NCBI GenBank assembly: GCA_041671125.1 | Contig: JBAZCA010000001.1 | Location: 8,120 to 72,119 of the forward strand | Direction of reading: 5' to 3' | Origin: Patescibacteria group bacterium | GTDB lineage: Bacteria > Patescibacteriota > Patescibacteriia > Patescibacteriales > JBAZCA01 | DNA: 64,000 nucleotides | In this document: piece by piece, positions 1 to 64,000 of the stretch | Layout of the letters: each line of letters opens with the position of its first letter | Position numbering within the stretch: the stretch's first letter is position 1 | Position numbers and translations under genes: made by a program | Notes under the pieces: generated by a model | Databases searched by the model: none | The model's input: the letters and a program-made list of their open reading frames with translations, nothing else | What the model was told of the DNA's origin: nothing

Positions 1-1
1 C

Positions 2-3000
2 ACTTATACCGAATTCAGCCTGGATAATTCAGCCGGCTTTGTCGGACTTTTATTTTCCGACGAAACTAATACCATGACGGCCGACAAAGTGGCGTATGGA
101 GCCGTTACCACGGCGTCTTTAGCCGAAGGAGGATCTCCGGCTCCGGCGCCTCCGGCCGGCGGTTCGCTTGAACGAAAAGCTTTTCCGGACTCAAGCCCCG
201 CCACTATGGTCGGAGGAATTCACGCGACTAAAGGTAATGCCGAAGATTCAAATAATAATTCAGCCGACTTTATTATCCGCTCGGCTACTGACCTGCCCGG
301 CCCCCAAAATTCGTCCGCCTCGGCCGAAACAAAAGAAATCAGTTCCGCCAGCCGGAGCGTAGTCATTAATGAAGTCCTTTATAACACGACGGCAACCGGC
401 GGCTGGATTGAACTCTTTAACGCTTCGGCCGATCCGATCAGCCTGCAAAACTGGAAAGTGGAAATCGCGACGACCACCGCGGCGCAGGTTTATACCATAA
501 CCGACGCGGTTACTCTCGCTTCCCAGAATTTTGCCGTGGTTTACTGGAACTTAGCCGGAACCAATGATACTGACACTTCTGACGGCAGAGCCGCGCTTTA
601 TACCGGAACCAAACCGGCTATGTCAACTCTAGGCGGCGACATTACTTTGAAAGACAATACTAACGCTATTAAGGATTATATCCAGTACGGCGGATCGGGA
701 AAAACCGGCCAGTCCGCGGCCGCCACCGCCGGGCAATGGTCAACCGGCGATTTTATCCAGGTCTGCAATTATAATGAATCCATAGCGAGAAGAAGCACTA
801 CCGGCGACGATTATAATAATTCCGGAGACTGGATGCATATGAGCGCCCCTTCAGCCGGTTATCCTAATACCGGCGGCGATACTACTTCTCCTTCTTCAAT
901 TACTAATGTTACTTTCAGCGACGCTGATACAACAAATTACGGGCTGGACGGCAACGATGTCCGGGTAGTTTTTACTCCGGCATCCAGTTTTGATTCGTCT
1001 TTTGACCGCTACGAGCTTTTTATCCTTCCCGAAGGCGTCGCCCTTGATCAGTCGCTCCATAAAAAATTCGCGGCGATTTACGGCCAGTACCAGTATGTCG
1101 GCTCTACTGTTCAGGCCAACTATACTTTTACCGGCTACGGGGACTTTAACATGAAATACGACAGCGCCAATAATCCGCTCGCTAACGGCAGTTACCGCGC
1201 TTATGTCGTCGCCGTGGATTTTGCCGGCAACCGGTCTTCGGCTGTTTCTTCTCCGGCCGCGACCATTACCGCCGAAGCCGGGGGCGACGATACTATTCCG
1301 CCGATGATTGACCACATGTCAGTCTGGCAGGCTAAGGCCGAAGCTAACCTTTCTTTTGTTGTCCGCGCCGGTGATGATCGCGGAATTGATACGGTTGAAT
1401 TACCTTATAAAATAAATAACGGCGCCTGGGGGACGGCGACTTCAACCTGCGCCGCGCCGGTGATGTCAGACAACACCGGCTTTTACGCCTGTTCCATTGC
1501 CTGGGACGCCGGCTGGGACGCCGCGACTGTTCTCTCTTATTATATAAAAGCCAAAGATACGGCCGCCAGCCCGAATTACCAGTACATGGGCGCCTATCCG
1601 ACTAACTCGGAAACTACGGCCAAAAGCAATCCCATAAATATTGATTTTGTCGCGGCCGCTGACTGGGAAGACGCCGGAACTGAAGCCGATTTGACCGGCC
1701 GGGTGAATGATACTTCGGGCGCGCCGATTCAGGACGCTTTTGTCTTTATAGAAGGAACTGCTACCGGTTTGGCGACTACGACCGCGGCCGGAGCTTATAC
1801 TATCGCCGATAATATAATACCGGCCGGCAGTCAAAACGTAAAAGCATTAAAAAGCGGCTACATGGACATGATGAAACTGGTCAACCGCGGCCAGACCGCC
1901 GATTTTTTCCTTAATACCGGATTCATGAACACTTCTTCCGGCGGATCCTCCGGCGGAAACGGTGTGGCCTGGTCCGCTCCGATGGACGGCATGATGTGGG
2001 CGCCTACTAATATTTCCTGCTCCGGAGATTGTATGACTGATACCATTCCTATGACTGAAATGCCAATCCTCATCACTTTCTTTAATAACATGAACGCGAC
2101 TACGATTGATGATTCGGATGCTTCTAATTCCGGCTCCAACATATACGTAACCGCCGACGGCCTTACTAAAGTCCCGGGCAAAGTAAAATACAATAATGCC
2201 GCCAAGCAGGCCCGATTTTATTCTTCAACCGCGCTTTCGGCTAACACTTTCTATACGGTCGTGATTACCCCGAACGCGAAAGACCAGGACGGCAATTCCG
2301 TCCAGTCAAACCGCCCCAGCGGCAACTACGAGTTCTCGTTTACTACTATGCCGGATAATACTGATATGTGGGGCGGCGGCGGAACTGACTTTTCCAGCTT
2401 CGGCGACGGCGGAAAATTCATGCCGCCCTACGTCAAAGGAACTAATCCGTCTCCGGGATCTTTTAACATTCCCCTGTCCGCGGTTTTGACGGTGGAATTT
2501 TCCGAGGCCATGGACGCGACTTCAGTTTCAACCGGCATTAAATTATACAAAATCACGAGCGAGTCAAGCTGGACCGTGACTGAGGTAACCGATAAAAGCG
2601 TTAGCGTCAGCCTGGACAGCGCGACTAAAAAACTCGCGACAATAACCCACACCGCCCTGGACACGAACGCCGCCAATAACGGCTGGTATGAACTTAGGGT
2701 AATGGGCTCGGTAAAGAGCCAGCTTGGCGTCTGGATGATTGATCCTGTTTCAGTCGGCTGTTCTGATCCAAATTCATGCGCGGCCATGTCAACGGCTTAT
2801 GTTTTTAATTCCAGTTTTCAGGTTGGAAGTTCGTCTGATACGACCCGGCCGACCGTAACCGGCACCTTTCCTAATAATAATGACGGCATAACCGCGGGAA
2901 CGGCTTCGGCTGACGTGGCCATGTCGGCGATTGAAATCGGCTTTTCCGAAGGCATGAATCCGTCTACGATCAACGCGCAGACCATCACCTTAAAAAACGG

Positions 3001-6000
3001 GACCGCGAGCGTTACCGGGATCCTAGGTTATGATCCGATGTCTAACAGCGCTAAATTCTCTCCGACTAACGCCTTAACGCCAAACACTGCTTACACTTTA
3101 ACCGTCCTTGGCAGTACCGGAGGCGTTGCTGATTTATCAGGCAATACCCTTTTAGCTGACCACATTATTACCTTTAAAACCGGATCAGCCGATACTGCCG
3201 CGCCAAAAGTCATGTTCGCGAACGGCGATGATTACCAGATCGCCCTGACTTTTTCCGAACCCATGAACGCCTCCTTGAAAACCGACACTGACAACTGGGC
3301 TTATTCGGTTTTAAATCCGGCTAATTTCTACGTTAACGCTTTAACTTCGGCTGACAATCCGGCTACCTGGGCCTCCACTCCGACCCTCACCGCCCCTTAT
3401 AATACCGGCACGGGAAATCAGGTCTCAGGACTATCAGGAGTTACGATTACTTATGATCAGACAACCCAGACCGCGATATTAAAAGGTTTTACTTTCCCGG
3501 CTTCAGGAGTTACCCATTTTCAGGTTTTCGCCGACAATGTTAAAGACAAATCCGGCAACGCGATCGGCGATTCCGGCGTCCGCGCTAAGCACTCGGGCGA
3601 TCCGACCTATGATGACGCGGTCGGCCATGACAACGGAGCCCGGGCGCCGATTCAATCCAGCTCCGGCACTTATGGCATGCTCGGACCGGGCGGCGGAGGC
3701 GGAATGATGATGTCCGGCGGCGGAGCTGGCGGAGCGGGAACAACATCAGGCGGCCCGAGCGGTATGGATATGGGAAAAATGGGTATGTTCAGCGCCGGAG
3801 CTTTTCCCATGAACGCCATGACCGGCCAGACTTCCAATTACTTTATTGATCTTCCGGTAACTAAGCCGCTCTCCGACGGCATGCTCATAACTATCACCTT
3901 CCCGACCGGATTTAATGTTTCGGCCGTTGCCAAAGATCCTTACTCGCCCGCCAATAATGACATGAATGATCGGGGCGCCGGAACAATCGGTTTTGACGCG
4001 GCATACGGGGTGGGCGGAGTCGCTTCCACCACACTGAATGTTGTCACCATGAAGCTTGATGTATCCGGAACCCCGAACGCGGCCGCCGGCCCGGATGGTT
4101 TTTATGATTTTCTTCATATTGATCTTAAAGGAGTAAAAAATTCCAATATTGCCAAAGATTTCGGCACTTCCGGCTATACGGCTGATATTAAAACCATGTC
4201 CGCCGACGGCTCGCTTTTGGAAAGTGTTACCACTATGCCCTTCTTTATCACCCAGGGCGGCTCTAATACGCTTACAGTCGTAGTAAACTGCGGCGACACT
4301 GATCAAGATACTGGAACAATGGCAACTTATCTTGGCTCGCCCATGACCGGACCGATGGAAGCGATTTCTTCCACTTTCACTAATGGTATTGCCACCTCCA
4401 CCTTTACCAATCTTTCGGCCGGCCAGTACATGCTCTTTACCGACCCGTTCCTTACTATCGGCGGCGCGAACTATTTAGGCAAACCCATGCCCGAAACCAT
4501 CCAAATTTCCGCGGCGACAGAGAAAAATATTACCATAGAAAAAGAAGGAGCCGGAGCCGGAAAAGCCGCGGTTACGGTTTATCTCTTCGGCGATTTTTCT
4601 ACTGATAGCGCGGCTGATGATGTAGATATATTTGCTAACTCGCCTTCAGGTTTCCGGGTAAAAACCCTTACTGATGTCGGCAGTACCAACCCGAATACCA
4701 CGCTTTACTTAACTGAAGGCGAATGGATGATGGGCGCCGGAATCGCCATGCCTAAAGGTCCGATGTCCGGGTCGCCTGCCAGCCCCGACTGGATGGAACC
4801 ACAAAAAGTCGGTGTTATAGTCGGGATTGAAACCGCGACCGGAAGAAATCTTGATCCTGACGGGGCGACTGACGCGGCCATTGGTAACACCCAGCCGGTG
4901 CTATTAACCGTCGCCAGCACCAATAACTTCAAAGTTGGGGATGTAATAACCTTCGCGACCGGAGCGGCCGCGGCCACCACTACGATTACATCTTTTGTCG
5001 CCAACACTTCCCTAACTTTTACTCCGCAAGGCAACTGGACGACCCTGCCGGCCGCTAACGACGTAATCACCTCAGTTCGCGAGCCTTCTAATGGCCCGAA
5101 TGACAAAAAAGTAAACTTTAATATTTCTACGCAGGCTACCAAGGAAATTAAAGGTTTTGTTTTAGATTCCGATGGCAGTGGAATCGGCAATGCCGAAATA
5201 TACGCTTATCAACCGCAAGGCTTTGGCGGCGGCAATACCACGGCTGATACTTCCGGTAAATTCACCTTAAAAATCGGGACTACCGGAGTCTGGACTATTG
5301 GCGCGTTTAAGCCGGGCATGCCGAGTTCCAAAGAAAAATCCGTTGAAGTAAAAGATAATACTATTGGAGGCGACGGCAATACCACGGCTGATATTTATCT
5401 TGATGGAACAATTATCCATGATGCTACAAATAATAATGCCGGAACAAATCCCTTAAGGCTTAAATTAAAACGGCCCGAATATACCATTTCCGGTAAAGTC
5501 CTTAATACCGGCGGCCAGTCAGTCCCCTACGCTCCGGTTTGGGCGTATCAGCCGACCGGGGGAGGACATTCCGATACTATGACTGACTCTTCCGGAAATT
5601 ACATATTGTACGTTGATGCCGGAACCTGGCGGATTGAAGCTGACGCGCCGAACGTCGGCTGGATGCAGTATTCGCCGGATGTTACTGTAAGCGCCGCTTC
5701 CCAATCCAATATTAATTTAAGGCCATCCGGTTCAGCCACTTATTACAGCGTATCCGGAACAATCACCATTGACGGCTCGGCTCAAAGTTATATTCCTCTT
5801 CGGGCCGCGCTCTACGACGCGAACGGCAATTACCAGGGCCGCGATTACGGCGCTTCAACCGATTCAAACGGCGGCTATACTCTGAGCCTGCCGGCGGGCT
5901 ATTACCGGATTGATACCTGGACCCAGAATTACGGCGAGGTGGAACTGGTTTATGATCAGGTGGCGAGTTCCCAGGCTAATATTAACGTCAACGCCGCGAC

Positions 6001-8767
6001 AACCACCGCCGACATACTAGTAGCGGCGGCGGATCTGCAGACTATTTCCCTCCAGTTTAATAATGGCGCGGCCGCCCAAACCGGATTCCTTAACGTGGAT
6101 GAAGTAACTTTCAACGGCGCTAACCCAATACCGACCGGTTACCATTTCTCAACCAAGATTGACGGTTTGAACGCCACTTCCACCATTAAAATTAAAGGCG
6201 CTTCGGCGGGAAAATATTATTTCTTTGGCCTGGATGTTCCGGGTTATGGCTTTTTCTCTCCGGATACTGCCAGCCGCCAGGCTCTCTCTAACGACAAAGA
6301 TTGCATTAAAGTAACTGACGCGGCCCGGGCGGTTTACTTTACTCTGCCGAACGCTTCTACGGAAATGATAACGGTTAGCGGCACGGTTACCGACGGCTCT
6401 GTCGGCCTCGCGAATGCCTGGGTTTGGATTGGCAGCCCGAATACCGGCTACCATACCGGCGCCGAAACCGGTTCAGCCGGAACTTTCTCTATAACCGTGC
6501 CCAAGCTCGAAAGCGGCACATATAATTTAGGCGCGGATAAGTCCGGCTATATGTCTTCGGCTCCGGCTTCGGTTTCCGCGACTACGGCCAGCGCGGATAA
6601 TACGGTCGCCCTGGGCGCAGCCGCCCGGACGATTGTCGGTTACGTGAAAAACGACTCAGGAACCAACATCCCGAACGCTTATGTCTGGGCTAAAGAAACA
6701 ACCACCGGCAATATGGCTCATACTCCGGCTGACGCCTCAGGCTACTATTCCCTGCCGGTTACTAACGGAACCTGGTCAATTATGGCCGGAGCCGACGGTT
6801 ACAAGGACGGCAATTATAAGGTCAACAACACTAAAACCAACGTTACGGTGGCGGGCGCGATCCAGACTCCGGCCGGCAGTATTGATATTGTCCTGGAAAC
6901 CAACGCGGACTGGACAATGAAAACCAAATCAAAATCCATTACCCCGTCATCCGGCGGAACGGTTGATGATACTGCCGCTTCGGCTACGGGAGTAAAAATT
7001 ACGGCTCCGCCGAACGCTTTAGGTTCCAGCCAGTCTTCCGGCAATCTTGGCATCCAGGAAACCTCGGCCGTTACCGAGACTACCAGTTTTGAGCCTTTGG
7101 GAGGAATCGGAAAAGTAATAACCGCGACGGATAATTCCGGACAGGCCATAACCAACTTAAGCGATTACCTTGATATTGAAATCGTTTATTACAAAGCCAA
7201 TATTGAGGCCATGAATTTAGTGGATTATTCAAAATTAAAGACCCAGACTCTGGGGTACTGGGATAATACCGCCAATAACTGGGTCAACCTGAATACCACG
7301 AGAAAGGCTTATTATAAGCTAGCCGCGGACGCGACCGAATGGACCATGAAATCGGATAGCGCGACGCAAACCGGTTATGAAGAATTTATTGATACTTTAG
7401 CGGCCGGCAGCCCGAGCTACTACGATTATAAGCTGGTATTTATCGGAAAGACTAATCACTTAACCGTATTTTCGGCTATCAACCCGCCTGACGCCCTGGC
7501 CCCGGCCGCTCCGGCCAGCCTCGCGCAGACTTCCGGCGGAGGAACGTCGGTCGGATTATCCTGGGCTGCCGTTACGACCAACGCGGACGCCACCAGTATA
7601 ACGGATTTGCTTGGCTACGAGCTCTATCGCTCTACTGACGGAACAACCTATACTCAGGTTAACACTTCCGATATTTCAGGAACCACCTATACCGATACCG
7701 GCCGGACCGCTTTTACCAGTTACTATTATAAAATTACCGCGGCTGACGACGGCGGCAATGAGTCGGCTTATTCTTCGGCGCTTCAGGTTTGCTCCACCAA
7801 CACGGTTTCAAACGGCCTTGTTGCCGCTGACTGCTCCATTTCCTGCAATACCGGTTACACGCGAAATGGCAACACCTGCGCCGCGAATGCCGGATCAGCC
7901 GCTCCCTCCGGGAATACTACGCATTGCTCTTCGGTCGTTTATGACGAATGGCAGGCATCCTGCGCCGCTGACGGATTTCAGTATCGCAACATCAAATCTT
8001 TTTCGCCTTCCGGCTGTTCCCTTTCTGCGAGCCAGGAGACGGAAAGAAAACGCGCTTGCCCATCATTAGCCGAAGAAGCCCCGGTAACCGAAAAAGCTAA
8101 GGAAATTATTAAAAACACCAAAGAGACAGTAGCTGAAGTCAAAGCTAAAACCGAGGAAACAGCCAAAGCTTTTACGGAAAAACTTACAGCCATAGCGTAT
8201 GACGCCGCGGAAATAATTAAAGCCTCGGTTTCAACGCTTCTGGAAAAACTCGGACTGAAGCGTAATATTACCGATGAGCAAAAGACTGCCGATAAGTTTA
8301 CTAAGATGCTCATTAAGAATCTTAAAGTTGCCGTGAAAGATCAGTCCGCCATTACCAACTTTATTTCTTACGGAACCGAAACAACGTTAAAGCTCGGCGC
8401 CGGAGAACGGGCCGGAGTGCTGAATTCCTATAAATCGGCTTTTGGCAGACTTCCGGCAAAGGAGACCGAATGGAGCGACGCGATAAAAATCGCCAATGGC
8501 CGGTGGCCTTCGGAGCTTAATAAAACCTCGGAAGCCAACGCCACTCTGGCTTTCAGAAAAATCTATAAACGCGCGCCGGACCGGAAAAATTCGAACGACG
8601 ACGCGGCCGTGACGGTTATCGCTTACGGACTCCGGCCAGCCCAAAGGAATGTAAATAGCGAAGCCGCGGCTATTAAATCCTTTAAGGCCATCTACGGTTA
8701 CCCGCCAGTTTCAGCTACTGCTTGGGATATTGTCAGAGCCATTGCCTATTCCGGGGCGAAACGGTAA
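2..8767 (+). CDS. Giant secreted/S-layer-like surface protein, 5'-partial (ORF open to window edge; >2,920 aa)
   Basis: The frame of ORF 74..8767 has no stop back to nt 2. The residues TYTEFSLDNSAGFVGLLFSDETNT precede the listed Met and read like the C-terminal half of a lamin-tail domain (LTD) (..GGSLERK..NNNSADF..PGPQNS). A complete LTD lies at ~355-870 (VVINEVLYN..GGWIELFN..ISLQNW..GGDITLKD..IQYG..ESIARR..NNSGDW). SbsA-type Ig-like modules lie at ~1980-3200 (LTVEFSEAMDATSV, IEIGFSEGMNPSTI, IALTFSEPMNASL). Carboxypeptidase-regulatory-like beta-sandwich repeats lie at ~1690-1870 and 5150-6830 (IKGFVLDSDGSGIGNAEIYAY..TSGKFTL and others). An FN3 domain lies at ~7490-7790 (LSWAAV..GYELYRS..YYYKITAADDGGNES). 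A Cys-rich block at 7790-8060 is followed by a duplicated C-terminal module. Confidence 0.85.
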   Translation, partial: TYTEFSLDNSAGFVGLLFSDETNTMTADKVAYGAVTTASLAEGGSPAPAPPAGGSLERKAFPDSSPATMVGGIHATKGNAEDSNNNSADFIIRSATDLPGPQNSSASAETKEISSASRSVVINEVLYNTTATGGWIELFNASADPISLQNWKVEIATTTAAQVYTITDAVTLASQNFAVVYWNLAGTNDTDTSDGRAALYTGTKPAMSTLGGDITLKDNTNAIKDYIQYGGSGKTGQSAAATAGQWSTGDFIQVCNYNESIARRSTTGDDYNNSGDWMHMSAPSAGYPNTGGDTTSPSSITNVTFSDADTTNYGLDGNDVRVVFTPASSFDSSFDRYELFILPEGVALDQSLHKKFAAIYGQYQYVGSTVQANYTFTGYGDFNMKYDSANNPLANGSYRAYVVAVDFAGNRSSAVSSPAATITAEAGGDDTIPPMIDHMSVWQAKAEANLSFVVRAGDDRGIDTVELPYKINNGAWGTATSTCAAPVMSDNTGFYACSIAWDAGWDAATVLSYYIKAKDTAASPNYQYMGAYPTNSETTAKSNPINIDFVAAADWEDAGTEADLTGRVNDTSGAPIQDAFVFIEGTATGLATTTAAGAYTIADNIIPAGSQNVKALKSGYMDMMKLVNRGQTADFFLNTGFMNTSSGGSSGGNGVAWSAPMDGMMWAPTNISCSGDCMTDTIPMTEMPILITFFNNMNATTIDDSDASNSGSNIYVTADGLTKVPGKVKYNNAAKQARFYSSTALSANTFYTVVITPNAKDQDGNSVQSNRPSGNYEFSFTTMPDNTDMWGGGGTDFSSFGDGGKFMPPYVKGTNPSPGSFNIPLSAVLTVEFSEAMDATSVSTGIKLYKITSESSWTVTEVTDKSVSVSLDSATKKLATITHTALDTNAANNGWYELRVMGSVKSQLGVWMIDPVSVGCSDPNSCAAMSTAYVFNSSFQVGSSSDTTRPTVTGTFPNNNDGITAGTASADVAMSAIEIGFSEGMNPSTINAQTITLKNGTASVTGILGYDPMSNSAKFSPTNALTPNTAYTLTVLGSTGGVADLSGNTLLADHIITFKTGSADTAAPKVMFANGDDYQIALTFSEPMNASLKTDTDNWAYSVLNPANFYVNALTSADNPATWASTPTLTAPYNTGTGNQVSGLSGVTITYDQTTQTAILKGFTFPASGVTHFQVFADNVKDKSGNAIGDSGVRAKHSGDPTYDDAVGHDNGARAPIQSSSGTYGMLGPGGGGGMMMSGGGAGGAGTTSGGPSGMDMGKMGMFSAGAFPMNAMTGQTSNYFIDLPVTKPLSDGMLITITFPTGFNVSAVAKDPYSPANNDMNDRGAGTIGFDAAYGVGGVASTTLNVVTMKLDVSGTPNAAAGPDGFYDFLHIDLKGVKNSNIAKDFGTSGYTADIKTMSADGSLLESVTTMPFFITQGGSNTLTVVVNCGDTDQDTGTMATYLGSPMTGPMEAISSTFTNGIATSTFTNLSAGQYMLFTDPFLTIGGANYLGKPMPETIQISAATEKNITIEKEGAGAGKAAVTVYLFGDFSTDSAADDVDIFANSPSGFRVKTLTDVGSTNPNTTLYLTEGEWMMGAGIAMPKGPMSGSPASPDWMEPQKVGVIVGIETATGRNLDPDGATDAAIGNTQPVLLTVASTNNFKVGDVITFATGAAAATTTITSFVANTSLTFTPQGNWTTLPAANDVITSVREPSNGPNDKKVNFNISTQATKEIKGFVLDSDGSGIGNAEIYAYQPQGFGGGNTTADTSGKFTLKIGTTGVWTIGAFKPGMPSSKEKSVEVKDNTIGGDGNTTADIYLDGTIIHDATNNNAGTNPLRLKLKRPEYTISGKVLNTGGQSVPYAPVWAYQPTGGGHSDTMTDSSGNYILYVDAGTWRIEADAPNVGWMQYSPDVTVSAASQSNINLRPSGSATYYSVSGTITIDGSAQSYIPLRAALYDANGNYQGRDYGASTDSNGGYTLSLPAGYYRIDTWTQNYGEVELVYDQVASSQANINVNAATTTADILVAAADLQTISLQFNNGAAAQTGFLNVDEVTFNGANPIPTGYHFSTKIDGLNATSTIKIKGASAGKYYFFGLDVPGYGFFSPDTASRQALSNDKDCIKVTDAARAVYFTLPNASTEMITVSGTVTDGSVGLANAWVWIGSPNTGYHTGAETGSAGTFSITVPKLESGTYNLGADKSGYMSSAPASVSATTASADNTVALGAAARTIVGYVKNDSGTNIPNAYVWAKETTTGNMAHTPADASGYYSLPVTNGTWSIMAGADGYKDGNYKVNNTKTNVTVAGAIQTPAGSIDIVLETNADWTMKTKSKSITPSSGGTVDDTAASATGVKITAPPNALGSSQSSGNLGIQETSAVTETTSFEPLGGIGKVITATDNSGQAITNLSDYLDIEIVYYKANIEAMNLVDYSKLKTQTLGYWDNTANNWVNLNTTRKAYYKLAADATEWTMKSDSATQTGYEEFIDTLAAGSPSYYDYKLVFIGKTNHLTVFSAINPPDALAPAAPASLAQTSGGGTSVGLSWAAVTTNADATSITDLLGYELYRSTDGTTYTQVNTSDISGTTYTDTGRTAFTSYYYKITAADDGGNESAYSSALQVCSTNTVSNGLVAADCSISCNTGYTRNGNTCAANAGSAAPSGNTTHCSSVVYDEWQASCAADGFQYRNIKSFSPSGCSLSASQETERKRACPSLAEEAPVTEKAKEIIKNTKETVAEVKAKTEETAKAFTEKLTAIAYDAAEIIKASVSTLLEKLGLKRNITDEQKTADKFTKMLIKNLKVAVKDQSAITNFISYGTETTLKLGAGERAGVLNSYKSAFGRLPAKETEWSDAIKIANGRWPSELNKTSEANATLAFRKIYKRAPDRKNSNDDAAVTVIAYGLRPAQRNVNSEAAAIKSFKAIYGYPPVSATAWDIVRAIAYSGAKR

Positions 8768-8776
8768 GGCGCATTC

Positions 8777-8816
8777 AAACCGCGTAGAGACGCATTGCAA
8801 TGCGTCTCTACGGTTT
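8777..8816 (+). terminator. Hairpin immediately downstream of the giant gene
   Basis: A perfect 15-bp palindrome cgtagagacgcattg/caatgcgtctctacg spans 8783-8812, extended by aaaccg/cggttt with a 2-nt bulge. It starts 10 nt after the TAA stop. The trailing T-run is weak (gttt). Confidence 0.45.
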
Positions 8817-8854
8817 GCGTGAAAAGATAAATTTTAACACCTGTTTTTTTAACT

Positions 8855-8905
8855 CCCCTCCCCCGCGTCATCAGGCGTCGGGGAGGGGTTAGGGGTGGGG
8901 TTTTT
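8855..8905 (+). terminator. C-rich/G-rich hairpin with T5 tail; the G-rich arm is also a G-quadruplex-type motif
   Basis: cccctcccc (8855-8863) pairs with ggggagggg (8880-8888). The G-rich tract GGGGAGGGGTTAGGGGTGGGG (8880-8900) is followed by ttttt. An alternative pairing exists between ggggtgggg (8892-8900) and ccccacccc (8920-8928). Confidence 0.45.
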
Positions 8906-8945
8906 CCGCGACGATAGCCCCCACCCCGCTCGGCTCCGCTCGCGA

Positions 8946-8974
8946 CCCTCCCCGACTTTGCGGGGAGGGTTTTT
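8946..8974 (+). terminator. Rho-independent terminator candidate
   Basis: Stem ccctcccc (8946-8953), loop gactttgc, stem ggggaggg (8962-8969), then ttttt (8970-8974). Confidence 0.6.
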
Positions 8975-9100
8975 GGAGGATTTGAGGTTAAGGGTTGGGG
9001 TAAGTGGAGAGTTACCGCAATCTTGCATAATTCATTAGCTTATGCTAATGTTATTTTAGTCAGAAAACTGGCCATTTTTTTAATTCATTTTAATTATCAC

Positions 9101-9460
9101 ATGAAAGACAAAATCCATCCGAAGTATAATGACAACGTAAAAGTCTCCTGCTCCTGCGGCAATACTTTTACTACCGGTTCAACCGCCTCTGAAATAAAAA
9201 CCGAGGTTTGTTCCGCCTGCCATCCTTTTTACACCGGCAAGCAGAAAATCGTAGATACCGCCCGCCGGGTAGAAAAATTCCATGCCCGCGTCGCGGCTAA
9301 GGAAAACGCTTCAGCCGGAAAGAAAGGAAAAAAAATTAAGCGCGCCGTCCGGTCAGCCGCTAAAAAGCCGGTAGCCGCCAAAGTATCAGCCGGAAAAATC
9401 GCCTCAGCAAAATCAGCTAAAACCGCGGTAAAATCGGCTGAAAAAAAATCCGAAAAGTAG
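9101..9460 (+). CDS. rpmE: 50S ribosomal protein L31 (zinc-ribbon form) with a Lys/Ala-rich C-terminal tail
   Basis: [53 protein letters not shown] is a classic L31 sequence with CxC..CxxC. I start it at the internal ATG 9101; the 26 upstream codons of ORF 9023 are non-homologous. About 50 extra C-terminal residues are rich in K and A. Confidence 0.9.
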
Positions 9461-9546
9461 CAAAGCCAAAAAAACTATCTTCTTAGTTTTATATTTGTTA
9501 AAATATAAATAGGAAGGTAGTTTTTTATTATATTAAAAGACAATTA

Positions 9547-9595
9547 CATAACGCGTAACAAGAGAAAAAAATCGTTACGAGTTACGAGTTATGAG
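9547..9595. repeat. Heptamer-unit imperfect inverted repeat upstream of prfA
   Basis: cataacgcgtaac (9547-9559) faces cgttacgagttacgagttatgag (9573-9595). The right arm is GTTACGA, GTTACGA, GTTATGA in tandem. Confidence 0.7.
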
Positions 9596-9601
9596 ATAAC
9601 T

Positions 9602-10633
9602 ATGTGCGAAGACATCTTAAAAAAATTCAAAGAACTTGAAACCGAACTTTCTGATCCATCCATAATTTCTAATCCGGAAAAACTTAAAGCCGTTTCAAGA
9701 GAACACGCCGATTTAAAAACCGCGGCCGCTTTAATCATGGAATTAAACGCCATAGCCGGACGAATAAAAGAAAACCGTGAAATCATAAATACCGAAACCG
9801 GAGAGCTGGCCGAAATGGCGCAGGCCGAGCTGGAAGGGCTGGAAGCGCGAAAAGCCGAGCTGGAAGAACTTATTAAATCCGAGCTAACTCCAACCCATCC
9901 TTTTGATAAAAAAAACATTATCATGGAAATCCGAGCCGGCACCGGCGGCGACGAGTCAGCTCTTTTCGCCGCCGATCTGTTCCGGATGTATTCGCGCTTT
10001 GCCGAAAGAAAAGGCTGGAAAATTAACATCCTTGATTCTTCGCAAATCGGACTCGGCGGATTTAAAGATATAACATTTTCCATTGAAGGGAAAAATGTTT
10101 ACAGCAGTTTAAAATATGAAGCCGGTACTCATAGAGTCCAGCGCGTGCCGGAAACCGAAAAAGCCGGCCGCATCCATACCTCGGCCGCGACGGTCGCTGT
10201 TCTCGCCGAAGCCGATGAAATTGACGTTCAGATTAAAGCGGAGGACTTAAGGATAGATACTTACGCGGCATCCGGTCCAGGCGGACAGAAAGTTAATACA
10301 ACCAATTCAGCCGTTCGGATTACCCATCTTCCGACCGGCGTTGTTGTGCAATGCCAGGATCAAAAATCCCAAAGGCAGAATAAAGATAAGGCTATGCTGG
10401 TTCTGCGCTCAAGAATTCTGCAGAAAATGGAAGAAGACCGGCACGCCCGCGAAGCCGCCGAAAGAAAAGGCCAGATCGGCTCGGGCGACCGTTCGGAAAA
10501 AATCCGCACCTATAATTTTCCGCAGGATCGGATAACCGATCATCGGATTAAAATATCCTGGCATTCAATAACCCGGATGATGGACGGGGATTTAGACGAG
10601 ATGATCGGAGAGCTTAAGAAAGGATTGATTTAA
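9602..10633 (+). CDS. prfA: Peptide chain release factor 1
   Basis: It has the GGQ motif (SGPGGQKVNTTNSAVRITHLPTG) and the RF1-type tripeptide region RVQRVPETEKAGRIHTSAATVAVL (PxT, not SPF). It is 343 aa and is followed by prmC. Confidence 0.92.
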   Translation: MCEDILKKFKELETELSDPSIISNPEKLKAVSREHADLKTAAALIMELNAIAGRIKENREIINTETGELAEMAQAELEGLEARKAELEELIKSELTPTHPFDKKNIIMEIRAGTGGDESALFAADLFRMYSRFAERKGWKINILDSSQIGLGGFKDITFSIEGKNVYSSLKYEAGTHRVQRVPETEKAGRIHTSAATVAVLAEADEIDVQIKAEDLRIDTYAASGPGGQKVNTTNSAVRITHLPTGVVVQCQDQKSQRQNKDKAMLVLRSRILQKMEEDRHAREAAERKGQIGSGDRSEKIRTYNFPQDRITDHRIKISWHSITRMMDGDLDEMIGELKKGLI

Positions 10634-10640
10634 ATTTCCT

Positions 10641-10676
10641 AAAAAGAAAAAACCGCCGGAGGGAGGGTTCCGGCGG
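10641..10676 (-). terminator. Hairpin with T-run on the minus strand
   Basis: ccgccgga (10653-10660) pairs with tccggcgg (10669-10676) across an 8-nt loop. It is preceded on the + strand by aaaaagaaaaaa, which is a T-run on the minus strand. It lies just past the end of minus ORF 10689..10994. Confidence 0.45.
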
Positions 10677-10688
10677 AGCTGAGCGTGT

Positions 10689-10994
10689 TTAAAATCCACA
10701 TTCGGGGATTAAAATCAACATCCACAAATCCCCTTCATCGCTGGAGCTTATATTAACGCTCCAGCTCGTTCCCTCAAAAATTTCGGAAAGACAATTTTTA
10801 AGGGAACTTACGAGTTGTTCTACAATATCTCCTCCAGGACACGCAAACACCAGGGCAAACCCTATGTTCGCCTTGCGTGCTTTTGGGCGCGTCATCCATT
10901 CTGGTGAAAAGGATGACGCGAACTCCTGGGCGATCAGGATTTCAATCGCCCCGCCGAGCTCAGAGGCCTTTATGGCCTCTAGTATTTTTTCCAT
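10689..10994 (-). CDS. Hypothetical small protein (about 101 aa from the internal Met MEKILEAIK)
   Basis: It is the only sizeable ORF in the 388-nt gap between prfA and prmC. I recognise no motif. A terminator-like hairpin lies downstream. It could be spurious. Confidence 0.3.
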   Translation of the reverse strand: MEKILEAIKASELGGAIEILIAQEFASSFSPEWMTRPKARKANIGFALVFACPGGDIVEQLVSSLKNCLSEIFEGTSWSVNISSSDEGDLWMLILIPECGF

Positions 10995-11020
10995 TAAAAC
11001 TCCTTCTCCCTCCCAAAAAA

Positions 11021-11995
11021 ATGAAAAGCCAAAAAAAAATTCAAAGGACAAAGATTCCTCCCTTTGAACATGAGCTTATATTAGCACACATTCTTAATAA
11101 ATCAAGAGAGTGGGTTTTAACGCATCCTGAAGTTAAACTTACCAGAAGCCAGGCAAGAAGCTATAGGTTATATGTCGCGAGGAGACAAAAAGGCGAACCG
11201 CTCGCTTATATCCTCGGCCATAAGGGTTTTTACGGCCTGGACTTCATAGTCAATAAAAACGTCCTGGTTCCCCGCCCGGAAACCGAATTAATAATAGATT
11301 ACGTAACACATAACATAAAACACGAAACATCAGACAATATAGTTATTATTGACATAGGCACAGGCTCAGGATGCATCATCATCACCCTGGCTAAATTATT
11401 AAATCGCAAATCGCAAATCGCACCCGCCCGAACGCTTCAGGCGGGCGGGAATCGCAAATTCATTGCCACCGACATCTCTAAACCGGCTTTATTCGTCGCC
11501 CGCAAAAACGCCAAACAGCACGGCGTTGATAAGCAAATAAAATTTCTTCACGGCAATCTGCTAGAACCCGCATTATCCGAAATTAAAAAAAATAAATTGG
11601 AAATTGGAAATTGGAAATTGGAAATTCTCTGCAATCTTCCCTACCTAACTCCAGCGCAAATAAAAAATTCCCCTTCAATAAAACATGAACCGAGGTTGGC
11701 ATTAGCGGCGGGTCGTGACGGCCTTAAATATTACCGAGAGCTGTTTAAACAGATTAAATCGTTACGCGTTACGCGTTACGCGTTACGCGTATTATGTGAA
11801 ATAGATCCGAGGCAAAAACAGAAAATAACAGCTCTCGCGAAAAAATTCTTTCCCCGCTCCCGTCTCCAAATAAAAAAAGACCTCCGGGGTCATAGCAGGC
11901 TGTTAGTTATTAACTTATCACCAGATAACAATGTAGATTGTAGATTGGTAATTAAATCAGTCGTACCCCTGGACAGTATAGCCGTACGGCGCTAA
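11021..11995 (+). CDS. prmC: Release factor glutamine N5-methyltransferase (HemK/PrmC) carrying several in-frame heptamer-repeat insertions
   Basis: RRQKGEPLAYILGHKGFYGLDFIVNKNVLVPRPETELI, IIDIGTGSGCI, CNLPYL (NPPY-type motif IV), HEPRLALAAGRDGLKYYRE and DLRGHSRLLV are all present. The start is taken at ATG 11021 (MKSQKK); the upstream 48 codons of ORF 10877 overlap the opposite-strand ORF and look non-coding. The C-terminal ~25 aa probably run through a repeat and are extended. Confidence 0.85.
   Translation: MKSQKKIQRTKIPPFEHELILAHILNKSREWVLTHPEVKLTRSQARSYRLYVARRQKGEPLAYILGHKGFYGLDFIVNKNVLVPRPETELIIDYVTHNIKHETSDNIVIIDIGTGSGCIIITLAKLLNRKSQIAPARTLQAGGNRKFIATDISKPALFVARKNAKQHGVDKQIKFLHGNLLEPALSEIKKNKLEIGNWKLEILCNLPYLTPAQIKNSPSIKHEPRLALAAGRDGLKYYRELFKQIKSLRVTRYALRVLCEIDPRQKQKITALAKKFFPRSRLQIKKDLRGHSRLLVINLSPDNNVDCRLVIKSVVPLDSIAVRR
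11401..11461. repeat. Intragenic element: (AAATCGC)x3, a GC hairpin, then AATCGCAAATT
   Basis: The sequence is aaatcgcaaatcgcaaatcgca + cccgcccg aacgcttcagg cgggcggg + aatcgcaaatt. It is ~60 nt, in-frame within prmC, and encodes NRKSQIAPARTLQAGGNRKF. Confidence 0.8.
11594..11626. repeat. (AAATTGG) x ~4.7 tandem array inside prmC
   Basis: aaattggaaattggaaattggaaattggaaatt encodes KLEIGNWKLEI directly N-terminal to the catalytic NLPY motif. Confidence 0.9.
11761..11788. repeat. (GTTACGC) x4 tandem array inside prmC
   Basis: gttacgcgttacgcgttacgcgttacgc encodes (S)LRVTRYALRV. A further (TGTAGAT)x2 array lies at 11932-11952. Confidence 0.9.
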
Positions 11996-12463
11996 TTTTG
12001 TCCAGTCGTAATCTTTGCATTTACCCATGCCTTTATCCGAAGCCTGAGCCTCAAAATTAATCACCTGAAGGATGTAAAAAGATTTGGAACAGCCATAACT
12101 CCCATCGCTGAATTTTTGGTAGCGGTAAAAAGCCTTATCGTTGTTCAACGGGTCAAAAATAACCCTGTCAACAAGGCCCTCTTTTATTAACACCGGTAAA
12201 AAAGCGCTTTCTTTACCCCCAACGCCGTAGCTAACGTCCCAGCCTTTATAGTCATCGTCCGATTTCGGATAAACGCCGTGCTTATCGTGGTAAATATCCA
12301 GAGCCGTCATAAGAATCTGGATATCGGCTTTTCTTTTTACGTCCCTGGCTTTAGAGCGGTAATCGGAAAAATACGAGAATAAAATCGCCGCCAGACAAAT
12401 TATCATGACTGCCACCATCATCTTCTGCAGGTTGAAATAATTCAGGTTTACTCTTTCAAGCAT
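11957..12463 (-). CDS. Pilin/pseudopilin-like protein lacking a recognisable prepilin cleavage motif
   Basis: A hydrophobic N-terminal helix (MMVAVMIICLAAILFSYF) is followed by SKARDVKRKADIQILMTALDIYHDKHGVYP, the signature stretch of type IV pilin / GspG-like proteins. No G|FTLIE site is present. The start is moved to ATG 12463 because the first 8 codons of the ORF are encoded by the 12468-12527 hairpin repeat. Confidence 0.55.
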   Translation of the reverse strand: MLERVNLNYFNLQKMMVAVMIICLAAILFSYFSDYRSKARDVKRKADIQILMTALDIYHDKHGVYPKSDDDYKGWDVSYGVGGKESAFLPVLIKEGLVDRVIFDPLNNDKAFYRYQKFSDGSYGCSKSFYILQVINFEAQASDKGMGKCKDYDWTKLAPYGYTVQGYD

Positions 12464-12467
12464 AATA

Positions 12468-12527
12468 AGTAAATAGTAAATAGACAAAAGTAAATAGAAT
12501 TTTTCTGTTGTCTATTTACTATTTACT
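12468..12527. repeat. Perfect 20-bp inverted repeat built of AGTAAAT units
   Basis: agtaaatagtaaatagacaa (12468-12487) pairs with ttgtctatttactatttact (12508-12527) across a 20-nt loop. It lies between GT4 gene 12565..13728 and the pilin-like gene. Confidence 0.9.
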
Positions 12528-12564
12528 ATTGTCTCCTGTCCAAATTTAATTATAACACATTTCG

Positions 12565-13728
12565 TTATTCTTCCCCAGCCTCTTTAAATAACCCGAGATA
12601 CTCCCGCGCGCACTTTTCCCAGCTGAAAAATTTCGCCCGATCAAGGCCGCGGGCGATAAGCTTTTCTCTTAGCCCCTGATCCGAGAGCGCGTCCCTGAGC
12701 CCGTTTTTAATGTCAGTGATATCATAAGGATCAACCATCAACGCCGCGTTGCCGGCTATTTCCGGCAGGCTGGAAGAAAACCCGGCTACTACCGGAACTC
12801 CCGACGCCATAGCTTCAAGCAAAGGAAAGCCGAAGCCCTCGTAAAACGAAGGAAAAGCAAAAACCTCGGCCAGGTTATAAAGGTAAACTTTTTCTTTTTC
12901 AGGAACATAACCGAGAAAGCGGATGCTCTTTTTATGCTTTGCCTGATTAAATTCTTCGCGGATTCCGGCGGCTTTCCAGCCTTCTCCACCGACGATTATG
13001 AGTTCGTAATCTGCCAAAAAATCGTTCACCGAGGCGGCATTTTTCATTAAGTCAAAAGCGCGGATTAATCCGGTTATGTTTTTTCTCGGCTCAAGCGTCG
13101 CGAGCGATAAAATAAATTTTTTTGGCAAGTTATATTTTTCCCTGATCCTGGCGAGCCGGGGATGGTTTTTAGGAAGCGACCGGTATTCGGATCCGACGCC
13201 GGGATAAATAACCTTTACTTTGGCGCCGTCCGCCCCGCAAAGGTCAATAATGTCGCTTTTAGTGCTTTCGCTCACGGCAATGATATGGTCAAAATTTTTA
13301 ACCAGCCCGCGGACGTTTACGAATTTATGCCAAAAATTTTTCCGGAAAGAAAAAAACTCCTTATGGCGGAGGAATGAAAGGTCGTGGATTACAAGGACGC
13401 TTTTCGCCCGGCCGGAAAGGGCGATAAAATTGATATGCGGCAGAAGATAAATATCGGCCTTAAGCAGGTTGTCAATTTTTGGACGCTTAAAAATTTTAAA
13501 AAAAACGTAATTCAGGAGTTTATTGGGATATTTTCCCCGGATTACCTCAACATTTTTTTTCCTTAAGCCGGCGATTTCCGGATTATCGCCTTTAAAGGTA
13601 TTATAATAAAGCTGATAATGGTTTTCATTATCCAACCTGATCATTTCCCTGATTAAATTAAAATTGTGGAGGGAAACGCCGCTGTAGTTTTGGTCCATTA
13701 AAGTCCGAACGTCTATGCCGACGCGCAT
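12565..13728 (-). CDS. Glycosyltransferase family 4
   Basis: C-terminal GT4 signature: FAFPSFYEGFGFPLLEAMASGVPVVAG..LPEIAGNAALMVDP. 387 aa. Confidence 0.85.
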   Translation of the reverse strand: MRVGIDVRTLMDQNYSGVSLHNFNLIREMIRLDNENHYQLYYNTFKGDNPEIAGLRKKNVEVIRGKYPNKLLNYVFFKIFKRPKIDNLLKADIYLLPHINFIALSGRAKSVLVIHDLSFLRHKEFFSFRKNFWHKFVNVRGLVKNFDHIIAVSESTKSDIIDLCGADGAKVKVIYPGVGSEYRSLPKNHPRLARIREKYNLPKKFILSLATLEPRKNITGLIRAFDLMKNAASVNDFLADYELIIVGGEGWKAAGIREEFNQAKHKKSIRFLGYVPEKEKVYLYNLAEVFAFPSFYEGFGFPLLEAMASGVPVVAGFSSSLPEIAGNAALMVDPYDITDIKNGLRDALSDQGLREKLIARGLDRAKFFSWEKCAREYLGLFKEAGEE

Positions 13729-13763
13729 ATTTTTTATGGTTAGCGATATTAATATCTTGCGGG

Positions 13764-13807
13764 TAAAAATTCCCCTCTTGAGAGGGGTGAGCCGGTTTTA
13801 CCGGCTC
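13764..13807 (-). terminator. Double-hairpin terminator after the WecG/TagA-like gene
   Basis: gagccgg/ccggctc (13789-13807) and cccctc/gagggg (13772-13787). On the minus strand the second hairpin is followed by aattttta. Confidence 0.6.
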
Positions 13808-13840
13808 GGGGTGTGTGGGATGGTGGATGTCCGCTATTAA

Positions 13841-14563
13841 TCACTTATCTTTAAAAAATCTCCAGGCGATAAACTTCGCCGGAAAAACTATCACCGCGTT
13901 TATGATTCTTTTATAGCGTTTTTTCGGCTCACGTAACAGCCGCCAGACCCATTCCAACCCGGCCGCGCGCATAAAACCGGGCGCCCGCTTTATTTTTCCG
14001 GTTAAAAAATCAAAAGCCCCGCCCACCCCGATGGCCAGCCTGGCGTTCGGCCATTTTATCAGGTTGTGATAAATGAATTTTTCCTGAAAAGTCGCTCCCT
14101 GGTCGCAAAAAATTATTTCGGCATTCGTAGTCGGCGCGCTTTTTACCGTCCGGCTGACTGCCAGAACTTCAAAAGACAATCCCGGATATTTTTTCTTAAG
14201 CGCCCCGGCAATATCCTCTTTTCGCGAAAGGGATTTTTCCCAGTTCATGACCGCGACTTTCATTTTCATTTTTCGCGCTAACTCAAAAATTTCGCCCGTT
14301 AAATCCGAGCCGGCGGTAATTTTCAAATTTTTTCCCATTGCCAAGGCCGCGAATTTAAGGCCGGTCCCGTCAGGAATGGCAATATCCGCTTTATTTAAAA
14401 TATGGAAAAACTCCTCGTCCTTTTCCGCGAGAAGAAGCATTTCCGGATTGGGCGTAACGAGGTAATGTTTCTTTCCGTCAATCAAAAAAGCCCCGATAGT
14501 TTTCAGAATCTCCGTTTTGCCGGCCTTAGCCAGGTTTATTCCGAGAATGTTAATCTTTTCCAT
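13841..14563 (-). CDS. WecB/TagA/CpsF family glycosyltransferase (GT26)
   Basis: INILGINL..HYLVTPNPEMLLLAEKDEEFFHILNKADIAIPDGTGLKFAA..LAIGVGGAFDFLTGKIKRAP..GLEWVWRLLREPKKRYKR is the typical WecG/TagA pattern. Confidence 0.85.
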   Translation of the reverse strand: MEKINILGINLAKAGKTEILKTIGAFLIDGKKHYLVTPNPEMLLLAEKDEEFFHILNKADIAIPDGTGLKFAALAMGKNLKITAGSDLTGEIFELARKMKMKVAVMNWEKSLSRKEDIAGALKKKYPGLSFEVLAVSRTVKSAPTTNAEIIFCDQGATFQEKFIYHNLIKWPNARLAIGVGGAFDFLTGKIKRAPGFMRAAGLEWVWRLLREPKKRYKRIINAVIVFPAKFIAWRFFKDK

Positions 14564-14668
14564 ATTATAAATTATAGTTGAATACCCTGAATTTTACAAT
14601 TTTTCTTCCAATTTTCCCGCTTTTCTGGTAAATTATAAGAAAGCCATGCGTCTTTATATTATCGGCTC

Positions 14669-14697
14669 TTGACATTTAAAAAGTTAAGCTATATATT
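14669..14697 (+). promoter_or_regulatory. Sigma70-type promoter of clpB
   Basis: TTGACA (14669-14674), a 17-nt spacer, then TATATT (14692-14697). Confidence 0.65.
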
Positions 14698-14699
14698 TA

Positions 14700-14726
14700 T
14701 TAGCAGTCTCTCTCTTAGAGTGCTAA
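14700..14726 (+). promoter_or_regulatory. CIRCE element (HrcA operator)
   Basis: TTAGCAGTC-N9-GAGTGCTAA compared with the consensus TTAGCACTC-N9-GAGTGCTAA (one mismatch). It lies directly downstream of the -10 box. Confidence 0.8.
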
Positions 14727-14728
14727 AA

Positions 14729-14789
14729 AATTCATAATTCATAATTCATAATTCATAATTCATAATTCATAATTCATAATTCATAATTC
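14729..14789. repeat. (AATTCAT) x ~8.7 tandem array in the clpB 5' leader
   Basis: Eight perfect 7-nt units plus a partial unit lie between CIRCE and the clpB ATG (14812). Confidence 0.95.
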
Positions 14790-14811
14790 TCTATTCTTAA
14801 TTCTATTATTT

Positions 14812-17439
14812 ATGTTTGATAAATTCACCCATAAATCGCAGGAAGCGATCGTAAACGCTCAGACTATCGCCCAGGAAAACGGCCAGCAGTATATTGAGGC
14901 CATCCACCTCCTAGACGCCCTTTTAGAGCAGACTGACAGTATAATTATTCCAATTCTGGAAAAACTCCAGGTTTCCGTTAAGGACGTCGCCGAAGACGTT
15001 AACCGCGAACTGCTCCGCCTGCCAAAAACCCGCGTGTCCGGTAAAATCGGCATGGTTCAGGGCACTTCGGAAGTGGCGGCCGTCCTTGACCGGGCGAAAA
15101 AGGAAGCTGACCAGATTAAGGACGGATACATTTCCACCGAACACCTTTTCCTTTCCTTAATCGGGGTTAAATCTTCAGCCCAGGATATTCTTCTCCGGCA
15201 CGGCATAGAATACGATAAAATCCTCAAAGTTTTATCCGAACTGCGCGGCTCCCAGCGCGTGAACGATCCGGAACCCGAATCAAAGTATCAGGTGCTGGAA
15301 AAATACACCAACAACCTCACTAAACTCGCCCGCGAAAAAAAGCTTGATCCGGTAATCGGCCGGGATAATGAGATAAGGCGGATTATGCAGGTTCTCTCGC
15401 GCCGGACCAAGAATAATCCGGTCTTAATCGGCGAGGCCGGCACCGGAAAAACCGCCATTGTTGAAGGCCTGGCTCAGCGGATCGTTGAAGGCGACGTTCC
15501 AGAAACCATTAAAAACAAAGAAATTTTAAGCCTTGATCTCGGTTCCCTTTTAGCCGGCTCAAAATTCCGCGGTGAATTTGAGGAGCGGCTGAAAGCGGTT
15601 TTAAAAGAAGTAAAATCCCAGGACGGAAAAGTAGTCTTATTTATTGACGAACTCCATACCCTCGTCGGCGCCGGCGCTTCGGAAGGAGCCATGGACGCTT
15701 CAAACATGCTTAAACCGGCGCTCGCCAGGGGTGAAATAAGGACAATCGGCGCCACGACAACCAAAGAATACCAAAAATACATTGAGCGAGATGCGGCTCT
15801 TGAGCGCCGTTTTCAGCCGATTTACATAACCGAACCTAGCGTTGAAGACACAATAGCCATCCTTCGCGGCATTAAAGAAAAATACGAAATCCACCACGGC
15901 GTAAAAATAACCGACGACGCCATCATCTCGGCGGCGACGCTTTCTTTCCGCTATATAAGCGACCGGTTCCTTCCGGACAAGGCAGTTGATCTAATTGACG
16001 AAGCGGCTTCGGCTTTAAGAATGGAAATTGATTCATCGCCGGCTGAACTTGACGACCTCAACCGGGAAATTAGGAGATTAGAAATTGAAAAAGCCGGCCT
16101 AACCCGAGAAAAACGAGCCGGACAAAAAATAAAAGAAATTAACCGCCAGCTCCAGGAACTCCGGGAGCGCGCCAATCATCTTGAACTGGCTTGGAAAAAC
16201 GAAAAGGAAATAATTTCCAATATCCGCTCCATAAAAAAAGACGCTGAAAACCTGCGCTCGCAGGCGGAAATAACCGAACGCCGGGGCGATAATCTCGCCC
16301 GGGTGGCGGAAATCCGTTACGCGGAAATTCCAGCCAAGGAAAATGAGCTTAAAAAACTGGAAAGCGATTTGGTGGAAATGCAGAAAAGCGGCCGCCGGCT
16401 TTTAAAGGAAGAAATAGACGACGAAGATATCGCTAAAATTATTTCCCGCTGGACCGGAATTCCGGCGATAAAAATGCTTGAAAGCGAAAAAGACAAACTC
16501 GTTAAAACGGAGGAGTCTTTAAAATCCAGGGTTATCGGCCAGGACGAGGCCATAACCGTTATCGCCAACGCCCTCCGGCGTTCGCGCGCCGGCATTTCCG
16601 AAGAAAAACGCCCGATCGGCTCTTACCTTTTTGTCGGGCCTACGGGAGTCGGTAAAACTGAGCTTGCTAAAGCCCTGGCTGAATTCATGTTTAACGATGA
16701 AAATTCCTTAATCCGCGTGGATATGAGCGAATTTATGGAAAAACACTCAGTCGCTAAATTCATCGGCTCGCCCCCGGGATATGTTGGTTATGAAGAAGGC
16801 GGACAGCTCACGGAAAAAATCCGGCGGCGGCCATACAGCGTCATTCTTTTTGACGAGATAGAAAAAGCCCACCCGGAAGTCTTTAACATTCTTCTGCAGG
16901 TTCTTGAAGACGGCCGCCTCACCGACGCTAAAGGCCGGGTAGTCAATTTTAAAAACACCATCATTATCATGACTTCCAACCTGGGCAACGAAGTAATTAA
17001 AGAGTACACTATCGGTTTTATTGACGAGTCGGACCGGGAAAGCGTAAAGGATATTCGGGAAAACGAGATGAAAGAAAAAATTGACGGCATCCTTCGGGAA
17101 AATTTCAAGCTGGAATTTTTAAACCGGATTGACGAAATAGTTATTTTCAAGAGCCTAAATAAGATTGATCTCATGAAAATCGTTGACCTGGAGTTAGCTA
17201 AAGTGGAAAAGCGCCTGAAGAACAAACTCATAACCGTTAAGGTCGGCGGTAAGGTTAAAAAAATGCTCGCTGACAAGGGCTTTGACATAACTTACGGCGC
17301 CCGGCCGTTAAAGCGGGTCATCCAGAACCAGATTTTAGACGAGCTGGCCATGCGAATCATTGAGGGTAAAATAAAAGAGGGCGATAAAGTAACGATTGAC
17401 CTCGGCGCCAAAGACGAAGTGCTGGTGAATGTGAAGTGA
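14812..17439 (+). CDS. clpB: ATP-dependent chaperone ClpB
   Basis: 875 aa. It has a Clp N domain, two AAA+ modules ([18 protein letters not shown]; [15 protein letters not shown]), a long coiled-coil middle domain, and the sensor-2 region [10 protein letters not shown]. Confidence 0.95.
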
Positions 17440-17442
17440 ATT

Positions 17443-17473
17443 AAAAAACCCGGGGTTTCCCCTGGGTTTTTTT
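17443..17473. terminator. Bidirectional terminator between convergent clpB and the 933-aa gene
   Basis: The sequence aaaaaacccggggtttcccctgggttttttt contains a GC stem (ccc-gggg ttt cccc-t-ggg) flanked by an A-run and a T-run. Confidence 0.7.
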
Positions 17474-20273
17474 AATTCACGGTAATTATCACCGGATCGG
17501 TCGGATCGCCGGTTATGTCGGGCAAAAGCCGCGATACGGCGCCTTCGGCAATGAGGCTGTTAAAATATGTCTGGAAACTGCCGGCTAAAACGCGGTTGTC
17601 AGTATCAACGTAAACGTCAAAGAATAATTCCTGGCCGGGCTTTATTGTTATATTTCCGAGGGAAAGGATATTAGCGCCGGCGACAGGACGGCTGATATTC
17701 CCAAGCTTTCTGCCCGACGCCCTTTCAGCAATCCTCAAGTTAAAGAATCCGAGGCTTGAGGTAAATCCGGCGGCGTCAGTCGTTATTTCAATTTGTTTTA
17801 ACCTAATATCTTCAATTCCTAAGTTGGCGATATTAAAGCTGGCAACAAGGTTATTATTCGCGTCAAGAATCGCTGTTCCGCCGTTGACTGAAATTATGTC
17901 TAGAGCGGTAATATCAAAGAAAACCGGAAGGCTTTGGCAAGGCAGTCCCTCGGCCTGAGCCGGAATGCCTGATTTATAACCAACGGCTACGATCTCACTT
18001 AAAACCATCCGGGTTTCCGACACCCTTAGGTCGCGGACCGTATCGGCAACGATGATAAGCTTAACCCGGCTGCCATTTTTCAAAACTTGGTTAAAACCGC
18101 TAATGGCGAAAGTGGCGCCCGTCGGCTCATAAATGACTTGGCTTGCCCGTTTGCCGTTAATATAAGCCCTGAGGTCGGAAAAGCCGTTATCGTAGGTTAT
18201 CGCCCCGGAACTATCGCCTTGCGCTACTGTCAGCCCGTTAATGACAATATCTTCGCCCGCCGAAGCTTCTAGGATAAAGTTAGCAACAGTCACTCCGCCT
18301 TCGCCCTTTATATAAGTAAGGCCTTCGGTCTCATGGTTCGGGTAAACGTAAAGGCCGGAGCTGGTAACGTTTAACTTCGCTCCCGGCGCCTTAATCGCGT
18401 CGCTGTAATGGGCGCCGTTTTCGGCCGAATAATTTATTTTGCTTAAAACCGCCATGTAATAATCGCCGGCCGAAGTGTCTTTGGGAATATCGGTAATCAG
18501 GGTTACGGTAAGGTTCTTTTTCGCTTCCAGCGCTGCCGGAACCATATTAATAACGGCCGGTCCGGCGCTTAACGCTATTCCTTCAACATGCCCATAAATT
18601 TCGCCGGTAGCGTAATTAACGAGATAGACTGTCGCTTCAATTCGCGGAGCCGAAGAATTTTTTTGCAGCTCAAATTCAAAGCTCTGCAAGGTAATTTTTT
18701 TGTTGTTATTCCTTATCTCAAAATTGCCGACAATCACTCCTTTCTGCCGTGAAAAAACTTTGGTATTGGTTTTTAAATCCTTGGCAACAACGCCGATATA
18801 TTCCCTTTTTATGGTCTGGCTTTCGTCAAGGCTATAAATATCGGCCGGGAGCCCGAGGCCGGTATTTTTTCCAATAACTTTTATTTCCAGTAAATTGAAG
18901 TTGAACGTTTTTTCTTCGCCGTCAATAATATCGGCAGTGGCTAAAAAAGTTTCCTTGGAGTCTTTTGCTATTGCGTAATTACTGACATTAAAATAAAGCT
19001 TGTTGTCGCCCGAAAGCGCCGCGGCCTGCGCGATAATTTTTCCGGAACTGTTTTTCAGTTTAAAATTTTTTATCATCTCCGGCCTGGTTGTTCCTTTAGT
19101 TGTTAAAGTTATTAACTTTACGGCCAGGTCTTCATTTTTCGTCAGTTCCGACAGGCTGAATTTAATTATTGGCTGTTCGGTTGAACCGATAATCGCCCGA
19201 TTGTTATAGCCGTTAAGGCTTAACTCATCAGCCCGAAGCTTCCCCAGGACTCCGTCGCCGACGAGGATTTTTTGGCGCGCGGAAATCAACGGAAACCCTC
19301 CGGCTACCGGGGAATCCGCGGAAACATAGCCGGTATTTTCCATTGATACCTGAAAGGCCTGGCCTTCGTTGGCTTTAGAGCCGCCGAGATTAATATAGAC
19401 TAATATTTTTTTTACTTCGCCCGGAGCAAGCGATAATCCGGCGGGCCTGAAATTAAAAGTAACTTTGCGGCCGCTCCGGTTAGCGACAGAATCTTCGTAT
19501 TTCACGCCGGCGGAGTTAGCGAGATAGATGTCTCTTATCAAGTCTTCCGAATAAACACCTTTAAGATCAAGGGCAATACTTTTAATGACAATCGTTTTTT
19601 CCGACCGGGAAATGAGATCAAAAACCGCCGCCAGATTATCTCTCGTGTTTACGACGGCGTAACCTTCTTTCGGGCTCGCGGAATCAAGATAAACTCCCAA
19701 CCCGGAATAATCCTTTTCGGATTTTCCATTAACGGTTATTTGCCCGGAAGAATTATAAAGCTCGGCCAGGCTGGTTTCTTTATAGGAATTAAAATCAGCT
19801 AAAGAAAGCGTAAGCACGTCTTTCCAATCAAAGCCTAATCCGATAAATTCGCTCTCAGACCGAATAAGCGCTTTTTTTCCGCCACTAATATAAAATACTC
19901 CGGCGTTATCGGTGGTTTTTATCAGCTCGGCGTCCTTCCATAAATCCAGCTCTTCCGAAGATACAATTATTATGTCTGACCAATGATTTCCGTATGACAG
20001 ATAAGCTGAGGCGGAAACATAAACTTTTTTCAGGCCGCGTTCATGATTAAGATAATAAACCGCCGCACTATCAGCGGTTTTTACCTGCCTGATACCCCTG
20101 CTAAGGCCATCGGCCGCTAGGGTATCATTGGAAATAGCATTAAAAACCAATCCTATGGCCAAAGTAAAGAAAGCGAGCTTAAAAAACATTGTCATGACTC
20201 CGCTATGCCATTCCAGTAGGATTGCGCTTCTTTTCTTTAAGTGATATTTAGCTAATTTTAAATAATTTTTCAT
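17472..20273 (-). CDS. Large secreted/anchored hypothetical protein (933 aa), beta-rich repeats
   Basis: It has a signal/anchor segment (MTMFFKLAFFTLAIGLVFNAISNDTLAA). Alternative starts exist at 20195 and 20189. The rest is a long beta-strand-rich sequence with no catalytic motif I recognise. The N-terminal module reads VKTADSAAVYYLNHERGLKKVYVSASAYLSYG. Confidence 0.6.
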   Translation of the reverse strand: MKNYLKLAKYHLKKRSAILLEWHSGVMTMFFKLAFFTLAIGLVFNAISNDTLAADGLSRGIRQVKTADSAAVYYLNHERGLKKVYVSASAYLSYGNHWSDIIIVSSEELDLWKDAELIKTTDNAGVFYISGGKKALIRSESEFIGLGFDWKDVLTLSLADFNSYKETSLAELYNSSGQITVNGKSEKDYSGLGVYLDSASPKEGYAVVNTRDNLAAVFDLISRSEKTIVIKSIALDLKGVYSEDLIRDIYLANSAGVKYEDSVANRSGRKVTFNFRPAGLSLAPGEVKKILVYINLGGSKANEGQAFQVSMENTGYVSADSPVAGGFPLISARQKILVGDGVLGKLRADELSLNGYNNRAIIGSTEQPIIKFSLSELTKNEDLAVKLITLTTKGTTRPEMIKNFKLKNSSGKIIAQAAALSGDNKLYFNVSNYAIAKDSKETFLATADIIDGEEKTFNFNLLEIKVIGKNTGLGLPADIYSLDESQTIKREYIGVVAKDLKTNTKVFSRQKGVIVGNFEIRNNNKKITLQSFEFELQKNSSAPRIEATVYLVNYATGEIYGHVEGIALSAGPAVINMVPAALEAKKNLTVTLITDIPKDTSAGDYYMAVLSKINYSAENGAHYSDAIKAPGAKLNVTSSGLYVYPNHETEGLTYIKGEGGVTVANFILEASAGEDIVINGLTVAQGDSSGAITYDNGFSDLRAYINGKRASQVIYEPTGATFAISGFNQVLKNGSRVKLIIVADTVRDLRVSETRMVLSEIVAVGYKSGIPAQAEGLPCQSLPVFFDITALDIISVNGGTAILDANNNLVASFNIANLGIEDIRLKQIEITTDAAGFTSSLGFFNLRIAERASGRKLGNISRPVAGANILSLGNITIKPGQELFFDVYVDTDNRVLAGSFQTYFNSLIAEGAVSRLLPDITGDPTDPVIITVN

Positions 20274-20387
20274 ACTTTTAGGTTTTTTAACACTAGACTA
20301 ATCATTCTAGCATAAATACATGAGTTTGTCAACCAAGGCGCCACGCGAGTTCTATTAGTTAGCGCAACACCTGTATAATATGGGTAT

Positions 20388-20640
20388 ATGCCAAAAAAAT
20401 ACAAACAATTAAGCGTTGAGGAGCGGGAAATAATACAATTGGGGCTCTTGAAACAGGGATTCCCTGCGGGCGATAGCCCGCGAACTAAATTCGTCCGGTT
20501 TCCACGGTCAGCCGGGAAGTGAAGCAAAACTGTGGTCATATAGAGGAAACGCTGCTACACTCCTCGGGTGGCCCAGGAAAAAGCCAGGGATAAAATCAGA
20601 ACCAGGGGTCAACGATTTCGATTGAAAGATCCATTCTGAA
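20388..20640 (+). pseudogene. IS30-family transposase N-terminal (HTH) remnant, multiply frameshifted, with no DDE domain
   Basis: Frame 1 reads MPKKYKQLSVEEREIIQLGLLKQG. A shifted frame reads SLRAIARELN, another RPVSTVSREVKQN, and frame 1 again YTPRVAQEKARDKIRTRGQRFRLKDPF. Together these match the IS30 pattern HLT.EER..I..L...G.S.R.IA..L.RS.STISREv.RN...Y.a..Aq. There are at least 3 frame disruptions, and the next gene starts at 20715, leaving no room for a catalytic domain. Confidence 0.7.
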
Positions 20641-20714
20641 AGGTACCAAAAAACAAATAGCGCTCAATAAAGATTTATAGTATAATTGAGTTATAAAAGA
20701 TAAGATAAAAATAA

Positions 20715-22118
20715 ATGAATGCAAAGACAAAAAAAATATTCATCTCGTCTTTGGCTGTAATCATCTTTTCGATTATTGCTGGTTTTTATTATCACAACAG
20801 CCGGCGAGTGAGCGTGGATCTGCCGCCGGATTCAAGCGCGGCGGAAGCTGAAATAGCCGGAAGCAATCTCGGATTTTTTTATTTAAAAAAATATAAAGAT
20901 CCTCAGTTTAATTTGAAAGCTTCTTATGTCAGGACAGCTATTTCCTGGGGTATTTTTCAGCCTGATGCTCCGACATACGACGGGGATGGAAATGTGAATA
21001 ATTTTAAATGGGATAATTCACAAGAGCAACTGATAACCAAACTTAATAATGACGGAAAAAAAATTATTCCTTCAATACGCACAGTTTCTCAAGGTGTGAA
21101 AACGGGGAAAAACAATTGGGCGCTTTATTCTCTTGTTGAAGGAGTGCGCAATAATCAAGGAAATCCCATAACGCCAAAAATTGAGTGTAAGAAAGATGGT
21201 GGTACTGATTATAAAGCCTCGGCTTTGCCCGTGGATTTGACGACAAATTCTGACGCCCAGTACGCTTACAGCAAAAATTATTATAATTTTGTAAAAGCAG
21301 CCATAAAATATTTCAAAGATAAGGGTATTAATTTTGAAATTGTAGTCATTGAAAATGAAATGAATTCCCCAAATTTTTGGTGCGGTACGCCGGATCAATA
21401 TATTCGTTTATATAAAACGGCAGTGAAGGCGGTGCGCGATGTTGATCCTAACATAAAGGTCGCGGACGGCGGTTTGCAAGGGTTTGCGCTGGATGCTCTA
21501 TCTCAAGACAAAAACGGTCAGGGCATAGCTTTTACCAATGGAGAGGCTATGATTAATGCCAATATGTTTGCTATTGGTGATTTAGCTAACTTTCATCACT
21601 ACCAAAGTTCGGAAAACATAACCAGAATAATCAGTTATTTGAAAGATAAAAATAAAGATACGAACGGCAAGGAAAAACCGATTTTTACCAACGAAATTGG
21701 GTCGCGGGAAGGGAGTGAAAGCGGTCAGGAAATGGTCAAAAAATTCGCGTACTTATTGATGCAAGATGTCCGGCCGATCGTTTGGTTCTCTCCTAATGGA
21801 GCCGGAGAAGGCAATAATGACGGCGCGCTTATTGATGATAATGGTGACCCGATAGGACAAAACCTTAAGGCTTTCATCACATCAACCAAGTTTCTCGACG
21901 GGTCTATTATTTCCAGAGAAGATCTTTCTGACGAAAACAGGAATGAATTTCATTTTAAACTTCAAGAGCAGGAAGTAACTATTATGTGGGTCAAGCAAAA
22001 ACCAATGAAGCTTGATAGCATCGGTTCAAATTGCGAAAGATATGACTATCAAGGAAATAAAATTACTTCAGATTCTTATACGCTTGACTCATCGCCGGTC
22101 TTGGTTGTATGCCCGTAA
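20715..22118 (+). CDS. Membrane-anchored clan GH-A (GH39-like) glycoside hydrolase candidate
   Basis: It has an N-terminal TM anchor. FEIVVIENEMNSPNFWCGTPDQYIRLYKTAVKAVRDVDPNIKVADGG matches the GH39/GH-A acid-base region (W-NEPN..FW.GT..EY..LY..T..AIK..DP..KVGG). A later FTNEIGS is a candidate nucleophile region. Confidence 0.6.
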   Translation: MNAKTKKIFISSLAVIIFSIIAGFYYHNSRRVSVDLPPDSSAAEAEIAGSNLGFFYLKKYKDPQFNLKASYVRTAISWGIFQPDAPTYDGDGNVNNFKWDNSQEQLITKLNNDGKKIIPSIRTVSQGVKTGKNNWALYSLVEGVRNNQGNPITPKIECKKDGGTDYKASALPVDLTTNSDAQYAYSKNYYNFVKAAIKYFKDKGINFEIVVIENEMNSPNFWCGTPDQYIRLYKTAVKAVRDVDPNIKVADGGLQGFALDALSQDKNGQGIAFTNGEAMINANMFAIGDLANFHHYQSSENITRIISYLKDKNKDTNGKEKPIFTNEIGSREGSESGQEMVKKFAYLLMQDVRPIVWFSPNGAGEGNNDGALIDDNGDPIGQNLKAFITSTKFLDGSIISREDLSDENRNEFHFKLQEQEVTIMWVKQKPMKLDSIGSNCERYDYQGNKITSDSYTLDSSPVLVVCP

Positions 22119-22174
22119 GTTTCCGGCGCCGTGGTGCAATAGGTAATAAAAATAAGTCAGGGACGATTAAAAAA

Positions 22175-23938
22175 ATGGACATGAAAACAAAAAAGATACT
22201 CGTAGTGGTTTTGGCAATAGTTACCCTTCTGATTTTTGTTGGTTTTTTTTACAACAATAACTGGCGAGTAGTGAAGGAACTGCCGCCGGATTCGAGCGTG
22301 AAAGAAAGAAGCATGACTGGTCGGGGAGTCGCCTGGTCCGGATATATGCTTCACCCAGGAAGACCTTGGTCGAAAATTACTCGAGCTCCGCAAATTCTAC
22401 AACTAAAGGATAAAAATGTTATCTATATATTGAACCAGGGTATTGGATTTCATATTTCCAGCGTCAACCTAAGAGCCTTTTTGGGAGGAACGAATGAACC
22501 GGTTATAAAGGGTCGGGGAGTTCCTGTTTACCCGGCTGTTGAAAGAGTTACCGAGTGCCCTGGGGGTGATGACGGAGAATCTGATGAGGGAGATCAGGAA
22601 GCTTGCTATAAGCCTGGTCCGGGCATTGAGGATGATAAGGTGGTATCATGGAAAAAATTTGTCGAGAAAAAAGCGCTTGATTATATCGCAGCCGAAAAAG
22701 ACACCAAGAACAATCCTAACGGAAACAAAATATCCTGGCAGATAGGAAATGAAATTAATAACCAAACCAACAGCCAGGGCTTGAGATCCTGGTTTGTTCA
22801 ATGGCGGAAAGTTCATAACAAAACGGATGATCCTAATTGGGGGTTGCTCGGAACTCCTTCTAGGTGGAAAGAATATAAAAACGCTTCTTGGCTGAACGAT
22901 GAATTTCATTGTGAAAAAGACAAAGATGGAAATGAAAAGAAAAAGTCCAGTTGGGCGTTGTGCACAACCAAACGAAATGACGAAACCCTCATTCCGTATT
23001 ATGTGGAATATGAGCTGGCGCCGACCATTGAGATTTTATTGGCAGTGAAGAAAGAAACTGGCCGCGATTTTGATGTTTCGCTGGGCTCGATTGCCACGGC
23101 AAGGTATGCCGACTCCAGGGACTGGTTGAATAAAATTATGAATTATTCCATAAAGGGAATTTATGCCCCATCTCTCAAAGGGAAAAAGGTTATTGATCTG
23201 TTTGGCTCGGATGGAGTGATGGATCACGTGTCTATCCAGTATCTGGCGACTTTTGACTATCATCAGTCCAGCGAGGTAATAAACCCCGCTTATGTGGATG
23301 GTAGCTGGGAAAGCGCCCTAAACGAGATATACGACAAGTGGATAAAGACGGGAAAAATAAAGGGAATCTGGGTGACTGAAGAAGTGGGCAATAAGGATAT
23401 CATTAGTTCCGGCCGGGCGCAGCCGGTGGCCATAAAAGTTTTTTCCCGCTATATGCATTGGTGGCTGGAAAAATCACTGCCGCCGAGAGACAACCTGGTG
23501 GCATTTTTCAGGCCTCCCGAGTTGGCTGATTCGGTAAAAGATCCTTCTCGGGCAATTGATGAAATATATGATTTTTTTGGCTCGGAAGCGAAAATATTCG
23601 AAAATGCCAAGGGTTACTTGTCCTTTTCCGGCAAAGAAGATAAAACGGAGGCTTATGCCTTTGGGTCAAATTCGAACGATGTCGAAAAAACGGCTATTAT
23701 CATCTTCCCAAAAACCATCCAGAAAGAGCATGACATAGAGTTGAAAGATATTTATATTCCTGAAGGAGGGAATATAAATATCAAAAAAACCTATCTGTTC
23801 GCGGAAGGTTCTCCGCAAGAATTATCCGGCACTAGCGCGACAAAAGATAAAAATAAATACAAAATATCTCTCGCGAGCAGTGTCAAGCTAACCAACCAAA
23901 GCGTATTAGTTATTTTTCTTGAGAAAAGTTTAGATTAA
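22175..23938 (+). CDS. Membrane-anchored GH-A-like protein, distant paralog of the upstream gene
   Basis: It shares its N-terminus with the upstream gene (KTKKI..FY.NN.R.V..LPPDSS). It has a candidate acid-base motif (ISWQIGNEINN) and a candidate nucleophile (IWVTEEVGN). The start is taken at ATG 22175 (MDMKTKK); ORF 22109 overlaps the upstream gene end. Confidence 0.55.
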   Translation: MDMKTKKILVVVLAIVTLLIFVGFFYNNNWRVVKELPPDSSVKERSMTGRGVAWSGYMLHPGRPWSKITRAPQILQLKDKNVIYILNQGIGFHISSVNLRAFLGGTNEPVIKGRGVPVYPAVERVTECPGGDDGESDEGDQEACYKPGPGIEDDKVVSWKKFVEKKALDYIAAEKDTKNNPNGNKISWQIGNEINNQTNSQGLRSWFVQWRKVHNKTDDPNWGLLGTPSRWKEYKNASWLNDEFHCEKDKDGNEKKKSSWALCTTKRNDETLIPYYVEYELAPTIEILLAVKKETGRDFDVSLGSIATARYADSRDWLNKIMNYSIKGIYAPSLKGKKVIDLFGSDGVMDHVSIQYLATFDYHQSSEVINPAYVDGSWESALNEIYDKWIKTGKIKGIWVTEEVGNKDIISSGRAQPVAIKVFSRYMHWWLEKSLPPRDNLVAFFRPPELADSVKDPSRAIDEIYDFFGSEAKIFENAKGYLSFSGKEDKTEAYAFGSNSNDVEKTAIIIFPKTIQKEHDIELKDIYIPEGGNINIKKTYLFAEGSPQELSGTSATKDKNKYKISLASSVKLTNQSVLVIFLEKSLD

Positions 23939-24095
23939 CTTGTTCCAGAAACTATAATGTACCTATAAATTCAGACAGGTATCTTTGGTGGAAAATTGTT
24001 ATATGTGCGGTTGTTCAGATGGAGCTTGCCAGGCTAATGGAACTTGTGCGGTTGTCTCGAGGCGTTATAATATTGGAGATTTTGAAAATTAAAGG

Positions 24096-24166
24096 TGGAC
24101 TCACCGGGAATCGGACCCGGACCTCGGCAATGCGAATGCCGCGTAATACCGTTTTACTATGAGCCC
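24096..24166 (-). tRNA. tRNA-Ala (anticodon CGC)
   Basis: The reverse complement is GGGCTCA TA GTAA AACGGTA TTAC G CGGCA TTCGCAT TGCCG AGGT CCGGG TCCGATT CCCGG TGAGTCC A. It folds into a cloverleaf with anticodon loop TT-CGC-AT and the G3:U70 alanine identity pair. Oddities are a T-loop of TCCGATT (C at position 55) and a 4-nt variable loop. CCA is not encoded. Confidence 0.75.
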
Positions 24167-24205
24167 AAATAATCAACCCCGGGGATCCGGGATTGATTGT
24201 TTTAT

Positions 24206-25420
24206 CTACTGGTTTTCACAATATTTCTCAATTCGGTCAAAGGCGTCATTGATATTTTCTTCGCTCTTGGCAAAATTCATCCTAAAGTGCCCTTCCCCTG
24301 AAGGACCGAAAGCAAACCCCGGAACCGAACCAACTTTGGCTTTCTCCAAAAGATCAACGCAAAATTCCCAGGAGTCAATAACTTCCGCGCCCTTTGAATT
24401 TATGGTCTTTTTCATTTTTGGGAAAGCTTCAGGCCTTATTTTCGGAAAAATATAATAAGCTCCCTGGGGCTTAGCGTAGCTGAAATACTTTGAGAGTTTG
24501 TCCAGTCGCGCGCAGATTAAGTCCCTGCGTTTCTGGAACTCAACATTAAAGTTAGTGATATTTTCTTCACAGCCTTCCAGGGCGCCCATGGCCGCCACCT
24601 GGGAGATGACCGGAGCGCAGGTAACGAGGCAGTCATGGACTTTTAATATTTCCTTGACGTTTTTAGCGTCGCTATGGAGGAAGCCGACCCGCCAGCCGGT
24701 CATGGCGAATAATTTTGAGAGGCTGAAAATCCTTATCACCTTTTCCCGGATCTCGGGAATCTCAGCGACTGAAAAGAGCCGGCCGTTTTCAAGGTAAGAA
24801 GGGTCAAAAACAAAATCTTTGTAAAGCTCGTCGGTAATAAGGAAAATGTCATGCTTTTTAACAAACTCAACCAGCTCTAAAAGCTGGGGTTTTGAAAAAA
24901 TCGTTCCGGTCGGATTGGAAGGGTTGGAATAAATTATGGCTTTGGTTTTAGGCGTTATGGCTTTTTCAATTTCCGCCATCTCAAGCCCCCAGTCTTTTTC
25001 CTCGTTTAGCGGAGCGTAAACCGGCCGGCAACCGGCGAGCGTAATAACTTCGCGGTAAGAAGTGTAAGCCGGCTCAGGCACGAGAATCTCATCGCCCGGC
25101 ATGGTAATAGCCAGGATGGTCGCGGTTAGCGCCTCAATCGCCCCGACAGTAACGAGAATTTCAGTTTCCCAATCATAGCGCATGTTTTCCTTGGCAAGGT
25201 GGGCTTCAAAAAGCTCCCGGAGCTCCATCATCCCGGGCGAGAGCGAATATTTTGAGATTACCTGGTTTTTCAATTCCCTTTCCACCCGCCTTTTTATAAA
25301 CTGCGGGGTGTCAAAACTCGGCACGCCTTGAGCCAATGATATCACGTCGGGAATTTTCGCCGCTTTTAGCTCCATCTGCTTGATTACCGAAAGTTTTAAA
25401 TCTTTTGTTCGTTCAAACAT
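24206..25420 (-). CDS. Class I/II pyridoxal-phosphate-dependent aminotransferase
   Basis: It has the NPSNPTG motif and the PLP-lysine region IFSLSKLFAMTGWRVGF. 404 aa. Confidence 0.85.
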   Translation of the reverse strand: MFERTKDLKLSVIKQMELKAAKIPDVISLAQGVPSFDTPQFIKRRVERELKNQVISKYSLSPGMMELRELFEAHLAKENMRYDWETEILVTVGAIEALTATILAITMPGDEILVPEPAYTSYREVITLAGCRPVYAPLNEEKDWGLEMAEIEKAITPKTKAIIYSNPSNPTGTIFSKPQLLELVEFVKKHDIFLITDELYKDFVFDPSYLENGRLFSVAEIPEIREKVIRIFSLSKLFAMTGWRVGFLHSDAKNVKEILKVHDCLVTCAPVISQVAAMGALEGCEENITNFNVEFQKRRDLICARLDKLSKYFSYAKPQGAYYIFPKIRPEAFPKMKKTINSKGAEVIDSWEFCVDLLEKAKVGSVPGFAFGPSGEGHFRMNFAKSEENINDAFDRIEKYCENQ

Positions 25421-25428
25421 GTTATTAG

Positions 25429-25499
25429 AATTAAAAATTACGAATTACAAATTAAGATTTTATTACGACTCTTAATTTTTAATTCTTAATTTTTAATTT
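25429..25499. repeat. AATTNNN-unit inverted repeat between the aminotransferase and FemAB genes
   Basis: aattaaaaattacgaattacaaattaag faces cttaatttttaattcttaatttttaattta. The arms are AT-rich and complementary, with AATT recurring every 7 nt. Confidence 0.8.
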
Positions 25500-25536
25500 A
25501 TGATTCATCACCTCCGGCCTTTGCCATCCTTTCAAC

Positions 25537-26556
25537 TCAATACCCCCTTTTTACCCTCCTTAATGTTTCCACTACATAATTTAACCAATATTTCGGCGAA
25601 ATTACAAGGTCTTGGGCATGGAGATAATTTTCCGCCCGGCCTCCGAAACCTTTTTTGAATATTGTCAACCCTCTCCAGGGGTGTTTCTTCGCGTTCTCAG
25701 GCGCGATGCCCCAAAAATTATAGTTTTTAAGTCCCCGACGCCGGGCTTCAAGAATAACATTCCATTGTAATAATTCGGACGCGGTAAGGCCGGAATTATC
25801 CGACCGGATTGACGCGCCGTGATGATAAAAAGCCATGCCGGAAGAAAAAATAATCACGGCCGCGGAAATTAGCTTTCCTTTAAAATACGCGAAAAACATC
25901 AGGGCTTTGTTGTTATTTTTAAATATCTCAAACTCGCGCCGGATATAGCTTTCCGAAAACGGGATGAATTTCTGCCGCTTCGCTGTTTCAAGATACATTC
26001 CGTAAAACAACTTAACATCCTCCGGGTTGGCTGAAGTCGTTATTTTTATCCCGTCTTTTTCCGCTTTGCGGATGGAATAGCGGGTTCTCTTTTTCATGGC
26101 GCCGAGTATTTCTTCTTCCGGCCGGTTTATATTAAGAATCCAGGCATTTTCCGGATGCATCATATGAACCGGCGCGGGAATAAACCCTTCCGTTTTAAAA
26201 AGCTTTCCCATTTCTTCCGTATCCGGAGCCAAAGAGCTTACGCGGATAAAACTGACTTTTTCTTTTTTCGCGAGCGCCCGAAGATGCCCGGCGAGCGCCC
26301 GAAAGTCTTCCGGATCTTGCCAACTGACTGACGGCCCGTGCGGACAAAATAAAAACGATCCCCGCCGGGCGTTTATTCTATAAACAAAAGCGGTTCCCCG
26401 GATATTGCCTTTTTCAAAAATTCCCAGCCTGAAAATTTTATGGCCAAGGAGTTCCTGCGCGGCTCCCCATTCCCAAGTCTGCAAAAAAGTATGCGGCGCG
26501 CAACTGCCCTCAAAATCCTGCCAGACTTTTTCGTCAATGATTTCTTTTATTTCCAT
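25537..26556 (-). CDS. FemAB-family peptidoglycan interpeptide-bridge aminoacyltransferase
   Basis: FLQTWEWGAAQELLGHKIFRLGIFEKGNIRG..MKKRTRYSIRKAEKDGI..AFYHHGAS..LLQWNVILEARRRGLKNYNFWG is the typical FemABX pattern. Confidence 0.8.
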   Translation of the reverse strand: MEIKEIIDEKVWQDFEGSCAPHTFLQTWEWGAAQELLGHKIFRLGIFEKGNIRGTAFVYRINARRGSFLFCPHGPSVSWQDPEDFRALAGHLRALAKKEKVSFIRVSSLAPDTEEMGKLFKTEGFIPAPVHMMHPENAWILNINRPEEEILGAMKKRTRYSIRKAEKDGIKITTSANPEDVKLFYGMYLETAKRQKFIPFSESYIRREFEIFKNNNKALMFFAYFKGKLISAAVIIFSSGMAFYHHGASIRSDNSGLTASELLQWNVILEARRRGLKNYNFWGIAPENAKKHPWRGLTIFKKGFGGRAENYLHAQDLVISPKYWLNYVVETLRRVKRGY

Positions 26557-26567
26557 GAATATGAATG

Positions 26568-26628
26568 ATAAGTAAGAAGTTAGAAGTTAGAAATTAGAAA
26601 TTTTTTCTTCTTACTTCTGACTTCTTAT
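26568..26628. repeat. AGAAGTN-unit hairpin overlapping the 3' end of the DegT-like gene
   Basis: aagtaagaag (26570-26579) pairs perfectly with cttcttactt (26607-16), flanked by agaagtt/agaaatt units. The last codons of ORF 26594..27871 (..KKSEVRRKNF*) are encoded by the right arm. Confidence 0.75.
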
Positions 26629-27871
26629 TAATCCACTGATTAACTACTTTTACCACCCGCCTTGCGTCACCTTCGCCCATATTTCTCCCGGTTGGCAAAT
26701 TAACGATCCGCGCGGCCAGCTTTTCGGCATTCGGACAGGCGCCGGGAGTATATCCGGATTTATCAATCGCCGAATCCCGCGGCGCGATTACGGCGTTATA
26801 CCAATCCCCTAAAATTATCTTATGCTTTTTCGCGTAATTCATCAATTCTTTCGGCTGGTCAATTAAAATCGGATAACGCAGATAAACGCATTCATCCTTA
26901 TTCGCGGCTTTAAGGAGCGGCTTTTTAATCTTTGCCGAAATTTCCGAGTCATACAAAGCAGCGATTTTTTTACGTTGTTCATTAACCGCGCCAACTTCCT
27001 TTAACTGTCCGAGTAAAATGTCGGCCAGGGCGTTCGGAAGGGTCCGGCTAAAAAGACTATCCCTTTCCCCCTGTTTTTCATTTCGGGTGATTATCCGGTT
27101 CACGAGATATATATTTTTCGCCAGCCATAAAATCGCTTTGCCAACAAAGACGCCGTATAAAGGTTTGCCGAGATAAAATACAGGAAAATGCAGGAGATGC
27201 CGGATTATATCTTTTACCGCGAGCGGTTTAAGGCCGGACTGATATTTTTCCAGCTTTTGGCCCAGTTCCGGATTGTCAGTTACGAGCGCCCCGCCCCGGA
27301 CGCAGGATAATATCTTATCGCTTCCGAAACTTAACATACCGATATCGCCGAATACGCCGGTCAATTTTTCGTTATGCCGCGCGCCGAATGAATGGGCGCA
27401 GTCTTCTATGATCTTTAAACCATGCTTTCGCGCGATGCCAATAATTTTTTCCAGTTCCGCCGGCAGTCCGTAAGTGTGCTGAATAATAACAACTTTCACT
27501 CTGGGAGTAATCTTTTTCTCCAAATCATTAACATCCATATTAAAATCATCACCCACGTCAACATACACCGGCATGGCTCCGGTCCACCGTATGGCGTTCG
27601 CCACAACCACGCAGGTATAAGCCTGGACTAAAACTTCATCTCCCTCTTTTATCTCCAGCGCTTTCAAAGCGAAATACAGGGCCGATCGTCCGCTGTCAAA
27701 AGTAACCGCCTGTTTAAGCCCAAAATATTTTTTCAGTTCCCTTTCCGCTTTTTCCACGTTTTCACCTTTCGCCAGATTTTTCCATTTCCACGGCAAACAA
27801 ATCCAGCCCAAAGCTTTTAGCGTATTCCGTCCCGTTAAATTCGGCGAGAAGCCGGTAAAGATGAATGACAT
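26594..27871 (-). CDS. DegT/DnrJ/EryC1/StrS-family sugar aminotransferase
   Basis: AVTFDSGRSALYFALKAL..GDEVLVQAYTCVVVANAI..IIEDCAHSFGA..MLSFGSDKILS contains the PLP-lysine motif. Confidence 0.85.
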   Translation of the reverse strand: MSFIFTGFSPNLTGRNTLKALGWICLPWKWKNLAKGENVEKAERELKKYFGLKQAVTFDSGRSALYFALKALEIKEGDEVLVQAYTCVVVANAIRWTGAMPVYVDVGDDFNMDVNDLEKKITPRVKVVIIQHTYGLPAELEKIIGIARKHGLKIIEDCAHSFGARHNEKLTGVFGDIGMLSFGSDKILSCVRGGALVTDNPELGQKLEKYQSGLKPLAVKDIIRHLLHFPVFYLGKPLYGVFVGKAILWLAKNIYLVNRIITRNEKQGERDSLFSRTLPNALADILLGQLKEVGAVNEQRKKIAALYDSEISAKIKKPLLKAANKDECVYLRYPILIDQPKELMNYAKKHKIILGDWYNAVIAPRDSAIDKSGYTPGACPNAEKLAARIVNLPTGRNMGEGDARRVVKVVNQWINKKSEVRRKNF

Positions 27872-27881
27872 TTAAATATGT

Positions 27882-28847
27882 TTAAGCGTTAAGTTCCCAT
27901 GAACATTCAAAAGAATCTTTTCCCTTTTCCGCGACCGCTATCGGATTCTGCAGGATATCCGTTTCTATCATCTTACCGCCGGGCGCGTTAATTTTCAAAT
28001 CACAGCCTTTAGATAAAATAATCCGGTCGCTCCCGATTTTTGCGAACCGGCCGAATTTTTTAGTCCGCCCCATCTTTCTTAGTTGTTCCGTAGCCGGGTC
28101 AGCCGGAATAAAGGTTCCGTCCGGAAGCAGGCTTTCGGCCCAGGCGTGCATGGTATTATCTTTATAGCCGACCCAGAATCCGGAGACTACGCGCGACGGG
28201 ATACCCGAAGCCATTGCTAATGACGCGTAAAGCGCGCTAAAACCGCCGCAATCCACTTCAGGTTTTTTTAGGGCGTCCAGATCAGAATACAATCCGTCAA
28301 TGGCCGCGCCGTATTTCAGATTGGACACGATATAGCTATTGATGGCTTTTAAAATTTTCAAGACATCTTTTTCCGCGCCGGATATTTTTTTAGCCAAGCT
28401 TTTTATTTTTTCATCTTCCGGATGGATTAGGTTGTTTGATCGCGTGTACAATTTATAAATTTCATCTTTCGCGTAATCATTAATTTCATGGCCTTTTTTT
28501 AACTCCGCCATCCGCGGCCGGACTTTAACCGAAAAATCCATCTTAACCTCTTTTTCTTCTCCGGCCTTCATCGCGAGCTTCCAAACCGCGTAATTATTGC
28601 CGTATTTTTCTTCCCTCCCGGCCATGTCCGGCTTTAAATTCAATTCTGGAACGCTTAATATTTCCTGCCCGCTTAAATTTTCCGGGGTCGGCAGAATAAG
28701 TATTATTTCATTCGGCTCGCCAAGCAAATTTTTCAGCTTCACCGCGTAACTAACCGCGTATTTCCGCGACTGAAGATAACGCGGGAATCCTATTTTTTCT
28801 TTTGCGGAAATAAAAAAACGTTTTAATAGATTTTTTATATTATTCAT
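27882..28847 (-). CDS. Transglutaminase-like (Cys-His-Asp) domain protein
   Basis: CGGFSALYASLAMASGIPSRVVSGFWV..HAWAESLLPDGTFIPADP is the canonical transglutaminase core. Confidence 0.8.
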   Translation of the reverse strand: MNNIKNLLKRFFISAKEKIGFPRYLQSRKYAVSYAVKLKNLLGEPNEIILILPTPENLSGQEILSVPELNLKPDMAGREEKYGNNYAVWKLAMKAGEEKEVKMDFSVKVRPRMAELKKGHEINDYAKDEIYKLYTRSNNLIHPEDEKIKSLAKKISGAEKDVLKILKAINSYIVSNLKYGAAIDGLYSDLDALKKPEVDCGGFSALYASLAMASGIPSRVVSGFWVGYKDNTMHAWAESLLPDGTFIPADPATEQLRKMGRTKKFGRFAKIGSDRIILSKGCDLKINAPGGKMIETDILQNPIAVAEKGKDSFECSWELNA

Positions 28848-28903
28848 ATTGACTTTTTGGAAATCATTTTCGTTAGAACAATGCTAAAGCCCGAGACTTA
28901 AAT

Positions 28904-28952
28904 AATTCATAATTCATAATTCATAATTCATAATTCATAATTCATAATTCAT
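28904..28952. repeat. (AATTCAT) x7 tandem array, same unit and strand as the clpB-leader array
   Basis: Seven perfect units. The array overlaps the stop codon region of ORF 28935..30800, whose C-terminus ..LELMNYEL* is repeat-encoded. Confidence 0.95.
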
Positions 28953-30800
28953 CAATTCCAACTTATACAAAGTAAAATCATCGGTAATCATCTTTACTTT
29001 TTCCATCCTCAGATTTACTTTTCCCAAAGGGCCGCGATTAAGATGGTTGACCGTCGCTTCGGAATAGGTAAAATTATAATAATACATGGGCAAACGTTCG
29101 GCGACGCGGGCGTATGCGGCGATCATACGCGGATCATCAAACAACCCGACAATGACTTTTCGTTCGGGAAAAAATATCTTGTCATGATAGCGGGTCAATA
29201 TTACCGCGTTTTCTTCGGTAAGACTGAGAACTTTTTCATACTCCAGCCGGGCGGCGACACCTCTGTGATAAGAGATTACCAACCCCTCTTCCGAGCCGAA
29301 AAGCGTAAAATTAACACTCACGTAAAACAGCCCTAAAACCGCCAGCCCCAGGAGAAAACCTTGAAATGTTTTTACCAGAAACCGCGCGTCTTTTGAAAAA
29401 GATTTAAAAATGTTAATTCTTCCCAGACAATCCGTCAACAGTGTCGGCAGGCCAATGACTTTAAAAATAAGGTAGGAAACGAAAGGAATAGCGCCGAGGT
29501 AAACCGGCAGCCAGTAGCGGGTGTAGGAATTGCCAATGGTCGCGGCCGATTTATCCGGATTGTCATAAAACTCCCAACTGCCGTAATATAAAACCAATAT
29601 GGCCGAGAAAAAAAGCCAGGTAAGAATATAGACAAAATGCTTTTTCTTTAGTTTCTTAAAATGCAGGATAAAAAGCGCGAGGCCAAAAAATGCCGGCCAA
29701 AAAATCCAGTAAAACATTTTTATGAAATAAAGCTGGAAAATTTTTATGGACCTCGGAACGTTAATCCCAAAACTAAAAATTGCTTTTTCAATTCCTATTG
29801 CCAATTCCTTAATCCGGCCTATTCCCCCGCTCGCGAGGCCAGGAATGGATTTCATAAGATCCTTGCCGCCTCCGGCGACAGTAGCGATTGATTCGTTCAT
29901 GGCCGGATAGCCGCCGATCGTCGGCGAACCGTAAAGGATGCTGTTCCAATAAAATACCGGCAGTAAGGCCAAGGCGAAAAAAGATATAAAAATAACCAGC
30001 CGCGCCAGGCCGAAACGCCAAAAATTTAAAGCCCAGGCGATGAATAACGCCGGACCGAGCCATAAAAGCTCCGAAGACCGGACGGCTGAAGCGAGGCCGA
30101 TAAACAGCCCGCCCAAAGCGGCAAAAACCATTCCCCGCGCCTTTGGCCAAATCTTTTTCTTATTTTCCGGCTCTTTGCCATTCACCCTATCAGTAATTTC
30201 CGATCCAACATCTTCACTTCCTTCATGTTCTATTACGTCCTTCGTATTTTTTTCTTTAAGCAAAGAGGCTGAAATTAAAGTATAATATAATCCAACAATC
30301 AGAAACACTGTAAAAAGCACATTATGAAACATACTCCGGGCGCTGTAATAAAAATACACCGGAAAAACAGAAAGGATAAACGCCGAAAACAGGGCAACCC
30401 GCCGGGAAAAAAATATTCTCATTAACAGGTAGTAATAAACAATACCGACAGCCGCGAAAAACGGGGTAAGATAGCCGATAATTTTCCCGGTTGTAAAGGA
30501 GCCGATTATGCCGTAAACTAAAGGCAGACCGAGAAAACTAACCGGTTTCAGCTCGCCCGAGTCGCTTCGGAAGCTCCGCGGATGGATGATTTCTCCGGCT
30601 CCGGGGTTGTATTTTTCAAAAACCGACAACTCTCCTTCCCTGGCGTAAAGGCCGGAAAAAAAATAATTGGCGGTTTCATCCGGCGACCCCCATTTTAAAA
30701 ATCCCCCTTTCTGGGAGAGGTAAATATAAGCGCCGGCGGAAAGAAAAAAACCGACTGCCAAAGTAAAAAGTATTATTCCAATACCAATCTTATATTTCAT
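28935..30800 (-). CDS. Polytopic membrane protein, GT-C-fold (ArnT/PMT-like) glycosyltransferase candidate
   Basis: 621 aa with many hydrophobic helices. An acidic motif lies in the first loop (WGSPDETANYFF), and there is a C-terminal soluble domain. Confidence 0.5.
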   Translation of the reverse strand: MKYKIGIGIILFTLAVGFFLSAGAYIYLSQKGGFLKWGSPDETANYFFSGLYAREGELSVFEKYNPGAGEIIHPRSFRSDSGELKPVSFLGLPLVYGIIGSFTTGKIIGYLTPFFAAVGIVYYYLLMRIFFSRRVALFSAFILSVFPVYFYYSARSMFHNVLFTVFLIVGLYYTLISASLLKEKNTKDVIEHEGSEDVGSEITDRVNGKEPENKKKIWPKARGMVFAALGGLFIGLASAVRSSELLWLGPALFIAWALNFWRFGLARLVIFISFFALALLPVFYWNSILYGSPTIGGYPAMNESIATVAGGGKDLMKSIPGLASGGIGRIKELAIGIEKAIFSFGINVPRSIKIFQLYFIKMFYWIFWPAFFGLALFILHFKKLKKKHFVYILTWLFFSAILVLYYGSWEFYDNPDKSAATIGNSYTRYWLPVYLGAIPFVSYLIFKVIGLPTLLTDCLGRINIFKSFSKDARFLVKTFQGFLLGLAVLGLFYVSVNFTLFGSEEGLVISYHRGVAARLEYEKVLSLTEENAVILTRYHDKIFFPERKVIVGLFDDPRMIAAYARVAERLPMYYYNFTYSEATVNHLNRGPLGKVNLRMEKVKMITDDFTLYKLELMNYEL

Positions 30801-30902
30801 AACGCTTAAAAATCACCAGTCTTAAAGAAAAAATCTAACCATATCCGCCAATCGGCGGACTGAAATTATTTTATCATTTTATTCTAATTTTAGCAATTCT
30901 TT

Positions 30903-32924
30903 ATGCCTTTTATCGTTGCCTTGCCGATTCTCGCCATCATCTCCCTTGCTTCGCTTTTTGGCGGCCTGGTTTACTATTTTTACAGCCTGAACACGGCCGG
31001 AATAGCCCTTGCGGCCGTCCTAACAGCCTTTTCCGGCTGGAAACTGGTTAACCGCCTGATTAAAAACAATAAAAATCATGCTCCGAAAAATTTTTCAGCC
31101 ATAATTTCTAATGGCCATGAAGCCGCCAGCCGGAAAAAAATAAGCTGGATAGGATGTCTTAAAATCATTATCCCGTCGGCGCTTTACGCGGTTTTTTTCG
31201 GACTGGCAATTTTTACTCTTTTCACCAATCAAACCGACCGGGCCATAATCTCACCCTGGCAGGCGGCGCCAGCTTATTTTCTTGTTTACTATTTCTTAGC
31301 TACTTTGCTAATATTGCTTTTTATTGTCAAATCTAAAAAATTAAGAATTACAAATTACGAATTACAAATTTTTATTTTACTTCACTATTTACTATCTTTT
31401 TCCGTTGCTCTCGTAATTTATAAAATCGGTTACGGGTTTGATCCCTTTATCCATGGGGCGGCGCTGAAAGTAATTGACGCCAAAGGAATAATCGCGCCGA
31501 AAACTTTTTACTACTCGGGCTTTTACGGGCTGATAATCATTTTACACAAACTGCTATTCATCCCGATTAGCTGGATTAATAAATTATTAGTCCCGATTCT
31601 TTCGGCTCTAATACTGCCGCCGGTTTTAATAAACTCTTTTAAGAAAACCGGACACGCTAGCCCCCTCTTATCAGCCGTCCTTCTTCTTGCCATGCCTTTT
31701 TCTTTTCTGATCCTTACCACCCCCCAAAACCTGGCTTTTCTTTTTGCGCTGATAATAATTCTTTTCAGTTTAACGGCAAAAAATATCCTGGAGCATCTAA
31801 CGCTTCTGCTTTTCTCTTCCGCCGCTTTCATGATCCATCCCCTGGCCGGCATACCTTTGATCTTTTTTTCTTTAATCCGTTTTGTTAATTTTTTCGCCCA
31901 AGGAGGATTATCGGCCGACAAAAAATTAGCAAAATTTATCCCGTACAAAAAATATCTCAACTTTATTTTTTATTTCCTTTCGGCCGCGGCTCTTCCCCTG
32001 GCTTTTTACGTTTTTGAAAAAGGCCTAAGCGCTCCGGATACTGCCCCGCCCCGGGGAATAAAAACAATTTTAAGCGTTCTGGCAAAAAGCCTGAAAATTA
32101 GTTTCCCGAACCAGGAAAATATATTCCTTAACTTTTCTTATTTTATCGCCCAAAACGGATTAAAAATTTTTCTTATCCTCGCCGCCGCCGGGATTATTTA
32201 TGCTATCGCCAGGAGCCGGTTTCGGGAACTAAGAGATTATTTTTTTATGTCCGCTGGCCTTATTTTTTCTTATTTCCTGACCGAGGCGCTCTCTTTCAGC
32301 TTCTTAATAGATTACGAACGCTCGGCTTACTCGGAAAGGATTTTATTTTTATCCATGATGTTTTTAATGCCGTTCATTTTTTTACTGATAAAATGGTATC
32401 TTTCGCGGCTTGCGCTTTCCCGCGGACTCGCGTTTTACTCCGGTCTGGTATTTTCAGCCGCGCTCATAACCGCCTCACTCTATAATTCTTACCCGCGCTA
32501 CGACGCCTACTTTAATTCCCGCGGCTATTCAACCGGAAAATACGACCTCGCGGCCGTCCACTGGATTGAAGAAGACGCCAAGGGTAAATTTATCGTGCTC
32601 GCCAACCAGCAGGTCTCGGCCGGCGCGCTCCGCGAATTCGGTTTTAGTCATTATTACCAGGCTAAAAGCGGAGAAGAAATTTTTAATTACCCCATCCCGA
32701 CCGGCGGGAAATTATACCAGTATTATTTAAGCATGGTTTACGATAAGCCAACGCGCGTCCGGATGTCTAAAGCCATGAACCTGGCCGACGTTCAAACCGG
32801 CTATTTTGTTTTAAACAAATACTGGAATAACTTCCCTAAAGTGCTTGACGAAGCTAAGCTCTCAGCCGATTCATGGCAGAGTTTTGGGGAGGGAGAGGTG
32901 TGGGTGTTTAAATATAAAAAATAA
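30903..32924 (+). CDS. Large polytopic membrane protein of unknown function with a C-terminal soluble domain
   Basis: 673 aa with more than 12 hydrophobic segments. It is divergent from the GT-C-like gene and contains an in-frame AATTNNN array. Confidence 0.55.
   Translation: MPFIVALPILAIISLASLFGGLVYYFYSLNTAGIALAAVLTAFSGWKLVNRLIKNNKNHAPKNFSAIISNGHEAASRKKISWIGCLKIIIPSALYAVFFGLAIFTLFTNQTDRAIISPWQAAPAYFLVYYFLATLLILLFIVKSKKLRITNYELQIFILLHYLLSFSVALVIYKIGYGFDPFIHGAALKVIDAKGIIAPKTFYYSGFYGLIIILHKLLFIPISWINKLLVPILSALILPPVLINSFKKTGHASPLLSAVLLLAMPFSFLILTTPQNLAFLFALIIILFSLTAKNILEHLTLLLFSSAAFMIHPLAGIPLIFFSLIRFVNFFAQGGLSADKKLAKFIPYKKYLNFIFYFLSAAALPLAFYVFEKGLSAPDTAPPRGIKTILSVLAKSLKISFPNQENIFLNFSYFIAQNGLKIFLILAAAGIIYAIARSRFRELRDYFFMSAGLIFSYFLTEALSFSFLIDYERSAYSERILFLSMMFLMPFIFLLIKWYLSRLALSRGLAFYSGLVFSAALITASLYNSYPRYDAYFNSRGYSTGKYDLAAVHWIEEDAKGKFIVLANQQVSAGALREFGFSHYYQAKSGEEIFNYPIPTGGKLYQYYLSMVYDKPTRVRMSKAMNLADVQTGYFVLNKYWNNFPKVLDEAKLSADSWQSFGEGEVWVFKYKK
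31339..31373. repeat. AATTNNN x5 array inside the membrane-protein CDS
   Basis: aattaag aattaca aattacg aattaca aattttt encodes KLRITNYELQIF. Confidence 0.85.
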
Positions 32925-33013
32925 CCGCTCGCAAAAACGCATGACAAAACATAAAAGGCGCACGGAAAACTATGCGCCTTTTATTGTATATGATTTCCTG
33001 AATTTAGAAACAA

Positions 33014-34675
33014 TTACTTCCCCTCCGAACACACCCGAACGAATTCAACAAACAAAGGATGCGGATCTAGGGGGCGGGAAATATATTCGGGATGGAACTG
33101 GGTGCCGATGAAAAACGGATGGTCTTTTATTTCCACCGCTTCAACGATCAGGCCGTCCGGCGAAGTGCCGGCGATTTTTAAGCCCTGCTTTTCCATTTCC
33201 TCGCGGTAAGCGTTATTAAACTCGTAGCGGTGGCGGTGGCGCTCGGAAATAACATCATCTTTGACGCCCGCCCGGCGGTAGGATTTTTCAAGATGCGTGC
33301 CGGGCATGATCTTGCATGGCCAGCCGCCTAACCTTATTGTTCCGCCATACTGCTTTTTCGCGATCAGTTCTTTTTGCTCCGGCATGATATGAATAACCGG
33401 ATGAGAGGTTTTCGGATTGACTTCTTCGGAGTTAGCGTCTTTATAGCCTAAAACATTCCTGGCGAATTCTATTACCGCCATCTGCATGCCGTAGCATAAG
33501 CCAAAATACGGGACTTTATTTTTCCGGCAATATTCTATGGTTTTTATTTTTCCTTCCGATCCGCGCGAACCCCAGCCCTGCGGGACAATTATGCCGTCAA
33601 ATTTCCTAAGCGATCCGATTCCGTGCTTTTCAATGTCATCGGTATTAATCCAATGCAGGCAAGGGCGGCAGCCGTTGGCAACTCCGGCGTGTTTTACGGC
33701 TTCAATCACGGAAATGTAAGAATCGGAAAGACAAAAATCGCCGGTGGAAAAATACTTACCCACGATGCCGATATCAACGCTTTTTTTCGCGCCCTTCATC
33801 CGGCTCACCATGGCCTGCCAGTCTTTCGCGTCCTTTTTTCTCGCCTTTAGCCCGAACTTATTTAAAATCCGGTCGCCTAAGCCTTCTTTTTCAAAATTAA
33901 GCGGTATTTCATAAATTGAATCCACGTCCGGCGCGGAAACCACATCGTCTTTGGAAATATTACAGAATATGCCGAGCTTTTCCCGGCGCTTTTCGTCCAG
34001 CGGTCGGGCGGCTCGGGCGATGATGAAGTCCGGCTGAATGCCGGCTGAATTCAGGGTTCGGACGGCATACTGGGTCGGCTTGGTTTTCATTTCGCCGATT
34101 TTTTCCGGAATCGGCAAATAGCTCACGATGGCAAACAAAACATCTTTCGGGGTTTCCAGCTTCATCATTCTCGCCGCTTCAAGGAATAGAAGAACCTGAT
34201 ACTCGCCGACCGTGCCGCCGAATTCAATCACCGTAATCTCCGCTTTGTCGGTTTTGGCGGCCAGCTTAATCCGCCTGATTATTTCATTCGGAATATCCGG
34301 CACTACTTCAACGTCCTCTCCGCCGTATTCAAGATTTCTTTCTTTCCTTATCACTTCCTGATAAACCTGGCCGGTGGTAATATAATTTACCCTGGTTACC
34401 GGATTACCGGTAAACCTTTCATAATTTCCCAAATCCTGATCAGCTTCAATCCCGTCCTCGCCGACAAAAACCTCGCCATGTTCGGTCGGCCGGATGGTTC
34501 CGGCATCAATGTTTATATACATGTCGCATTTGACGTTCGTCACCGCGTAGCCTTTGGACTTAAGGATGTTGGCAATTGACGCCGAAGCGACGCCTTTTCC
34601 GACCGAAGACATCACTCCGCCGACGACGAAAATGTATTTAGTCGGATTTTTCTTTTTCGCTTTTTGGTTGGCCAT
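33014..34675 (-). CDS. pyrG: CTP synthase
   Basis: KYIFVVGGVMSSVGKGVASASI, the glutamine amidotransferase domain GLCYGMQ, and HRHRYEFN are present. The start is taken at ATG 34675 (MANQKAKKK). The ORF-track start at 34714 is a TTG inside repeat-like sequence. Confidence 0.95.
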   Translation of the reverse strand: MANQKAKKKNPTKYIFVVGGVMSSVGKGVASASIANILKSKGYAVTNVKCDMYINIDAGTIRPTEHGEVFVGEDGIEADQDLGNYERFTGNPVTRVNYITTGQVYQEVIRKERNLEYGGEDVEVVPDIPNEIIRRIKLAAKTDKAEITVIEFGGTVGEYQVLLFLEAARMMKLETPKDVLFAIVSYLPIPEKIGEMKTKPTQYAVRTLNSAGIQPDFIIARAARPLDEKRREKLGIFCNISKDDVVSAPDVDSIYEIPLNFEKEGLGDRILNKFGLKARKKDAKDWQAMVSRMKGAKKSVDIGIVGKYFSTGDFCLSDSYISVIEAVKHAGVANGCRPCLHWINTDDIEKHGIGSLRKFDGIIVPQGWGSRGSEGKIKTIEYCRKNKVPYFGLCYGMQMAVIEFARNVLGYKDANSEEVNPKTSHPVIHIMPEQKELIAKKQYGGTIRLGGWPCKIMPGTHLEKSYRRAGVKDDVISERHRHRYEFNNAYREEMEKQGLKIAGTSPDGLIVEAVEIKDHPFFIGTQFHPEYISRPLDPHPLFVEFVRVCSEGK

Positions 34676-34769
34676 ATCTTTATTAAGTTCCAAATTACAA
34701 ATCCCAAGCTCCAAAAAAATTTAAATAATATTTTTTTGAAATTAAAACTTGGCGCTTGAAATTTATATT

Positions 34770-36104
34770 TTATTTTTTACTATTATCTTCGGAACCGGCC
34801 TTATTTTCATCGGCCGGGGGCTTTGCTTTCTCCGCCGCCACCGTGGTTTTTCCCGTCAATATATTAACCGCCATATCCATTTGCGGGTCTTTATCCTTTT
34901 CAAAATCTTCCGGCGTCAGATCAACTATGACGTCAGGGGTGATGCCCTTTTCGGTTATGTTATTGCCTTTGGGCGTAAGCCATTTAGCAACCGTAATCTT
35001 TACCGAAGAGCCGTCCGGCAGATCCTCAAGCGCCTGCACCGAACCTTTGCCAAAAGTTTCTTTGCCGATGATAATCGCTTCACCCGTGTCCTGCAAGGCG
35101 CCGGAAACGATTTCCGAAGCCGAGGCGCTTCCCTGGTTTACGAGCGCGACAGCCGGAAAATCTTTTAACCGGGCGCGGCCGCGCGAAAGGTATTCATTCT
35201 TTTTTTCTTCGGAAAACTTTTCCGTAACTACCACCCCTTCCTCAACCCATTCGCTCGCCATTTCAATGGCGGTTTCAAGATAGCCGCCCGGATTATTCCT
35301 TAAATCAAGTATTACGCCTTTGGGGTTTTTGCTTAAAGCGCTGGTAACCGCCTCATTAAAAAGGCCTTCAGTATCATCATTAAAATTACTCACTCGTATT
35401 ACAAAAATTCCGTCTTCGCGCGCTTCGGTCCGGACGCTCTTAACAACTATCTTGTCTCGTTTTAATTTATAGTCCTTGGTCTCGGAAAATCCTTCCCGAA
35501 AAATCGCCAGCGTAACTTCAGTCCCTTTTTCCCCGCGGATTTTAGCGACCGCCTCGTCAACGCTCATACCGGCGGTTGAGACGCCGTCAATGGAATAAAT
35601 TTTATCCCCGGCTTTAAGCCCGGCTTTTTCGGCGGGCATTTCCGGTAAAGGAGCCACGATAGTTATAATATCGTCTTTCATGCCGATCTCCGCGCCAATA
35701 CCCTCAAAAGTTCCGGCCAGGTCGTTGGAAAATTCTTCGGAAATTTTTGGATCCATAAAAACCGTATAAGGGTCTCCGGCGGCGGCCACGAGACCCTTTA
35801 AGGAGCCGTAGAAGAGTTCTTTTTCGTTAAGCTTATCGCGGTCAACGTATTGCTCGTGGAGGAGATCCCAAACTTTCCAGTATAAGTCAAAATCAACGTC
35901 CTGGGACAATTTTCCGTTCCCATTAGCCGAATACTTGCCGGTCAGCTTCCCGAGAAAAACCACCTCCTTCTTCGCCAAATCCTTTATCACCTCGTTCTTT
36001 TGCGAAAAATATCCGCCCGCCCCGAAAGACGCGGCCAGCAATATCAAAAATAAAATACTAAGTCCGATTCTTTTTAATTTCATTCCCTTATTATTCGCTT
36101 CCAT
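34770..36104 (-). CDS. S41-family carboxy-terminal processing peptidase
   Basis: It has an N-terminal TM segment, a PDZ region (GLKAGDKIYSIDG), the catalytic Ser region NQGSASASEIVSGALQD, and the Lys region GKETFGKGSVQ. Confidence 0.88.
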   Translation of the reverse strand: MEANNKGMKLKRIGLSILFLILLAASFGAGGYFSQKNEVIKDLAKKEVVFLGKLTGKYSANGNGKLSQDVDFDLYWKVWDLLHEQYVDRDKLNEKELFYGSLKGLVAAAGDPYTVFMDPKISEEFSNDLAGTFEGIGAEIGMKDDIITIVAPLPEMPAEKAGLKAGDKIYSIDGVSTAGMSVDEAVAKIRGEKGTEVTLAIFREGFSETKDYKLKRDKIVVKSVRTEAREDGIFVIRVSNFNDDTEGLFNEAVTSALSKNPKGVILDLRNNPGGYLETAIEMASEWVEEGVVVTEKFSEEKKNEYLSRGRARLKDFPAVALVNQGSASASEIVSGALQDTGEAIIIGKETFGKGSVQALEDLPDGSSVKITVAKWLTPKGNNITEKGITPDVIVDLTPEDFEKDKDPQMDMAVNILTGKTTVAAEKAKPPADENKAGSEDNSKK

Positions 36105-36247
36105 ATAAGTTAATCTATCTCGTTTTCAAACAAAGCCCGGAGACAAAAATTACTTCCTAATAATACCACGGATAAATACCTCCGTCAAAGTCATCCGGAA
36201 TTATCCGGAATTATAAAAAACACTCCCGAAAACCGGATTTATTATTT

Positions 36248-37354
36248 TTATTTCAGCGCTTCATAAAGCCTGATAACCCGCTTTTTAGCGTCAAATTCGG
36301 CGAATACCCGCTTTCTCCCGGCCTCGCCGAGCGTCCGCCTAAGCTCCGGATCTTTTGCCAGGGCGATTATCGCCTTGAGAATTTCATCTTTTTCCTCCGG
36401 GTTTACGAGTAGTCCGTTCACCCCGTTAACTACGGCATCCCGCACGCCGCCTGAATCACCGGCGATTACCGGCTTGCCCGCGAGATTCGCTTCAAGGTAA
36501 ACAATGCCGAATCCCTCGGCATCGCCTTTTATCCTTCTTGAGGGCATGATAAAAAAATCGCAAAGCGAAAGCCATGCCCATTTTTCTTCATCCGAAGGCT
36601 TGCCCGCGAATATGACCCGGGCTTTCGCCGTCGTAGGCAAATCCTGCCATTTTTCCTTTAAATAATTTTCGTCCGGCCCGGTTCCGGCGATAACATATAC
36701 GAGGTCCGGGGCTTTGGCAAGGGCTTTGGGAAAAATTTTTAAAACATAATCCGCCCCTTTTCTTTTTACCAGCCGCCCGAGCGAAAGCATAACCGTCTTC
36801 CCTTTAAGACCATATTTTTCTCGAATTTTTTCCGCGAGTTCATGCCCGGCCTTTTCCTTTGCTTCCTCGCCAAAAAGGTTTATTCCCGGGTTGGATATTA
36901 TGATTTTATCCTTAAGCGGTCCGCCATTTTCTTCCGCTACCAATCCGGCCACGTAGCTGTTGGCGCAAATTATCTTTTCCGCTCCAGCGAGAATCCTCCG
37001 GGTAATAAAAGATTTCCGCTCGGTCTTAAAAGCGAAATTGTAATCCAGCCCGTGGAGGATTACCGAATACTCAAGGGAAAAAAGTTTATGGAGGACGTAG
37101 GCCGGGATGCCGAGCGGCAGGATATTGCCGACCAGCACATGGTTGATCTTTTTCGCCTTGCAGAAAATTGCCAGCCGCCAAAGCGACGGAAGCCATTTGA
37201 AAAAAGGCAAAACCCGCGAGATGAGGCGTCCGCGATTGTTATGGAGGACAAAAATATTTTCCTTTTCCGGCCAGTGTTCCGCTATTTTTTCGTAATAATC
37301 GGCCACCCCGCCTTTGAACGGCGGGTATTCAAGGGTGAATAAAAGAAAGCGCAT
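36248..37354 (-). CDS. Glycosyltransferase family 4
   Basis: LFTLEYPPFKGGVADY and the C-terminal PSRRIKGDAEGFGIVYLEANLAGKPVIAGDSGGVRDAV are present. The start is at ATG 37354; the ORF-track start is a TTG inside the repeat. Confidence 0.85.
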   Translation of the reverse strand: MRFLLFTLEYPPFKGGVADYYEKIAEHWPEKENIFVLHNNRGRLISRVLPFFKWLPSLWRLAIFCKAKKINHVLVGNILPLGIPAYVLHKLFSLEYSVILHGLDYNFAFKTERKSFITRRILAGAEKIICANSYVAGLVAEENGGPLKDKIIISNPGINLFGEEAKEKAGHELAEKIREKYGLKGKTVMLSLGRLVKRKGADYVLKIFPKALAKAPDLVYVIAGTGPDENYLKEKWQDLPTTAKARVIFAGKPSDEEKWAWLSLCDFFIMPSRRIKGDAEGFGIVYLEANLAGKPVIAGDSGGVRDAVVNGVNGLLVNPEEKDEILKAIIALAKDPELRRTLGEAGRKRVFAEFDAKKRVIRLYEALK

Positions 37355-37362
37355 AAAGTAAT

Positions 37363-37439
37363 CAATTAGCAATTATCAATTACGAATTAAACCTTTTTTT
37401 TTAAAAAATTCGTAATTCGTAATTATTAATTTGTGATTG
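37363..37439. repeat. AATTNNN-unit inverted repeat between the flippase and GT4 genes
   Basis: caattagcaattatcaattacgaatt faces aattcgtaattcgtaattattaatttgtgattg across the centre aaaccttttttttttaaaaa. The right arm encodes the flippase C-terminus (..PITN*). Confidence 0.85.
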
Positions 37440-38907
37440 GCGTATCAACGGCGTCTTCCTTAATCTCCGGCTTTTTCTTAAATGATTCCATAATACTTAA
37501 AATGTCTTCCTTTTTTAATCCGCCGAGAAGAAAAAGGGCAGCAAAATAAATTGCCGCGCCCAGCGTCGTAACGATAAATATATTCAGGCTGGACTTAAAA
37601 TAATATACCGCGAAAGCCATCAGTCCGGCCGATAAAAGCGACTTCGCGAGAATAATTATATTTTTCTTTAGCCGGTAATCTATAATTTTTTTTACTATGA
37701 TTATTCCCAGCGCGACCTGCAGAACCCCGGAAACCGACGAAGCAATACTCGCGCCGATTACCCCGATCCGGGGGATTAAAATCAGGTTTAAAGCGGCGCT
37801 CGTCAAAGCGACAGCTCCCATGATATAGGTATTTTGTTTTTGCCGGTCGCAGGCGTTTAAAAGGGAGCCGATCGGAAAATTTACAAAAGTAAACAGCAAT
37901 TGGGCGATGGTAATTTGCAGGGGCAGGATCGCTTCCGAATAGCCGGATTTAAAAATCAAAACGATCTTGTCGGCGATCATGATAATACCAACGCTTATCG
38001 GTATGGAAATGACTATTAAATAATTCATCGCCCGCTCAAAAGTGACGGATAACTGCCCTTTATTTTTTATCCAATAGAGGGAAAGCGCCGGATAAAGCGA
38101 AGCGGCAAAAGCCATCGGCAAAAACTGCAGGGCGATGATCATTTTAAAGGCCACCTGATAAATTCCAACCGCCCGGTCGCCGGACAAAAGCGATAAAAGC
38201 ACCGAATCAAGAAAAGTATAAACCCGATTTAAGACACCGTACAAAGTAAAAGCGACGGAAATGCCGACTATATATTTTATGCGCGAAAAATCCCAGTCCG
38301 GCCTGATTTTTATCTTCCATTTAACCGCGACAAGATACATGGAATAAAAAAAGTTAAAGGCGCTCGCGGCGATTAACGGCAGGAACATCCACTTTAACCC
38401 GGCGCCGACTTTAACGAGCGCCACTCCCGCGCCGATTACGATCAGCTGAAAAATAATTGATCCAGCGCTTTCGTACGCGAGGTTATGGAAGCCGCGGATG
38501 GTGGAAAAAAATGACAAAGTGAATGAGTCCATTGCCATGCAGAGCATTGACAGGTAAACGAGATACCTGGTTAAGCCTGGGTAACCGAGCGCGTTTATTA
38601 AAACCGCCGCCGCTACGAAAGATACGGCCGTCAAAGGGATTTTCATGGCCAGAATGCTCCCTAAAAATTTTTCCGCTTTGGCGTTGTCTTTGGCCACCTC
38701 CCGAATTAAAACCCCGGCAAACCCAAGGTCAATAATTATGGAAAAAATCGTGGTAAACGAAATGGCGAAATAATATTTACCGAGATCTTCCGGGCCGAGG
38801 TAGCGCGCTAAAATTATGAAATAACTGAAAGAAATCACCTTCTGCAGTATCAGGGCGACGGTAAAATAAGAAGTGTTCTTGGCGATGTTGGCGATTTTTC
38901 CCGGCAT
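37426..38907 (-). CDS. Wzx/MOP-superfamily oligosaccharide flippase
   Basis: About 490 aa with 12-14 TM helices. The N-terminus IAKNTSYFTVALILQKVISFSYFIILARYLGPEDLGKY is typical of polysaccharide biosynthesis (Wzx-like) proteins. The start is taken at ATG 38907. Confidence 0.75.
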   Translation of the reverse strand: MPGKIANIAKNTSYFTVALILQKVISFSYFIILARYLGPEDLGKYYFAISFTTIFSIIIDLGFAGVLIREVAKDNAKAEKFLGSILAMKIPLTAVSFVAAAVLINALGYPGLTRYLVYLSMLCMAMDSFTLSFFSTIRGFHNLAYESAGSIIFQLIVIGAGVALVKVGAGLKWMFLPLIAASAFNFFYSMYLVAVKWKIKIRPDWDFSRIKYIVGISVAFTLYGVLNRVYTFLDSVLLSLLSGDRAVGIYQVAFKMIIALQFLPMAFAASLYPALSLYWIKNKGQLSVTFERAMNYLIVISIPISVGIIMIADKIVLIFKSGYSEAILPLQITIAQLLFTFVNFPIGSLLNACDRQKQNTYIMGAVALTSAALNLILIPRIGVIGASIASSVSGVLQVALGIIIVKKIIDYRLKKNIIILAKSLLSAGLMAFAVYYFKSSLNIFIVTTLGAAIYFAALFLLGGLKKEDILSIMESFKKKPEIKEDAVDTPITN

Positions 38908-39010
38908 AATTGTTATTGTGTTCAACTTTCGTAACACGGACACGAAACCGCAATATAAAATAAAGGCGCGTAAGTCCTTTATAGCATTATACTACAAGCC
39001 GCTGAAAAGC

Positions 39011-39037
39011 AAAAATCCCGAATTGTTCGGGATTTTT
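39011..39037. terminator. Terminator after rpsI (bidirectional shape)
   Basis: aaaaatcccgaa ttg ttcgggattttt forms an 8-bp stem. The T-run on the minus strand is followed by gctttt. Confidence 0.7.
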
Positions 39038-39054
39038 GGTATCTGATATTTTGT

Positions 39055-39510
39055 TTAACGTTTACTCCACTGCGGAGCCCGTCTGGCTTTTTTCAAGCCC
39101 GGTTTTTTCCGCTCCACTTCCCTCGCGTCGCGGGTTAAGTAGCCTTTGGCTTTTAACGCCGGCCGGAGCTCCGGGTCAAATTTAATCAAAGCCCGGGAAA
39201 TTCCGAGGCGAACCGCTTCGGACTGGCCGGATTTTCCTCCGCCAGACGTTAAAATTGAAAAGTCAAAATCTTTGTTTCTGCCAGTCAATTTTAAGGGCTG
39301 GTTAACGGTCATCATAAGTCCGGCCGGAAAATAATCGGTCGCTTTCATCCCGTTGACCATGATAATGCCTTTGCCTTTTTCATAAAGCCGGGTCTGGGCG
39401 ATGGCTCTTTTCCGTCTGCCGATCGCGGCGATATAACGACCCTTGAAAATGTCGTTTTTAACTTTTTCCTCGGCCGCGACGATTTTAGTTGTAGCTTTTG
39501 TTTCTGCCAT
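39055..39510 (-). CDS. rpsI: 30S ribosomal protein S9
   Basis: GRRKRAIAQTRL..GKGIIMVNG..GGGKSGQSEAVRLGISRAL..LTRDAREVERKKPGLKKARRAPQWSKR. The start is at ATG 39510; the TTG at 39528 lies in the repeat. Confidence 0.93.
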   Translation of the reverse strand: MAETKATTKIVAAEEKVKNDIFKGRYIAAIGRRKRAIAQTRLYEKGKGIIMVNGMKATDYFPAGLMMTVNQPLKLTGRNKDFDFSILTSGGGKSGQSEAVRLGISRALIKFDPELRPALKAKGYLTRDAREVERKKPGLKKARRAPQWSKR

Positions 39511-39528
39511 AATATATTTAATCTTCAA

Positions 39529-39601
39529 TCATTCAATCTACAATCAATAAATTAAGAATTGAAATCGCGGATTGAAGATTAAATGATTACAGATTGATAA
39601 T
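39529..39601. repeat. Heptamer-unit imperfect inverted repeat in the rplM-rpsI gap
   Basis: aatcttcaatcattcaatctacaatcaat faces attgaagattaaatgattacagattgataat. Confidence 0.75.
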
Positions 39602-39958
39602 TTATTTCACTATCAGTCTTTTCATCATCCCGTTCCGGAGCCGGTTAGGGGGAAGCATTTCCCGCACCGCCCGGATTAAAATATCAGCCGGTTTTTTCTG
39701 CATCATGTCCTTCATTTTTACGGTTTTCAGGCCGCCCGGATAACCAGAATAACGGAAATATTTTTTCTGTTCCAGTTTTTTTCCGGTAAATTTCAGTTTG
39801 GCAATATTACTCACTTCAACAATATCCCCGGAATCAATGTTTGGGGTGTATTCAGGCTTGTTTTTACCGCGCAAAACCAGGGCAATCTGGGTCGCCAGCC
39901 GGCCGACGGACTTTTCGGCGGCGTCAATTTTAATATGTTTTCTTTCTATTTTAATCAT
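39602..39958 (-). CDS. rplM: 50S ribosomal protein L13
   Basis: GRLATQIALVLRGKNKPEYTPNIDSGD..VEVSNIAK..YFRYSGYPGGLK..AVREMLP. Confidence 0.92.
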   Translation of the reverse strand: MIKIERKHIKIDAAEKSVGRLATQIALVLRGKNKPEYTPNIDSGDIVEVSNIAKLKFTGKKLEQKKYFRYSGYPGGLKTVKMKDMMQKKPADILIRAVREMLPPNRLRNGMMKRLIVK

Positions 39959-39988
39959 ATCGTTTTAAAATCACCTCTATCAAATACT

Positions 39989-40339
39989 CTATACCAGCTC
40001 TATCCGCACAATTTCCGCCCCGTCGCCCTGGCGCTCCCCAAGCTTAACGATCCGGGAATAACCGCCTTTCAGGCCGGCGTAACGGCCACCAATAACTTCA
40101 ACCAGTTTTTTTGCCGCCATCTTCTGGGGCAAAATTGACATAATGCGTTTTTTTGAAGCCAGGTCGTTCTTCTTGGCGTAAGTAATCACCCTTTCTAAAA
40201 GCGACCGGACGGCTTTGGCTTTGGCTTTGGTGGTTTTTACTTTTTCATAAATCAAAATACTTGAAGCCAAATTCCGAAGCATGAGCTCTCTTGGTGCCTT
40301 TTTTCTGTCCAGTATTTTGTTTTTGTTCCTGTGTCTCAT
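39989..40339 (-). CDS. rplQ: 50S ribosomal protein L17
   Basis: MRHRNKNKILDRKKAPRELMLRNLASSILIYEKVKTTKAKAKAVRSLLERVIT..GGYSRIVKLGERQGDGAEIVRIELV. The start is at ATG 40339. Confidence 0.92.
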   Translation of the reverse strand: MRHRNKNKILDRKKAPRELMLRNLASSILIYEKVKTTKAKAKAVRSLLERVITYAKKNDLASKKRIMSILPQKMAAKKLVEVIGGRYAGLKGGYSRIVKLGERQGDGAEIVRIELV

Positions 40340-40393
40340 ATTTAACTCAATTTTCAATTATTCATTAATTGATCATTGAAGATTGATAATTGA

Positions 40394-41212
40394 TTAATTT
40401 TTCTTCGGCCTTCCCCTTTTCTTCGATGATTCCTTAGCTTCCATTTCAACCGGGGCTTCTGATTCTTCTCCGCCGACTTCTTTTTCTGAAACGCCTTCAG
40501 TTTCCCCGATTTCGGCTATCACCGCTTCTTTGCCGATTAAAGCGTTAAATTGTTCGATTAATATTTTGGCTGATTGGGAAAAAGCTTCTTCCGGCTCTAT
40601 CGTTCCGTCGGTTTTTATGTCCAGTTTTAATTTTTCCCAGTTAGTCATCTTTCCGACGCGGATACTTTCAATGTCAATTCCGACCTTAACCACCGGAGTG
40701 AAAATTGAATCAATTTCAATGTAGCCAATTTCGGAATTTTTATTTTCTCTCACTTCAACCGGTTCATAGCCTTTGCCCTGGGCGACGTGGATTTCCATTT
40801 CCAGATTGCCGGCCATATCGGTAATATTGGCGATAACCATTTCCGGATTCATTATTTCAACCTGGCTGGATTTCGTTATGTCGCCGGCTTTGACTTTTTT
40901 CTCCCCGTGGACAGCGAGCTCAAGCTTAACCGGTTCTTCGGAAAATACCTTTAACCTTAATTTTTTTAAATTCAGGATGATTTCCAAGACATCCTCTTTA
41001 ACGTGCGGAAGCGGCATGAATTCGTGATCCGCCCCTTTTATTTTTACCCCGACAACAGCCGCGCCCGGCAAGCTGGAAAGAAGCACCCGGCGAAGCGAAT
41101 TGCCGATAGTAATTCCGAATCCCGGATAGCAAGGATAAATTGACGCCAATGATTCATGGGCTTCGGCGCCTTTGATAAATTTCACATTCTGGGGTAAAGC
41201 AATGGTTTCCAT
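40394..41212 (-). CDS. rpoA: DNA-directed RNA polymerase alpha subunit: NTD only, with a C-terminal acidic linker plus AT-hook instead of the alpha-CTD
   Basis: The NTD is present (GFGITIGNSLRRVLLSSLPGAAVVGVKI..VEH EF pattern, here GADHEF). The protein is only 272 aa and ends ..EAVIAEIGETEGVSEKEVGGEESEAPVEMEAKESSKKRGRPKKN*. No LELSVRS/helix-hairpin-helix CTD sequence is present, and rplQ follows after 54 nt. Confidence 0.9.
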   Translation of the reverse strand: METIALPQNVKFIKGAEAHESLASIYPCYPGFGITIGNSLRRVLLSSLPGAAVVGVKIKGADHEFMPLPHVKEDVLEIILNLKKLRLKVFSEEPVKLELAVHGEKKVKAGDITKSSQVEIMNPEMVIANITDMAGNLEMEIHVAQGKGYEPVEVRENKNSEIGYIEIDSIFTPVVKVGIDIESIRVGKMTNWEKLKLDIKTDGTIEPEEAFSQSAKILIEQFNALIGKEAVIAEIGETEGVSEKEVGGEESEAPVEMEAKESSKKRGRPKKN

Positions 41213-41301
41213 AGATATAAGTCCAAAAGTCCAAAGTCCAAAAGTCTAATATAATTCACCTGACTTTCTGACTTTATGACTATCTGACTGATTGGCTTAT
41301 G
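41213..41301. repeat. AGTCCAA / TGACTNT periodic complementary repeats in the rpoA-rpsD gap
   Basis: agtccaaaagtccaaagtccaaaagtc is followed by cctgactttctgactttatgactatctgactg. AGTC and GACT recur with a 7-8 nt period on opposite arms. Confidence 0.75.
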
Positions 41302-41934
41302 CTATCTTGAATAAAATTCTACTATCATGGCAGTGTTGATGTTGGCCGGGATATCATCGTCGGACGGAGCAGACACAATTTTAGCTTCAAGAGATTTCCG
41401 GTCAACATTAAGCCAACTCGGCTTATTCCCTTCGTCTTTCTTTTCCAAAAGCTCGCGAAAATATTTTTGGCGTCTGGAAGATTCTTTTACTTTAACCACA
41501 TCGCCGGATTTAAGATTGAACGAAGCGATGTTGACTTCTTTCCCGTTAACAATAAAATGACCGTGATTTACCAGCTGGCGAGACAAATCTCTTGAGGGCG
41601 CGAACCCCATCCGATAAACCGCATTATCCAGCCGGGTTTCAAGTAATTTGATGAAATTTTTTCCCTTATCGCCTTTTTCTTTTTCAGCTTTTTCAAAAGT
41701 AAGGACAAACTGCTTTTCCAGCAAATGATAAGTCTTTCTGGCTTTCTGTTTTTCTTTAAGTTGTATTCCGTATTCGCTTATCCTTGGCGGCCGGCCTTTC
41801 GCGCTATGGGGTCCAGGAGGAAAATTCCTCTTTACGATACCGCAACGCGGCGTACTGCAACGTTCGCCTTTTAAAAACAATTTTTCGCCGGCTCTCCGGC
41901 ATTGCTTGCATTTTGGATCTAAGTTTCTTGCCAT
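41302..41934 (-). CDS. rpsD: 30S ribosomal protein S4
   Basis: MARNLDPKCKQCRRAGEKLFLKGERC..YGIQLKEKQKARKTY..RLDNAVYRMGFAPSRDLSRQLVNHGHFIVNGKEVNIASF. Confidence 0.93.
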   Translation of the reverse strand: MARNLDPKCKQCRRAGEKLFLKGERCSTPRCGIVKRNFPPGPHSAKGRPPRISEYGIQLKEKQKARKTYHLLEKQFVLTFEKAEKEKGDKGKNFIKLLETRLDNAVYRMGFAPSRDLSRQLVNHGHFIVNGKEVNIASFNLKSGDVVKVKESSRRQKYFRELLEKKDEGNKPSWLNVDRKSLEAKIVSAPSDDDIPANINTAMIVEFYSR

Positions 41935-42016
41935 AGTTATTCAATCTTCAATTAATTCTGTTCATCTCCAATAGTTCTATTAATATGTTTTTTATGTTTT
42001 TTCGGATTATTGTAGA

Positions 42017-42610
42017 TTATACTCTTCTCGGTTTTTTCGGACGACAACCGTTGTGCGGTATCGGGGTAATATCTTTTATTGAAGTTATTAATAACCCGTT
42101 GGCGTTCAAAGCGCGAACTGCGGCGTCGCGACCGATTCCCACTCCCCGGACAAACACGCTCACTTCTTTCAAGCCACAATCCTCTTTCGCTTTTGTGCAG
42201 GCGATGCGGGTGATGATCTGCGCCGCGTAAGGAGTAGCCTTTTTCGGCCCCTTAAACCCGGCTATTCCGGCTGAAGCCCAGGAAATTACGTTACCCCCCA
42301 AATCAGTCAAAGTTACAATCGTGTTATTGTAGGTGGATTTTATAAATACTTTGCCCGTCGGCACTCTCCGGTCTTTTTTCTTGCCTTTCTTTTTCTTTGA
42401 ACGGCTAGGACCTTTTTCTTTCCTTTTTTCCAATTTTTCTTTCACGCTGTCGGGCAGTTCAACAAGACCGCTTACGGGGCGGCGGCTCTCTTTTTCTTCT
42501 TCCGGATCAGACAAAAAAGACGCGGCACCGTTTGCCGTCGCGGCAACCGCATCGGCAGATGTTTCTTCGGTCTTTTTATTGTCAGTTTTTATGTTTTTTT
42601 CTTCAGTCAT
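42017..42610 (-). CDS. rpsK: 30S ribosomal protein S11 with a ~70-aa N-terminal extension
   Basis: The core is [80 protein letters not shown]. It is preceded by an acidic then poly-Lys extension (..[14 protein letters not shown]). Confidence 0.9.
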
Positions 42611-42703
42611 ATTTCATTCTCATAACCCGTAACTCATAACCCATAACTCGTTAGCATTTTACAAAAATTTGCGTTACGGGTTATGTATTGCGGGTTTTGG
42701 GTC
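42611..42703. repeat. CATAACC/CGTAACT-unit inverted repeat in the rpsM-rpsK gap
   Basis: cataacccgtaac (left) pairs with gttacgggttatg (right) in a perfect 13-bp match. The left arm continues as tandem cataacc cgtaact cataacc cataact. Confidence 0.85.
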
Positions 42704-43096
42704 TTATGTTTTTTGTCCGGCCGGTTTTCTTCCTGAACCCATGGTCTTCCTTACGTTGCCGCGAACTGTTCGGGTATTAGTCTTCGTATGCTGACCCCTT
42801 GATGGCAACCCTTTGATATGACGGATGCCCCGATAGCTACTTATTTCTTTAAGCCTTTTGATATTACTCATAATATCCCGCCTCAACTCTCCTTCAACTT
42901 TGTTGTCCTTTTCAACAATTTCGCGGATCCGATTGGCGTCTTCTTCGCTTACGTCTTTAACTCTGGTGTTATAATTTATTTTGGCCGTGGCTAAAATATT
43001 GATGGATTTTTTATTTCCAATACCAAAAATATAGGTCAAAGCGACTTCTATTCTTTTGTCGTTGGGGAGCGTAACTCCCGCTATTCTTAATGCCAT
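42704..43096 (-). CDS. rpsM: 30S ribosomal protein S13
   Basis: MALRIAGVTLPNDKRIEVALTYIFGIG..YRGIRHIKGLPSRGQHTKTNTRT. Confidence 0.93.
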   Translation of the reverse strand: MALRIAGVTLPNDKRIEVALTYIFGIGNKKSINILATAKINYNTRVKDVSEEDANRIREIVEKDNKVEGELRRDIMSNIKRLKEISSYRGIRHIKGLPSRGQHTKTNTRTVRGNVRKTMGSGRKPAGQKT

Positions 43097-43214
43097 ATGT
43101 ATTTTAGTCTGATAGTCTAAGTAGTCCGAAGTCTGGAAGTCTCTGAGTCCGCTGGTTCAAAATCTGAAAAATATGACTTTTGACTTCATGACTCATGGAC
43201 TTAATTAACTTGCT
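43097..43214. repeat. AGTCNNN / NNNGACT periodic complementary repeats in the rpmJ-rpsM gap
   Basis: agtctgatagtctaagtagtccgaagtctggaagtctctgagtc faces atgacttttgacttcatgactcatggact. Confidence 0.75.
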
Positions 43215-43328
43215 TTATCCTTGCCTTTGTTTATGTTTCGGATTTTTGCAGGTTACCCAAAGTCGGCCTTTGCGCCGAACGATCTTGCAATCCTTACATA
43301 CTATTTTTACCGATGACCTCACTTTCAT
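43215..43328 (-). CDS. rpmJ: 50S ribosomal protein L36 (not in the ORF track because it is under 60 aa)
   Basis: The reverse-complement translation is [37 protein letters not shown] (37 aa), sitting in the canonical position between infA and rpsM. Confidence 0.9.
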
Positions 43329-43421
43329 ATATTTTAACTCCGCTTTTGCAAAACGGTTTTGGGGATTTTTCTAAATATCTTACTTACAGATTTTTTAAAA
43401 CCTAATCCAGCCTCAGCTCCG

Positions 43422-43658
43422 TCAGAGCCGGTAAGTGATTCTGCCTTTAGTCAGATCATAAGGGCTGATTTGCACCTTAACCCGGTCGCCGGGCAGAAGC
43501 CTTATTTTATGCATTCTCATCCTGCCGGAGAGGTAAGCCATTATTTCGTGGCCGTTTTCCAAAATAACTTTAAAAGTGGCCGAAGGCATGGCCTCAACCA
43601 CTTCACCTCTCATCTCAATAAATTCTTTTGAATCCAATGGTTTATTTTCGTCTGACAT
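43422..43658 (-). CDS. infA: Translation initiation factor IF-1
   Basis: [64 protein letters not shown]. Confidence 0.93.
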
Positions 43659-43675
43659 TAATGCTAGGGAAACGC

Positions 43676-43707
43676 AAAAATTCTGTCCCGATCACGCGGG
43701 ACAAAAT
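43676..43707 (-). terminator. Hairpin plus T-run between the infA promoter and the infA ATG (attenuator, or alaS terminator)
   Basis: The minus strand reads tgtcccg cgtgat cgggaca gaattttt, with the stem at 43684-43690/43697-43703. It lies downstream of the consensus promoter at 43744-43772. Confidence 0.5.
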
Positions 43708-43743
43708 CATATTTTTTATTAATGCTTTTTTCAACTTGTGGTA

Positions 43744-43772
43744 ATTATATAGAAAAACTTAAAACCTGTCAA
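43744..43772 (-). promoter_or_regulatory. Perfect consensus sigma70 promoter for the infA-rpmJ-rpsM... operon
   Basis: The minus strand reads TTGACA (43772-43767), a 17-nt spacer (ggttttaagtttttcta), then TATAAT (43749-43744). Confidence 0.7.
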
Positions 43773-43786
43773 CACCTTTACTCTGG

Positions 43787-45709
43787 TTAGTCCAAAATCG
43801 CCTTAATCCTCCGCACTCCGGCCGAGGAGCTTTCTTCTTTTTGGATTTTAAAATGGCCTAATTCGCCGGTATTTTCGGCGTGCGGGCCACCGCAGATTTC
43901 GTAAGAAAAAACGTCAGCTCCTTCGCCAACCTTGTAGACTTTTACCTTTTCCCCGTATTTTGACTCAAAAACCCCCATGGCGCCTTTCTGCTTTGCTTCT
44001 TCCAGTAGTATCTCTTCAAAAGTAACCGGGAGCTTTTTTAAAATGGCGCTGTTCACTAATTTTTCCACTTCCTGCTTCTGCTCATCGGTCATCTTTTCCG
44101 GATGGGAAAAATCAAATCGCATCCTTTCGCCGGTAATATTACTTCCCTTCTGAGTTACATGATCGCCCAAAACTTTCCGCAAGGCGGCGAGAAGAAGATG
44201 GGCGGCCGTATGGAGCTTTTTTGTTTCTTCGCTCACGTCAGCCAAACCGCCTTTAAACATCCCGGCTGAAGCGGTCCGGGAAAGCGCCTGGTGTTTTTCC
44301 AGCTCTTTATTAAATTCTGCTATTAAATTTTTTGAAGTTTTTATTCCTCTTTCCTCGGTTAACTCAATGGTCATTTCAACAGGAAAACCGTAAGTCTGAA
44401 ACAAATTAAAAGCAAATTTTCCGTTTATCTCTGTAATTTTTAACATTTCATTTGAAATACTCTCATCCTCTGACATTGACGGAGATACTGATGCGCTTAT
44501 AATTTTTTCGCCCTTCTCTAATGTCTTGGCAAATTTCTCTTCTTCTTCCTTTAACTGACTTACCACAAAATCAATATTCCGCCGGAGTTCCGGATAGGCT
44601 TCGCCATAATCATGGGCGACAATCTTGGCGATTTCTTTGGTCCATAATTCTTCGCCGATGCCTAAGAGGCGGCCGTAGCGGATAGCCCTTCTTATAAGCC
44701 GGCGGACAATGTAGCCTTGACCAGTATTAGACGGCCCGACGCCTTTGTCGTCGCCAATAATAAAAGTAGCGGCCCGAAGGTGCTCGGCAATCACTTCAAA
44801 TTCTTTCATATTCTCCCGATATTTTTTTCCGCCCGAGAGCTCGCTGATTTTATTCAAAATATTGCTAAAGAGGTCTGTTTCAAAAATATTGTCCAGGCCC
44901 TGGACGACCATGGTCGTCCGTTCCAGTCCGCCGCCGAAGTCAACATTCTGCTGGGCGAGTTTTTCAAAACCGTTTTCCGTCCTTTTAAATTCCATGAAAA
45001 CGCTGTTGCCGATTTCAATAAACCGGCCGCAGTCGCAGTTTACGTGGCAGGGCTTTTCCGCCCAGGGGGAATTTTCGTGATGCCTTAGGTCAGCGCCCAG
45101 GTCGTAAAAAAGTTCCGAATCCGGCCCGCCCGGCTCGCCGACCGGCATGTTGGCCGGGATTCCCGATCTTGACCACCAATTCTTCCGCTCGTCGTAATAA
45201 AAAATCCGGCCGCCCCGCATTCCGTCCCTTTCGGCAAAATCAACGTCTTCAGCCTCAATGCCTTTTTCCTTAAAAAGCTCTTTCCAGATCGCGACCGCCT
45301 CGCTGTCCTTATTAATGCCGATTTCTTTATTGCCGCGGAACACGGTTGAGTAAAGCCGGCCGGGGTCAATCCCCAGTTCTTCGGTAATAAAAGTAAAGTA
45401 CCAGCGCAACTGTTCTTTTTTAAAATAATCGCCCAAAGACCAGTTGCCAAGCATCTCAAAAAAAGTCGTATGCCGGTTGTCGCCGACTTCCTCAATATCT
45501 TCGGCCCGGAATGACTTTTGCGAATTGGTGAGCCTTTTTCCTTCCGGATGTTTTTCGCCGAGGAGATACGGGACGAGCGGCTGCATACCTGAGCTGGTAA
45601 AAAGAGTGGTCGGGTCGTTGTCCGGCATAATAGAAGCCGAAGGTATTACCGCGTGGTCGTTAGCTTTAAAAAAATCCAGATATTTCTGGCGTATTTCTTT
45701 AGAAGTCAT
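43787..45709 (-). CDS. alaS: Alanine--tRNA ligase, short form (640 aa, ends after the editing domain; no C-Ala domain)
   Basis: The N-terminus is MTSKEIRQKYLDFFKANDHAVIPSASIMPDNDPTTLFTSSGMQPLVPYL, followed by FEMLGNWSLGDYFK. The editing-domain motifs HTAAHLL and CGGPH are present. The protein stops about 25 aa after CGGPH. Confidence 0.9.
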   Translation of the reverse strand: MTSKEIRQKYLDFFKANDHAVIPSASIMPDNDPTTLFTSSGMQPLVPYLLGEKHPEGKRLTNSQKSFRAEDIEEVGDNRHTTFFEMLGNWSLGDYFKKEQLRWYFTFITEELGIDPGRLYSTVFRGNKEIGINKDSEAVAIWKELFKEKGIEAEDVDFAERDGMRGGRIFYYDERKNWWSRSGIPANMPVGEPGGPDSELFYDLGADLRHHENSPWAEKPCHVNCDCGRFIEIGNSVFMEFKRTENGFEKLAQQNVDFGGGLERTTMVVQGLDNIFETDLFSNILNKISELSGGKKYRENMKEFEVIAEHLRAATFIIGDDKGVGPSNTGQGYIVRRLIRRAIRYGRLLGIGEELWTKEIAKIVAHDYGEAYPELRRNIDFVVSQLKEEEEKFAKTLEKGEKIISASVSPSMSEDESISNEMLKITEINGKFAFNLFQTYGFPVEMTIELTEERGIKTSKNLIAEFNKELEKHQALSRTASAGMFKGGLADVSEETKKLHTAAHLLLAALRKVLGDHVTQKGSNITGERMRFDFSHPEKMTDEQKQEVEKLVNSAILKKLPVTFEEILLEEAKQKGAMGVFESKYGEKVKVYKVGEGADVFSYEICGGPHAENTGELGHFKIQKEESSSAGVRRIKAILD

Positions 45710-45759
45710 AGAAGTAAGAATTAAATGAATTTATTTAACTGTAGCCGATAACCAGGTTT

Positions 45760-45788
45760 TTGACAAGGTTTTAGGTTATTGATATAAT
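45760..45788 (+). promoter_or_regulatory. Perfect consensus sigma70 promoter
   Basis: TTGACA (45760-45765), a 17-nt spacer (aggttttaggttattga), then TATAAT (45783-45788), 30 nt upstream of ATG 45819. Confidence 0.7.
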
Positions 45789-45818
45789 AAGTGCATTATT
45801 TTTAATCTCCCATCTTCC

Positions 45819-46217
45819 ATGGATAATAATATTCAAAACAACGAAAACGATATTGACATCAACGCGCCTCTAACTTTTAAAAACCTGGTTGATTATACCG
45901 AGCAAATCCTTTTGCTGGCTGTAAATACGGTAATAAAGGAGGCGATAAAAGAAGTTAGAGAAGAAATGGCGACTAAGGAAGAGTTGAAAAAAATGAGAAC
46001 CGAGATGGCGACTAAGGAAGATATAAAAGGACTAAGGGAAGAGATGGTAACCAAAGAATACGTAGATAAACTCATTATCAAGGAAGATCAAATAACCGGA
46101 TTACTGAAAAATAACGAAGCCGAGCTTGCCGCTTCCCGCGGCGCGCGCCTAAGACAGCAGGATGAAATTGACGACCATGAAATCAGAATAAAAACGCTGG
46201 AAAGAGCTCCGGCTTAA
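45819..46217 (+). CDS. Small coiled-coil protein with three 13-aa tandem repeats
   Basis: REEMATKEELKKM / RTEMATKEDIKGL / REEMVTKEYVDKL (45957-46073), with a charged helical remainder. It has a consensus promoter upstream and a terminator downstream. Confidence 0.7.
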   Translation: MDNNIQNNENDIDINAPLTFKNLVDYTEQILLLAVNTVIKEAIKEVREEMATKEELKKMRTEMATKEDIKGLREEMVTKEYVDKLIIKEDQITGLLKNNEAELAASRGARLRQQDEIDDHEIRIKTLERAPA

Positions 46218-46236
46218 ACGACAATTTTCATAAACC

Positions 46237-46268
46237 AAAACACCGCTCAAGATGGGCGGTGTTTTTTC
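46237..46268. terminator. Bidirectional terminator (coiled-coil gene / mnmA)
   Basis: aaaacaccgc tcaagatgg gcggtgtttttt forms an 8-bp stem flanked by an A-run and a T-run. Confidence 0.75.
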
Positions 46269-46280
46269 ATGGAACAATAT

Positions 46281-47405
46281 TTAAGAAATCTCCCCGCCGC
46301 CCAAAACCTCCCGACCTTTATAAAAAACAATGCTCTGACCCGGCGTTATGGCGCGCTGGGGTTTTTTAAATTTTACAATGTACGAGTTGCCTTTTCTTAT
46401 GACCTCGCATTTTATAGGCGCGTGGCGGTAGCGGATTACAACTTCGCATTTAAGCGGCATTTTCGGCGCGATACCCGTAATCCAGCTTACGCCTTTGGCG
46501 ATCAATCCATCCTGGAATAAAACCGGGTCGTCAAAATTTTTCACAACGTATAATATATTTTTTTTCATATCAAACCGGGCGGCGTAGTAAGGTCCTGTTC
46601 CGCCGATTCTTATTTCCCGGCGCTGGCCGATAGTATAGAGCGGCAGGCCCTGATGCTCCACTAAATTCTTACCGGACGTGAGCCGGACAGCTTTCCGTTC
46701 TCCTGTTTTTTCGTCAATCTCCTTTTCCAAAAGCATGATCGGCCCGGATTTTAGTTTCAGGTTTTTTCTTAAAAAATCGTTATGCTGAACCGCCTTGCCG
46801 TCGCAATATAAAAAACAAATATCCTGGCTTTCATTTTTCATATTCGGCAATCCGGCTTCTTCGGCGATTTTTTTTACTTCTTCCTTTAACATCCCGCCCA
46901 AAGGAAATATAACTTTAGCCAATTGATTTTGGGACAAGGTATATAAAAAATAACTTTGATCCTTTAAAACATCTTTCGCTTTTAACAGCTTAATCGGCTT
47001 CTTCAGCCTTACTTTTGATTTATTAATTGGCAATTGAATATAGTGTCCGGTGGCTAAAAAATCCCCGCCCAGTTTTTTTGCCGTCTTTAACAGCTCGCCG
47101 AATTTAATCCGCTGGTTGCATCGGACGCACGGGTTTGGAGTAATGCCGCGCTTATAGCTTTTAAGAAAATATCCGATAATCTCTTTCCTAAATTTTTTTT
47201 CCATGTCAATGGCATGGAATTTTATGCCCAGTTTTTTTGCCACTTCTTCGGCCGCCAGGAGCGAGCCCGAATCAGCGCCCGGCAGTTTCATGTAAAGCCC
47301 CTCCACGTTAAAGCCGGCCTTTTTTAAAAAAAGAGCGGAAACCGATGAGTCCACTCCTCCTGACATAGCGACAATAATTTTCTTTGCTTTTTTATTTTTA
47401 TCCAT
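46281..47405 (-). CDS. mnmA: tRNA 2-thiouridine(34) synthase MnmA
   Basis: It has the PP-loop IVAMSGGVDSSVSA, plus NPCVRCNQRIKF, ATGHY and DQSYFLY. Confidence 0.92.
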   Translation of the reverse strand: MDKNKKAKKIIVAMSGGVDSSVSALFLKKAGFNVEGLYMKLPGADSGSLLAAEEVAKKLGIKFHAIDMEKKFRKEIIGYFLKSYKRGITPNPCVRCNQRIKFGELLKTAKKLGGDFLATGHYIQLPINKSKVRLKKPIKLLKAKDVLKDQSYFLYTLSQNQLAKVIFPLGGMLKEEVKKIAEEAGLPNMKNESQDICFLYCDGKAVQHNDFLRKNLKLKSGPIMLLEKEIDEKTGERKAVRLTSGKNLVEHQGLPLYTIGQRREIRIGGTGPYYAARFDMKKNILYVVKNFDDPVLFQDGLIAKGVSWITGIAPKMPLKCEVVIRYRHAPIKCEVIRKGNSYIVKFKKPQRAITPGQSIVFYKGREVLGGGEIS

Positions 47406-47445
47406 AGAATAAGTAAACCGAGATTGGCGTAAACTAATTGATAAT

Positions 47446-48726
47446 TTAATCCCACTCCCCTCCCTGCCTGACTAAAAGTTCTTCGGCGCGCAACGGATCG
47501 GCCATTATCTCTTTGACGATTTTTTCCATCCTCGCGCCCTGCGACCCTTTTATAAGAATTATGTCTCCTTTTTTAATCCGATCTTCAATAAATTTTCCGG
47601 CGGCTGAATTTTCATCAAAATTATAAATCCGGTCTTCGTCCAGGCCCGCTTCCTTCGCGCCGCGCGCGATTTCCCGCGCCCTTTCGCCAACGGTAACGAG
47701 ATGGTCAATATCCAATTCCGCCGCCCGCGCCCCGACTTCCCTGTGTCCGGCGGAAGTATAACTGCCAAGCTCAAGCATCTCGCCGAAAACCGCCCATTTT
47801 CCGCCTCCGGCCGCCTCAAGGTTTTTTAATACATCCAGCGCGTTTAGGCAAGCCTGCGGGGACGCGTTATAGCTGTCGTCAATAATTAAAGTCCCTTTGA
47901 CGCCGGGAATAAGGTTTAGCCTCCCTTTGGGGTTTTTAAAATTTTTCAAAGCGCCGGAAATCTCTATGAGATTCATCCCGTAAATTATCCCGACTGCCGC
48001 TCCGGCCAGGCTCGCGTAAACCGAAGATAAGCTCACCACTCCGGGCAGGGTTACCGGAACAACCGCGCCTTTATAGCGCATCTTAAAACTTACGCCCCAG
48101 CCGCTATCCATTTTAATAATCCCGGCCTCCGAAGCTTCCAGGTCGGCTTTTTGGCCATCATGCCCGAGGCTGTAAGAAATATAATTTATTTTTAAATCTT
48201 TCGCTATATCCCTGATCCGCTCATCATCGTAATTCAGGACTGCCCAGCCGGACTTTTTCAATTCTTTTACCAGCAAGGCTTTTTCTTTTTTTATTTTTTC
48301 CACGGTTTTAAAAGCCGCCAGGTGCGCTTCGCCGACGCGGGTGATTATCCCAATCTTGCATTGGACAATTTTAAGGAGATACCCGATGTCGCCCGGTTTG
48401 TCGGCGCCCATTTCCAGGATGAGGATTTTCGGATAATTCGGATCATGTTTAAAAACAAGCCCAAGGCCTTTAATAAACGTTTGCATCCAGCCGAATAAAT
48501 TCTTCCCTCGCGCCTCTTCGCCTATGATGGTAAGCGGCAGGCCGATCTCATTATTATAATTTTTTATGCTTTGCCGGACATCGTGCTTTTCTTTCAAAAC
48601 CGCGTAAACCGCCTCCCGGGCGCTCGTCTTCCCGACGCTCCCGGTAATCCCAATCACCTCGGGACGGTATTTTTGGTAAATACTGCGAGCGATTATTTTA
48701 AGAATATACTGAATTATAGCCTTCAT
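47446..48726 (-). CDS. murF: UDP-N-acetylmuramoyl-tripeptide--D-alanyl-D-alanine ligase
   Basis: It has the GITGSVGKTS P-loop, LEMGA, the IIDDSYNASP-type motif (LIIDDSYNASP), and a Mur ligase C-terminal domain. Confidence 0.88.
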   Translation of the reverse strand: MKAIIQYILKIIARSIYQKYRPEVIGITGSVGKTSAREAVYAVLKEKHDVRQSIKNYNNEIGLPLTIIGEEARGKNLFGWMQTFIKGLGLVFKHDPNYPKILILEMGADKPGDIGYLLKIVQCKIGIITRVGEAHLAAFKTVEKIKKEKALLVKELKKSGWAVLNYDDERIRDIAKDLKINYISYSLGHDGQKADLEASEAGIIKMDSGWGVSFKMRYKGAVVPVTLPGVVSLSSVYASLAGAAVGIIYGMNLIEISGALKNFKNPKGRLNLIPGVKGTLIIDDSYNASPQACLNALDVLKNLEAAGGGKWAVFGEMLELGSYTSAGHREVGARAAELDIDHLVTVGERAREIARGAKEAGLDEDRIYNFDENSAAGKFIEDRIKKGDIILIKGSQGARMEKIVKEIMADPLRAEELLVRQGGEWD

Positions 48727-48754
48727 AATAAATAAAAGTTAAGTTGTGAATTAC

Positions 48755-48859
48755 CAATGATCAATGATCAATTTTCAATGAATTTTCAATGATTCAATGA
48801 TAAAATTTTCAAACGTTTGGAAATTGAAAATTGATTAATTGAAAATTCATTGATCATTG
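48755..48859. repeat. About 105-nt imperfect palindrome of CAATGAT/AATTTTC units in the ftsI-murF gap
   Basis: caatgatcaatga (48755-48767) pairs perfectly with tcattgatcattg (48847-48859). Internally, aattttcaat pairs with attgaaaatt. The centre is aaacgttt. Confidence 0.85.
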
Positions 48860-48879
48860 TAAATTGATAATTGATAATT

Positions 48880-50904
48880 TTATTTAACTTCTCTTACTGT
48901 CGGCACTTTATAATAATGTAAAATATACTCGGCAATCTCCCCGAATAAGGGCGCGGCCGACGACTCGGCCCATTCTACGTCTCGCGGATGATCTATCTTA
49001 ACTATCATGACGAATTTCGGCTCATCAGCCGGAGCATAACCCGCAAAAGAGCCTACATGCGAATTGGCTTCATACCCGCGCCCGTCGCTTCTCGGAACCT
49101 GGGCGGTTCCTGTTTTACCGGCCACCCAGTAGCCCTTTACCCCGGCCTGTTTACCGTGGCCGTTTTCCACAACATTCACCATCATCCCGCCAAGAAGAGC
49201 CGCCGCCCGTTCAGAAATAACCCGGCGGATTTCTTTGGCTCCGGCGGCTATTCTTTCCCCATTTGGCCGGATTACTTCTTCAACAATGTAAGGCTTCATT
49301 AAGACGCCCCCGTTGGCGATCGCGGCGTATGCCGCGACCATCTGAAGAGGAGTAACGCTTATTCCCTGGCCAAAAGAGGCGGTAGCCGCGTAGAGCTCTT
49401 TGTTTTCTTTTAAGACCAGATTACCGATTTCGCCTTTTCCTTCCGCCGACAGCTCAATGCCGGTCCGCTCGCCAAAACCAAAATTTTTAACATAATCGGC
49501 AAAAACCCCAGGCCCGGTTTTTCTCATAACAAATATTACGCCGGTGTTTAATGATTGTTCAAGCACTGTATTCATGGTACATTCTCCATGGGCTTTCAAA
49601 TCCGAATTTTTTATTTCATAATTAGCAATTTTTACCACTCCCGAGTCAATATAAGTCGTCTCCGGAGTTATTTTTTTCTGATCCAGACCGGCAGCCATAG
49701 TAATTACCTTAAAAATTGAACCCGGCTCATAAAGGCCAAAAACACCGGAATTGTTATAATATTTTATGTCGCTTATTTCTTTATAGTTGTTAGGATCAAA
49801 ATCCGGGGAAGAACACATAGCGATTACCCGGCCGGTTTCCGGCTCAATAATTATCACCGAGCCTCCGTCGGCACCGTGGCGCGCCACTGCGGCGTTTAAT
49901 TTATCGCAGGCGGCAAACTGGATATTACGGTCAATAGTTAAAACCAAGTCGGCCCCCGGTTCCGGGCGGGTGAATTCCCGGTCATTAATGATTATAAGGT
50001 CGCCTGAAGCGTCCCGTTCCGTTTTTAGCGATCCTGGCTTTCCGGAAAGCTCTTCGTTAAAAAACTCCTCTAGCCCGTAACGGCCTTCTTTTTTTTTCCC
50101 TTCATAACCGACAAAGCCGAGAATATTCGCGCCCGTGTTTCCTTCCGGGTAATAACGGAATGTTTCCATTGCATGCCCGAATCCCGGAAGAGAAAATTCC
50201 GACTCCTTTTTATCGACGGCGATATAAACCTTATTATTTTTTATTTTAAGCTTGTCATCGCCCATATCCAACCCATCGCTCCGCGCCAGAGCGAGGTAAA
50301 TCTTTATAAGATCTTCTTCTTCTACTTTGTTTTTAATCGGTTCATAAGGATCATTTTCTTTTTCAAGAATTTTAGCGTAACTGGCGATCCCTTTTTTTGC
50401 GCGCTCTTCAAGTTCAAGGTCCCTTTTGATTCTTAAAAATTCCTCTTCGATTTTTTCTCCCGATTCTTCTTTCTCTTTTTTAAATTTTTTCGTAAGCTGG
50501 TCAGTTTTCTCTTCATCTTTTGCCCGGTCAAAATAATCATAAATTACTTTAGCTTTTTCCTCAACCTTATTCGCGGGGATTTCCGCCGGTTTGGCGTAAA
50601 AAAGGGCGAACTCCTTGTTAGTCGCCACCGGGTAAAGCTCTTTATTCCCGCCCTCTCCGCTGTCTTCTATAAAAATCCTTCCCCTATCCGGCTCCAGCTC
50701 GCGAAAAACTTCATGCTGACCGGCCGCCAAAGCCGAGTAATAATCTTTTTGTAAAACCTGGAGATAAAAAATTTTGTAGAGCAGGCCGCCGGCCAATAAA
50801 AAAATAATCGCCAGGAGAAAATTCGCGCGATTATTTTTTTCCGCCGTTCCTTTCCTGCACGAACGGATCATCCGTGAATTTTTGTTTTTCTTCCAGGGCT
50901 TCAT
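48880..50904 (-). CDS. ftsI: Class B penicillin-binding protein (FtsI/PBP2-type transpeptidase)
   Basis: It has an N-terminal TM anchor and the motifs SxxK (PGSIFKV), SxN (EQSLNTG) and KTGT (AGKTGTAQV). A Lys/Glu-rich insertion lies in the N-terminal domain. Confidence 0.88.
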   Translation of the reverse strand: MKPWKKNKNSRMIRSCRKGTAEKNNRANFLLAIIFLLAGGLLYKIFYLQVLQKDYYSALAAGQHEVFRELEPDRGRIFIEDSGEGGNKELYPVATNKEFALFYAKPAEIPANKVEEKAKVIYDYFDRAKDEEKTDQLTKKFKKEKEESGEKIEEEFLRIKRDLELEERAKKGIASYAKILEKENDPYEPIKNKVEEEDLIKIYLALARSDGLDMGDDKLKIKNNKVYIAVDKKESEFSLPGFGHAMETFRYYPEGNTGANILGFVGYEGKKKEGRYGLEEFFNEELSGKPGSLKTERDASGDLIIINDREFTRPEPGADLVLTIDRNIQFAACDKLNAAVARHGADGGSVIIIEPETGRVIAMCSSPDFDPNNYKEISDIKYYNNSGVFGLYEPGSIFKVITMAAGLDQKKITPETTYIDSGVVKIANYEIKNSDLKAHGECTMNTVLEQSLNTGVIFVMRKTGPGVFADYVKNFGFGERTGIELSAEGKGEIGNLVLKENKELYAATASFGQGISVTPLQMVAAYAAIANGGVLMKPYIVEEVIRPNGERIAAGAKEIRRVISERAAALLGGMMVNVVENGHGKQAGVKGYWVAGKTGTAQVPRSDGRGYEANSHVGSFAGYAPADEPKFVMIVKIDHPRDVEWAESSAAPLFGEIAEYILHYYKVPTVREVK

Positions 50905-51008
50905 GTTTTCATTTTGTTTTATTTTTTTATGTTAGCACGACAAGCGCAATATAAGTCAAAAGTTAAAAGTGCAAAGTTTAAAATTATTTTTGATACTTCA
51001 ACTTTTAA

Positions 51009-51338
51009 CTATCTCTTCGCCACTCCCATGGATGGGGCAATATAATCAATTTTATTAACCTTCACCAATCCCAGCCTCTTTACTTTTTCGTCAATTTTCG
51101 AATATGCCTGGAGTTTCATAATTTTTAATTCCAAGTCCGCGTTCTCGGCGCTAAGATCATTAATCTTCTTGTTTATTTCTCCGAGCTCAAAGCCTTTAAC
51201 TGAAAGCGAATTTACACCGAAAAGGAAAACTCCGAAACCCATAAAAATAAGAAAGAAGATAATCCTGTTTATAATCCGGAGGCTTAGGCCTTCTTTCATT
51301 TTCATGAACAGATCTTTTTTTTCTTTGAATGAAGACAT
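51009..51338 (-). CDS. ftsL: FtsL-like cell-division protein
   Basis: 109 aa with a single TM segment (IIFFLIFMGFGVFLFGV) followed by a coiled coil (INDLSAENADLELKIMKLQ). It sits between rsmH and ftsI. Confidence 0.6.
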   Translation of the reverse strand: MSSFKEKKDLFMKMKEGLSLRIINRIIFFLIFMGFGVFLFGVNSLSVKGFELGEINKKINDLSAENADLELKIMKLQAYSKIDEKVKRLGLVKVNKIDYIAPSMGVAKR

Positions 51339-51358
51339 AAAATAAAAATTTCCAATTT

Positions 51359-52318
51359 TTAATTTTTAATTTTTAATTTTTCCGCCGCTCTTAGCTTAGC
51401 GCTTCGGGCGCGCGGATTATTTTTAATCTCTTCGTTCGACGGGACAATGACTTTTTTAGTAAGTATTTTTAAATCGGCTTTTTCGTTATCCTCTTTTTCG
51501 CCGTATTTTGACCGTTTTGAAACCTTTCCCGCGTTTTCCTTAAAAAACCTTTTTACTATCCGGTCTTCAAGGCTATGGTAGGAAATAACCACCAGCCTGC
51601 CGCCTTCCTTTAAAAGCGAAATTGCCTCGGGCAGGGCTTCGCTTAAAGCCCCCAGTTCATCATTTGTCGCGATGCGCAAAGCCTGAAAAGTTTTTGTCGC
51701 CGGATGAATTTTTCCTCTCCGGTAAAAGGCCGGCACTGCCGCGTTTATTATCTCAACCAATGCGCCGACGGTTTTTATTTTTTCTTTTTTTCTTTTCTCA
51801 GTAATCTTTTCGACAATCCGCCAGGCAAACCTTTCTTCGCCATATTCTTTAAATATCCGCGCCAGCTCATCCTTTGGCCGACTGTTGACTATGTTCTCCG
51901 CTGTCTCAAGCGTTTTGCCAAAAGCCATGTCTAGTCCAGCTTCAGCCATTTTAAAAGAAAAACCTCCGGTTTCACGCGCGAGCTGAGCGCTTGATAGACC
52001 AAGATCAAATACAATGCCGTCAAACTTAACGCCTGGCTCAGGGAAATTCTTTTTAATAATAATCGGTAAATTCCTGAAATTCGCATGAGATAAGAATGAA
52101 TTTTTAATTTTTAATTTTTCAATTTTTAATTTGGCGTTCTCTATGGCCAGCTCATCAGCGTCAATGGCCAGAACTTTTCCTTTTTCGCCAACCTTATCCG
52201 CGATAGCCCCCGTATATCCTCCTCCCCCCAAAGTGCAATCAATATAGTAACCGCCTTTTTTTATATTCAGGTATTCCAGCGCTTCGCTTAACATTACCGG
52301 CGTGTGATGATATTCCAT
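51359..52318 (-). CDS. rsmH: 16S rRNA (cytosine1402-N4)-methyltransferase RsmH/MraW
   Basis: HTPVMLSEALEYL..YIDCTLGGGGY..DLGLSSAQL..GFSF..LDMA..SYHSLEDRIVKRFF. It contains an in-frame AATTTTT array (52099-52134, LKIEKLKIKN) and a repeat-encoded C-terminus (KLKIKN*). Confidence 0.92.
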   Translation of the reverse strand: MEYHHTPVMLSEALEYLNIKKGGYYIDCTLGGGGYTGAIADKVGEKGKVLAIDADELAIENAKLKIEKLKIKNSFLSHANFRNLPIIIKKNFPEPGVKFDGIVFDLGLSSAQLARETGGFSFKMAEAGLDMAFGKTLETAENIVNSRPKDELARIFKEYGEERFAWRIVEKITEKRKKEKIKTVGALVEIINAAVPAFYRRGKIHPATKTFQALRIATNDELGALSEALPEAISLLKEGGRLVVISYHSLEDRIVKRFFKENAGKVSKRSKYGEKEDNEKADLKILTKKVIVPSNEEIKNNPRARSAKLRAAEKLKIKN

Positions 52319-52382
52319 TTAATTTTTAATTTTTAATTTTGTAATTTTTAAAAATTCAAAAATTATAAAATTAAAAATTCTC
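52319..52382. repeat. AATTTTT/AAAAATT-unit inverted repeat in the mraZ-rsmH gap
   Basis: aatttttaatttttaattttgtaattttt faces aaaaattcaaaaattataaaattaaaaatt. Confidence 0.85.
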
Positions 52383-52814
52383 TCATACTCCCAATTCTCC
52401 CATCGCCTCCGCGATATCGTTACTCGCCGCTTCAGTTCCCTTTTTAAATTTCTCCCAGGCTTCTTCATCCCAGATTTCCAGCCGGTCGTATAATCCGGCA
52501 ACTATGGCTTTCTTTTTCAGGCTCGCGTATTTTCTTAAGTATTCCGGCAGGACGATCCGGCCCTGCGAATCAAAATCAACATCCATGGCGCCGGCGAGCA
52601 TAAGGCGGGCAAAGGCTCTGGCTTTGGCCTGCGAAATCGGCAGAGCCGCCAATTTTTTCGCCAGTTCGGCCCAGGCGTCTTTCGGATAAAGGGAAAGCGA
52701 ATTATCCAGCCCCCGGGTAACGACCGCGCCTTTTTTCAATAGCGCCCTGAACTTAGCCGGTATGGCCATCCGTCCTTTGTCGTCTATGTTGTGGCTGTAT
52801 TCACCTATGAACAT
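52383..52814 (-). CDS. mraZ: Transcriptional regulator MraZ
   Basis: MFIGEYSHNIDDKGRMAIPAKFR.. and a second SpoVT-AbrB-like half, VDFDSQGRIVLPEYLR. The start is taken at ATG 52814; the 30 upstream codons of ORF 52904 are non-homologous. Confidence 0.9.
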   Translation of the reverse strand: MFIGEYSHNIDDKGRMAIPAKFRALLKKGAVVTRGLDNSLSLYPKDAWAELAKKLAALPISQAKARAFARLMLAGAMDVDFDSQGRIVLPEYLRKYASLKKKAIVAGLYDRLEIWDEEAWEKFKKGTEAASNDIAEAMGELGV

Positions 52815-52924
52815 AATTTGCGGGAGCCTGTCCCGAATCCGCCTTGGGCGGAGAGGGAAGCAAATTATCCCGAGCCGCAAGGCGAGGGATCTCTGCTTTC
52901 TCATCTTCCAATTTCACCTCAATT

Positions 52925-52996
52925 CCCCACTTTTCACCAACATGATTTTACTATACACCATAAAATGCCCCCGGTCAATCGTCTTGCCCCACTTTT
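52925..52996 (-). promoter_or_regulatory. Two identical AAAAGTGGGG boxes bracketing the mraZ promoter (candidate MraZ operators)
   Basis: On the minus strand, AAAAGTGGGG occurs at 52996-52987 (just upstream of the -35) and at 52934-52925 (downstream of the -10), 62 nt apart. Confidence 0.45.
52950..52978 (-). promoter_or_regulatory. Promoter of the mraZ/dcw operon
   Basis: The minus strand reads TTGACC (52978-52973), a 17-nt spacer ending in tg, then TATAGT (52955-52950). Confidence 0.65.
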
Positions 52997-53059
52997 TTTT
53001 CGTAACGATATTACGCTAATATTAATACAAATCCTTCAAATAAAAAAATTCCCTCCATA

Positions 53060-53146
53060 TTGTCCACAGAAGAAATTTTTTGTTTATTCAAATTTCCATT
53101 AATAACTGACGAGTTTATCCACAGAGTTATCAACAGTTGATACACA
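53060..53146 (+). promoter_or_regulatory. Cluster of four co-oriented DnaA-box-like 9-mers
   Basis: TTGTCCACA (53060), TTATCCACA (53115, perfect), TTATCAACA (53127) and TGATACACA (53138). The last three are spaced 12 and 11 nt apart. AT-rich sequence lies between the first and second boxes. Confidence 0.4.
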
Positions 53147-53151
53147 TAGCG

Positions 53152-53205
53152 CGTAACATAGAACATGAAACAAAATTTGTTATGCGTTTCATGTTATGTG
53201 TTACG
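53152..53205. repeat. GTTAYGT-family 20-bp inverted repeat overlapping the tsaB stop codon
   Basis: cgtaacatagaacatgaaac (53152-53171) pairs with gtttcatgttatgtgttacg (53186-53205), with 1 mismatch and 1 G:T pair. Confidence 0.8.
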
Positions 53206-53697
53206 TATCGTAATATTAGGTTCTTTATCATATTCTGGAGCAACAATATCAAAGTCAAATTTGGAATTTAGAATTTGCTTGCCCCTCGGAGCCTTGGCGA
53301 AGTGGGGGAATTTGGAATTTTTGCTTCCCGTCAGAACATTAATCATGCCATCTTCACTTATCCCCACGACAGGCACATTCAAAGCATATCCCAAAGCGTT
53401 CGCGGTCGCCACCCCAATCCGGAGCGAAGTAAATGTCCCGCCGCGATTTACGACTTCAATCATGGTTATAAAGCCGTAATTCTTAATTCTTAATTCATAA
53501 TTCTTCTTCTTTTTCGCGATTTCCGTTATTTTGCGCTTATAACTGTTTAAAACAGAATCAATGAGCGGTAACAACTTCTCCGCCTGCTGATATCGCGCTT
53601 TAATTATTTTTTTTACAATCACCTTCCCTACCGCGTCCAACAAAGCCGCTTCAATTTCGGTGGAATTATTTTTAATGGTGTTGATGCGGAGGATCAT
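53194..53697 (-). CDS. tsaB: tRNA threonylcarbamoyladenosine biosynthesis protein TsaB-like (short, N-terminal domain only)
   Basis: It begins MILRINT, contains QQAEKLLPLIDSVL, and has GGTFTSLRIGVATANALGYALNVPVVGIS (compare GPGSFTGLRIG..A.gLa..l.iP..gvs). An in-frame AATTCTT/AATTCAT array at 53478-53505 encodes KNYELRIKNYG. Confidence 0.7.
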   Translation of the reverse strand: MILRINTIKNNSTEIEAALLDAVGKVIVKKIIKARYQQAEKLLPLIDSVLNSYKRKITEIAKKKKNYELRIKNYGFITMIEVVNRGGTFTSLRIGVATANALGYALNVPVVGISEDGMINVLTGSKNSKFPHFAKAPRGKQILNSKFDFDIVAPEYDKEPNITIRNT

Positions 53698-53787
53698 ATA
53701 TTCTTTATATTTATTTTACGCTCATTCTACTAATTATGGTATATTTATTTTCTAAATTATACAAGCTATTTTTTCCCAAAAAAAACG

Positions 53788-53859
53788 ACCCTCCTGAGTT
53801 GTAAAGATGTCTTTGAATCCGGGGCTCCAGGATTCTCTGACTCTCAACTCAAGGAGGGT
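53788..53859 (-). terminator. 14-bp stem with a long loop and a T8 run on the minus strand; left boundary of the GC-rich island
   Basis: accctcctgagttg (53788-53801) pairs with caactcaaggagggt (53845-53859), with one bulge. On the minus strand it is followed by cgtttttttt (53787-53778). On the + strand the right arm contains an AAGGAGG sequence. Confidence 0.5.
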
Positions 53860-53864
53860 TTAAC

Positions 53865-53957
53865 ATGCCCTGTCCCTTTGGCTGGGGCTTGGCTCAAGGG
53901 CATCCACGCCGGACACCGCGGCCGCCAAAACGGACGAGGGCAACTGAAAAACTGTAA
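53865..53957 (+). CDS. Candidate 30-aa ORF with a strong Shine-Dalgarno sequence (MPCPFGWGLAQGHPRRTPRPPKRTRATEKL)
   Basis: AAGGAGGG lies 6 nt upstream of the ATG. The region is GC-rich and the ORF is convergent with the island gene. The SD may simply be the terminator stem, so support is low. Confidence 0.25.
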   Translation: MPCPFGWGLAQGHPRRTPRPPKRTRATEKL

Positions 53958-54062
53958 AAATGAACATTTCCGCCCCGACGGCAAGTCGGGTTGAGCCGCG
54001 GCCGGGTGGCCGGGCGTCAGCGTGGCAACATGCGGACGTTGCCGGCGGGGCGGGTGGGGGGG

Positions 54063-54914
54063 CTACTCGGAGATTTGGACTGTAAAGTCCTTGTCTCCTT
54101 TCAGCCGTCGCCACTTGCAGGCGGGGTCGTATTTGATAAAAACCCGCCTGGTATATTTCCCGGCCGACAAGTGGCCGACCTCCACGGGAGGCAAGCTCCC
54201 GTCAAATGGCTGGTAATTCACCTCTTTCCAGTCCAAAAACTTCCGGACTGGGTTTCCGGATTCAGGTGTGAAAACCACTTGAACACAGAATTTTTGGGCC
54301 CCGGCGACCCAGAGCCGGGGAATGGCGAACAGGAAGTGCCCGGTCGTGAGATCGGTCGCCTTTCCCACTGCCCACTCCCCGGGCTTTTGGGTGGTAGTCA
54401 AGCCGGCGCCGGTGGCCGTCCAGATCAACCGAGAGGCGGGTCCGTCGGTGATAGCAACGGTCCGCTCCCAGCAAGCGGACTCAACCCCGTCGTCATAGAC
54501 GACGACAGAAAGGGTGTAATCGCCGGGAGCCAGTGCAGGAAAATCGTTAAGTGTGAATGTCAAAAAAAATCCCGACCAGTTGGCGCCAGCCGGACTAACT
54601 GACTGACATCTCTCCTGATCCCCTCCCAAACTCGCGCAAACCTTTACGGTCTGCGCATTGCTAGTGGATCCAAAGGTCGCCTTTACGGCAACCTTCTCCG
54701 AGGACTTAAATTTGTAGGGGGCCGACTTCACCCCTTTCAGTACGACACTCTCCCACCCGGAGGTGATTGAGTTCGCTAAACCGGTTCCGAGCTCCACCGA
54801 AGAAATTACGGTGGCGGAAACCGGGTTAGGGGTGCAGAAAAAAATTCCGCTCAAGCCGAAGAAACAGACAACGGCAAGCAGGGTCAAAAGGCCAAAACTT
54901 TTCTTCGCGAACAT
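54063..54914 (-). CDS. Secreted hypothetical protein encoded in a GC-rich island
   Basis: It has a signal peptide MFAKKSFGLLTLLAVVCFFGLSGIFFCTPNPVSA|T. The start at ATG 54914 is preceded by GGAGGA (spacer agaa). Codons are G/C-ending, unlike neighbouring genes. The beta-rich sequence has no motif I recognise. Confidence 0.7.
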   Translation of the reverse strand: MFAKKSFGLLTLLAVVCFFGLSGIFFCTPNPVSATVISSVELGTGLANSITSGWESVVLKGVKSAPYKFKSSEKVAVKATFGSTSNAQTVKVCASLGGDQERCQSVSPAGANWSGFFLTFTLNDFPALAPGDYTLSVVVYDDGVESACWERTVAITDGPASRLIWTATGAGLTTTQKPGEWAVGKATDLTTGHFLFAIPRLWVAGAQKFCVQVVFTPESGNPVRKFLDWKEVNYQPFDGSLPPVEVGHLSAGKYTRRVFIKYDPACKWRRLKGDKDFTVQISE

Positions 54915-55014
54915 TTCTTCCTCCATATTCTTATTGTTCGCATTTTTTTCAGGCCTGCCTGGCAACAGCGCCGGGCTCCCTCGGTCTCACCATGAGACAG
55001 ACGGACATGAGGGT

Positions 55015-55165
55015 AAAAGGACCTGCGGAAGGGATATATTTTGTCATTCTGAACGGAGCAAAGCGTAGTGAAGAATCTCGTGATTATTGCTACTACGACG
55101 AGATCCTTCGCTTCGTTTCACTGCGCTCAGGATGACGGAAAATGTTTCCCTTCCGCAGGCCTTTT
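55015..55165. repeat. About 150-nt inverted pair of a ~70-nt element (core gtcatYctgaRcg.ag..aa.cg.ag.gaagRatctcgt)
   Basis: The left arm is aaaaggacctgcggaagggatatattttgtcattctgaacggagcaaagcgtagtgaagaatctcgt. The reverse complement of the right arm is aaaaggcctgcggaagggaaacattttccgtcatcctgagcgcagtgaaacgaagcgaaggatctcgt. By eye the two are about 80% identical. Confidence 0.85.
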
Positions 55166-55213
55166 AATGTTTTAATTTTAAAGAACGAATTAATTGCGTA
55201 ATCATATCCACTC

Positions 55214-56503
55214 TTATTCAATCGTAAATCCGATGCTGTATTTTAATCCGCTGTACTGGCTTTCAACTTTAACATCGGACGGTAATGGGAATTGCGCGCC
55301 GGATATTTTCTCCGGAATGGTAAATATCTGGCTAAAACGACCATTCGCATCGGCGCGGACAATGTACTTAGTATCGCCGATCATAACATCCACCGGCTCG
55401 GATTGCATAAAGCCTCTTCCGGTTAAAAGGAAATTAGCTCCGCGGGGAGCGCGGTTTTTATCAACCGAAAGCGCGAGCGGCTCAAAGGGTCCGATATTAT
55501 CCTCGGTTGATTTAATATAGCCGATCCTATTTAATTTTGCGTCCAGGGCGACGATGGCCGAATCAGTAAAAGTTATGATTACGTCTCCAGACGGCCTGGA
55601 AACGACTTTGAGTCCCATCATCCAGGCCGATTCACCGCCGAAAAGGTCTTTCGCGTATTTCCAGGCCAAGGGTTTTAGGGTTGCTTTGTCAAATTTCACT
55701 AATCCCAGTCCATCGGAAAAATACAGATAGCTTTTATTGTCCGAACCGGCGACGTCATAGCCGAGATTGGAGATGTGGCGGACGAATTTCTTTCCCGTGC
55801 CATCAAAATTCATACTTAAAAGATTTTCATCATCAGCAATAATCAGCCTGCCGGAAACGGCATCATTATAAATTTTGCGGTTATGTTTTTCATTAACCGT
55901 GATCGCGACTTCGCTAACGTACTTTCTTGCCCGGGCGTCGTAAATTTTCAATTTGCCTTCCTCCAGGTTAAAAATAAAGTTTCCGTTCCCGCTAAAAGTC
56001 ATATTATACGCTGACTCATTGGTAAGGCCGTTAAAAGCGTTAATCGCCTCTAAATCATTATTCCAGACTTTTACGCCATGTTTGCCAATCGTATAAATAT
56101 TATCTCCCGCGACCCTAACATCCATAAACCAGTCCCACTGGCTGTCTTTAACTTTTTTCGCGAGCACCGGCAGGTAAGGGTCTGAAAGATCGTATTTATA
56201 GATATAGCGGCCGTCCACGAGATAGGCGAATATTTTTCCGTTCTCGTTCGCGAACGCCGCGCCGAGAAAATTCTTATTTCCGACGTAAAATTCTTCGGCC
56301 GGACGGATAACCGCCAGCCGACTAATCCCGTTTTTATCCAGTCCGAAAAGCTCGTAAAATCCCATGTTGACCGTGCCGACCAGGGTAATATCGCCCGCGG
56401 CAATCGCGTCACCCGAGTAGTAGGGCTTAGTTTTAGCCTCTGTTTTCGCGGCGCCGAACAATAATACCATAAGAATTGAAATCGCGAGAATTTTTGTTTT
56501 CAT
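55214..56503 (-). CDS. Secreted repeat protein (beta-propeller-like) with a C-terminal Ig-like domain
   Basis: It has a signal peptide MKTKILAISILMVLLFGAAKTEA. Recurring strand-rich segments end in hydrophobic-Y/F-x-x-D (IYKYDLSD, LKIYDARA, VKFDKAT). The C-terminal LLTGRGFMQSEPVDVMIGDTKYIVRADANGRFS is IPT/Ig-like. Its start abuts the upstream GT4 stop. Confidence 0.55.
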   Translation of the reverse strand: MKTKILAISILMVLLFGAAKTEAKTKPYYSGDAIAAGDITLVGTVNMGFYELFGLDKNGISRLAVIRPAEEFYVGNKNFLGAAFANENGKIFAYLVDGRYIYKYDLSDPYLPVLAKKVKDSQWDWFMDVRVAGDNIYTIGKHGVKVWNNDLEAINAFNGLTNESAYNMTFSGNGNFIFNLEEGKLKIYDARARKYVSEVAITVNEKHNRKIYNDAVSGRLIIADDENLLSMNFDGTGKKFVRHISNLGYDVAGSDNKSYLYFSDGLGLVKFDKATLKPLAWKYAKDLFGGESAWMMGLKVVSRPSGDVIITFTDSAIVALDAKLNRIGYIKSTEDNIGPFEPLALSVDKNRAPRGANFLLTGRGFMQSEPVDVMIGDTKYIVRADANGRFSQIFTIPEKISGAQFPLPSDVKVESQYSGLKYSIGFTIE

Positions 56504-56504
56504 A

Positions 56505-57695
56505 CTAGTTGAAATTTATGTATTTAAAAAACCTTAATAACATGCCTGGCCTTCTTTTATTTTCTATCGTTCTTTCGTATGTATTTTCAATTTTTTTCCA
56601 AAGATCATCCCAGTTATAAGCGGTAAAAACCCTTGATTCGGCTTTTATGCCCGCCGCGGCCATTTCATCAGGATGATCCGATAAATACTTAAGCCTCGCG
56701 GCCAGATCAAAAACGTTTCCGCCCTTGAAAGTAAAACCCGTATCGCCGATGGCTTCAAGATTTTCTTTGATATCGCTTACTAGCACCGGCCGTCCGTAAG
56801 ACATGGCTTCCAAAAGCGCCAGGGATAATCCTTCGCTCTCCGAAGGCTGGACAAAAAGAAAAGCGTTGGAAAAAATTTCAGCGAGTATTTTTCCCGACAA
56901 AGCGCCGGTAAAAATTATTTTTTTGTTCGGATTTTTTTCTTCGCGTCCGTAATCTTCGGCCGTCTTTTTTAATTCCCTTACGTAATTATCGGTAAAAAAT
57001 CCGTCTCCGGCGATAACCAGCTTTTTATCGGTGTTAAGGTTTTTATAGGCTTCCGTAAGATACTGGATGCCTTTATGTTTAACCAGCCTTGATACGCTTA
57101 AAAAATAACCGTCTTTTTCCAAACCCCATTTTTCTCGGATCAGCTTAGCCGACGCTATTTCCGGAATGACTACCCCGTTCGGAACGCAGACTACTTCTCT
57201 TCCATATTTTTCTTTGGAATATTGTTTTAAGGTCTTTGAAATGGCGATAACCTCGTCGGCCAGCTTGTGCATTACAAATTCGCCGAATTTTAGATACCAT
57301 TTGGCAAAACTACCCCATTTTTTATGAAAATAGCACCGGGTATGAAAAGTCGCTATGACCGGGGTCCGGGGTTTAAGAAGTTTAACGAGCCAGATTAACG
57401 AAGACGGTCCGATTGAGTGGAAATGGATTATATCAACCTTTCTCCTGAATATCACGTCCAAAGAAGCTAGAAAAGTATGGCTTATCGCGTCCAAATTTTT
57501 TGTCGGAATACTCGGCAGGCTTACGAGCCGCGCGCCTTTATACTCTTTTAGAGCCTTATCCGTGTAATTGGGCCGGGTATAAACAATGACCTCATGCCCG
57601 ACCTTAACTAAGCGGACAGAAAGATCCTCAACGTGCTTTTCAACGCCTCCGGAAACAGCCGGTATTCCTTTTTGTCCAATTATTGCTATTTTCAT
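56505..57695 (-). CDS. Glycosyltransferase family 4
   Basis: MKIAIIGQKGIPAVSGGVEKHVEDLS and the C-terminal FVQPSESEGLSLALLEAMSYGRPVLVSD. Confidence 0.85.
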   Translation of the reverse strand: MKIAIIGQKGIPAVSGGVEKHVEDLSVRLVKVGHEVIVYTRPNYTDKALKEYKGARLVSLPSIPTKNLDAISHTFLASLDVIFRRKVDIIHFHSIGPSSLIWLVKLLKPRTPVIATFHTRCYFHKKWGSFAKWYLKFGEFVMHKLADEVIAISKTLKQYSKEKYGREVVCVPNGVVIPEIASAKLIREKWGLEKDGYFLSVSRLVKHKGIQYLTEAYKNLNTDKKLVIAGDGFFTDNYVRELKKTAEDYGREEKNPNKKIIFTGALSGKILAEIFSNAFLFVQPSESEGLSLALLEAMSYGRPVLVSDIKENLEAIGDTGFTFKGGNVFDLAARLKYLSDHPDEMAAAGIKAESRVFTAYNWDDLWKKIENTYERTIENKRRPGMLLRFFKYINFN

Positions 57696-57820
57696 AAACT
57701 GTATAATTTATCCGACCTTAGCATAAAAAACCTTAAAAGTCAATGGCTTTTGGTATAATCTAGATATAAATTTTTTTCTAATATTAGCCTCGCTTAAGTC
57801 TAATCTTTAATCCAGCAACA

Positions 57821-59056
57821 TTAACTATTCATTAAGCCGGAATAAACAGCTGAAATTTCACTCATATAGTTCTCCGCGTTCATGCCTTTCACGGTCTTCG
57901 CGGCGTTAGTCTCTATTTTTAAATTTTCGCCAGCGTCCAATTCAGTAAGCTTGGCGGCCAGATCATCCGCGCTACCGGTTTTAAACAAAAGGCCGTTCTG
58001 GCCGTGTTTTATAATTTCGGCTATTCCGCCGATATTGGAAGCAATAACTATTTTTCCGGCCGCTAAGGACTCAAGCAGGGCAAACGGCATGTTCTCCGGC
58101 CAAAGAGACGGAATGATTACGGCCTTAGCGCCAATGATTAATCGCTTTAATTCATCGCCATATTTCGGACCAAGCAGTTCCGCGCTGTCATTTAATTCTA
58201 AATTCTTAATTCTTAATTCTAAATTCTCTTTATCCGGCCCGCTTCCGGCGATTTTTAACTTTAAATTCAGGCCTCTTGTTTTAGCAATTACTAAAGCTTC
58301 CATAAGCGTGTCAATTCCCTTTTCTTTTGAGAGCCGTCCAAAATACAAGAGGTAATCTTTTTTTTCATTTCCCGCGGGCGCTTTCCAGCTTTCCTGATTA
58401 ACAAAATTGTTTATGACTTTTACTTTTTCTTCTTTAATCCCCGATGAAACAATTATATTTTTTATAAACCGGCTCGGAGCTATGAAAAGATCAATTTTAG
58501 AATAGGATTTTAATACGTGGCGTTGAAAATACGCCTCAAACGCCGCCAAAAAACTTTTTACGTAAGAATTTTTTACGCATTTGCCAAAAAAACAATTATA
58601 ATATTTTCCGCCGACGCATTTATCGCAATACTTATTTTTATTAAACAGCTTGTAGTTCGGGCAGGTGAGCTTATAGTCATGCAAAGTCATCACCGTAGGG
58701 ATCCCCCGCTTTTTTAATTCATGGATTATTGACGGGCTTAAGTGATGATAAATATTATGGAGATGGGCGATGTCGGGATTAAATTCTTTTAACAGCTCTT
58801 TTAATTTTTTCCGCGCCTGACAATTATAGAAAATATTTAAAGCCGCGCTGATTTTGCCGGCCGGAGCCAGCCGACCGTCAGTCTCAGAGTCTTTCGCGAA
58901 AAACCGGGACCAGCCGGAAAATATGTTTCTCGCACTAAACATGGAAAAATACGCGACTTCATGGCCATTTTTTTCAAGAATTTTTCCGGTATCAAGGTAA
59001 GACCTTTCCGCGCCGCCCCTTAAATAATGATAATTGTTTATTAAAAGAATTTTCAT
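57821..59056 (-). CDS. Glycosyltransferase family 4
   Basis: MKILLINNYHYLRGGAERSY and the C-terminal PSLWPENMPFALLESLAAGKIVIASNIGGIAEII. An in-frame AATTCTN array at 58194-58230 encodes LELRIKNLELN. Confidence 0.85.
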   Translation of the reverse strand: MKILLINNYHYLRGGAERSYLDTGKILEKNGHEVAYFSMFSARNIFSGWSRFFAKDSETDGRLAPAGKISAALNIFYNCQARKKLKELLKEFNPDIAHLHNIYHHLSPSIIHELKKRGIPTVMTLHDYKLTCPNYKLFNKNKYCDKCVGGKYYNCFFGKCVKNSYVKSFLAAFEAYFQRHVLKSYSKIDLFIAPSRFIKNIIVSSGIKEEKVKVINNFVNQESWKAPAGNEKKDYLLYFGRLSKEKGIDTLMEALVIAKTRGLNLKLKIAGSGPDKENLELRIKNLELNDSAELLGPKYGDELKRLIIGAKAVIIPSLWPENMPFALLESLAAGKIVIASNIGGIAEIIKHGQNGLLFKTGSADDLAAKLTELDAGENLKIETNAAKTVKGMNAENYMSEISAVYSGLMNS

Positions 59057-59057
59057 T

Positions 59058-60164
59058 TTATTTTGCCATCAGCTTAAAGACCCTTTTTGCCCCATTAATA
59101 AAGAGCTCGCCAGCGCCCGGCCGGAACATACAACCTAATAGGCAGCTTTCTTCGCAGGCAAGGCTCGCTTGGACGATATTTTTTCTTTTTTCGCTTTTTA
59201 AATAATTAGCCAGGCTGATGTTTTTTAAATCCGCTATTTCGCCGAATTTGCAAAATATTACCTTGCCGAAAGGATTGATCGCGATCTGATCCATTCCGGC
59301 ATAACAGGTTTTATGAAATTTATTGTCAGTAAAATAATCATAAAAAGAATTCAGATGCTCTAGATCATTTAATATAACCCCGGGATTTTTTTTCTTCAGT
59401 TCCATTAAACCATCCATGGCCACCCTGAGTTTCCCGTAATTTTCTTTTTTTACCCATAACGCGTGGCTGGTTTCTTTTTTTTCAATATCCCGGTTGCCAA
59501 AATCATAGGGATCATATGGCTGGAAAAAAATCAAAGCGCTGTTTTTTATCGCCAACCCGGCCACCAGTAAAGCCTCATCAAGGTTTTCTCCAGAAAGAAC
59601 AAAGTTTATTTTCAAAGCGATATTAGAATAGTTATTTTCGCGAAAAAGCTTTAGCGCCCGCTCTACCGAAACATAAGCGCCCGAAAAACCCCTAAGCGCG
59701 TCGTGCTTCTCCCCCATACCGTCAACGGACAGGGAAATGTGCCCGCCTCCGGCCCGGTTATACTCAGCTAAAATTTCTTCGTCCAAAAGGCTGCCGTTAG
59801 TGGCGAAGTGGGTATAAATCCCATTTTTATTGGCATAACCGAGAAGCTCCAGCGTCTTTTCCTTATAAATCAAAGGCTCCCCGCCCGAAATTCCCAGTTC
59901 GCCGATTCCCAACTTTTTCATCTCGTCAATAATCCCTTTCACCCGACCGATGGGAATATATTCATCAGCATTCTCGCTTATCCCCTGTTTCCACTGCGGG
60001 CACATTTTGCATTGGTAATTGCATTTGTTGCTTAAAAGAAAATAAACCTTTTCCGGAGGCGGCAAGAACCATCCGGTTTTCATGTAAAACCAGGTTTTAA
60101 AGTTATGTTTCAGTTTCCTCAATCCGAGTAAACCATATTTTTTTAATTTTTTCGCGTTAAACAT
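59058..60164 (-). CDS. Radical SAM / SPASM-domain protein (1 of 3)
   Basis: It has the CxxxCxxC motif in LLSNKCNYQCKMCPQW, a glycine-rich SAM motif ISGGEPL, and a C-terminal Cys cluster CYAGMDQIAINPFGKVIFC..ACEESCLLGC. Its stop abuts the GT4 start (59056/59058). Confidence 0.85.
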   Translation of the reverse strand: MFNAKKLKKYGLLGLRKLKHNFKTWFYMKTGWFLPPPEKVYFLLSNKCNYQCKMCPQWKQGISENADEYIPIGRVKGIIDEMKKLGIGELGISGGEPLIYKEKTLELLGYANKNGIYTHFATNGSLLDEEILAEYNRAGGGHISLSVDGMGEKHDALRGFSGAYVSVERALKLFRENNYSNIALKINFVLSGENLDEALLVAGLAIKNSALIFFQPYDPYDFGNRDIEKKETSHALWVKKENYGKLRVAMDGLMELKKKNPGVILNDLEHLNSFYDYFTDNKFHKTCYAGMDQIAINPFGKVIFCKFGEIADLKNISLANYLKSEKRKNIVQASLACEESCLLGCMFRPGAGELFINGAKRVFKLMAK

Positions 60165-60196
60165 TTCTTACCAGATATGGTTATTAACCAGACCCT

Positions 60197-60224
60197 GTTA
60201 TGTGTTATGTATTATGTGTTATGT
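60197..60224. repeat. (GTTATGT) x4 array overlapping the 3' end of radical SAM gene 2
   Basis: gttatgt gttatgt attatgt gttatgt encodes the C-terminal ..HITHNT* on the minus strand. Confidence 0.85.
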
Positions 60225-61203
60225 GTTTTATTTTTTCTTTCGCAATCCACATCCCCGCCCGGAACCAATGTTTCTTAATCGCCGGTTTGGCAGTACAGAC
60301 CATCCAGCAGGGCGTCGGGCATTTTTTAACTTTCATCCGAATTTTCTTTGCTTTTTCTCCTTCCCATATTTCCTGAAAACTTTGTCCGCTTAAATTGCCG
60401 GCCTTATCGCTTAAAATATTGCAGGGATAAATATTTCCTTCCGGATCCATGAAAAACGAGCCGCAAAGCGCGTCGCAAGGGAGAAGCGCCCGGCCGATAT
60501 TGACATAATAGACCATGCCGCGCATGTAATAGCATTTTCCCAATTCGGCCGGTTTGAATGATTTTATTTTCCGGCTTATTTCTCCTTTGAGCTGCTTCTC
60601 GATTTCGGCTTTTTCCGTTCCCTGATTGCTGTCGGTGGAAAAATAATTATCGCTGTTATGAGCGACGGTAATGCCTAGGTTCACGCCTTCCGCGCGACAG
60701 AATTCCGCTACTTTCTCGTATTGGCTTTCATTACCGGCCATGAATGTGAACCCGGCGCCGATATTTTTAAAACCGATCTTTTTTAAGCGCGACACGGTGT
60801 CTTTAACCATGCCGAAAGCGCCAGGTATTCCTCTTATTTCATCATGAATTTTCCCGATCCCGTCAATGGATACGGCAATGGTTACACGATCAGAATAATT
60901 TTTCTTCAAAATCTCTTTGGTGATTCTTTCAATCAAATCCGAAAGATAACCGTTAGTGGAAATAACCACGCGGCTCGGTTTTACTTCCCTAAAAATCACG
61001 TCTAAAATTTTCAGGATATCATTCCTTAAAAATGGCTCACCGCCGGTAATATTAATATCATCAAGGCTTTTTGGCAGTCGTCCGTAAACTTCCGGACTAA
61101 GCTCTTTACCGGGCGTCATCTTCCAGATATTACACATCCTGCAGCGGGAATTGCATTTATAGGTTATGGCAATTACCGCTGATTTAGGATCATTTAAAAA
61201 CAT
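60205..61203 (-). CDS. Radical SAM / SPASM-domain protein (2 of 3)
   Basis: ITYKCNSRCRMCNIW, ITGGEPFL, and the C-terminal CDALCGSFFMDPEGNIYPC..KKCPTPCWMVC. Confidence 0.85.
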   Translation of the reverse strand: MFLNDPKSAVIAITYKCNSRCRMCNIWKMTPGKELSPEVYGRLPKSLDDINITGGEPFLRNDILKILDVIFREVKPSRVVISTNGYLSDLIERITKEILKKNYSDRVTIAVSIDGIGKIHDEIRGIPGAFGMVKDTVSRLKKIGFKNIGAGFTFMAGNESQYEKVAEFCRAEGVNLGITVAHNSDNYFSTDSNQGTEKAEIEKQLKGEISRKIKSFKPAELGKCYYMRGMVYYVNIGRALLPCDALCGSFFMDPEGNIYPCNILSDKAGNLSGQSFQEIWEGEKAKKIRMKVKKCPTPCWMVCTAKPAIKKHWFRAGMWIAKEKIKHITHNT

Positions 61204-61229
61204 ATTATTTACTATTCACTTATTTTAAT

Positions 61230-62225
61230 TCACTTTTTTGGTTTAAAAAAAATGCACTTATGGCAACTCAAGTATGGATCGCTTTTCTTCCCGTCTTTAA
61301 AGTATTTTCGTGCCGCCCGAAATTTTTCATTATTCCAAATTTCTTCCATATTCCCATCATTCACGCTGCCGAAATTATTTAATTCGTCATTGTAATAAAA
61401 ACAACACGGCTGGACCGTTCCGTCAAATTTAATTTGCGGATGGCCGTAAAGCCAGAAGCAGGTTTTTTGCTTTGGCTGAGGATTTCCGTATTCCTCGCGC
61501 AAATCTTTTTTAACGGAAAAATAATCTATTCCAAGCTTTTCGGCGATGGCCATTATTTTTTCAATTTTTTTTCGGTCATTTTTTTCCGGGGCAATGGTCT
61601 GGATTTCTATTAAAGGATATTTTGAATTTTGCCTTTTCTTTTCCGCGATCAAAATTTTTAAATTTTCCATTACTTTCCCAAAATCGCCGCCCTGCCTATA
61701 CTCGGCGTAGGATTCGTCATCACAGCCGTCCATAGCGACGATCAGGTGCGACAGCCGGTTTTTTACGAGGCCGCGCGCTAATTCCGGCGATAAGATATTT
61801 AAGTTTGAACTGATAACGCTCCCGATATTATTGTCGCTTAGTATTTTTACTATTTCGGCAATCCGCGGATAAATAAGCGGCTCGCCCATAGAATAAAGCG
61901 ATACTTTTACGAGGTATTGTTTTAGCTCATTAACAACCTTTTTAAACAAGCCTATGTCTATGCTCCCGGTTTTTCCGCTCCCGGAAAGCGCGTTGTTTTC
62001 CGCCGCGTGAAGACAGCCTCTGCATTTTAAATTACAGAGGTTGGTCGGTTCAATCTTGATAAAATAAGGCTTTGACCTTAAAACTTCCGCGCCCGCGGCT
62101 TTTTCCAGCCGGGACAAAAGCACATTTACGGTCTTTTTTAGATTCAAATGCGGCAGAGCGGTTTTAAAATGCCTTTTTATTATTGGCCAGGATGAAGAAT
62201 ATCTGTTGTGACTGATTATTGTCAT
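61230..62225 (-). CDS. Radical SAM / SPASM-domain protein (3 of 3)
   Basis: IEPTNLCNLKCRGCLH, SMGEPLI, and the C-terminal CFWLYGHPQIKFDGTVQPCC..LSCHKCIFF. Confidence 0.85.
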   Translation of the reverse strand: MTIISHNRYSSSWPIIKRHFKTALPHLNLKKTVNVLLSRLEKAAGAEVLRSKPYFIKIEPTNLCNLKCRGCLHAAENNALSGSGKTGSIDIGLFKKVVNELKQYLVKVSLYSMGEPLIYPRIAEIVKILSDNNIGSVISSNLNILSPELARGLVKNRLSHLIVAMDGCDDESYAEYRQGGDFGKVMENLKILIAEKKRQNSKYPLIEIQTIAPEKNDRKKIEKIMAIAEKLGIDYFSVKKDLREEYGNPQPKQKTCFWLYGHPQIKFDGTVQPCCFYYNDELNNFGSVNDGNMEEIWNNEKFRAARKYFKDGKKSDPYLSCHKCIFFKPKK

Positions 62226-62303
62226 ACCCTTGAATTAATATCAATTTTATGCTAATTTAAACTATATTTTACTTGTCTTAAAAACCCATGAATATAATAA
62301 TTT

Positions 62304-63668
62304 ATGACTTTTCATTCTAATACATTTTTGAAGAATTGTCAAATAACCGCCCTTATATCAGCCTCGGCCTTACTTCTGGTTCTTATTTTCCTCAACCTCC
62401 CCGTAATAATAAGCTTTATACTGGCTTTTTTTATCGGCCTAATTCCCTTTTTTCTTTTCCGGCCAATAAGTTTTCTTTACTTCCTTTTTCTCGTTACGCC
62501 GAGTTTAAGAATAATCTCAACCAACGAAATAATATTCAAAAATGATTATTTGGCTATTAATTTTAACGCGATTATTAACTTCTCCATTCTCTTTTTTGGC
62601 TTGGCGCTGTTATTGACAAAATGGAAGGAAGCGGTCTTATTCATAAAAAAATATAAATTCGTTGCCCTGTTCTTCGCTTTTATCGCCCTAGCCTTTCTGA
62701 GCGCGGCTTATTCGGTTGACAGAAATTCCACCCTGGAAGAAATTATCAGAATAACCGGGACGTTTCTCTTACTTCTCTACGGCTATTTAACAGTTAAGGA
62801 TAAAAAAACTTTTAATTTTCTTATTTTCGCCATGCTCGCCGGAGCGGCCATTCCGTCGCTCGCGGGGATTTTCCAGCATATAAACGGGATTGGCTGGTGG
62901 GATAAAACTATCGCGGTTTACCGGATTCAGGGAACATTCCTCCATCCGGCGACTTTTTCCTTTTATCTTCTTTTTCTCCTGCCGGTTATTTACGCGCTTT
63001 TTCAAAATGAAAAAAACCGTTTTAAAAAAGTCGCGTTCTCTGGCCTGGCCGCCGTTTTTATCTTTCTTATCGTCGCTTCCCTTACCCGCGGAGCCTGGGT
63101 CGGGCTTTTAGCCATGATTATAGCTTTCGGAATTTTTATCAACCGTAAAGTCCTTATCGCCTCGGCCGCGATTCTTTTTCTCGCTTATTTATCAGTACCC
63201 GCAATCCAGAGCCGGGTGAATGATGTTTTTGACCCTAAGTATAACAGCTCTTTTTCCATCCGCCGGAAGATTGTTGAAACCACACTGCCGGCTTTTTATA
63301 ATTCCCCGGTTTACGGCTACGGCTTTGGCTCTTTCAGCGTTATCCATGACAGCTATAACGAAGAAGCCCATACCTACGAATCGCTCCAGGCTCATAACGA
63401 CTATTTAAGGGTTTTAATAGAACTAGGCGCCCTCGGTCTCGCCATCTTCCTTAGCCTTTATTTTTTCTTATACAAAACCATCCGCCGCGAGCTCAGTTCA
63501 ACTAATAATCCGGTTATAAAGAATTATTTATTGAGCCTCATCATCCTCTGGGCCGGAGTTCTGGCCGTGTCTTTTGGCGACAACGTCCTCCGGACAATGG
63601 AAGTCCAGTATCTTCTCTGGGTCTATACGGGGGCGGTGCTGGGACTTAAAAAAATCAGCTCAAAATAA
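62304..63668 (+). CDS. O-antigen ligase / Wzy_C-domain membrane protein
   Basis: 454 aa with about 11 TM helices. A periplasmic-loop motif (SLTRGAWVGL) is followed by LQAHNDYLRVLIELGALGLAIFL (H.HN.YL..L.E.G..G). Confidence 0.8.
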   Translation: MTFHSNTFLKNCQITALISASALLLVLIFLNLPVIISFILAFFIGLIPFFLFRPISFLYFLFLVTPSLRIISTNEIIFKNDYLAINFNAIINFSILFFGLALLLTKWKEAVLFIKKYKFVALFFAFIALAFLSAAYSVDRNSTLEEIIRITGTFLLLLYGYLTVKDKKTFNFLIFAMLAGAAIPSLAGIFQHINGIGWWDKTIAVYRIQGTFLHPATFSFYLLFLLPVIYALFQNEKNRFKKVAFSGLAAVFIFLIVASLTRGAWVGLLAMIIAFGIFINRKVLIASAAILFLAYLSVPAIQSRVNDVFDPKYNSSFSIRRKIVETTLPAFYNSPVYGYGFGSFSVIHDSYNEEAHTYESLQAHNDYLRVLIELGALGLAIFLSLYFFLYKTIRRELSSTNNPVIKNYLLSLIILWAGVLAVSFGDNVLRTMEVQYLLWVYTGAVLGLKKISSK

Positions 63669-63702
63669 CGGCGAACTCATCACTTTTAAAACCGGCTAAA
63701 AC

Positions 63703-63725
63703 AAAAAAGCGCCGGTTAAGGCGCT
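63703..63725 (-). terminator. Terminator after the HEPN gene
   Basis: agcgcc ggttaa ggcgct forms the stem-loop. On the minus strand it is followed by ttttttgtttt. Confidence 0.55.
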
Positions 63726-63748
63726 GGTTCAAGCTATAAATTCATACT

Positions 63749-64000
63749 CTAAGACTTTAATTTACTCAATACGAATTCTTTAATTTTTATAGCCGCGCTA
63801 TAAGCATCTTCGGCGTCTTTCCAGGAAAAATCGGGAAAATCGCCTACGTAACGGGTCGCGATGTAATACTGATTTAGCATTGCGGCTTCTTTGCCGATTT
63901 CCTTTACCTGAGGCGCGTCTTTTTCTAAAAACAAAGACAGCTTTATGAGATCGTAAATTTTAACCAATTCCAGATCGAAAAATATGAGTAGCGCTTTTAA
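63749..64000 (-). CDS. HEPN-domain protein, 5'-partial (continues beyond the window)
   Basis: The C-terminal half of a HEPN fold is present: IYDLIKL..EAAMLNQYYIATRYVGDFPDFSWKDAEDAYSAAIKIKEFV (..L..yYi.tRYp..). The frame stays open from the listed TTG (63967) to nt 64000 (LKALLIFFDLEL..). Confidence 0.7.
   Translation of the reverse strand, partial: LKALLIFFDLELVKIYDLIKLSLFLEKDAPQVKEIGKEAAMLNQYYIATRYVGDFPDFSWKDAEDAYSAAIKIKEFVLSKLKS

Follow-up and report, generated by a model that had tools for sequence, protein, structure and literature searches.

What kind of protein is encoded by the very long frame that enters the left edge of a 64,000-nt stretch of a Patescibacteria contig (hereafter the window), and how might such a protein be held at the cell surface? 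An earlier note on this DNA had described the frame as the truncated gene of what might be an S-layer or host-attachment protein. On balance, we think it probable that the product is a Sec-exported giant surface fibre or coat, anchored non-covalently to the wall of this uncultivated, ultra-small Patescibacteria (CPR) bacterium.

Extent of the gene and its export signal

Frame +2 is free of stops from nt 2, as the earlier note had read it, up to a TAA at 8765–8767, giving 2,921 sense codons; the chance of such an open frame in random sequence is ~(61/64)^2921, roughly e^-140. A public contig (L001; ENA ERZ27249449 k141_529545) that is 100% identical to the window across 18,767 nt, with window nt 1 at its position 7386, extends the frame 335 codons leftwards to an ATG at L001 6382, and an in-frame TAA lies four codons 5' of this ATG. 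The gene occupies L001 6382–16152, and its full product (P0001; NCBI MFA6927637.1), 100% identical over the window part, has 3,256 aa, a mass of ~336 kDa and a pI of 4.5. The earlier note was therefore right that the protein is longer than 2,897 aa and that the ATG at nt 74 is not its start: this codon encodes Met360 of the full product, and the frame runs on upstream rather than meeting a stop just outside the window. The leftward extension that had been proposed as a check thus yielded both a start and a signal-peptide-like N-terminus. Antisense and out-of-frame ORFs of at least 100 aa within the gene have neither Pfam support nor a public gene call, the sole Pfam match being a meaningless one of 16.6 bits, in agreement with the view that none of them is real.

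The gene has 52% GC, compared with 41–46% elsewhere, which could indicate recent horizontal transfer. We rejected this possibility. The GC excess is confined to codon position 2, where it follows amino-acid composition; GC3 is unremarkable, and the use of synonymous codons correlates with that of the rest of the window at r = 0.97, indicating that the gene is native. Downstream synteny (L31, RF1, PrmC) is kept in the closest relative only. An RNA scan of the window returned a single tRNA-Ala.

The N-terminus resembles a signal peptide, with basic residues and a 17-residue hydrophobic core followed by a conserved A-x-A|AGG site. Residues 7–35 constitute the sole TM-like segment of the protein; no hydrophobic segment was found beyond residue 60 (maximum KD19 1.40), and an LP.TG motif is absent from the whole protein, leaving it without the LPXTG signal of sortase-anchored proteins. 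Attachment through LPXTG and sortase or through a C-terminal TM helix was consequently rejected, as neither element is present. At about 40 aa, the putative signal peptide is long and could remain uncleaved and serve as a membrane anchor.

Table 1. Features of the giant gene, in window coordinates.
Feature	Position (nt)	Strand	Basis or remark
Giant gene, 3' part, codons 336-3256 + stop	2..8767	+	8,766 nt; start codon 1,004 nt upstream of window nt 1
LTD1 tail (residues 336-430)	2..286	+	Domain starts at ~residue 253, outside window; LTD1/LTD2 alignment
First ATG in window	74..76	+	Internal Met360, inside LTD1; not the start codon
LTD2	335..877	+	Pfam core nt 341-688; 47.2 bits
Residues 640-895	914..1681	+	No family above threshold; weak Big_13 only, E 0.014; conserved across orthologues
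CarboxypepD_reg-like (transthyretin-type) sandwich no. 1	1691..1873	+	Pfam 32.9 bits, E 8.5e-8
Three Big_5 Ig-like domains	2063..3181	+	Pfam; residues 1023-1117 and 1281-1395 located
Residues 1400-1545	3194..3631	+	Conserved; no family match
Gly/Met-rich low-complexity stretch	3674..3835	+	Conserved; 20 Gly + 10 Met in 54 residues
Best-conserved central region, several all-beta sandwich domains	3836..5146	+	AF2, Foldseek; 60-74% identity across relatives
Five CarboxypepD_reg-like sandwiches, clustered	5147..6841	+	Pfam PF13620 and PF13715
Residues 2616-2837	6842..7507	+	Conserved; no family match
FN3-like domain	7508..7783	+	Pfam fn3 21.1 bits on chunk; family profile
Cys block	7790..8059	+	8 Cys in two groups of 4; no family match
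Helical linker before module	8060..8221	+	Holds most of a 43-residue helix (AF2 model m61d074a470aa, model residues 12-54)
Basic, internally duplicated all-alpha module (residues 3076-3256)	8222..8764	+	Proposed non-covalent cell-envelope anchor

Composition of the body

We searched the protein against Pfam, NCBIfam and PDB profiles and modelled the structure of parts of it (Table 1). The LTD family (PF00932) matches twice above its Pfam gathering cut-off of 34.3 bits, at residues 253–367 (48.7 bits; the copy cut by the window edge) and 449–564 (47.2 bits). Since LTD1 (251–436) and LTD2 (447–632) align end to end, window codons 1–95 are the tail of LTD1, and the extra lamin-tail domain that the earlier note had proposed for the first ~95 residues is thereby borne out. 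The SbsA-type Ig modules and the six or more CarboxypepD_reg-like sandwiches that it had listed were also recovered, the former as three stretches of Big_5 (PF13205; 87.5 bits against a cut-off of 23.6 bits, and 55.8 and 66.9 bits when chunks of the protein were searched singly), which from its InterPro name we take to be the SbsA-type (S-layer-type) bacterial Ig domain, and the latter as six stretches of PF13620 (146.3 bits; cut-off 32.3 bits). The FN3 assignment fares less simply: fn3 (PF00041) remains under its cut-off of 25 on the single sequence, scoring 15.5 bits over the full length and 21.1 on a chunk, but the family profile matches the solved FN3 domains 1k85 and 3mpc (E 8e-4) and precomputed PF00041 matches are present in three orthologues (P0003, P0005 and P0018). 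A block described as holding nine Cys contains eight by our count, and its second group (nt 7925–8059) is a lineage-specific insertion that about eight of the 20 nearest relatives share.

The N-terminal region (42–250) matched nothing in Pfam or among PDB sequences, and the Gly/Met-rich stretch is mostly predicted to be disordered, up to ~residue 1597. The AF2 model of the central region (mca9eb15fad78) is all-beta, with pLDDT roughly 70–90 before residue ~1920 and 55–86 after it, and Foldseek matches it to TIE, pilins, adhesin stalks and S-layer proteins; neither the model nor Foldseek revealed an enzyme fold there. This bears on the names that the protein carries in databases, 'carboxypeptidase regulatory-like domain-containing protein' (NCBI) and 'protocatechuate 3,4-dioxygenase beta subunit' (JGI), which are the only pointers to an enzyme. 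We regard an enzymatic function as very improbable and rejected it, because Pfam, NCBIfam and PDB profile searches detected no catalytic peptidase or dioxygenase domain and the modelled central region consists entirely of beta-sandwiches. The enzyme-like names stem from the transthyretin-like CarboxypepD_reg sandwich, a non-catalytic fold.

The protein is rich in Thr (11.6%), Ser (9.5%) and Asn (6.5%) compared with ten other window proteins (3.9, 5.2 and 4.4%, respectively), as had been noticed before. The many glycosylation genes previously seen in the window are likewise there: four or five GT4/GT1 enzymes, WecG/TagA (a gene of this family lies 5 kb downstream of the giant gene), a Wzx-type flippase, two DegT aminotransferases, a GT-C enzyme that passes the thresholds of both PMT_2 and STT3, and a Wzy_C protein. 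The giant protein shows no excess of NxS/T sequons (45 observed, 42.8 expected). Glycosylation of the protein by such enzymes is plausible and is best called putative. The genome also encodes peptidoglycan synthesis (FtsI, MurE, FemAB).

A basic C-terminal module as candidate anchor

The last ~180 residues differ from the body in fold and charge. They are predicted by AF2 to be all-alpha (pLDDT 95.6), and their two halves align at E 4e-5, confirming the duplicated C-terminal module of the earlier note. No relative of this module was found in Pfam, NCBIfam, PDB sequences or PDB folds, the top Foldseek match having E 0.55, and our literature search found no description of either the module or the giant-protein family. 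The module has a pI of 9.93 (net +13) against 4.34 (net -129) for the body, a contrast that holds across the family (median pI 9.65 and 4.25). It is also the best-conserved part of the protein, with at least 80% identity, and its terminal Y-S-G-A-x-R with the carboxyl end is nearly invariant and almost always terminal.

Beyond this family, the module profile matches 1,401 cluster representatives, with E <= 1e-30 for 932, and judging by source names the module appears almost confined to CPR bacteria. Among 279 near-complete copies, 272 end no more than three residues from the C-terminus. Signal-peptide-like N-termini, called by a crude hydrophobicity rule, occur in 90 of 144 carriers, and the domains that accompany the module are typical of extracellular proteins (S8 subtilases, GDSL lipase, beta-helix, surface Ig, fn3 and GH30); one carrier, P0170, is a DEAD-box helicase fusion. 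Within the window and its upstream flank, no other gene bears the module.

SLH, SH3, PG_binding_1 and C-terminal TM helices are recognised envelope anchors. In about 20 species genomes, from Falkow-, Gracili-, Peri-, Parcu- and Moranbacteria, the giant-protein family is present as a single copy, and collinear orthologues carry, at the position of the module, SLH x3 (E 8e-35), SH3_3 x2 (SH3b), PG_binding_1 or a C-terminal TM helix. This positional replacement points specifically to envelope attachment, as does the family-wide pairing of a basic module with acidic passengers; a basic wall-binding domain on an acidic passenger is typical of Lactobacillus S-layer proteins.

The module could also be a domain for partner binding, oligomerisation or sorting, for example one that docks onto another envelope protein or is removed by a processing enzyme, in which case the giant protein would be held by its uncleaved N-terminal signal anchor or released. 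The near-invariant terminus is what would be expected of a recognition tag, and the long N-terminal hydrophobic segment, the 43-residue helix ahead of the bundle and the existence of small proteins made up of a signal peptide plus the module (e.g., P0119) are compatible with such a role. We nevertheless consider it unlikely, since known anchors take the place of the module in orthologues and the charge contrast extends across the family; moreover, known sorting signals consist of a short motif and a TM helix rather than a folded, soluble 180-aa domain. Attachment to the wall is the most likely function of the module, which would thereby hold more than 1,000 other secreted CPR proteins there.

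Surface role and relation to known systems

In the model that we favor, the signal peptide would take the chain through Sec, and the acidic body would fold extracellularly into an extended, non-repetitive chain of some two dozen beta-sandwich domains: the N-domain without known match, two LTDs, three Big_5, six CarboxypepD_reg, FN3 and further sandwiches, with the Gly/Met-rich stretch providing flexibility mid-body. The basic helical bundle would bind the envelope non-covalently, most likely through an anionic wall polymer or peptidoglycan. With the C-terminus on the wall, the N-terminal third with its LTDs, which is less conserved, may face outward and touch other cells or surfaces.

Whether the protein projects as a fibre or assembles into a coat is a separate matter. 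An export signal, a sandwich stalk and an anchor, the last suggested by the swap and the charge, together make up the composition of a fibrillar adhesin, and Pfam and PDB-sequence profile searches recognised no adhesive tip domain. Classical giant adhesins are built of near-identical tandem repeats of varying number. Here every domain is distinct and the order is fixed across classes, so a structural coat fits at least as well as an adhesin. It is accordingly possible, if doubtful, that the body, exported and anchored at its C-terminus in the same way, self-assembles into a two-dimensional surface array. Cryo-EM shows such an array on ultra-small CPR cells, and S-layer proteins are classically anchored by several SLH domains in a row. 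Two Gracilibacteria orthologues (P0021 and P0022), the only ones with SLH x3, end in such a row; the giant protein itself lacks SLH and is therefore not an SLH-anchored S-layer protein. Big_5 domains, the fixed single-copy architecture and the acidic, Thr/Ala/Gly-rich, Cys-poor composition typical of S-layer proteins also favor an array. Foldseek matches include the S-layer proteins 7ptp, 8qox and 5ftx, but they reflect general beta-sandwich similarity, at TM-scores under 0.2. The giant protein is, furthermore, about twice as long as the longest (1,741 aa) of the entries considered from the table of 10.1101/2024.05.28.596244, whose predicted Patescibacteria S-layer proteins measure 643–1,274 aa and come from other lineages. 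An apparent S-layer was reported on Ca. Nealsonbacteria cells (10.1101/2022.04.20.488981), and the CPR envelope has been described as unresolved (PMC5220378). The earlier reading, 'S-layer or host-attachment protein', stands as a class, that of exported, envelope-anchored surface proteins, within which either role is possible.

We attach distinctly less confidence to a bolder, tentative proposal than to the wall-anchored fibre or coat itself: the module may be an undescribed CPR-wide wall-targeting system that binds a lineage-specific anionic wall glycopolymer and marks most of the surface proteome, with the giant protein as its largest client and the main 'S-layer' coat. If so, the module would play in Patescibacteria the part that SLH, CWB2 or LysM play elsewhere, and the glycopolymer would be made by genes like those in the window (WecG/TagA, GT4s, Wzx, Wzy_C and GT-C). 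Much of bacterial diversity belongs to the CPR/Patescibacteria, and the simple signature of the module (…RAIAYSGA[KT]R at the carboxyl end) could allow the surface proteome of uncultivated CPR bacteria to be predicted straight from MAGs. The module might also serve as a fluorescent probe for labelling or capture of CPR cells and for identifying the wall polymer bound, and a conserved, single-copy giant protein with an exchangeable end module makes a concrete candidate for the surface structures that cryo-EM reveals. The misleading names 'carboxypeptidase regulatory-like' and 'protocatechuate dioxygenase beta subunit' can be corrected.

Among known systems, SLH-anchored S-layer and surface proteins of Firmicutes (e.g., Geobacillus SbsA/SbsB/SbsC and Bacillus anthracis Sap/EA1) share the signal peptide, the acidic Ig-like body and, if our model holds, non-covalent wall attachment by a dedicated end module. 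The giant protein is, however, about three times larger, and its proposed anchor is C-terminal, is predicted to be all-alpha and resembles SLH in neither sequence nor fold. Giant fibrillar 'periscope' adhesins (SiiE, LapA, MpIBP, Ebh and Bap) resemble it in exceeding 3,000 aa, in their strings of Ig-like/CnaB-like sandwiches and in envelope attachment at one end, and Foldseek matches it to the adhesin extender 6xi3 and to Bap 7c7u; unlike them, it has no near-identical tandem repeats or variation in repeat number among orthologues, no LPXTG, no Pfam RTX/T1SS-type repeats and no recognised ligand-binding head. Gram-positive pilins and B. anthracis TIE are structurally closest to the central region (6fwv, E 1e-7; BcpA, PitA and EbpB) and have the same type of CnaB/transthyretin-like domain chain, whereas the giant protein has neither a sortase motif nor a pilin motif, and the low global TM-scores (0.15–0.25) limit this likeness to the domain level. 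Although unrelated in sequence and fold to the C-terminal module, Gram-positive wall-binding modules (Clostridioides CWB2, Lactobacillus SlpA, LysM and SH3b) are like it in that one module occurs on many secreted passengers, with positive charge against acidic passengers, an end position and an internal repeat. Finally, the predicted Patescibacteria S-layer proteins, as far as the account in 10.1101/2024.05.28.596244 describes them, are set apart by their size (643–1,274 aa) and lineages (Nealson-, Doudna-, Kaiser-, Kazan-, Yanofsky- and Vogelbacteria), but they belong to the same phylum and are proposed surface-lattice proteins that likewise combine signal peptides with anchoring domains.

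Extent and setting of the giant gene

In frame +2 of the window no stop interrupts the 2,921 sense codons between nt 2 and a TAA at 8765-8767; such a run, with a chance probability of about (61/64)^2921, marks a real coding region. A protein-collection search matched the entire query at 100% identity to a 3,256-aa protein deposited as NCBI MFA6927637.1, 'MAG: carboxypeptidase regulatory-like domain-containing protein [Patescibacteria group bacterium]'; the JGI name for the sequence is 'protocatechuate 3,4-dioxygenase beta subunit'. The giant protein is already public, under generic or wrong names, and our literature search found no paper describing its family or its C-terminal module. L001, the contig encoding this protein, agrees with the window over 18,767 nt with 0 mismatches. 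On L001 the giant gene begins at 6382 and window nt 1 corresponds to 7386; this ATG is preceded, four codons earlier, by an in-frame TAA, which leaves no room for an earlier start and puts the true one 1,004 nt to the left of the window. The earlier note had argued that the annotated methionine is internal, that the gene exceeds 2,897 aa and that extending the contig leftwards should uncover the true start. The ATG at nt 74, the first of frame +2 in the window, is indeed internal Met360 of the 3,256-aa product, and extension via L001 recovered both the start and a signal-peptide-like N-terminus.

The 40 nt preceding the true ATG (L001 6340-6381) are AT-rich direct repeats (tcattcttaattc...), and no Shine-Dalgarno-like sequence was seen there. 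The GC excess of the giant gene comes wholly from codon position 2, while its synonymous codon use follows that of the remaining window (r = 0.97), so the gene is native. ORFs of at least 100 aa inside it, on either strand, lack support, as had been proposed for the antisense ones. The block upstream of the gene is syntenic in contigs of four relatives (L004, L005, L023 and L025), with protein identity down to 43%, and may contain an envelope-stress sigma/anti-sigma pair regulating the giant gene. Elsewhere in the window, GC rises locally at 54-56 kb, at the position of a ~287-aa protein that has no Pfam hit, and no RNA gene was found there; the RNA scan detected a single RNA gene in the window, a tRNA-Ala (CGC).

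Features of the giant protein, its orthologues and the surrounding DNA
Feature	Location	Strand	Evidence or content
LTD 1 (lamin-tail domain)	residues 253-367		Pfam 48.7 bits, above threshold
LTD 2	residues 449-564		Pfam 47.2 bits, above threshold
Big_5 (SbsA-type Ig)	3 stretches		Pfam 87.5 bits, far over threshold (full-length protein)
CarboxypepD_reg	6 stretches		Pfam 146.3 bits, far over threshold (full-length protein)
Gly/Met-rich stretch	window 3674-3835	+	conserved
MPKGPM...PDWMxP motif	window ~4748-4801	+	conserved
SLH x3	orthologue C-terminus		P0021, E 8e-35; P0022, precomputed SLH hits
Two bacterial SH3 domains	orthologue C-terminus		P0023, E 3e-25; P0024, precomputed SH3_3 hits
PG_binding_1	orthologue C-terminus		P0026, P0029
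Trp-rich repeats	orthologue C-terminus		P0033, P0035, P0036
TM helix	orthologue C-terminus		P0037
854-aa gene, DUF5667 protein, ECF sigma factor	L001 1-6139	-	upstream block
HTH_17 protein (128 aa), 92-aa ORF	L001 1-6139	+	upstream block
GT4 or GT1 enzymes	window 12565-13728, 36248-37372, 56505-57695, 57821-59056
WecG	window 13841-14563
933-aa protein	window 17475-20273	-	signal-peptide-like start; no Pfam hit
tRNA-Ala (CGC)	window 24094-24166	-	RNA scan
GT-C enzyme, 621 aa	window 28938-30800	-	PMT_2 28.4 bits (cut-off 26.1), STT3 26.9 bits (cut-off 24.5)
Wzx-type flippase	window 37426-38943
Division/cell-wall cluster	window 47446-52904	-	MraZ, MraW, FtsL-like, FtsI-type PBP, MurE
~287-aa protein	window 54066-54965	-	signal-peptide/TM-like start
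Three radical-SAM genes	window 59058-62225		two with SPASM domains
Wzy_C (O-antigen ligase / PglL-type) protein	window 62304-63665	+	76.7 bits
DegT aminotransferases	two in window

Architecture and conservation of the giant protein

The N-terminus reads MFQAKKLFKAVTLWLALVSMIIWSVGLPANLTFFLPSAKA|AGG. It has a basic n-region, and residues 7-35 are the sole TM-like hydrophobic stretch of the entire protein; its A-x-A motif, with AGG directly after it, is kept in orthologues. Since the window edge at residue 336 splits LTD 1, and the two LTD units can be aligned over their full length, each closing at NNS[AG]D[FW]...S[AM], window codons 1-95 are the tail of LTD 1, in exact agreement with the extra lamin-tail domain that the earlier note had read there. 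The FN3 domain it proposed is sub-threshold by Pfam (21.1 bits, cut-off 25), but a profile built on 20 relatives finds two solved FN3 domains (E 8e-4), and PF00041 is among the precomputed hits of some orthologues. The supposed nine-cysteine block holds eight, in two groups of four, the second being a poorly conserved insertion found in ~8 of the 20 closest relatives. Domain searches of the full-length protein gave no family assignment for residues 42-250, 640-895, 1400-1545 and 2616-2837.

The best-conserved central region (residues 1545-2050) is predicted to form serial beta-sandwiches, apart from a Gly/Met-rich segment, 20 Gly and 10 Met in 54 residues, for which mostly disorder is predicted. 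This stretch and the MPKGPM...PDWMxP motif contain Met, Pro and Gly residues that are invariant among the 20 closest relatives; hinge, metal binding and processing site are all possibilities. That the protein is an enzyme, as the database names 'carboxypeptidase' and 'dioxygenase' imply, is highly improbable: these names lack support, and structure comparison of the central model returned no enzyme among the closest solved structures.

The protein-collection search returned ~45 proteins, 2,300-3,600 aa long, with the same collinear architecture, and a scan of species-representative genomes with two peptide patterns located the gene in ~20 MAGs labeled Falkowbacteria, Gracilibacteria, Peribacteria, Parcubacteria/Paceibacterota and Moraniibacteriota, three among them bearing the label 'uncultured Gammaproteobacteria'. 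Each genome has one copy; the lone apparent double is a single gene broken across two contigs. Identity to relatives is 45-55% in the N-terminal third, 60-74% over residues 1550-2900 and at least 80% in the last 56 residues. All domains are distinct and individually conserved, and no repeat-number variation was found among relatives. This fixed, single-copy architecture, together with composition, the SbsA-type Ig domains and the triple SLH of some orthologues, would suit an S-layer protein. We nevertheless regard that identity as doubtful given the size of 3,256 aa: in an S-layer survey, those predicted for Patescibacteria span only 643-1,274 aa, and the longest entry in one portion of the supplementary table is 1,741 aa (bioRxiv 10.1101/2024.05.28.596244).

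The C-terminal module as a putative envelope anchor

Neither Pfam nor NCBIfam matched the last ~236 residues. AlphaFold2, supplied with 108 homologues, gave a very confident all-alpha model of this end (pLDDT 95.6, pTM 0.87), in which a 43-residue helix precedes a compact bundle whose halves are homologous to each other (E 4e-5). Foldseek against the PDB yielded nothing (best E 0.55), nor did a profile search of PDB sequences. An exhaustive profile search for the module (residues 3076-3256 of the giant protein) recovered 1,401 cluster representatives that carry it (932 at E <= 1e-30), ranging from ~160 to 3,605 aa. The module is uncurated, without a solved structural relative, and very widespread in CPR bacteria (Patescibacteria).

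The module stops no more than 3 residues short of the C-terminus in 272 of 279 near-complete copies, and 90 of 144 carriers have a signal-peptide-like start. The passenger domains of carriers belong to extracellular types (S8 subtilases, GDSL lipases, beta-helix, surface Ig, fn3, CHB_HEX_C, GH30 and ice-binding-like), and one complete small protein, P0119, comprises a signal peptide plus the module. A 681-aa representative, P0170, is a DEAD-box helicase (DEAD + Helicase_C) whose residues 536-681 are the module. Either this protein is an artefact of fusion or assembly, or it speaks against the module working only outside the cell. In the giant protein the module is basic (pI 9.93, net +13) and the body acidic (pI 4.34, net -129), and family-wide median pI values are 9.65 and 4.25, respectively.

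When relatives were compared from the conserved FN3 motif onward, 20 terminated in ...AWDIVRAIAYSGA[KT]R, as did five more lacking the motif; at this position other orthologues have different elements (Table). Residues 62-185 of the 933-aa window protein are homologous to the alternative tails of three orthologues, P0023, P0024 and P0028 (E 2e-9 to 9e-8), and make up a second end module, likewise uncurated, in CPR surface proteins.

The organism's peptidoglycan genes include FtsI, MurE and FemAB, and the division/cell-wall cluster shows that it makes peptidoglycan. A WecG/TagA-family enzyme is encoded 5 kb 3' of the giant gene; this family includes TagA, the committing enzyme of wall-teichoic-acid linkage-unit synthesis. 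Taken together, the terminal swap, distribution, carriers, charge and wall genes support the module as a putative non-covalent envelope anchor shared throughout the CPR secretome. A partner-binding or sorting tag, to which the nearly invariant terminal YSGAxR would be suited, seems to us distinctly unlikely.

Glycan genes and a proposed surface fibre

The window is as rich in glycosylation genes as had been claimed, with GT4/GT1, WecG, Wzx-type, DegT, GT-C and Wzy_C members. Judged from its profile matches, the GT-C enzyme could be a protein glycosyltransferase, of O- or N-type, or a lipid-linked glycan transferase. The Wzy_C gene adjoins the radical-SAM genes and two GT4 genes. The giant protein shows no enrichment of NxS/T sequons (45 observed versus 42.8 expected). 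Thr makes up 11.6% of it versus 3.9% in ten other window proteins. Its Thr/Ser-rich body is a plausible substrate of O-glycosylation. The glycan genes could equally build a wall polymer bound by the module.

On balance we lean toward a contact or adhesion fibre. Sec would export the protein (~336 kDa when mature, pI 4.5), the basic C-terminal module would retain it on the wall, and the acidic sandwich chain would project outward; the N-terminal third, which holds the LTDs and varies more, would be its distal end. Giant surface proteins built of beta-sandwiches and anchored at one end are a well-known kind. The closest solved relatives of the central sandwiches are B. anthracis TIE, Gram-positive pilins, adhesin stalks and some S-layer proteins.

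Follow-up and report, generated by a model that had tools for sequence, protein, structure and literature searches.

Why does an essential gene tolerate tandem repeats whose unit, at 7 nt, is not a multiple of three, and where do such repeats come from? The question is raised by prmC of a member of the Patescibacteria, in which a preliminary description of a 64-kb stretch of DNA (the window, the whole stretch analysed here) reported four heptamer arrays. All four are present, at coordinates that were exact or off by a few bases, and so are the arrays placed in the genes for a 673-aa membrane protein, RsmH, a TsaB-like protein and a GT4, one per gene and again within a few bases (Table 1). The preliminary description overlooked both the main location of the arrays, which is intergenic, and their membership in a known class of heptanucleotide repeats. 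In our judgement the arrays inside genes probably represent the coding portion of a population of heptanucleotide repeats that is spread through the genome in this Patescibacteria lineage. The window is 64 kb of the genome, and claims about period 7 at the scale of the genome rest on the window together with its relatives.

Arrays were detected with TRF and exact-run scans, and periods of 2-15 were compared in the window. Exact period-7 arrays numbered 17 against 0.27 expected from dinucleotide shuffles, an excess of about 60-fold, and the other periods gave essentially zero exact arrays in the same comparison. The window has 22 arrays in all, and arrays are some 21-fold denser between genes (2.5 per kb) than in coding DNA (0.12 per kb). 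A survey of 466 kb of related CPR DNA yielded 99 period-7 arrays, vs. 9-33 for periods 5, 6, 8, and 9. These 99 arrays comprise 65 distinct units, among which AATTNNN and GTTAYGN families are prominent; AATT occurs within 41 of the 99 units (8.4 expected), identical units at unrelated loci are 8.5 times commoner than for random genomic 7-mers, and one and the same unit recurs at several sites inside 1 kb. Among the relatives, lineages rich in arrays and lineages free of them form a patchy pattern. With their 7-nt head-to-tail units, excess over chance, specificity for period 7 and mainly non-coding location, the window arrays fit the class of heptanucleotide SSRs. Repeats of the same kind are already known elsewhere; here they are found in a Patescibacteria genome. 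In many bacteria no class of long SSR is more abundant than the heptamers, an abundance that has been attributed to the polymerase footprint (Mrazek 2007, as summarised in PMC4692102 and PMC4679880).

Table 1. Genes, arrays, hairpins and motifs mapped in the window (positions count from its first nucleotide).
Feature	Position	Strand	Encoded peptide or context
(GTTACGA)x3.1, GTTAYGN family, like array 3	9574..9595		7 nt upstream of prfA start
prmC (release-factor glutamine N5-methyltransferase), intact	11021..11995	+	324 aa; AlphaFold mean pLDDT 86
Array 1, 5' part, (AAATCGC)x3.1	11401..11422	+	N128-A134, C-terminal end of helix alphaA
GC-rich hairpin, 27 nt, CCCGCCCG-N11-CGGGCGGG	11423..11449	+	8-bp stem, 11-nt loop; nested in array 1
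Array 1, 3' part, AATCGCAAATT	11450..11460	+	N144-F147, native N-x-K-F start of strand beta2
Array 2, (AAATTGG)x4.7, perfect	11594..11626	+	KLEIGNWKLEI
Catalytic NLPY motif, clade-invariant variant of NPPY	11633..11644	+	two codons 3' of array 2
Array 3, (CGTTACG)x4.4, perfect	11760..11790	+	SLRVTRYALRV
Array 4, (TGTAGAT)x2.3	11932..11947	+	one-unit gain
Inverted pair (AGTAAAT)n / (CTATTTA)n	12460..12540		hairpin of ~27 bp, dG -27.9, z -8.5
(AATTCAT)x8.7, longest array	14729..14789		intergenic, 23 nt upstream of clpB-like start; stops on both strands; unstructured
Inverted pair, AATTAnn arrays	25422..25505		hairpin z -6.4
Inverted pair AAGTTAG / CTTCTTA	26562..26632		hairpin z -7.7; includes stop of DegT-like gene
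(ATAATTC)x7.3	28902..28952		provides stop of 621-aa glycosyltransferase-like gene; 55 nt upstream of next start
AATTACR array, imperfect	31339..31370	+	RITNYELQI, 673-aa membrane protein
Inverted pair CAATTAN / AATTCGT	37355..37436		hairpin z -3.2
Inverted pair AAGTCCA / CTGACTT	41212..41295		hairpin z -3.2
Long inverted pair, CAATGAT/AATTGAA-type	48745..48885		141-nt hairpin, dG -44.4, z -8.7
AATTTTT array	51347..51381		provides rsmH stop codon; 9 nt upstream of next gene
AAAAATT array	52099..52132	-	KLKIEKLKIKN, rsmH; in-frame TAA broken by extra G
Inverted pair TTTAATT / AAAAATT	52312..52385		22-bp hairpin, z -6.3; directly upstream of rsmH start
AAGAATT/ATGAATT array	53477..53503	-	KNYELRIKNY, tsaB-like gene; in-frame TAA mutated to TAT
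AGAATTN array	58194..58227	-	ENLELRIKNLEL, GT4 Glycos_transf_1 domain
TGTTATG array	60196..60240		provides stop of radical-SAM gene

prmC begins with the ATG at 11021; the GTG at 10877 is not its start. The protein retains every clade-invariant residue, GTGSG and NLPY included, and its AlphaFold model is confident, which rules out a pseudogene, a reading that had been raised at the outset. As judged from its sequence, PrmC has presumably kept its function despite the arrays. In the AlphaFold model these fall at a helix end, in loops and where beta-strands begin: the peptide of array 2 forms loop 190-198 and the first residues of strand beta4, and that of array 3 a loop and the start of strand 255-260. 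The 3' part of array 1 is likely its seed, and the unit of array 3 is found at the matching site in three orthologs (L085, L081, and L087). As had been proposed, a single-unit change would frameshift this essential gene, one unit more or fewer in arrays 1-3 truncating PrmC at 155-261 aa. The further claim that every array preserves the reading frame holds in that the host ORFs are open, but not for array 4, which starts at 11932 as described and ends at 11947 rather than 11952. Since removal of one TGTAGAT unit restores a stop (…NNVDW*), array 4 most likely shifted the frame and the present tail of 13 aa would be the frameshift product. This tail is predicted to be disordered and overlaps the convergent gene, the ancestral stop having been lost.

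Forty-seven prmC orthologs were aligned with the window protein, and the prmC loci listed from species-representative genomes, mostly of distant phyla, served only as a control set. In the orthologs, 60 of 62 arrays lie at six common sites and the frame is kept at all 62, while unit and array length often differ at shared sites. Compared with Thermotoga maritima HemK (1NV8), array 1 with its hairpin corresponds to a gap of 16 aa and array 2 to a gap of 6 aa, bearing out the view that the repeat segments are lineage-specific and in frame; their location in loops and at strand junctions of the AlphaFold model, with the catalytic motifs intact, likewise agrees with the suggestion that they are tolerated at permissive positions. 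Not every array is an insertion, however. At prmC site A, eight orthologs carry 17-35 nt of period-7 DNA, but in 45 of 47 orthologs the segment has a length of exactly 41 residues, and it shows no gap relative to T. maritima HemK; the GT4 array leaves the net length unchanged when set against the Pfam profile. In the prmC arrays the 3' unit encodes native conserved residues that open a beta-strand, and the additional units extend the loop or helix end before it. Because units differ from site to site and 3' ends encode native residues, the arrays look like local tandem duplications when their sequences are compared, rather than inserted elements akin to the Rickettsia palindromic elements (RPEs) with which they had been likened.

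RPEs are dispersed elements of ~100-150 bp with conserved sequence, which lie in frame at surface positions of conserved proteins. Array 1 with its hairpin is similar in adding a tolerated peptide at the surface of a conserved protein (the 16-aa gap mentioned above, with the hairpin peptide in a loop of pLDDT <50). A dispersed family of conserved palindromes was not found among the heptamer arrays, whose units differ and are non-palindromic and which look locally generated; only the 27-nt GC hairpin, palindromic, frame-preserving and with conserved termini, resembles an RPE. It encodes PARTLQAGG (P135-G143), a loop in the model. Since its deletion in silico restores a perfect 33-nt (AAATCGC)x4.7 array, we read the hairpin as a separate, frame-preserving 27-nt palindromic insertion within array 1. 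The termini of its family, CCYGCCCG…CGGGCRGG, are conserved in four genomes. Site C arrays of prmC contain a hairpin of this family in the window and in ortholog L161, where a 9-nt direct repeat flanks it, and less similar GC-rich hairpins occur at site C in L162 and L163. There is one copy in the 64 kb of the window, where only 1 of 22 arrays contains such an element. GC hairpins do not appear to be general restorers of register, as the window hairpin is the only one whose deletion perfectly restores period 7. A looser search for GC islands recovered mostly terminators, and an Rfam scan of the window returned one tRNA only and no family match for the hairpins. In Nostoc, small dispersed repeats are reportedly hairpin-forming insertions of 21-27 nt, some of them inside tandem heptamer repeats; the nested 27-nt hairpin of array 1 is similar, but it is single-copy in the window.

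How a 7-nt unit coexists with a reading frame is best seen from array lengths. With such a unit, unlike the multiple-of-three units of VNTR/Borg-type repeats, frame is kept only by steps of +21 nt. Inside ORFs the modal array is a seed unit plus three units (+21 nt, 7 aa). Exact coding runs cover 21-27 matched positions and none is longer, whereas non-coding runs reach 44 and 54. With mismatches tolerated, 47 of 62 coding arrays in the 466 kb have a span of 19-29, vs. 19 of 37 non-coding arrays (Fisher p=0.016), and the variance in span is 31 for coding and 84 for non-coding arrays (Levene p=0.027). A bias of lengths toward frame-preserving values, for which the preliminary description proposed a test, is present in coding DNA, but the same mode is present outside ORFs (19/37), so that the mode of seed plus three units may be intrinsic to the generating process and not a result of selection. 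No coding array exceeds 4.9 units, and only 7 of the 62 are perfect for 21 nt or longer; all seven lack a stop on the sense strand in any of the three phases. In keeping with the argument, made for TAACTGA repeats, that stops in all three phases restrict placement (PMC4679880), two long AATTCAT arrays with stops on both strands are both non-coding. The imperfect tsaB and rsmH arrays carry precisely the point change that abolishes an in-frame stop. Gains of one unit, which shift the frame, were observed only in non-coding DNA and at the very C-terminus of PrmC. Every host ORF is open, and Pfam domains extend across the arrays; relative to Thermus thermophilus RsmH, the rsmH array amounts to a net +4 aa.

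Taken together with the census, these patterns fit a process at the DNA level that would duplicate short local sequence head to tail in a 7-nt register. The likeliest candidate is slippage, with strands misaligning as DNA is replicated or repaired, and it would be favoured on heptamers that are AT-rich and contain AATT, as well as near hairpin-forming spacers. Selection would then act as a filter, leaving the pattern described above: few coding survivors, lengths of +21 nt, arrays that are stop-free or stop-mutated, and sites in loops. Recurrence at permissive sites, often with different units, suggests that arrays may 'breathe' by frame-preserving steps and regenerate. Several observations speak against plain slippage, which also leaves the restricted, AATT-rich family of units and the shared length mode outside ORFs unaccounted for. 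Length-neutral arrays, at prmC site A and in GT4, would need an exactly compensating deletion after a gain of 21 nt; units with a stop in their consensus could not arise in frame by a clean gain of three units; and inverted pairs of intergenic arrays are not predicted by slippage alone. Copy-number variants, which would be direct evidence of slippage, were not found in the strain-level pairs L095/L096, L122/L123, and L159/L160, which hold few arrays, or in a second assembly, whose sequence is identical, arrays included.

The most serious alternative, which we regard as possible but improbable, is that the arrays derive from, or form part of, small mobile or actively 'written' elements, for example as arms of foldback/MITE-like elements or as 7-nt target duplications that remain where a small hairpin element has repeatedly inserted and excised, with copying or gene conversion spreading them to nearby sites. 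The restricted, AATT-rich family of units and their local recurrence, with identical units clustered, hint at sequence specificity or copying between sites, and a mode of about four units even outside ORFs is reminiscent of the 49 four-heptamer elements of Geobacter metallireducens. Seven spacers of the window consist of inverted array pairs that fold into hairpins (z -3.2 to -8.7), with others in L069 and L039; terminal inverted repeats built of tandem short units, as in foldback elements and MITEs, are therefore present. The existence of length-neutral arrays, the patchy distribution of array-rich and array-free relatives and the conserved-terminus hairpin in site C arrays of the window and of L161, with its flanking repeat there and its less similar counterparts in L162 and L163, also agree with such elements. 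On the other hand, the 65 distinct units in 99 arrays and spacers that share no sequence yield no multi-copy, near-identical element, the hairpin occurs once in 64 kb and in a single array, and the native conserved residues at the 3' ends of the prmC arrays are what local duplication predicts. A non-exhaustive search recognised no flanking duplications. In its strongest form, to which we also give only a small chance, a sequence-biased activity (an enzyme or a minimal mobile element) writes and disperses modules of about four units, overwrites coding DNA length-neutrally and mirrors modules into inverted pairs.

Far less probable is the proposal that coding arrays are phase-variation (contingency) switches in which one-unit slippage toggles prmC, rsmH, tsaB and other genes. 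A one-unit change does truncate PrmC, arrays 2 and 3 are perfect and thus able to slip, and the long arrays before start codons at 14729 and 28902 could modulate expression. The contingency loci of Haemophilus and Neisseria have long tracts without interruption, lie in genes for surface, LPS or restriction functions and are documented to switch by changes in copy number. The arrays resemble them as SSRs in or near ORFs with a unit that is not a multiple of three, but differ in hosts that are housekeeping genes (PrmC, RsmH, TsaB-like, GT4 and a membrane protein) and not surface or restriction genes, in their strong depletion in coding relative to intergenic DNA, and in their structure, for the short coding arrays are mostly interrupted by stabilising point changes and include no long uninterrupted tract of the kind that slips at a high rate. 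Retention of frame at 62 of 62 ortholog arrays and the identical second assembly also argue against switching. The on/off switching entertained in the preliminary description is therefore unsupported. Because frame is kept and the loops are tolerant, the arrays are better seen as a by-product of a known repeat-generating quirk; in coding DNA they would act as a tolerated rewriting of peptide loops and as a mutational hazard.

It is similarly doubtful in the extreme that the seven-residue peptides KNYELRI, RVTRYAL, and LEIGNWK were selected as protein modules, with the DNA periodicity secondary. The same peptides do occur in different proteins and genomes, and their alternating hydrophobic/polar pattern suits strands and helices. 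Selection on protein would, however, predict a 21-nt period and not exact 7-nt identity across three phases; moreover, a unit is read on both strands (KNYELRI vs. NSKFLIL), the same units are commoner in non-coding DNA, and disorder is predicted for the hairpin and tail segments. We therefore reject protein-level selection as the source of the periodicity. A search with a chimeric KNYELRI/NSKFLIL peptide against a database of 5.8 billion proteins returned five tiny ORFs only, since matches this short and of such low complexity do not reach significance, and so gives no measure of how many protein families carry these segments. Finally, short repeats are open to mis-assembly in metagenomes, but an assembly or sequencing artefact can be dismissed, as the arrays are far shorter than a sequencing read, long ORFs are preserved, homologous sites are hit in dozens of independent assemblies and the second assembly is identical.

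Among known systems, the closest are the heptanucleotide SSRs of cyanobacteria and Xanthomonas (Mrazek, Guo & Shah 2007; Mazel 1990, STRR; Xanthomonas GGGAATC and Nostoc GGGGAYT, Rehm 2015, PMC4692102). The likeness includes 7-nt head-to-tail units, an excess specific to period 7, a sporadic phylogenetic distribution, intergenic bias, some convergent inverted pairs, and variation in length and sequence among relatives. The present arrays differ in their occurrence in Patescibacteria, in AT-rich, AATT-centred rather than G-rich units, in many distinct units rather than one or three, and in the notable share that lies in frame in housekeeping genes at recurrent sites. The GGACCGG elements of G. 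metallireducens (Aklujkar 2009, PMC2700814) share the mode of about four units and lie within and between genes; they have one GC-rich consensus and were read as regulatory RNA elements, whereas here dozens of AT-rich units are involved and the evidence points to filtering by frame and stop codons. TAACTGA repeats of marine Beggiatoaceae, cyanobacteria, and Bacteroidetes (MacGregor 2015, PMC4679880) are similar in forming arrays a few nt upstream of starts, in the limits that all-phase stops set on position and orientation, and in occasional in-ORF arrays read as seven-residue peptide repeats, but they favour a single heptamer and their in-ORF hosts are mostly hypothetical proteins, not conserved enzymes.

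For the annotation of CPR genomes, these results mean that odd low-complexity peptides in conserved enzymes, such as KNYELRI, RVTRYAL, and KLKIKN, are by-products of events at the DNA level. Many stops, gene starts, and C-terminal tails are set by arrays, and gene callers and alignments should therefore expect steps of 7 aa at given loop sites. For protein evolution, the arrays provide a natural map of insertion-tolerant positions of PrmC (six sites, 60 hits in 47 orthologs), and they show what the constraints of frame and stop codons do to a repeat with a unit indivisible by three. Why bacteria prefer 7-nt units has been asked since 2007. With small genomes that metagenomes sample densely, and with length-neutral arrays, a bias to AATT and inverted pairs, CPR bacteria are well suited to testing slippage against an active mechanism. 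If active writing were true, one machinery might be behind these arrays and the heptamer repeats of cyanobacteria, Xanthomonas, Geobacter, and Beggiatoaceae, and loops of core proteins in CPR bacteria would be continually remodelled.

The prmC gene of the window carries four heptamer arrays and a GC hairpin, as the preliminary description had claimed and as sequence reading and Tandem Repeats Finder confirmed. All four arrays lie in a single ORF, the true start of which is the ATG at 11021, encoding a release-factor glutamine methyltransferase (HemK/PrmC; E-value 1.6e-24 vs. T. maritima HemK). Public data list the exact protein under a Patescibacteria (CPR) metagenome-assembled genome. Falkowbacteria- and Moranbacteria-like genomes supply orthologs of 40-60% identity, in which insertions at a handful of positions make protein length vary from 272 to 377 aa. 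NLPY replaces NPPY in PrmC and is invariant across this clade's orthologs; therefore, the replacement does not indicate decay. In-frame arrays were likewise confirmed in the 673-aa protein, rsmH, the tsaB-like gene and GT4, where Pfam domains span the arrays.

Heptamer arrays, hairpins and inverted array pairs (window prmC elements by sequence reading of 11000-12300 and Tandem Repeats Finder; residues and structural placement from the AlphaFold model; L numbers are loci compared)
Feature	Locus	Position (nt)	Residues or number	Remarks
Array 1, 5′ part, (AAATCGC)x3.1	window prmC	11401-11422	N128-A134	end of helix alphaA
GC hairpin, CCCGCCCG-N11-CGGGCGGG	window prmC	11423-11449	P135-G143	directly after (AAATCGC)x3.1; loop, pLDDT below 50
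Array 1, 3′ part, AATCGCAAATT	window prmC	11450-11460	N144-F147	directly after GC hairpin; start of beta2
Array 2, (AAATTGG)x4.7	window prmC	11594-11626	192-202	loop 190-198 and first residues of NLPY-bearing beta-strand
Array 3, (CGTTACG)x4.4	window prmC	11760-11790	247-257	loop and start of strand 255-260
Array 4, (TGTAGAT)x2.3	window prmC	11932-11947
Site A	prmC orthologs		8 arrays	helix before RRxKGEP
Site B	prmC orthologs		15 arrays	linker before GTGSG
Site C	prmC orthologs		11 arrays	after TLAKLL (window array 1)
Site D	prmC orthologs		18 arrays	before NLPY (window array 2)
Site E	prmC orthologs		6 arrays	after FKQIK (window array 3)
C-terminus	prmC orthologs		2 arrays
GC hairpin	L161	1299-1327		prmC site C; 9-nt direct repeat on flanks
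GC hairpin	L100	1103-1138		prmC site E
GC hairpin	L126	1298-1333		another gene
Palindrome	L129	1971-2000		perfect, 30 nt
Inverted-pair spacers	window	12460-12540, 25422-25505, 26562-26632, 37355-37436, 41212-41295, 48745-48885, 52312-52385
Inverted pairs	L069	1344-1499, 2955-3089, 9808-9952
Inverted pairs	L039	10385-10449, 11616-11693

Exact period-7 arrays greatly exceed expectation in the window (17 vs. 0.27 in dinucleotide shuffles), and the excess is confined to this period, other periods in the 2-15 range being nearly empty. A mismatch-tolerant detector found 22 arrays, of which 7 lie inside ORFs and the other 15 between genes or at the ends of ORFs, with a density of 0.12 per kb in coding vs. 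2.5 per kb in intergenic DNA. Nearly every non-coding array has a start codon 0-55 nt downstream, and six provide the preceding gene's stop or adjoin it. Across 466 kb (the window plus related CPR loci), 99 period-7 arrays were found (62 in ORFs, 22 at ORF edges, 15 intergenic), while periods 5, 6, 8, and 9 yielded only 9-33 each. Array-rich genomes are interleaved with array-free ones among the relatives, and control loci, among the matches listed, show sporadic period-7 richness in unrelated phyla (a proteobacterium, Chloroflexi, and a Saganbacteria genome). Among the prmC-containing relatives L081-L135, arrays tend to occur in genomes of ~38-50% GC, and the most AT-rich (31-37% GC) are mostly without them, though the units are 75% A+T. 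The 2,897-aa ORF at 74-8767 is visibly GC-richer, lacks heptamer arrays, and may not share its origin with the remaining sequence of the window.

The most likely mechanism, which we favor with moderate confidence, is that misalignment in a 7-nt register would generate the arrays, which frame, stop-codon and structural constraints would then strongly filter. Exact runs in ORFs cover 21-27 matched positions, i.e., a seed with exactly three units added; none is longer, vs. 44 and 54 positions for the most extended non-coding runs. Tolerant spans of 19-29 were found in 47/62 coding vs. 19/37 non-coding arrays (Fisher p=0.016), and the distribution is narrower for coding arrays (variance 31 vs. 84, Levene p=0.027). 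These lengths are read as a mark of selection on coding arrays; the mode at about four units is present in non-coding arrays too. Since a heptamer array runs through all three phases per 21 nt, a stop triplet anywhere in the cyclic unit comes in-frame once. The sense strand is stop-free in 7/7 perfect coding arrays. The two longest, AATTCAT arrays of 8.7 and 7.3 units, contain stops whichever strand is read, and both lie in non-coding DNA. In the tsaB array, ATGAATT stands instead of AAGAATT precisely where TAA is expected, and an additional G disrupts TAA in the rsmH array.

As had been predicted, computed gain or loss of one unit shifts the frame, truncating PrmC at 155-261 aa for arrays 1, 2, or 3. 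The claim that every array keeps the reading frame stood for the other in-ORF arrays but most likely not for array 4. Removal of one unit there gives ...NNVDW and then a stop (computed); therefore, the 13-residue PrmC tail, predicted to be disordered in the AlphaFold model, most plausibly arose when one unit was gained at a point where a shifted frame does no harm. This tail takes prmC 39 nt into the 3′ end of a 176-aa pilin-like gene that is convergent with it (11957-11995). On/off switching, one of two roles proposed earlier, is unsupported, coding arrays being short and sparse and one-unit changes truncating PrmC; over 3,975 nt the sequence is unchanged in a second assembly, and the strain pairs compared contain few arrays and so offer little scope to show copy-number change.

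The other proposed role, tolerated peptide insertion, finds support, with modifications. Array 1 plus the hairpin corresponds to a 16-aa gap and array 2 to a 6-aa gap vs. T. maritima HemK, and the AlphaFold model (mean pLDDT 86) places the elements in loops, at a helix end and at strand starts. The RsmH array is a net gain of 4 aa vs. T. thermophilus RsmH, and the TsaB-like array lies within a stretch ~17 residues longer than in YeaZ structures. Net length change is zero for the GT4 array vs. the Pfam profile. The 3′ end of each of PrmC arrays 1-3 encodes ortholog-conserved residues (N-x-K-F in array 1, K-x-I-I in array 2, and those before LCEID in array 3), as expected if a native seed had been locally duplicated in tandem.

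Period-7 DNA was marked on 47 prmC genes extracted together with their nucleotide sequences; six sites account for 60 of 62 arrays. Units mostly differ among orthologs, and some are common to several: GTTAYGC at site E in the window, L085, L081, and L087, and AATTGGR at site D in the window and L003. Segment length varies widely at sites B-E. At permissive sites, arrays may contract and then re-expand in frame-preserving steps, which would renew perfect arrays from whatever unit is left.

In silico deletion of the 27-nt hairpin restores a perfect 33-nt (AAATCGC)x4.7 array; the hairpin is thus a separate frame-preserving insertion into array 1. Insertion with a 7-nt duplication could equally apply, since the periodic context masks the difference. 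The hairpin has one copy in the window and no Rfam match there; the sole Rfam match in the window is a minus-strand tRNA gene (24096-24166). Hairpins with termini CCYGCCCG...CGGGCRGG occur in coding DNA of three other loci (L161, L100, L126), with related GC hairpins or palindromes in L162 and L163 (prmC site C) and L129. Together with the window hairpin these make up a family of GC-rich hairpins or palindromes, 27-36 nt long and with conserved termini, inserted in-frame in CPR coding sequences, several inside heptamer arrays at one prmC loop. Within the finding, resemblance to Rickettsia palindromic elements is limited to the hairpin. The prmC of P0065 (L163, ~640-760) contains a long palindrome (GTCAGAATCCCCCGCCGA/TCGGCGGGGAGATTCTGAC) flanked by an apparent duplication of ~17 residues of the KFLxGxLLxP segment, which looks like a larger palindrome-plus-duplication insertion in the prmC family. 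Between L122 (6719-6762) and L123, contigs 99.4% identical, a segment with a short hairpin (GTAGGGGCACAAC...GTTGTGCCCCTAC) and AATTTAAATTC inverted repeats at its bounds is inverted; the arrangement suggests a small invertible or flip-flop element.

An active or mobile origin of the arrays, which we judge improbable, stays a serious rival because of several features. The site A segment is exactly 41 residues in 45/47 orthologs, with no gap vs. T. maritima HemK, despite 17-35 nt of period-7 DNA there in eight; simple slippage explains neither this fixed length nor the similar case of GT4. The four-unit mode outside ORFs points the same way, as do the restricted units: AATT occurs in 41/99 vs. 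8.4 expected, and identical units are shared between unrelated loci at 1.19% vs. 0.14% for random genomic 7-mers (0/200 simulations reach the observed value) and cluster within 1.5 kb (8% vs. 1.2%). The consensus unit is stop-bearing in 27/55 imperfect coding arrays, for which a clean three-unit gain is therefore not viable. Nor does simple slippage explain seven intercistronic spacers in which an array and its own reverse complement fold as AT-rich hairpins that are long and almost perfectly paired (z -3.2 to -8.7); without a GC-rich stem or T-tract, these are not classical terminators. Around rsmH (51347-52385), four arrays of the same unit (AAAAATT/AATTTTT) lie within 1 kb: one provides the stop of rsmH, another falls within the gene, and the remaining two make a hairpin adjoining the rsmH start and the upstream ORF's stop.

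Heptanucleotide repeats are described as the most abundant long simple-sequence repeat class in many bacteria, an excess tentatively ascribed to the DNA length held by the polymerase (Mrazek 2007, as cited in PMC4692102 and PMC4679880). Known cases include cyanobacterial STRR sequences and the Xanthomonas GGGAATC and Nostoc GGGGAYT repeats (PMC4692102). The TAACTGA repeats of Beggiatoaceae lie near start codons, with rare in-ORF arrays, and follow the same stop-codon logic as the window arrays (PMC4679880), and the 49 "four tandem heptanucleotide" elements of G. metallireducens, within and between genes, match the mode of our non-coding arrays in size (PMC2700814). A limited full-text literature search found no description of heptamer repeats in CPR/Patescibacteria or of recurrent in-frame arrays in housekeeping enzymes. 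The inverted-pair layout, reported for Xanthomonas (PMC4692102), also occurs intergenically (AGTGAnT ... AnTCACT) in two unrelated genomes rich in heptamers, L069 and L039, one of them a proteobacterium at 65% GC and the other from Chloroflexi, which suggests one generating process common to several phyla. We therefore file the window arrays with the known heptanucleotide repeats; what is new is the hot-spot recurrence, the length-neutral arrays and the bias to AATT.

Follow-up and report, generated by a model that had tools for sequence, protein, structure and literature searches.

Hairpins of heptanucleotide repeats in a Patescibacteria genome appear to be a paired, rapidly evolving version of a known bacterial repeat excess

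Hairpins with a 7-nt period between co-directional genes

Gaps between same-strand genes in the analyzed stretch of 64,000 nt (the window) were found to contain AT-rich hairpins, each arm of which consists of tandem units of approximately 7 nt, at times 8 nt. Rather than a new dedicated regulatory element, they appear to represent a paired and rapidly evolving variant of the 7-base repeats already known to be in excess in bacteria. We lean towards the explanation that they are heptanucleotide SSRs arising from sequence-agnostic, slippage-type duplication at the DNA level, the inverted pairs being dispensable intercistronic stem-loops.

The period-7 enrichment postulated in the initial annotation was confirmed for 44 gaps (6.8 kb), in which identity at lag 7 amounted to 0.345 versus 0.287 in dinucleotide shuffles (z = 12.2), followed by lag 14 (z = 7.3) and lag 8 (z = 5.5), with z ≤ 3.2 at all other lags. 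Eight perfect tandem arrays with at least three copies featured period 7 (approximately zero expected), and each of the other periods from 5 to 15 was represented by one such array at most. TRF reported period-7 (some period-8) arrays at every listed hairpin locus, several of them mixing 7- and 8-nt units, and RNAfold MFE z values for 14 hairpin regions (200 dinucleotide shuffles each) ranged between -1.5 and -8.5, the weakest fold being that of rplQ/rpoA. Thus, all 13 loci named initially hold hairpins with tandem ~7-nt arms, including the perfect stem of 20 bp at 12468. An inverted-repeat search recovered the arms and, additionally, alternative registers offset by one or two units. The proposal that almost every gap carries a hairpin was overstated, since hairpins occur in 14 out of 29 co-directional gaps of at least 36 nt versus none out of 10 convergent or divergent gaps (p = 0.007); the rpsK/rpsD and rplQ/rplM gaps are without one. 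An assembly artefact is ruled out by two identical assemblies (ENA, 100% identity to the window over 8.3 kb; Logan, 100% over 1.2 kb; hairpins included in both) and by recurrence in dozens of independent MAGs. The paired hairpins are as follows:

9547..9595, + strand: CATAACG.../CGTTACGAG... hairpin, 6 nt short of the prfA start (z -3.6)
12468..12530, - strand: AGTAAAT/ATTTACT hairpin, perfect 20-bp stem; creates a spurious TTG extension, the true ATG lying 4 nt past the stem (z -8.5)
25424..25499, - strand: AATTNNN hairpin, helices of 12, 6, and 9 bp with 1x1 mismatches between them (z -7.4)
26568..26628, - strand: AGAAGTN/NACTTCT hairpin overlapping the upstream gene's stop codon (z -4.9)
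37361..37439, - strand: AATTACG/CGTAATT hairpin; downstream ORF with spurious TTG extension (z -4.3)
39516..39597, - strand: rplM->rpsI hairpin, AATCNNN/NNNGATT, several possible pairing registers; stem ending 5 nt ahead of the rpsI ATG (39512) (z -4.5)
40343..40399, - strand: rpoA->rplQ weak hairpin, AATTGAT-type, overlapping the rpoA stop codon and ending 3 nt ahead of the rplQ ATG (40348) (z -1.5)
41219..41289, - strand: rpsD->rpoA hairpin, AGTCNNN(N)/GACTTT(T)N, period 7-8 (z -3.4)
42619..42700, - strand: rpsM->rpsK hairpin, CRTAACN/GTTAYGN (z -5.7)
43105..43205, - strand: rpmJ->rpsM hairpin, AGTC/GACT core, period 7-8 (z -2.9)
48747..48879, - strand: longest hairpin (~130 nt), CAATGAT/ATTGAAAA-type, beginning 1 nt past the upstream stop codon (z -6.4)
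50953..51010, - strand: AAGTTAA/TTAACTT hairpin overlapping the upstream stop codon (z -3.2)
52318..52380, - strand: mraZ->rsmH hairpin, AATTTTT/AAAAATT (z -4.3)
53150..53205, - strand: CRTAAC/GTTAYG-type hairpin with the upstream stop codon within its 5' arm (z -5.1)

Single-arm arrays and arrays inside genes

Arrays without an inverted partner, as well as arrays inside coding sequences, had been missed by the initial annotation:

14729..14803, unstranded: single-arm (AATTCAT)x8.7-10 in a divergent gap, directly ahead of a gene with its start at 14812, without inverted partner
28902..28958, unstranded: single-arm AATTCAT array encoding the ...MNYEL* C-terminus of gene 28935-30800
51354..51381, unstranded: single-arm (AATTTTT)x4 across the rsmH stop codon (KLKIKN*)
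60196..60227, unstranded: single-arm (TGTTATG)x4.6 across a stop codon (HITHNT*)
11401..11947, + strand: four unpaired in-frame arrays in prmC/hemK (11401-22 AAATCGC, 11594-626 AAATTGG, 11760-90 CGTTACG, 11932-47 TGTAGAT)
31338..31370, + strand: in-frame coding array (AAATTAC)x4.7, without partner arm
52099..52132, - strand: in-frame coding array (AATTTTT)x4.7 in rsmH (MraW family)
53477..53505, - strand: in-frame coding array (TAATTCT)x4.1 in a TsaB-like ORF
58194..58227, - strand: in-frame coding array (AATTCTA)x4.9 in a glycosyltransferase gene

The first two of the prmC/hemK arrays (11401-22 and 11594-626) represent insertions relative to T. maritima HemK. None of the eight coding arrays possesses a partner arm, versus 20 out of 24 intergenic array rows (17 by an ungapped test and three more by RNAfold; Fisher p = 5e-5). 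The spurious TTG N-terminal extensions and the repeat-encoded C-termini NYEL*, KLKIKN*, and HITHNT* described previously were all found.

Unit diversity and likeness between loci

Among 120 arrays, 63 distinct canonical heptamers were counted, with units varying by gap and by genome; hence, the period is constant and the unit is not, as had been stated. AATT and TTAA cores are over-represented, and the unit families AATTNNN and GTTAYG were found at several loci. Similarity between loci is restricted to arm arrays of 19-33 nt, except for an (AATTCAT)n stretch of 51 nt at 28902 that is identical to 14734-14784 in the array at 14729, 14 kb away. Since unit families and an identical 51-nt array recur and certain cores are enriched, the generating process is not fully sequence-blind.

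These observations bear on two further explanations. Miniature mobile elements (REPIN, MITE, or PATE type) mobilized by a RAYT-like enzyme or a transposase, or else traces of repeated insertion and excision events that duplicate a 7-bp target, would account for imperfect palindromes in intergenic DNA, for unit families at several loci, for presence or absence at orthologous sites, and for the AATCTTC/GAAGATT unit, which resides in the rplM-rpsI gap of the window and in the rpsM-rpsK gap of its closest relative (L001, coding DNA ~80% identical). However, no loop with both arms is common to any two of the loci compared, comparison of a filled and an empty site shows no target-site duplication, arrays are built up in place out of local sequence, stop codons included, and no transposase was noticed among the window ORFs in a non-exhaustive scan. 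Because full arm-loop-arm copies between loci are lacking, this origin is largely refuted and considered very unlikely, in agreement with the initial annotation, which had argued against one REP/MITE element and, likewise correctly, against CRISPR.

The second explanation, put forward initially, is a periodic binding array for a protein contacting nucleic acid every 7 nt, the candidates being a nucleoid protein acting on DNA or single-strand binders (cold-shock, S1-type, or others). Each array combines a conserved 4-nt core (AGTC, AATT, AATC, GTTA) with three variable positions, the enriched AATT and TTAA cores fit such a view, and Csp and S1 were proposed for the Beggiatoaceae TAACTGA repeats upstream of start codons (PMC4679880). 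A sequence-specific version is hard to reconcile with the unit diversity, as 63 units differing between gaps and close relatives are incompatible with one such binder; moreover, the units are mostly locked in duplex stems, and the same arrays are tolerated within coding sequence. We regard binding as quite unlikely.

Position within operons and folding

The hairpins begin 0-17 nt past a stop codon and mostly end 3-11 nt ahead of the next start codon. Five of them lie within the infA-rpmJ-rpsM-rpsK-rpsD-rpoA-rplQ-rplM-rpsI transcription unit, whose start is probably marked by the following promoter; the terminators listed provide a contrast with the heptamer hairpins:

43744..43772, - strand: sigma-70 promoter, 12/12 consensus, TTGACA-17-TATAAT
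39011..39037, unstranded: canonical GC-stem terminator with flanking A/T runs, after rpsI
17443-17472, 32953-32984, 46237-46267: further canonical terminators

A role as intrinsic terminators, considered initially, or as attenuators between cistrons would agree with stable stem-loops closely behind stop codons. The stems, however, are AT-rich with periodic mismatches, no U-tract follows them, and a terminator scan called none of the heptamer hairpins. Classical terminators with GC-rich stem and T-run are located at convergent gaps and operon ends; the hairpins lie between genes that belong to one ribosomal operon and need to be co-expressed. Termination is therefore the least probable function.

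The genome is almost devoid of Shine-Dalgarno sequences, with SD-like motifs upstream of only 7 out of 49 starts. Transcribed placement between stop and start codons in such a genome suggests a possible effect on mRNA decay, processing, or translational coupling. The hairpins could accordingly be selected RNA elements, that is, intercistronic stem-loops setting the relative expression of cistrons in polycistronic mRNAs poor in SD sequences, where they would block 3' exonucleases, provide an RNase III site, stall terminating ribosomes, or couple initiation to upstream translation, with the 7-nt repeats as raw material only. The closest analogies are the REP/BIME mRNA stabilizers of E. coli and REP-induced stalling near stop codons. 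Confinement to co-directional gaps in transcription units that run from a consensus promoter to a canonical terminator speaks for selection, as do the stop-to-start geometry and the pairing of arrays between genes but not inside them. The geometry, however, is in part a trivial consequence of hairpins filling short gaps, and arrays with a single arm are found at positions of the same kinds.

An RNA-level role is without support from strand asymmetry. Summed MFE in the window was -289 for the sense and -318 for the antisense strand, i.e., without sense-strand advantage; across loci, the sense strand was more stable in 20 and the antisense strand in 18 of 38 hairpin gaps (Wilcoxon p = 0.95), in which G·U pairs were not in excess either (92 versus 91). 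Rfam provided no matches. The dominant stem interruption is the 1x1 mismatch (86 cases), and the length of helices with such a mismatch on both sides peaks at 6-7 bp, both as expected from separate amplification of each arm.

Turnover among relatives

The same architecture was detected at 22 out of 96 related ribosomal loci, i.e., at about a quarter. The junction most often occupied is rpmJ->rpsM (16 out of 65 related loci versus about 6% for other junctions), where the hairpin recurs in lineages whose S4 proteins are only 50-60% identical, its sequence being wholly turned over. This recurrence favors selected RNA; against it, genomes with 80-93% identity (coding or aligned DNA) vary in whether a hairpin is present, and gaps of 10-30 nt are seen at the same junctions in many relatives. 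On balance, selection for an RNA function is a rather unlikely explanation.

Array turnover outpaces coding divergence. Genomes whose aligned DNA is 85-93% identical differ in steps of entire units or in whether an array is present at all, the units that L032 and L033 (89%) have in one and the same gap are unrelated, and the 89-nt rpsD->rpoA hairpin of the window corresponds to a hairpin-free gap of 17 nt in L001.

Arrays visibly grow from local seeds, e.g., the rpsM stop region: the CRTAAC 5' arm of the rpsM->rpsK hairpin in the window continues the stop region ...AACATAA, and this gap contains one CGCATAACGA in L007 and (CGCATAA)x5 in L008. The rpoA->rplQ gap of L003 holds AAGTAT...ATACTT, to which L012 (93% identical in aligned DNA) adds 2-3 units on both arms, the rpoA stop codon lying within the first unit. 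The rpmJ->rpsM gap of L015, 19 nt in length, is identical to the 3' end of the corresponding gap in L014 and L039, which measures 86 nt and holds a hairpin.

Proposed origin and comparison with known repeats

According to the favored explanation, the heptamer arrays would be generated and turned over by tandem duplication of the slipped-strand type, a process with unusually high activity in some Patescibacteria. In a short co-directional gap, an array would be seeded either by a mini-palindrome of 6-7 bp or by the region around the upstream gene's stop codon. Amplification of each arm in 7-nt steps would then yield an AT-rich stem of ~6-bp helices with single mismatches between them, able to pair in several registers. 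Slippage in one arm probably acts together with repair across the quasi-palindrome, or with template switching there, to keep the arms roughly matched. In genes, only single in-frame arrays survive. Once formed, the hairpin would be transcribed within the polycistronic mRNA, each individual copy being dispensable and evolutionarily short-lived. In triplet-repeat-type, hairpin-promoted expansion, repeats that fold back are prone to expand, and in quasi-palindrome template switching, the arms of imperfect palindromes are made to match. We infer a tie to both mechanisms; to our knowledge, neither the 7-nt step nor a systematic intercistronic location has been described for either.

A purely mutational origin alone leaves unexplained the regular pairing of intergenic arrays with a complementary array, the restriction to co-directional gaps, and the rpmJ->rpsM excess, each of which hints at selection or at least position-specific tolerance.

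The initial claim that no such class is described does not hold. Over-representation of heptanucleotide SSRs in bacterial intergenic DNA was published by Mrazek, Guo & Shah (2007), who, as cited in PMC4679880 and PMC4692102, found heptanucleotides to outnumber the other long-SSR classes in most genomes and proposed polymerase slippage. With the arrays reported here, LSSRs and the cyanobacterial STRR heptamers share head-to-tail 7-nt units, by far the commonest period, a mostly intergenic location, copy numbers that vary among close relatives, and slippage as the proposed cause; by contrast, most intergenic arrays reported here are inverted, hairpin-forming pairs with many different AT-rich units per genome.

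Xanthomonas GGGAATC and Nostoc GGGGA(C/T)T arrays (PMC4692102) likewise lie between the same genes of related strains with variable length and sequence, some within operons (pecE-pecF) and some as inverted pairs capable of forming stem-loops. They comprise one G-rich, quadruplex-prone unit per genome with inverted pairs as the exception, whereas the units described here are diverse, rich in AT, and as a rule present as inverted pairs. TAACTGA repeats of marine Beggiatoaceae and some Cyanobacteria and Bacteroidetes (PMC4679880) resemble the hairpins in lying a few nt upstream of start codons, ribosomal protein operons included, in regions poor in canonical ribosome-binding sites, but consist of a single unit in 169 direct sets versus one inverted, without hairpin architecture. 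Proteobacterial REP/BIME/REPIN sequences are also imperfect palindromes in intercistronic operon gaps, potential mRNA stabilizers, and variable between strains; unlike the hairpins, which show no full-length copies between loci, they form near-identical copy families tied to RAYT transposase and lack internal 7-nt periodicity.

No description of heptamer LSSRs in Patescibacteria was found in the literature searched. The host, a bacterium with a tiny genome, belongs to the Patescibacteria (CPR) and is Falkowbacteria-like. In a survey of perfect inverted-repeat density, CPR phyla rank at the top (PMC13155455).

Intercistronic hairpins and the 7-nt period

RpoA and S4 (rpsD product) searches placed the window in the Patescibacteria (CPR), near "Ca. 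Falkowbacteria"; JBAZUL01 (locus L001 in the comparisons below) is the closest genome, with an RpoA identity of 82%. Its genes lie mostly on the minus strand, and its G+C content is about 42–45%. At all 13 loci listed in the initial annotation, inspection of the printed gaps and their folds, together with TRF, recovered a stem-loop with arms consisting of runs of ~7-nt units, 7- and 8-nt units being mixed within several arrays. Compared to dinucleotide shuffles, MFE z-scores of 14 hairpin regions ranged between -1.5 (rplQ/rpoA) and -8.5 (12466–12532, featuring a perfect 20-bp stem). An inverted-repeat tool recovered the arms as well as alternative registers shifted by one or two units.

The enrichment of period 7 was pronounced, with a lag-7 identity of 0.345 versus 0.287 in shuffles over 44 gaps (z = 12.2), a harmonic at lag 14 (z = 7.3), and a spill-over at lag 8 (z = 5.5). 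Perfect arrays of at least three copies numbered eight at period 7, at most one at any other period between 5 and 15, and approximately zero in shuffles. Across the hairpins, two independent public assemblies match the window without a difference, which speaks against an assembly artefact. More than 15 different units were present in the 64 kb, in agreement with the diversity noted initially, and a periodic array of protein-binding sites, likewise put forward there, is an unlikely reading of them. Stem interruptions were mainly 1x1 mismatches (86 cases), and helices bounded by a 1x1 mismatch at each end peaked at 6–7 bp, indicating that the arms are arrays complementary at about six of seven positions, as expected if each arm amplified its own founder unit.

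The statement that almost every intergenic gap carries a hairpin proved too strong, since hairpins occupied 14 of the 29 co-directional gaps of at least 36 nt and none of the 10 convergent or divergent gaps (Fisher p = 0.007). In sense orientation, they start 0–17 nt past the upstream stop codon and end, in most cases, 3–11 nt ahead of the next ATG. The spurious TTG N-terminal extensions attributed to the arrays are real, as are the repeat-encoded C-termini NYEL, KLKIKN, and HITHNT. A role of TAA-containing heptamers as three-frame stop codons was considered and set aside: a hairpin holds both orientations of every unit, and AT-rich units carry stops by composition.

Transcription signals and start-codon contexts

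The ribosomal cluster is delimited by the following signals:

43772–43744, minus strand: 12/12 sigma-70 promoter ahead of infA-rpmJ-rpsM-rpsK-rpsD-rpoA-rplQ-rplM-rpsI
39011–39037: canonical GC-stem/T-run terminator closing the cluster

Terminators of this canonical type are also present in the convergent gaps. That the heptamer hairpins themselves serve as terminators, as had been suggested, is unlikely: none of the 14 was called by the terminator scan, their stems are AT-rich, and the sequence following the 3' arms lacks the T-runs that would give a U-tract, canonical terminators being found elsewhere in the window.

The region upstream of infA (43679–43772, minus strand) comprises a perfect TTGACA-17-TATAAT and, ~35 nt further on, a terminator-like GC hairpin with a T-run; in L001, a promoter and a terminator-like hairpin are arranged in the same way ahead of infA (3506–3629). 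Because this arrangement is common to the window and its closest relative, it may serve the infA-rpmJ-rpsM operon as a leader or attenuator. Regarding translation, an SD-like tetramer was detected upstream of 7 out of 49 starts, G was depleted from -10 to -1, T occupied position -1 in 31 of the 49 starts, and A was enriched at -6/-7 and -12/-13. On the basis of sequence context, this suggests initiation independent of Shine-Dalgarno (SD) motifs.

Comparison with known repeat classes

The arrays had been described as neither copies of one REP or MITE element nor CRISPR, and both statements held. When 17 elements were compared to the window by blastn, the matches were array-level ones of 19–33 nt only, plus one identical 51-nt single-arm array (an array without inverted partner), and no copy comprised arm, loop, and arm, so that a mobile element as common source is unlikely. 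REP, BIME, and REPIN families consist of many near-identical dispersed palindromic copies, which the heptamer hairpins lack. MITEs feature terminal inverted repeats, target-site duplications, and an internal sequence conserved across copies; the hairpins do not fit this description, given that conserved full-length copies were absent from the window and that comparison of the filled rpsD/rpoA gap of the window (89-nt hairpin) with the empty one of L001 (17 nt) revealed no target-site duplication. CRISPR arrays are composed of identical 25–40-nt repeats with unique spacers of similar length, unlike the contiguous 7-nt units without spacers observed here. Integron attC sites possess 7-bp core sites (GTTRRRY) and conserve structure rather than sequence. 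This analogy was dropped, as the neighbouring genes are core housekeeping genes and the resemblance to the core site is vague and limited to a single unit family.

The initial annotation had named no described element class with these properties. However, the arrays are most simply explained by heptanucleotide simple-sequence repeats (SSRs; long SSRs, LSSRs), whose excess in bacteria is already known. Heptanucleotides are the most abundant long-SSR class, for which polymerase slippage was proposed, according to the summaries of Mrazek et al. 2007 in PMC4679880 and PMC4692102. As the closest precedents, Xanthomonas and Nostoc possess G-rich heptamers that in a few cases form inverted pairs (PMC4692102), Beggiatoaceae have TAACTGA repeats beside start codons in SD-poor contexts (PMC4679880), and in Geobacter, GGACCGG heptanucleotide elements are located both inside genes and between them. 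The arrays studied here share with LSSRs the head-to-tail 7-nt tandem units beyond chance and the shift of copy number by whole units between close relatives; they differ in that Xanthomonas, Beggiatoaceae, and STRR1-3 feature one or a few dominant units per genome, whereas the window features many. What appears to be new is the heptamer excess in this lineage and configuration: no description of the architecture in CPR was found in the literature searched, which is not proof of novelty.

Occurrence and turnover in related genomes

Orthologous ribosomal junctions were taken from 146 loci, of which 96 were considered closer (at least 48% identity to the S4/RpoA of the window) and 50 more distant. 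Hairpin gaps with a signal at period 7 or 8 (one or more per locus) were found in 22 of the 96 closer loci versus 3 of the 50 more distant ones. The junction rpmJ->rpsM was occupied most often (16 out of 65 loci, versus ~6% at other junctions). Units differ completely between genomes (AGATAAC, AAAGTTT, GAAATTT, TTAACAG, TTGATTT, and TCGTAAA, for example); in total, 63 canonical heptamers were distinguished in the 120 arrays of all loci, units containing AATT and TTAA being over-represented. Furthermore, one locus of 61% G+C with an S4 identity to the window of only 52% (L087, Ga0123336_10016324) harbors arrays near ribosomal genes, and the trait is thus not confined to AT-rich genomes:

685–706 (L087): TGCGGAA array
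3992–4021 (L087): CTGATAC array
4849–4924 (L087): AGGTATC array

An alignment of orthologous gaps had been suggested to check whether unit identity and copy number drift while the period and the hairpin persist. Between closely related genomes, gaps differed either by whole units or by the presence of the hairpin as a whole. Orthologous gaps differed by whole units in the locus comparisons L007 versus L008, L003 versus L012, and L015 versus L014 and L039. Downstream of rpsM, L007 carries CGCATAACGA and L008 (CGCATAA)x5. Past rpoA, L003 features a 7-bp mini-palindrome (AAGTAT...ATACTT), and L012, 93% identical to L003 in aligned DNA, two to three extra units per arm, the first of which overlaps the stop codon of rpoA. 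In L014 and L039, the rpmJ->rpsM hairpin gap measures 86 nt, and its 3' end equals the entire 19-nt gap of L015. In a further pair with 89% identity in aligned DNA (L032 and L033), unrelated units occupy one shared junction, and in the window the CRTAAC arm runs on from the rpsM stop region AACATAA. These comparisons indicate that arrays arise from local sequence and that they grow, shrink, or give way to other arrays at a faster pace than that of coding divergence. Look-ups by the exact RpsM and RpmJ sequences found nothing beyond contigs that match the window identically and the genome of L001 (also represented by L069), which, as the closest different genome, shares ~80% identity in coding DNA and carries entirely different hairpins. 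The stepwise evolution of one hairpin is therefore traceable only in other clades.

Single-arm arrays and arrays in coding sequences

Arrays without inverted partner and arrays located in genes were also detected in the window:

14729 and 28902: (AATTCAT)n single-arm arrays, identical over 51 nt
51354 and 60196: other single-arm arrays without partner
11060–11995, plus strand: prmC/hemK gene with four in-frame heptamer arrays
28935–28958, 31338–31370, 52099–52132, 53477–53505, and 58194–58227: AATTNNN-type peptide-encoding arrays

In an alignment with T. maritima HemK, the first two of the four prmC arrays show up as insertions. The gene also holds a degenerate CRTAAC-type stretch (11300–11321), and a GC-rich hairpin, CCCGCCCGAACGCTTCAGGCGGGCGGG, adjoins its first array. 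Further in-frame heptamer arrays were identified in rsmH, a glycosyltransferase gene, a TsaB-like ORF, and ORF 30903–32924. The AATTNNN-type arrays lie within unrelated genes or at their ends and encode the recurring peptides NYEL, ELRIKN, and KLKIKN. An inverted partner was present for none of the eight coding arrays, compared to 20 of the 24 intergenic array rows (17 by the ungapped test and three more from RNAfold; p = 5e-5).

DNA-level or RNA-level origin

Were pairing kept at the level of mRNA, one would expect the sense strand to outfold its complement, because G.U pairs become C.A there. In the window, this advantage was absent (summed MFE of -289 kcal/mol sense versus -318 kcal/mol antisense). 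Among 38 hairpin gaps across loci, the sense strand was more stable in 20 and the antisense strand in 18 (Wilcoxon p = 0.95), a comparison of limited power for AT-rich stems, and an excess of G.U pairs was not found (92 of 1161 pairs sense versus 91 of 1185 antisense). Rfam 15 at the gathering threshold identified only tRNA-Ala in the whole window; at E<=1, three sub-regions of the window gave nothing relevant, region 39400–43800 among them yielding a single chance-level lncRNA match. The hairpins thus matched no curated RNA family, r-protein leaders included.

Selection on an RNA-level effect, namely stability, processing, or translational coupling in an SD-less genome, is thus doubtful as the primary reason for the hairpins, given that the sense strand folds no better than its complement. 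Nevertheless, such selection may play a part, since mutation alone does not account for three observations: intergenic arrays are regularly paired, hairpins are confined to co-directional gaps, and rpmJ->rpsM is the preferred junction. Under the heptanucleotide-repeat account, the arms might be kept matched by slippage in one arm combined with template switching or repair across the quasi-palindrome.

CPR bacteria represent a large share of bacterial diversity and are uncultivated, with ~1-Mb genomes and few recognisable regulators. A far-reaching and quite improbable scenario is that Patescibacteria without SD-guided initiation maintain a sequence-independent system of intercistronic hairpins. 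These would be rebuilt by active 7-nt duplication, possibly through a dedicated staggered-nick/fill-in enzyme at AATT/TTAA-like cores or as a property of the replisome, and would juxtapose a stop codon and the next start, thereby setting re-initiation, processing, and stoichiometry. The architecture would be selected and the sequence free, with slippage acting as a heritable tuning knob.

For gene calling in CPR genomes, the arrays are a practical warning, as they produce false TTG/GTG starts, C-termini encoded by repeats, and peptides inserted in frame. If the hairpins are mutational by-products only, they matter chiefly as a caution for annotation and as one data point on mutational bias. 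Pervasive, fast-evolving intercistronic hairpins also bear on operon expression without SD sequences, and the many independent recent events with stepwise intermediates provide a system to dissect the long-noted bacterial preference for 7-nt units. In a recent survey that did not dissect the cause, CPR phyla showed the highest density of perfect inverted repeats (PMC13155455), which the hairpin class would help to account for.

Other structured regions of the window

A ~100-bp near-perfect long hairpin at 54966–55213 (mfe -118 kcal/mol), with G+C above its surroundings and no Rfam match even at E<=1, could be a palindromic repeat element. The G+C-rich stretch at 53698–54062 (365 nt) folds very strongly (mfe -152 kcal/mol), overlaps only weak GTG/TTG ORFs, had no Rfam match, and is possibly an unrecognised structured RNA. 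Past a giant single ORF of 2897 aa (74–8767, plus strand), a G-rich non-coding stretch (8768–9022; mfe -133 kcal/mol; chance-level Rfam matches only) contains GGGGAGGGGTTAGGGGTGGGG and several GC hairpins. Finally, a tandem repeat of 39-nt period (45936–46047; 2.9 copies, 69% matches) within ORF 45819–46217 corresponds to a 13-residue protein repeat.
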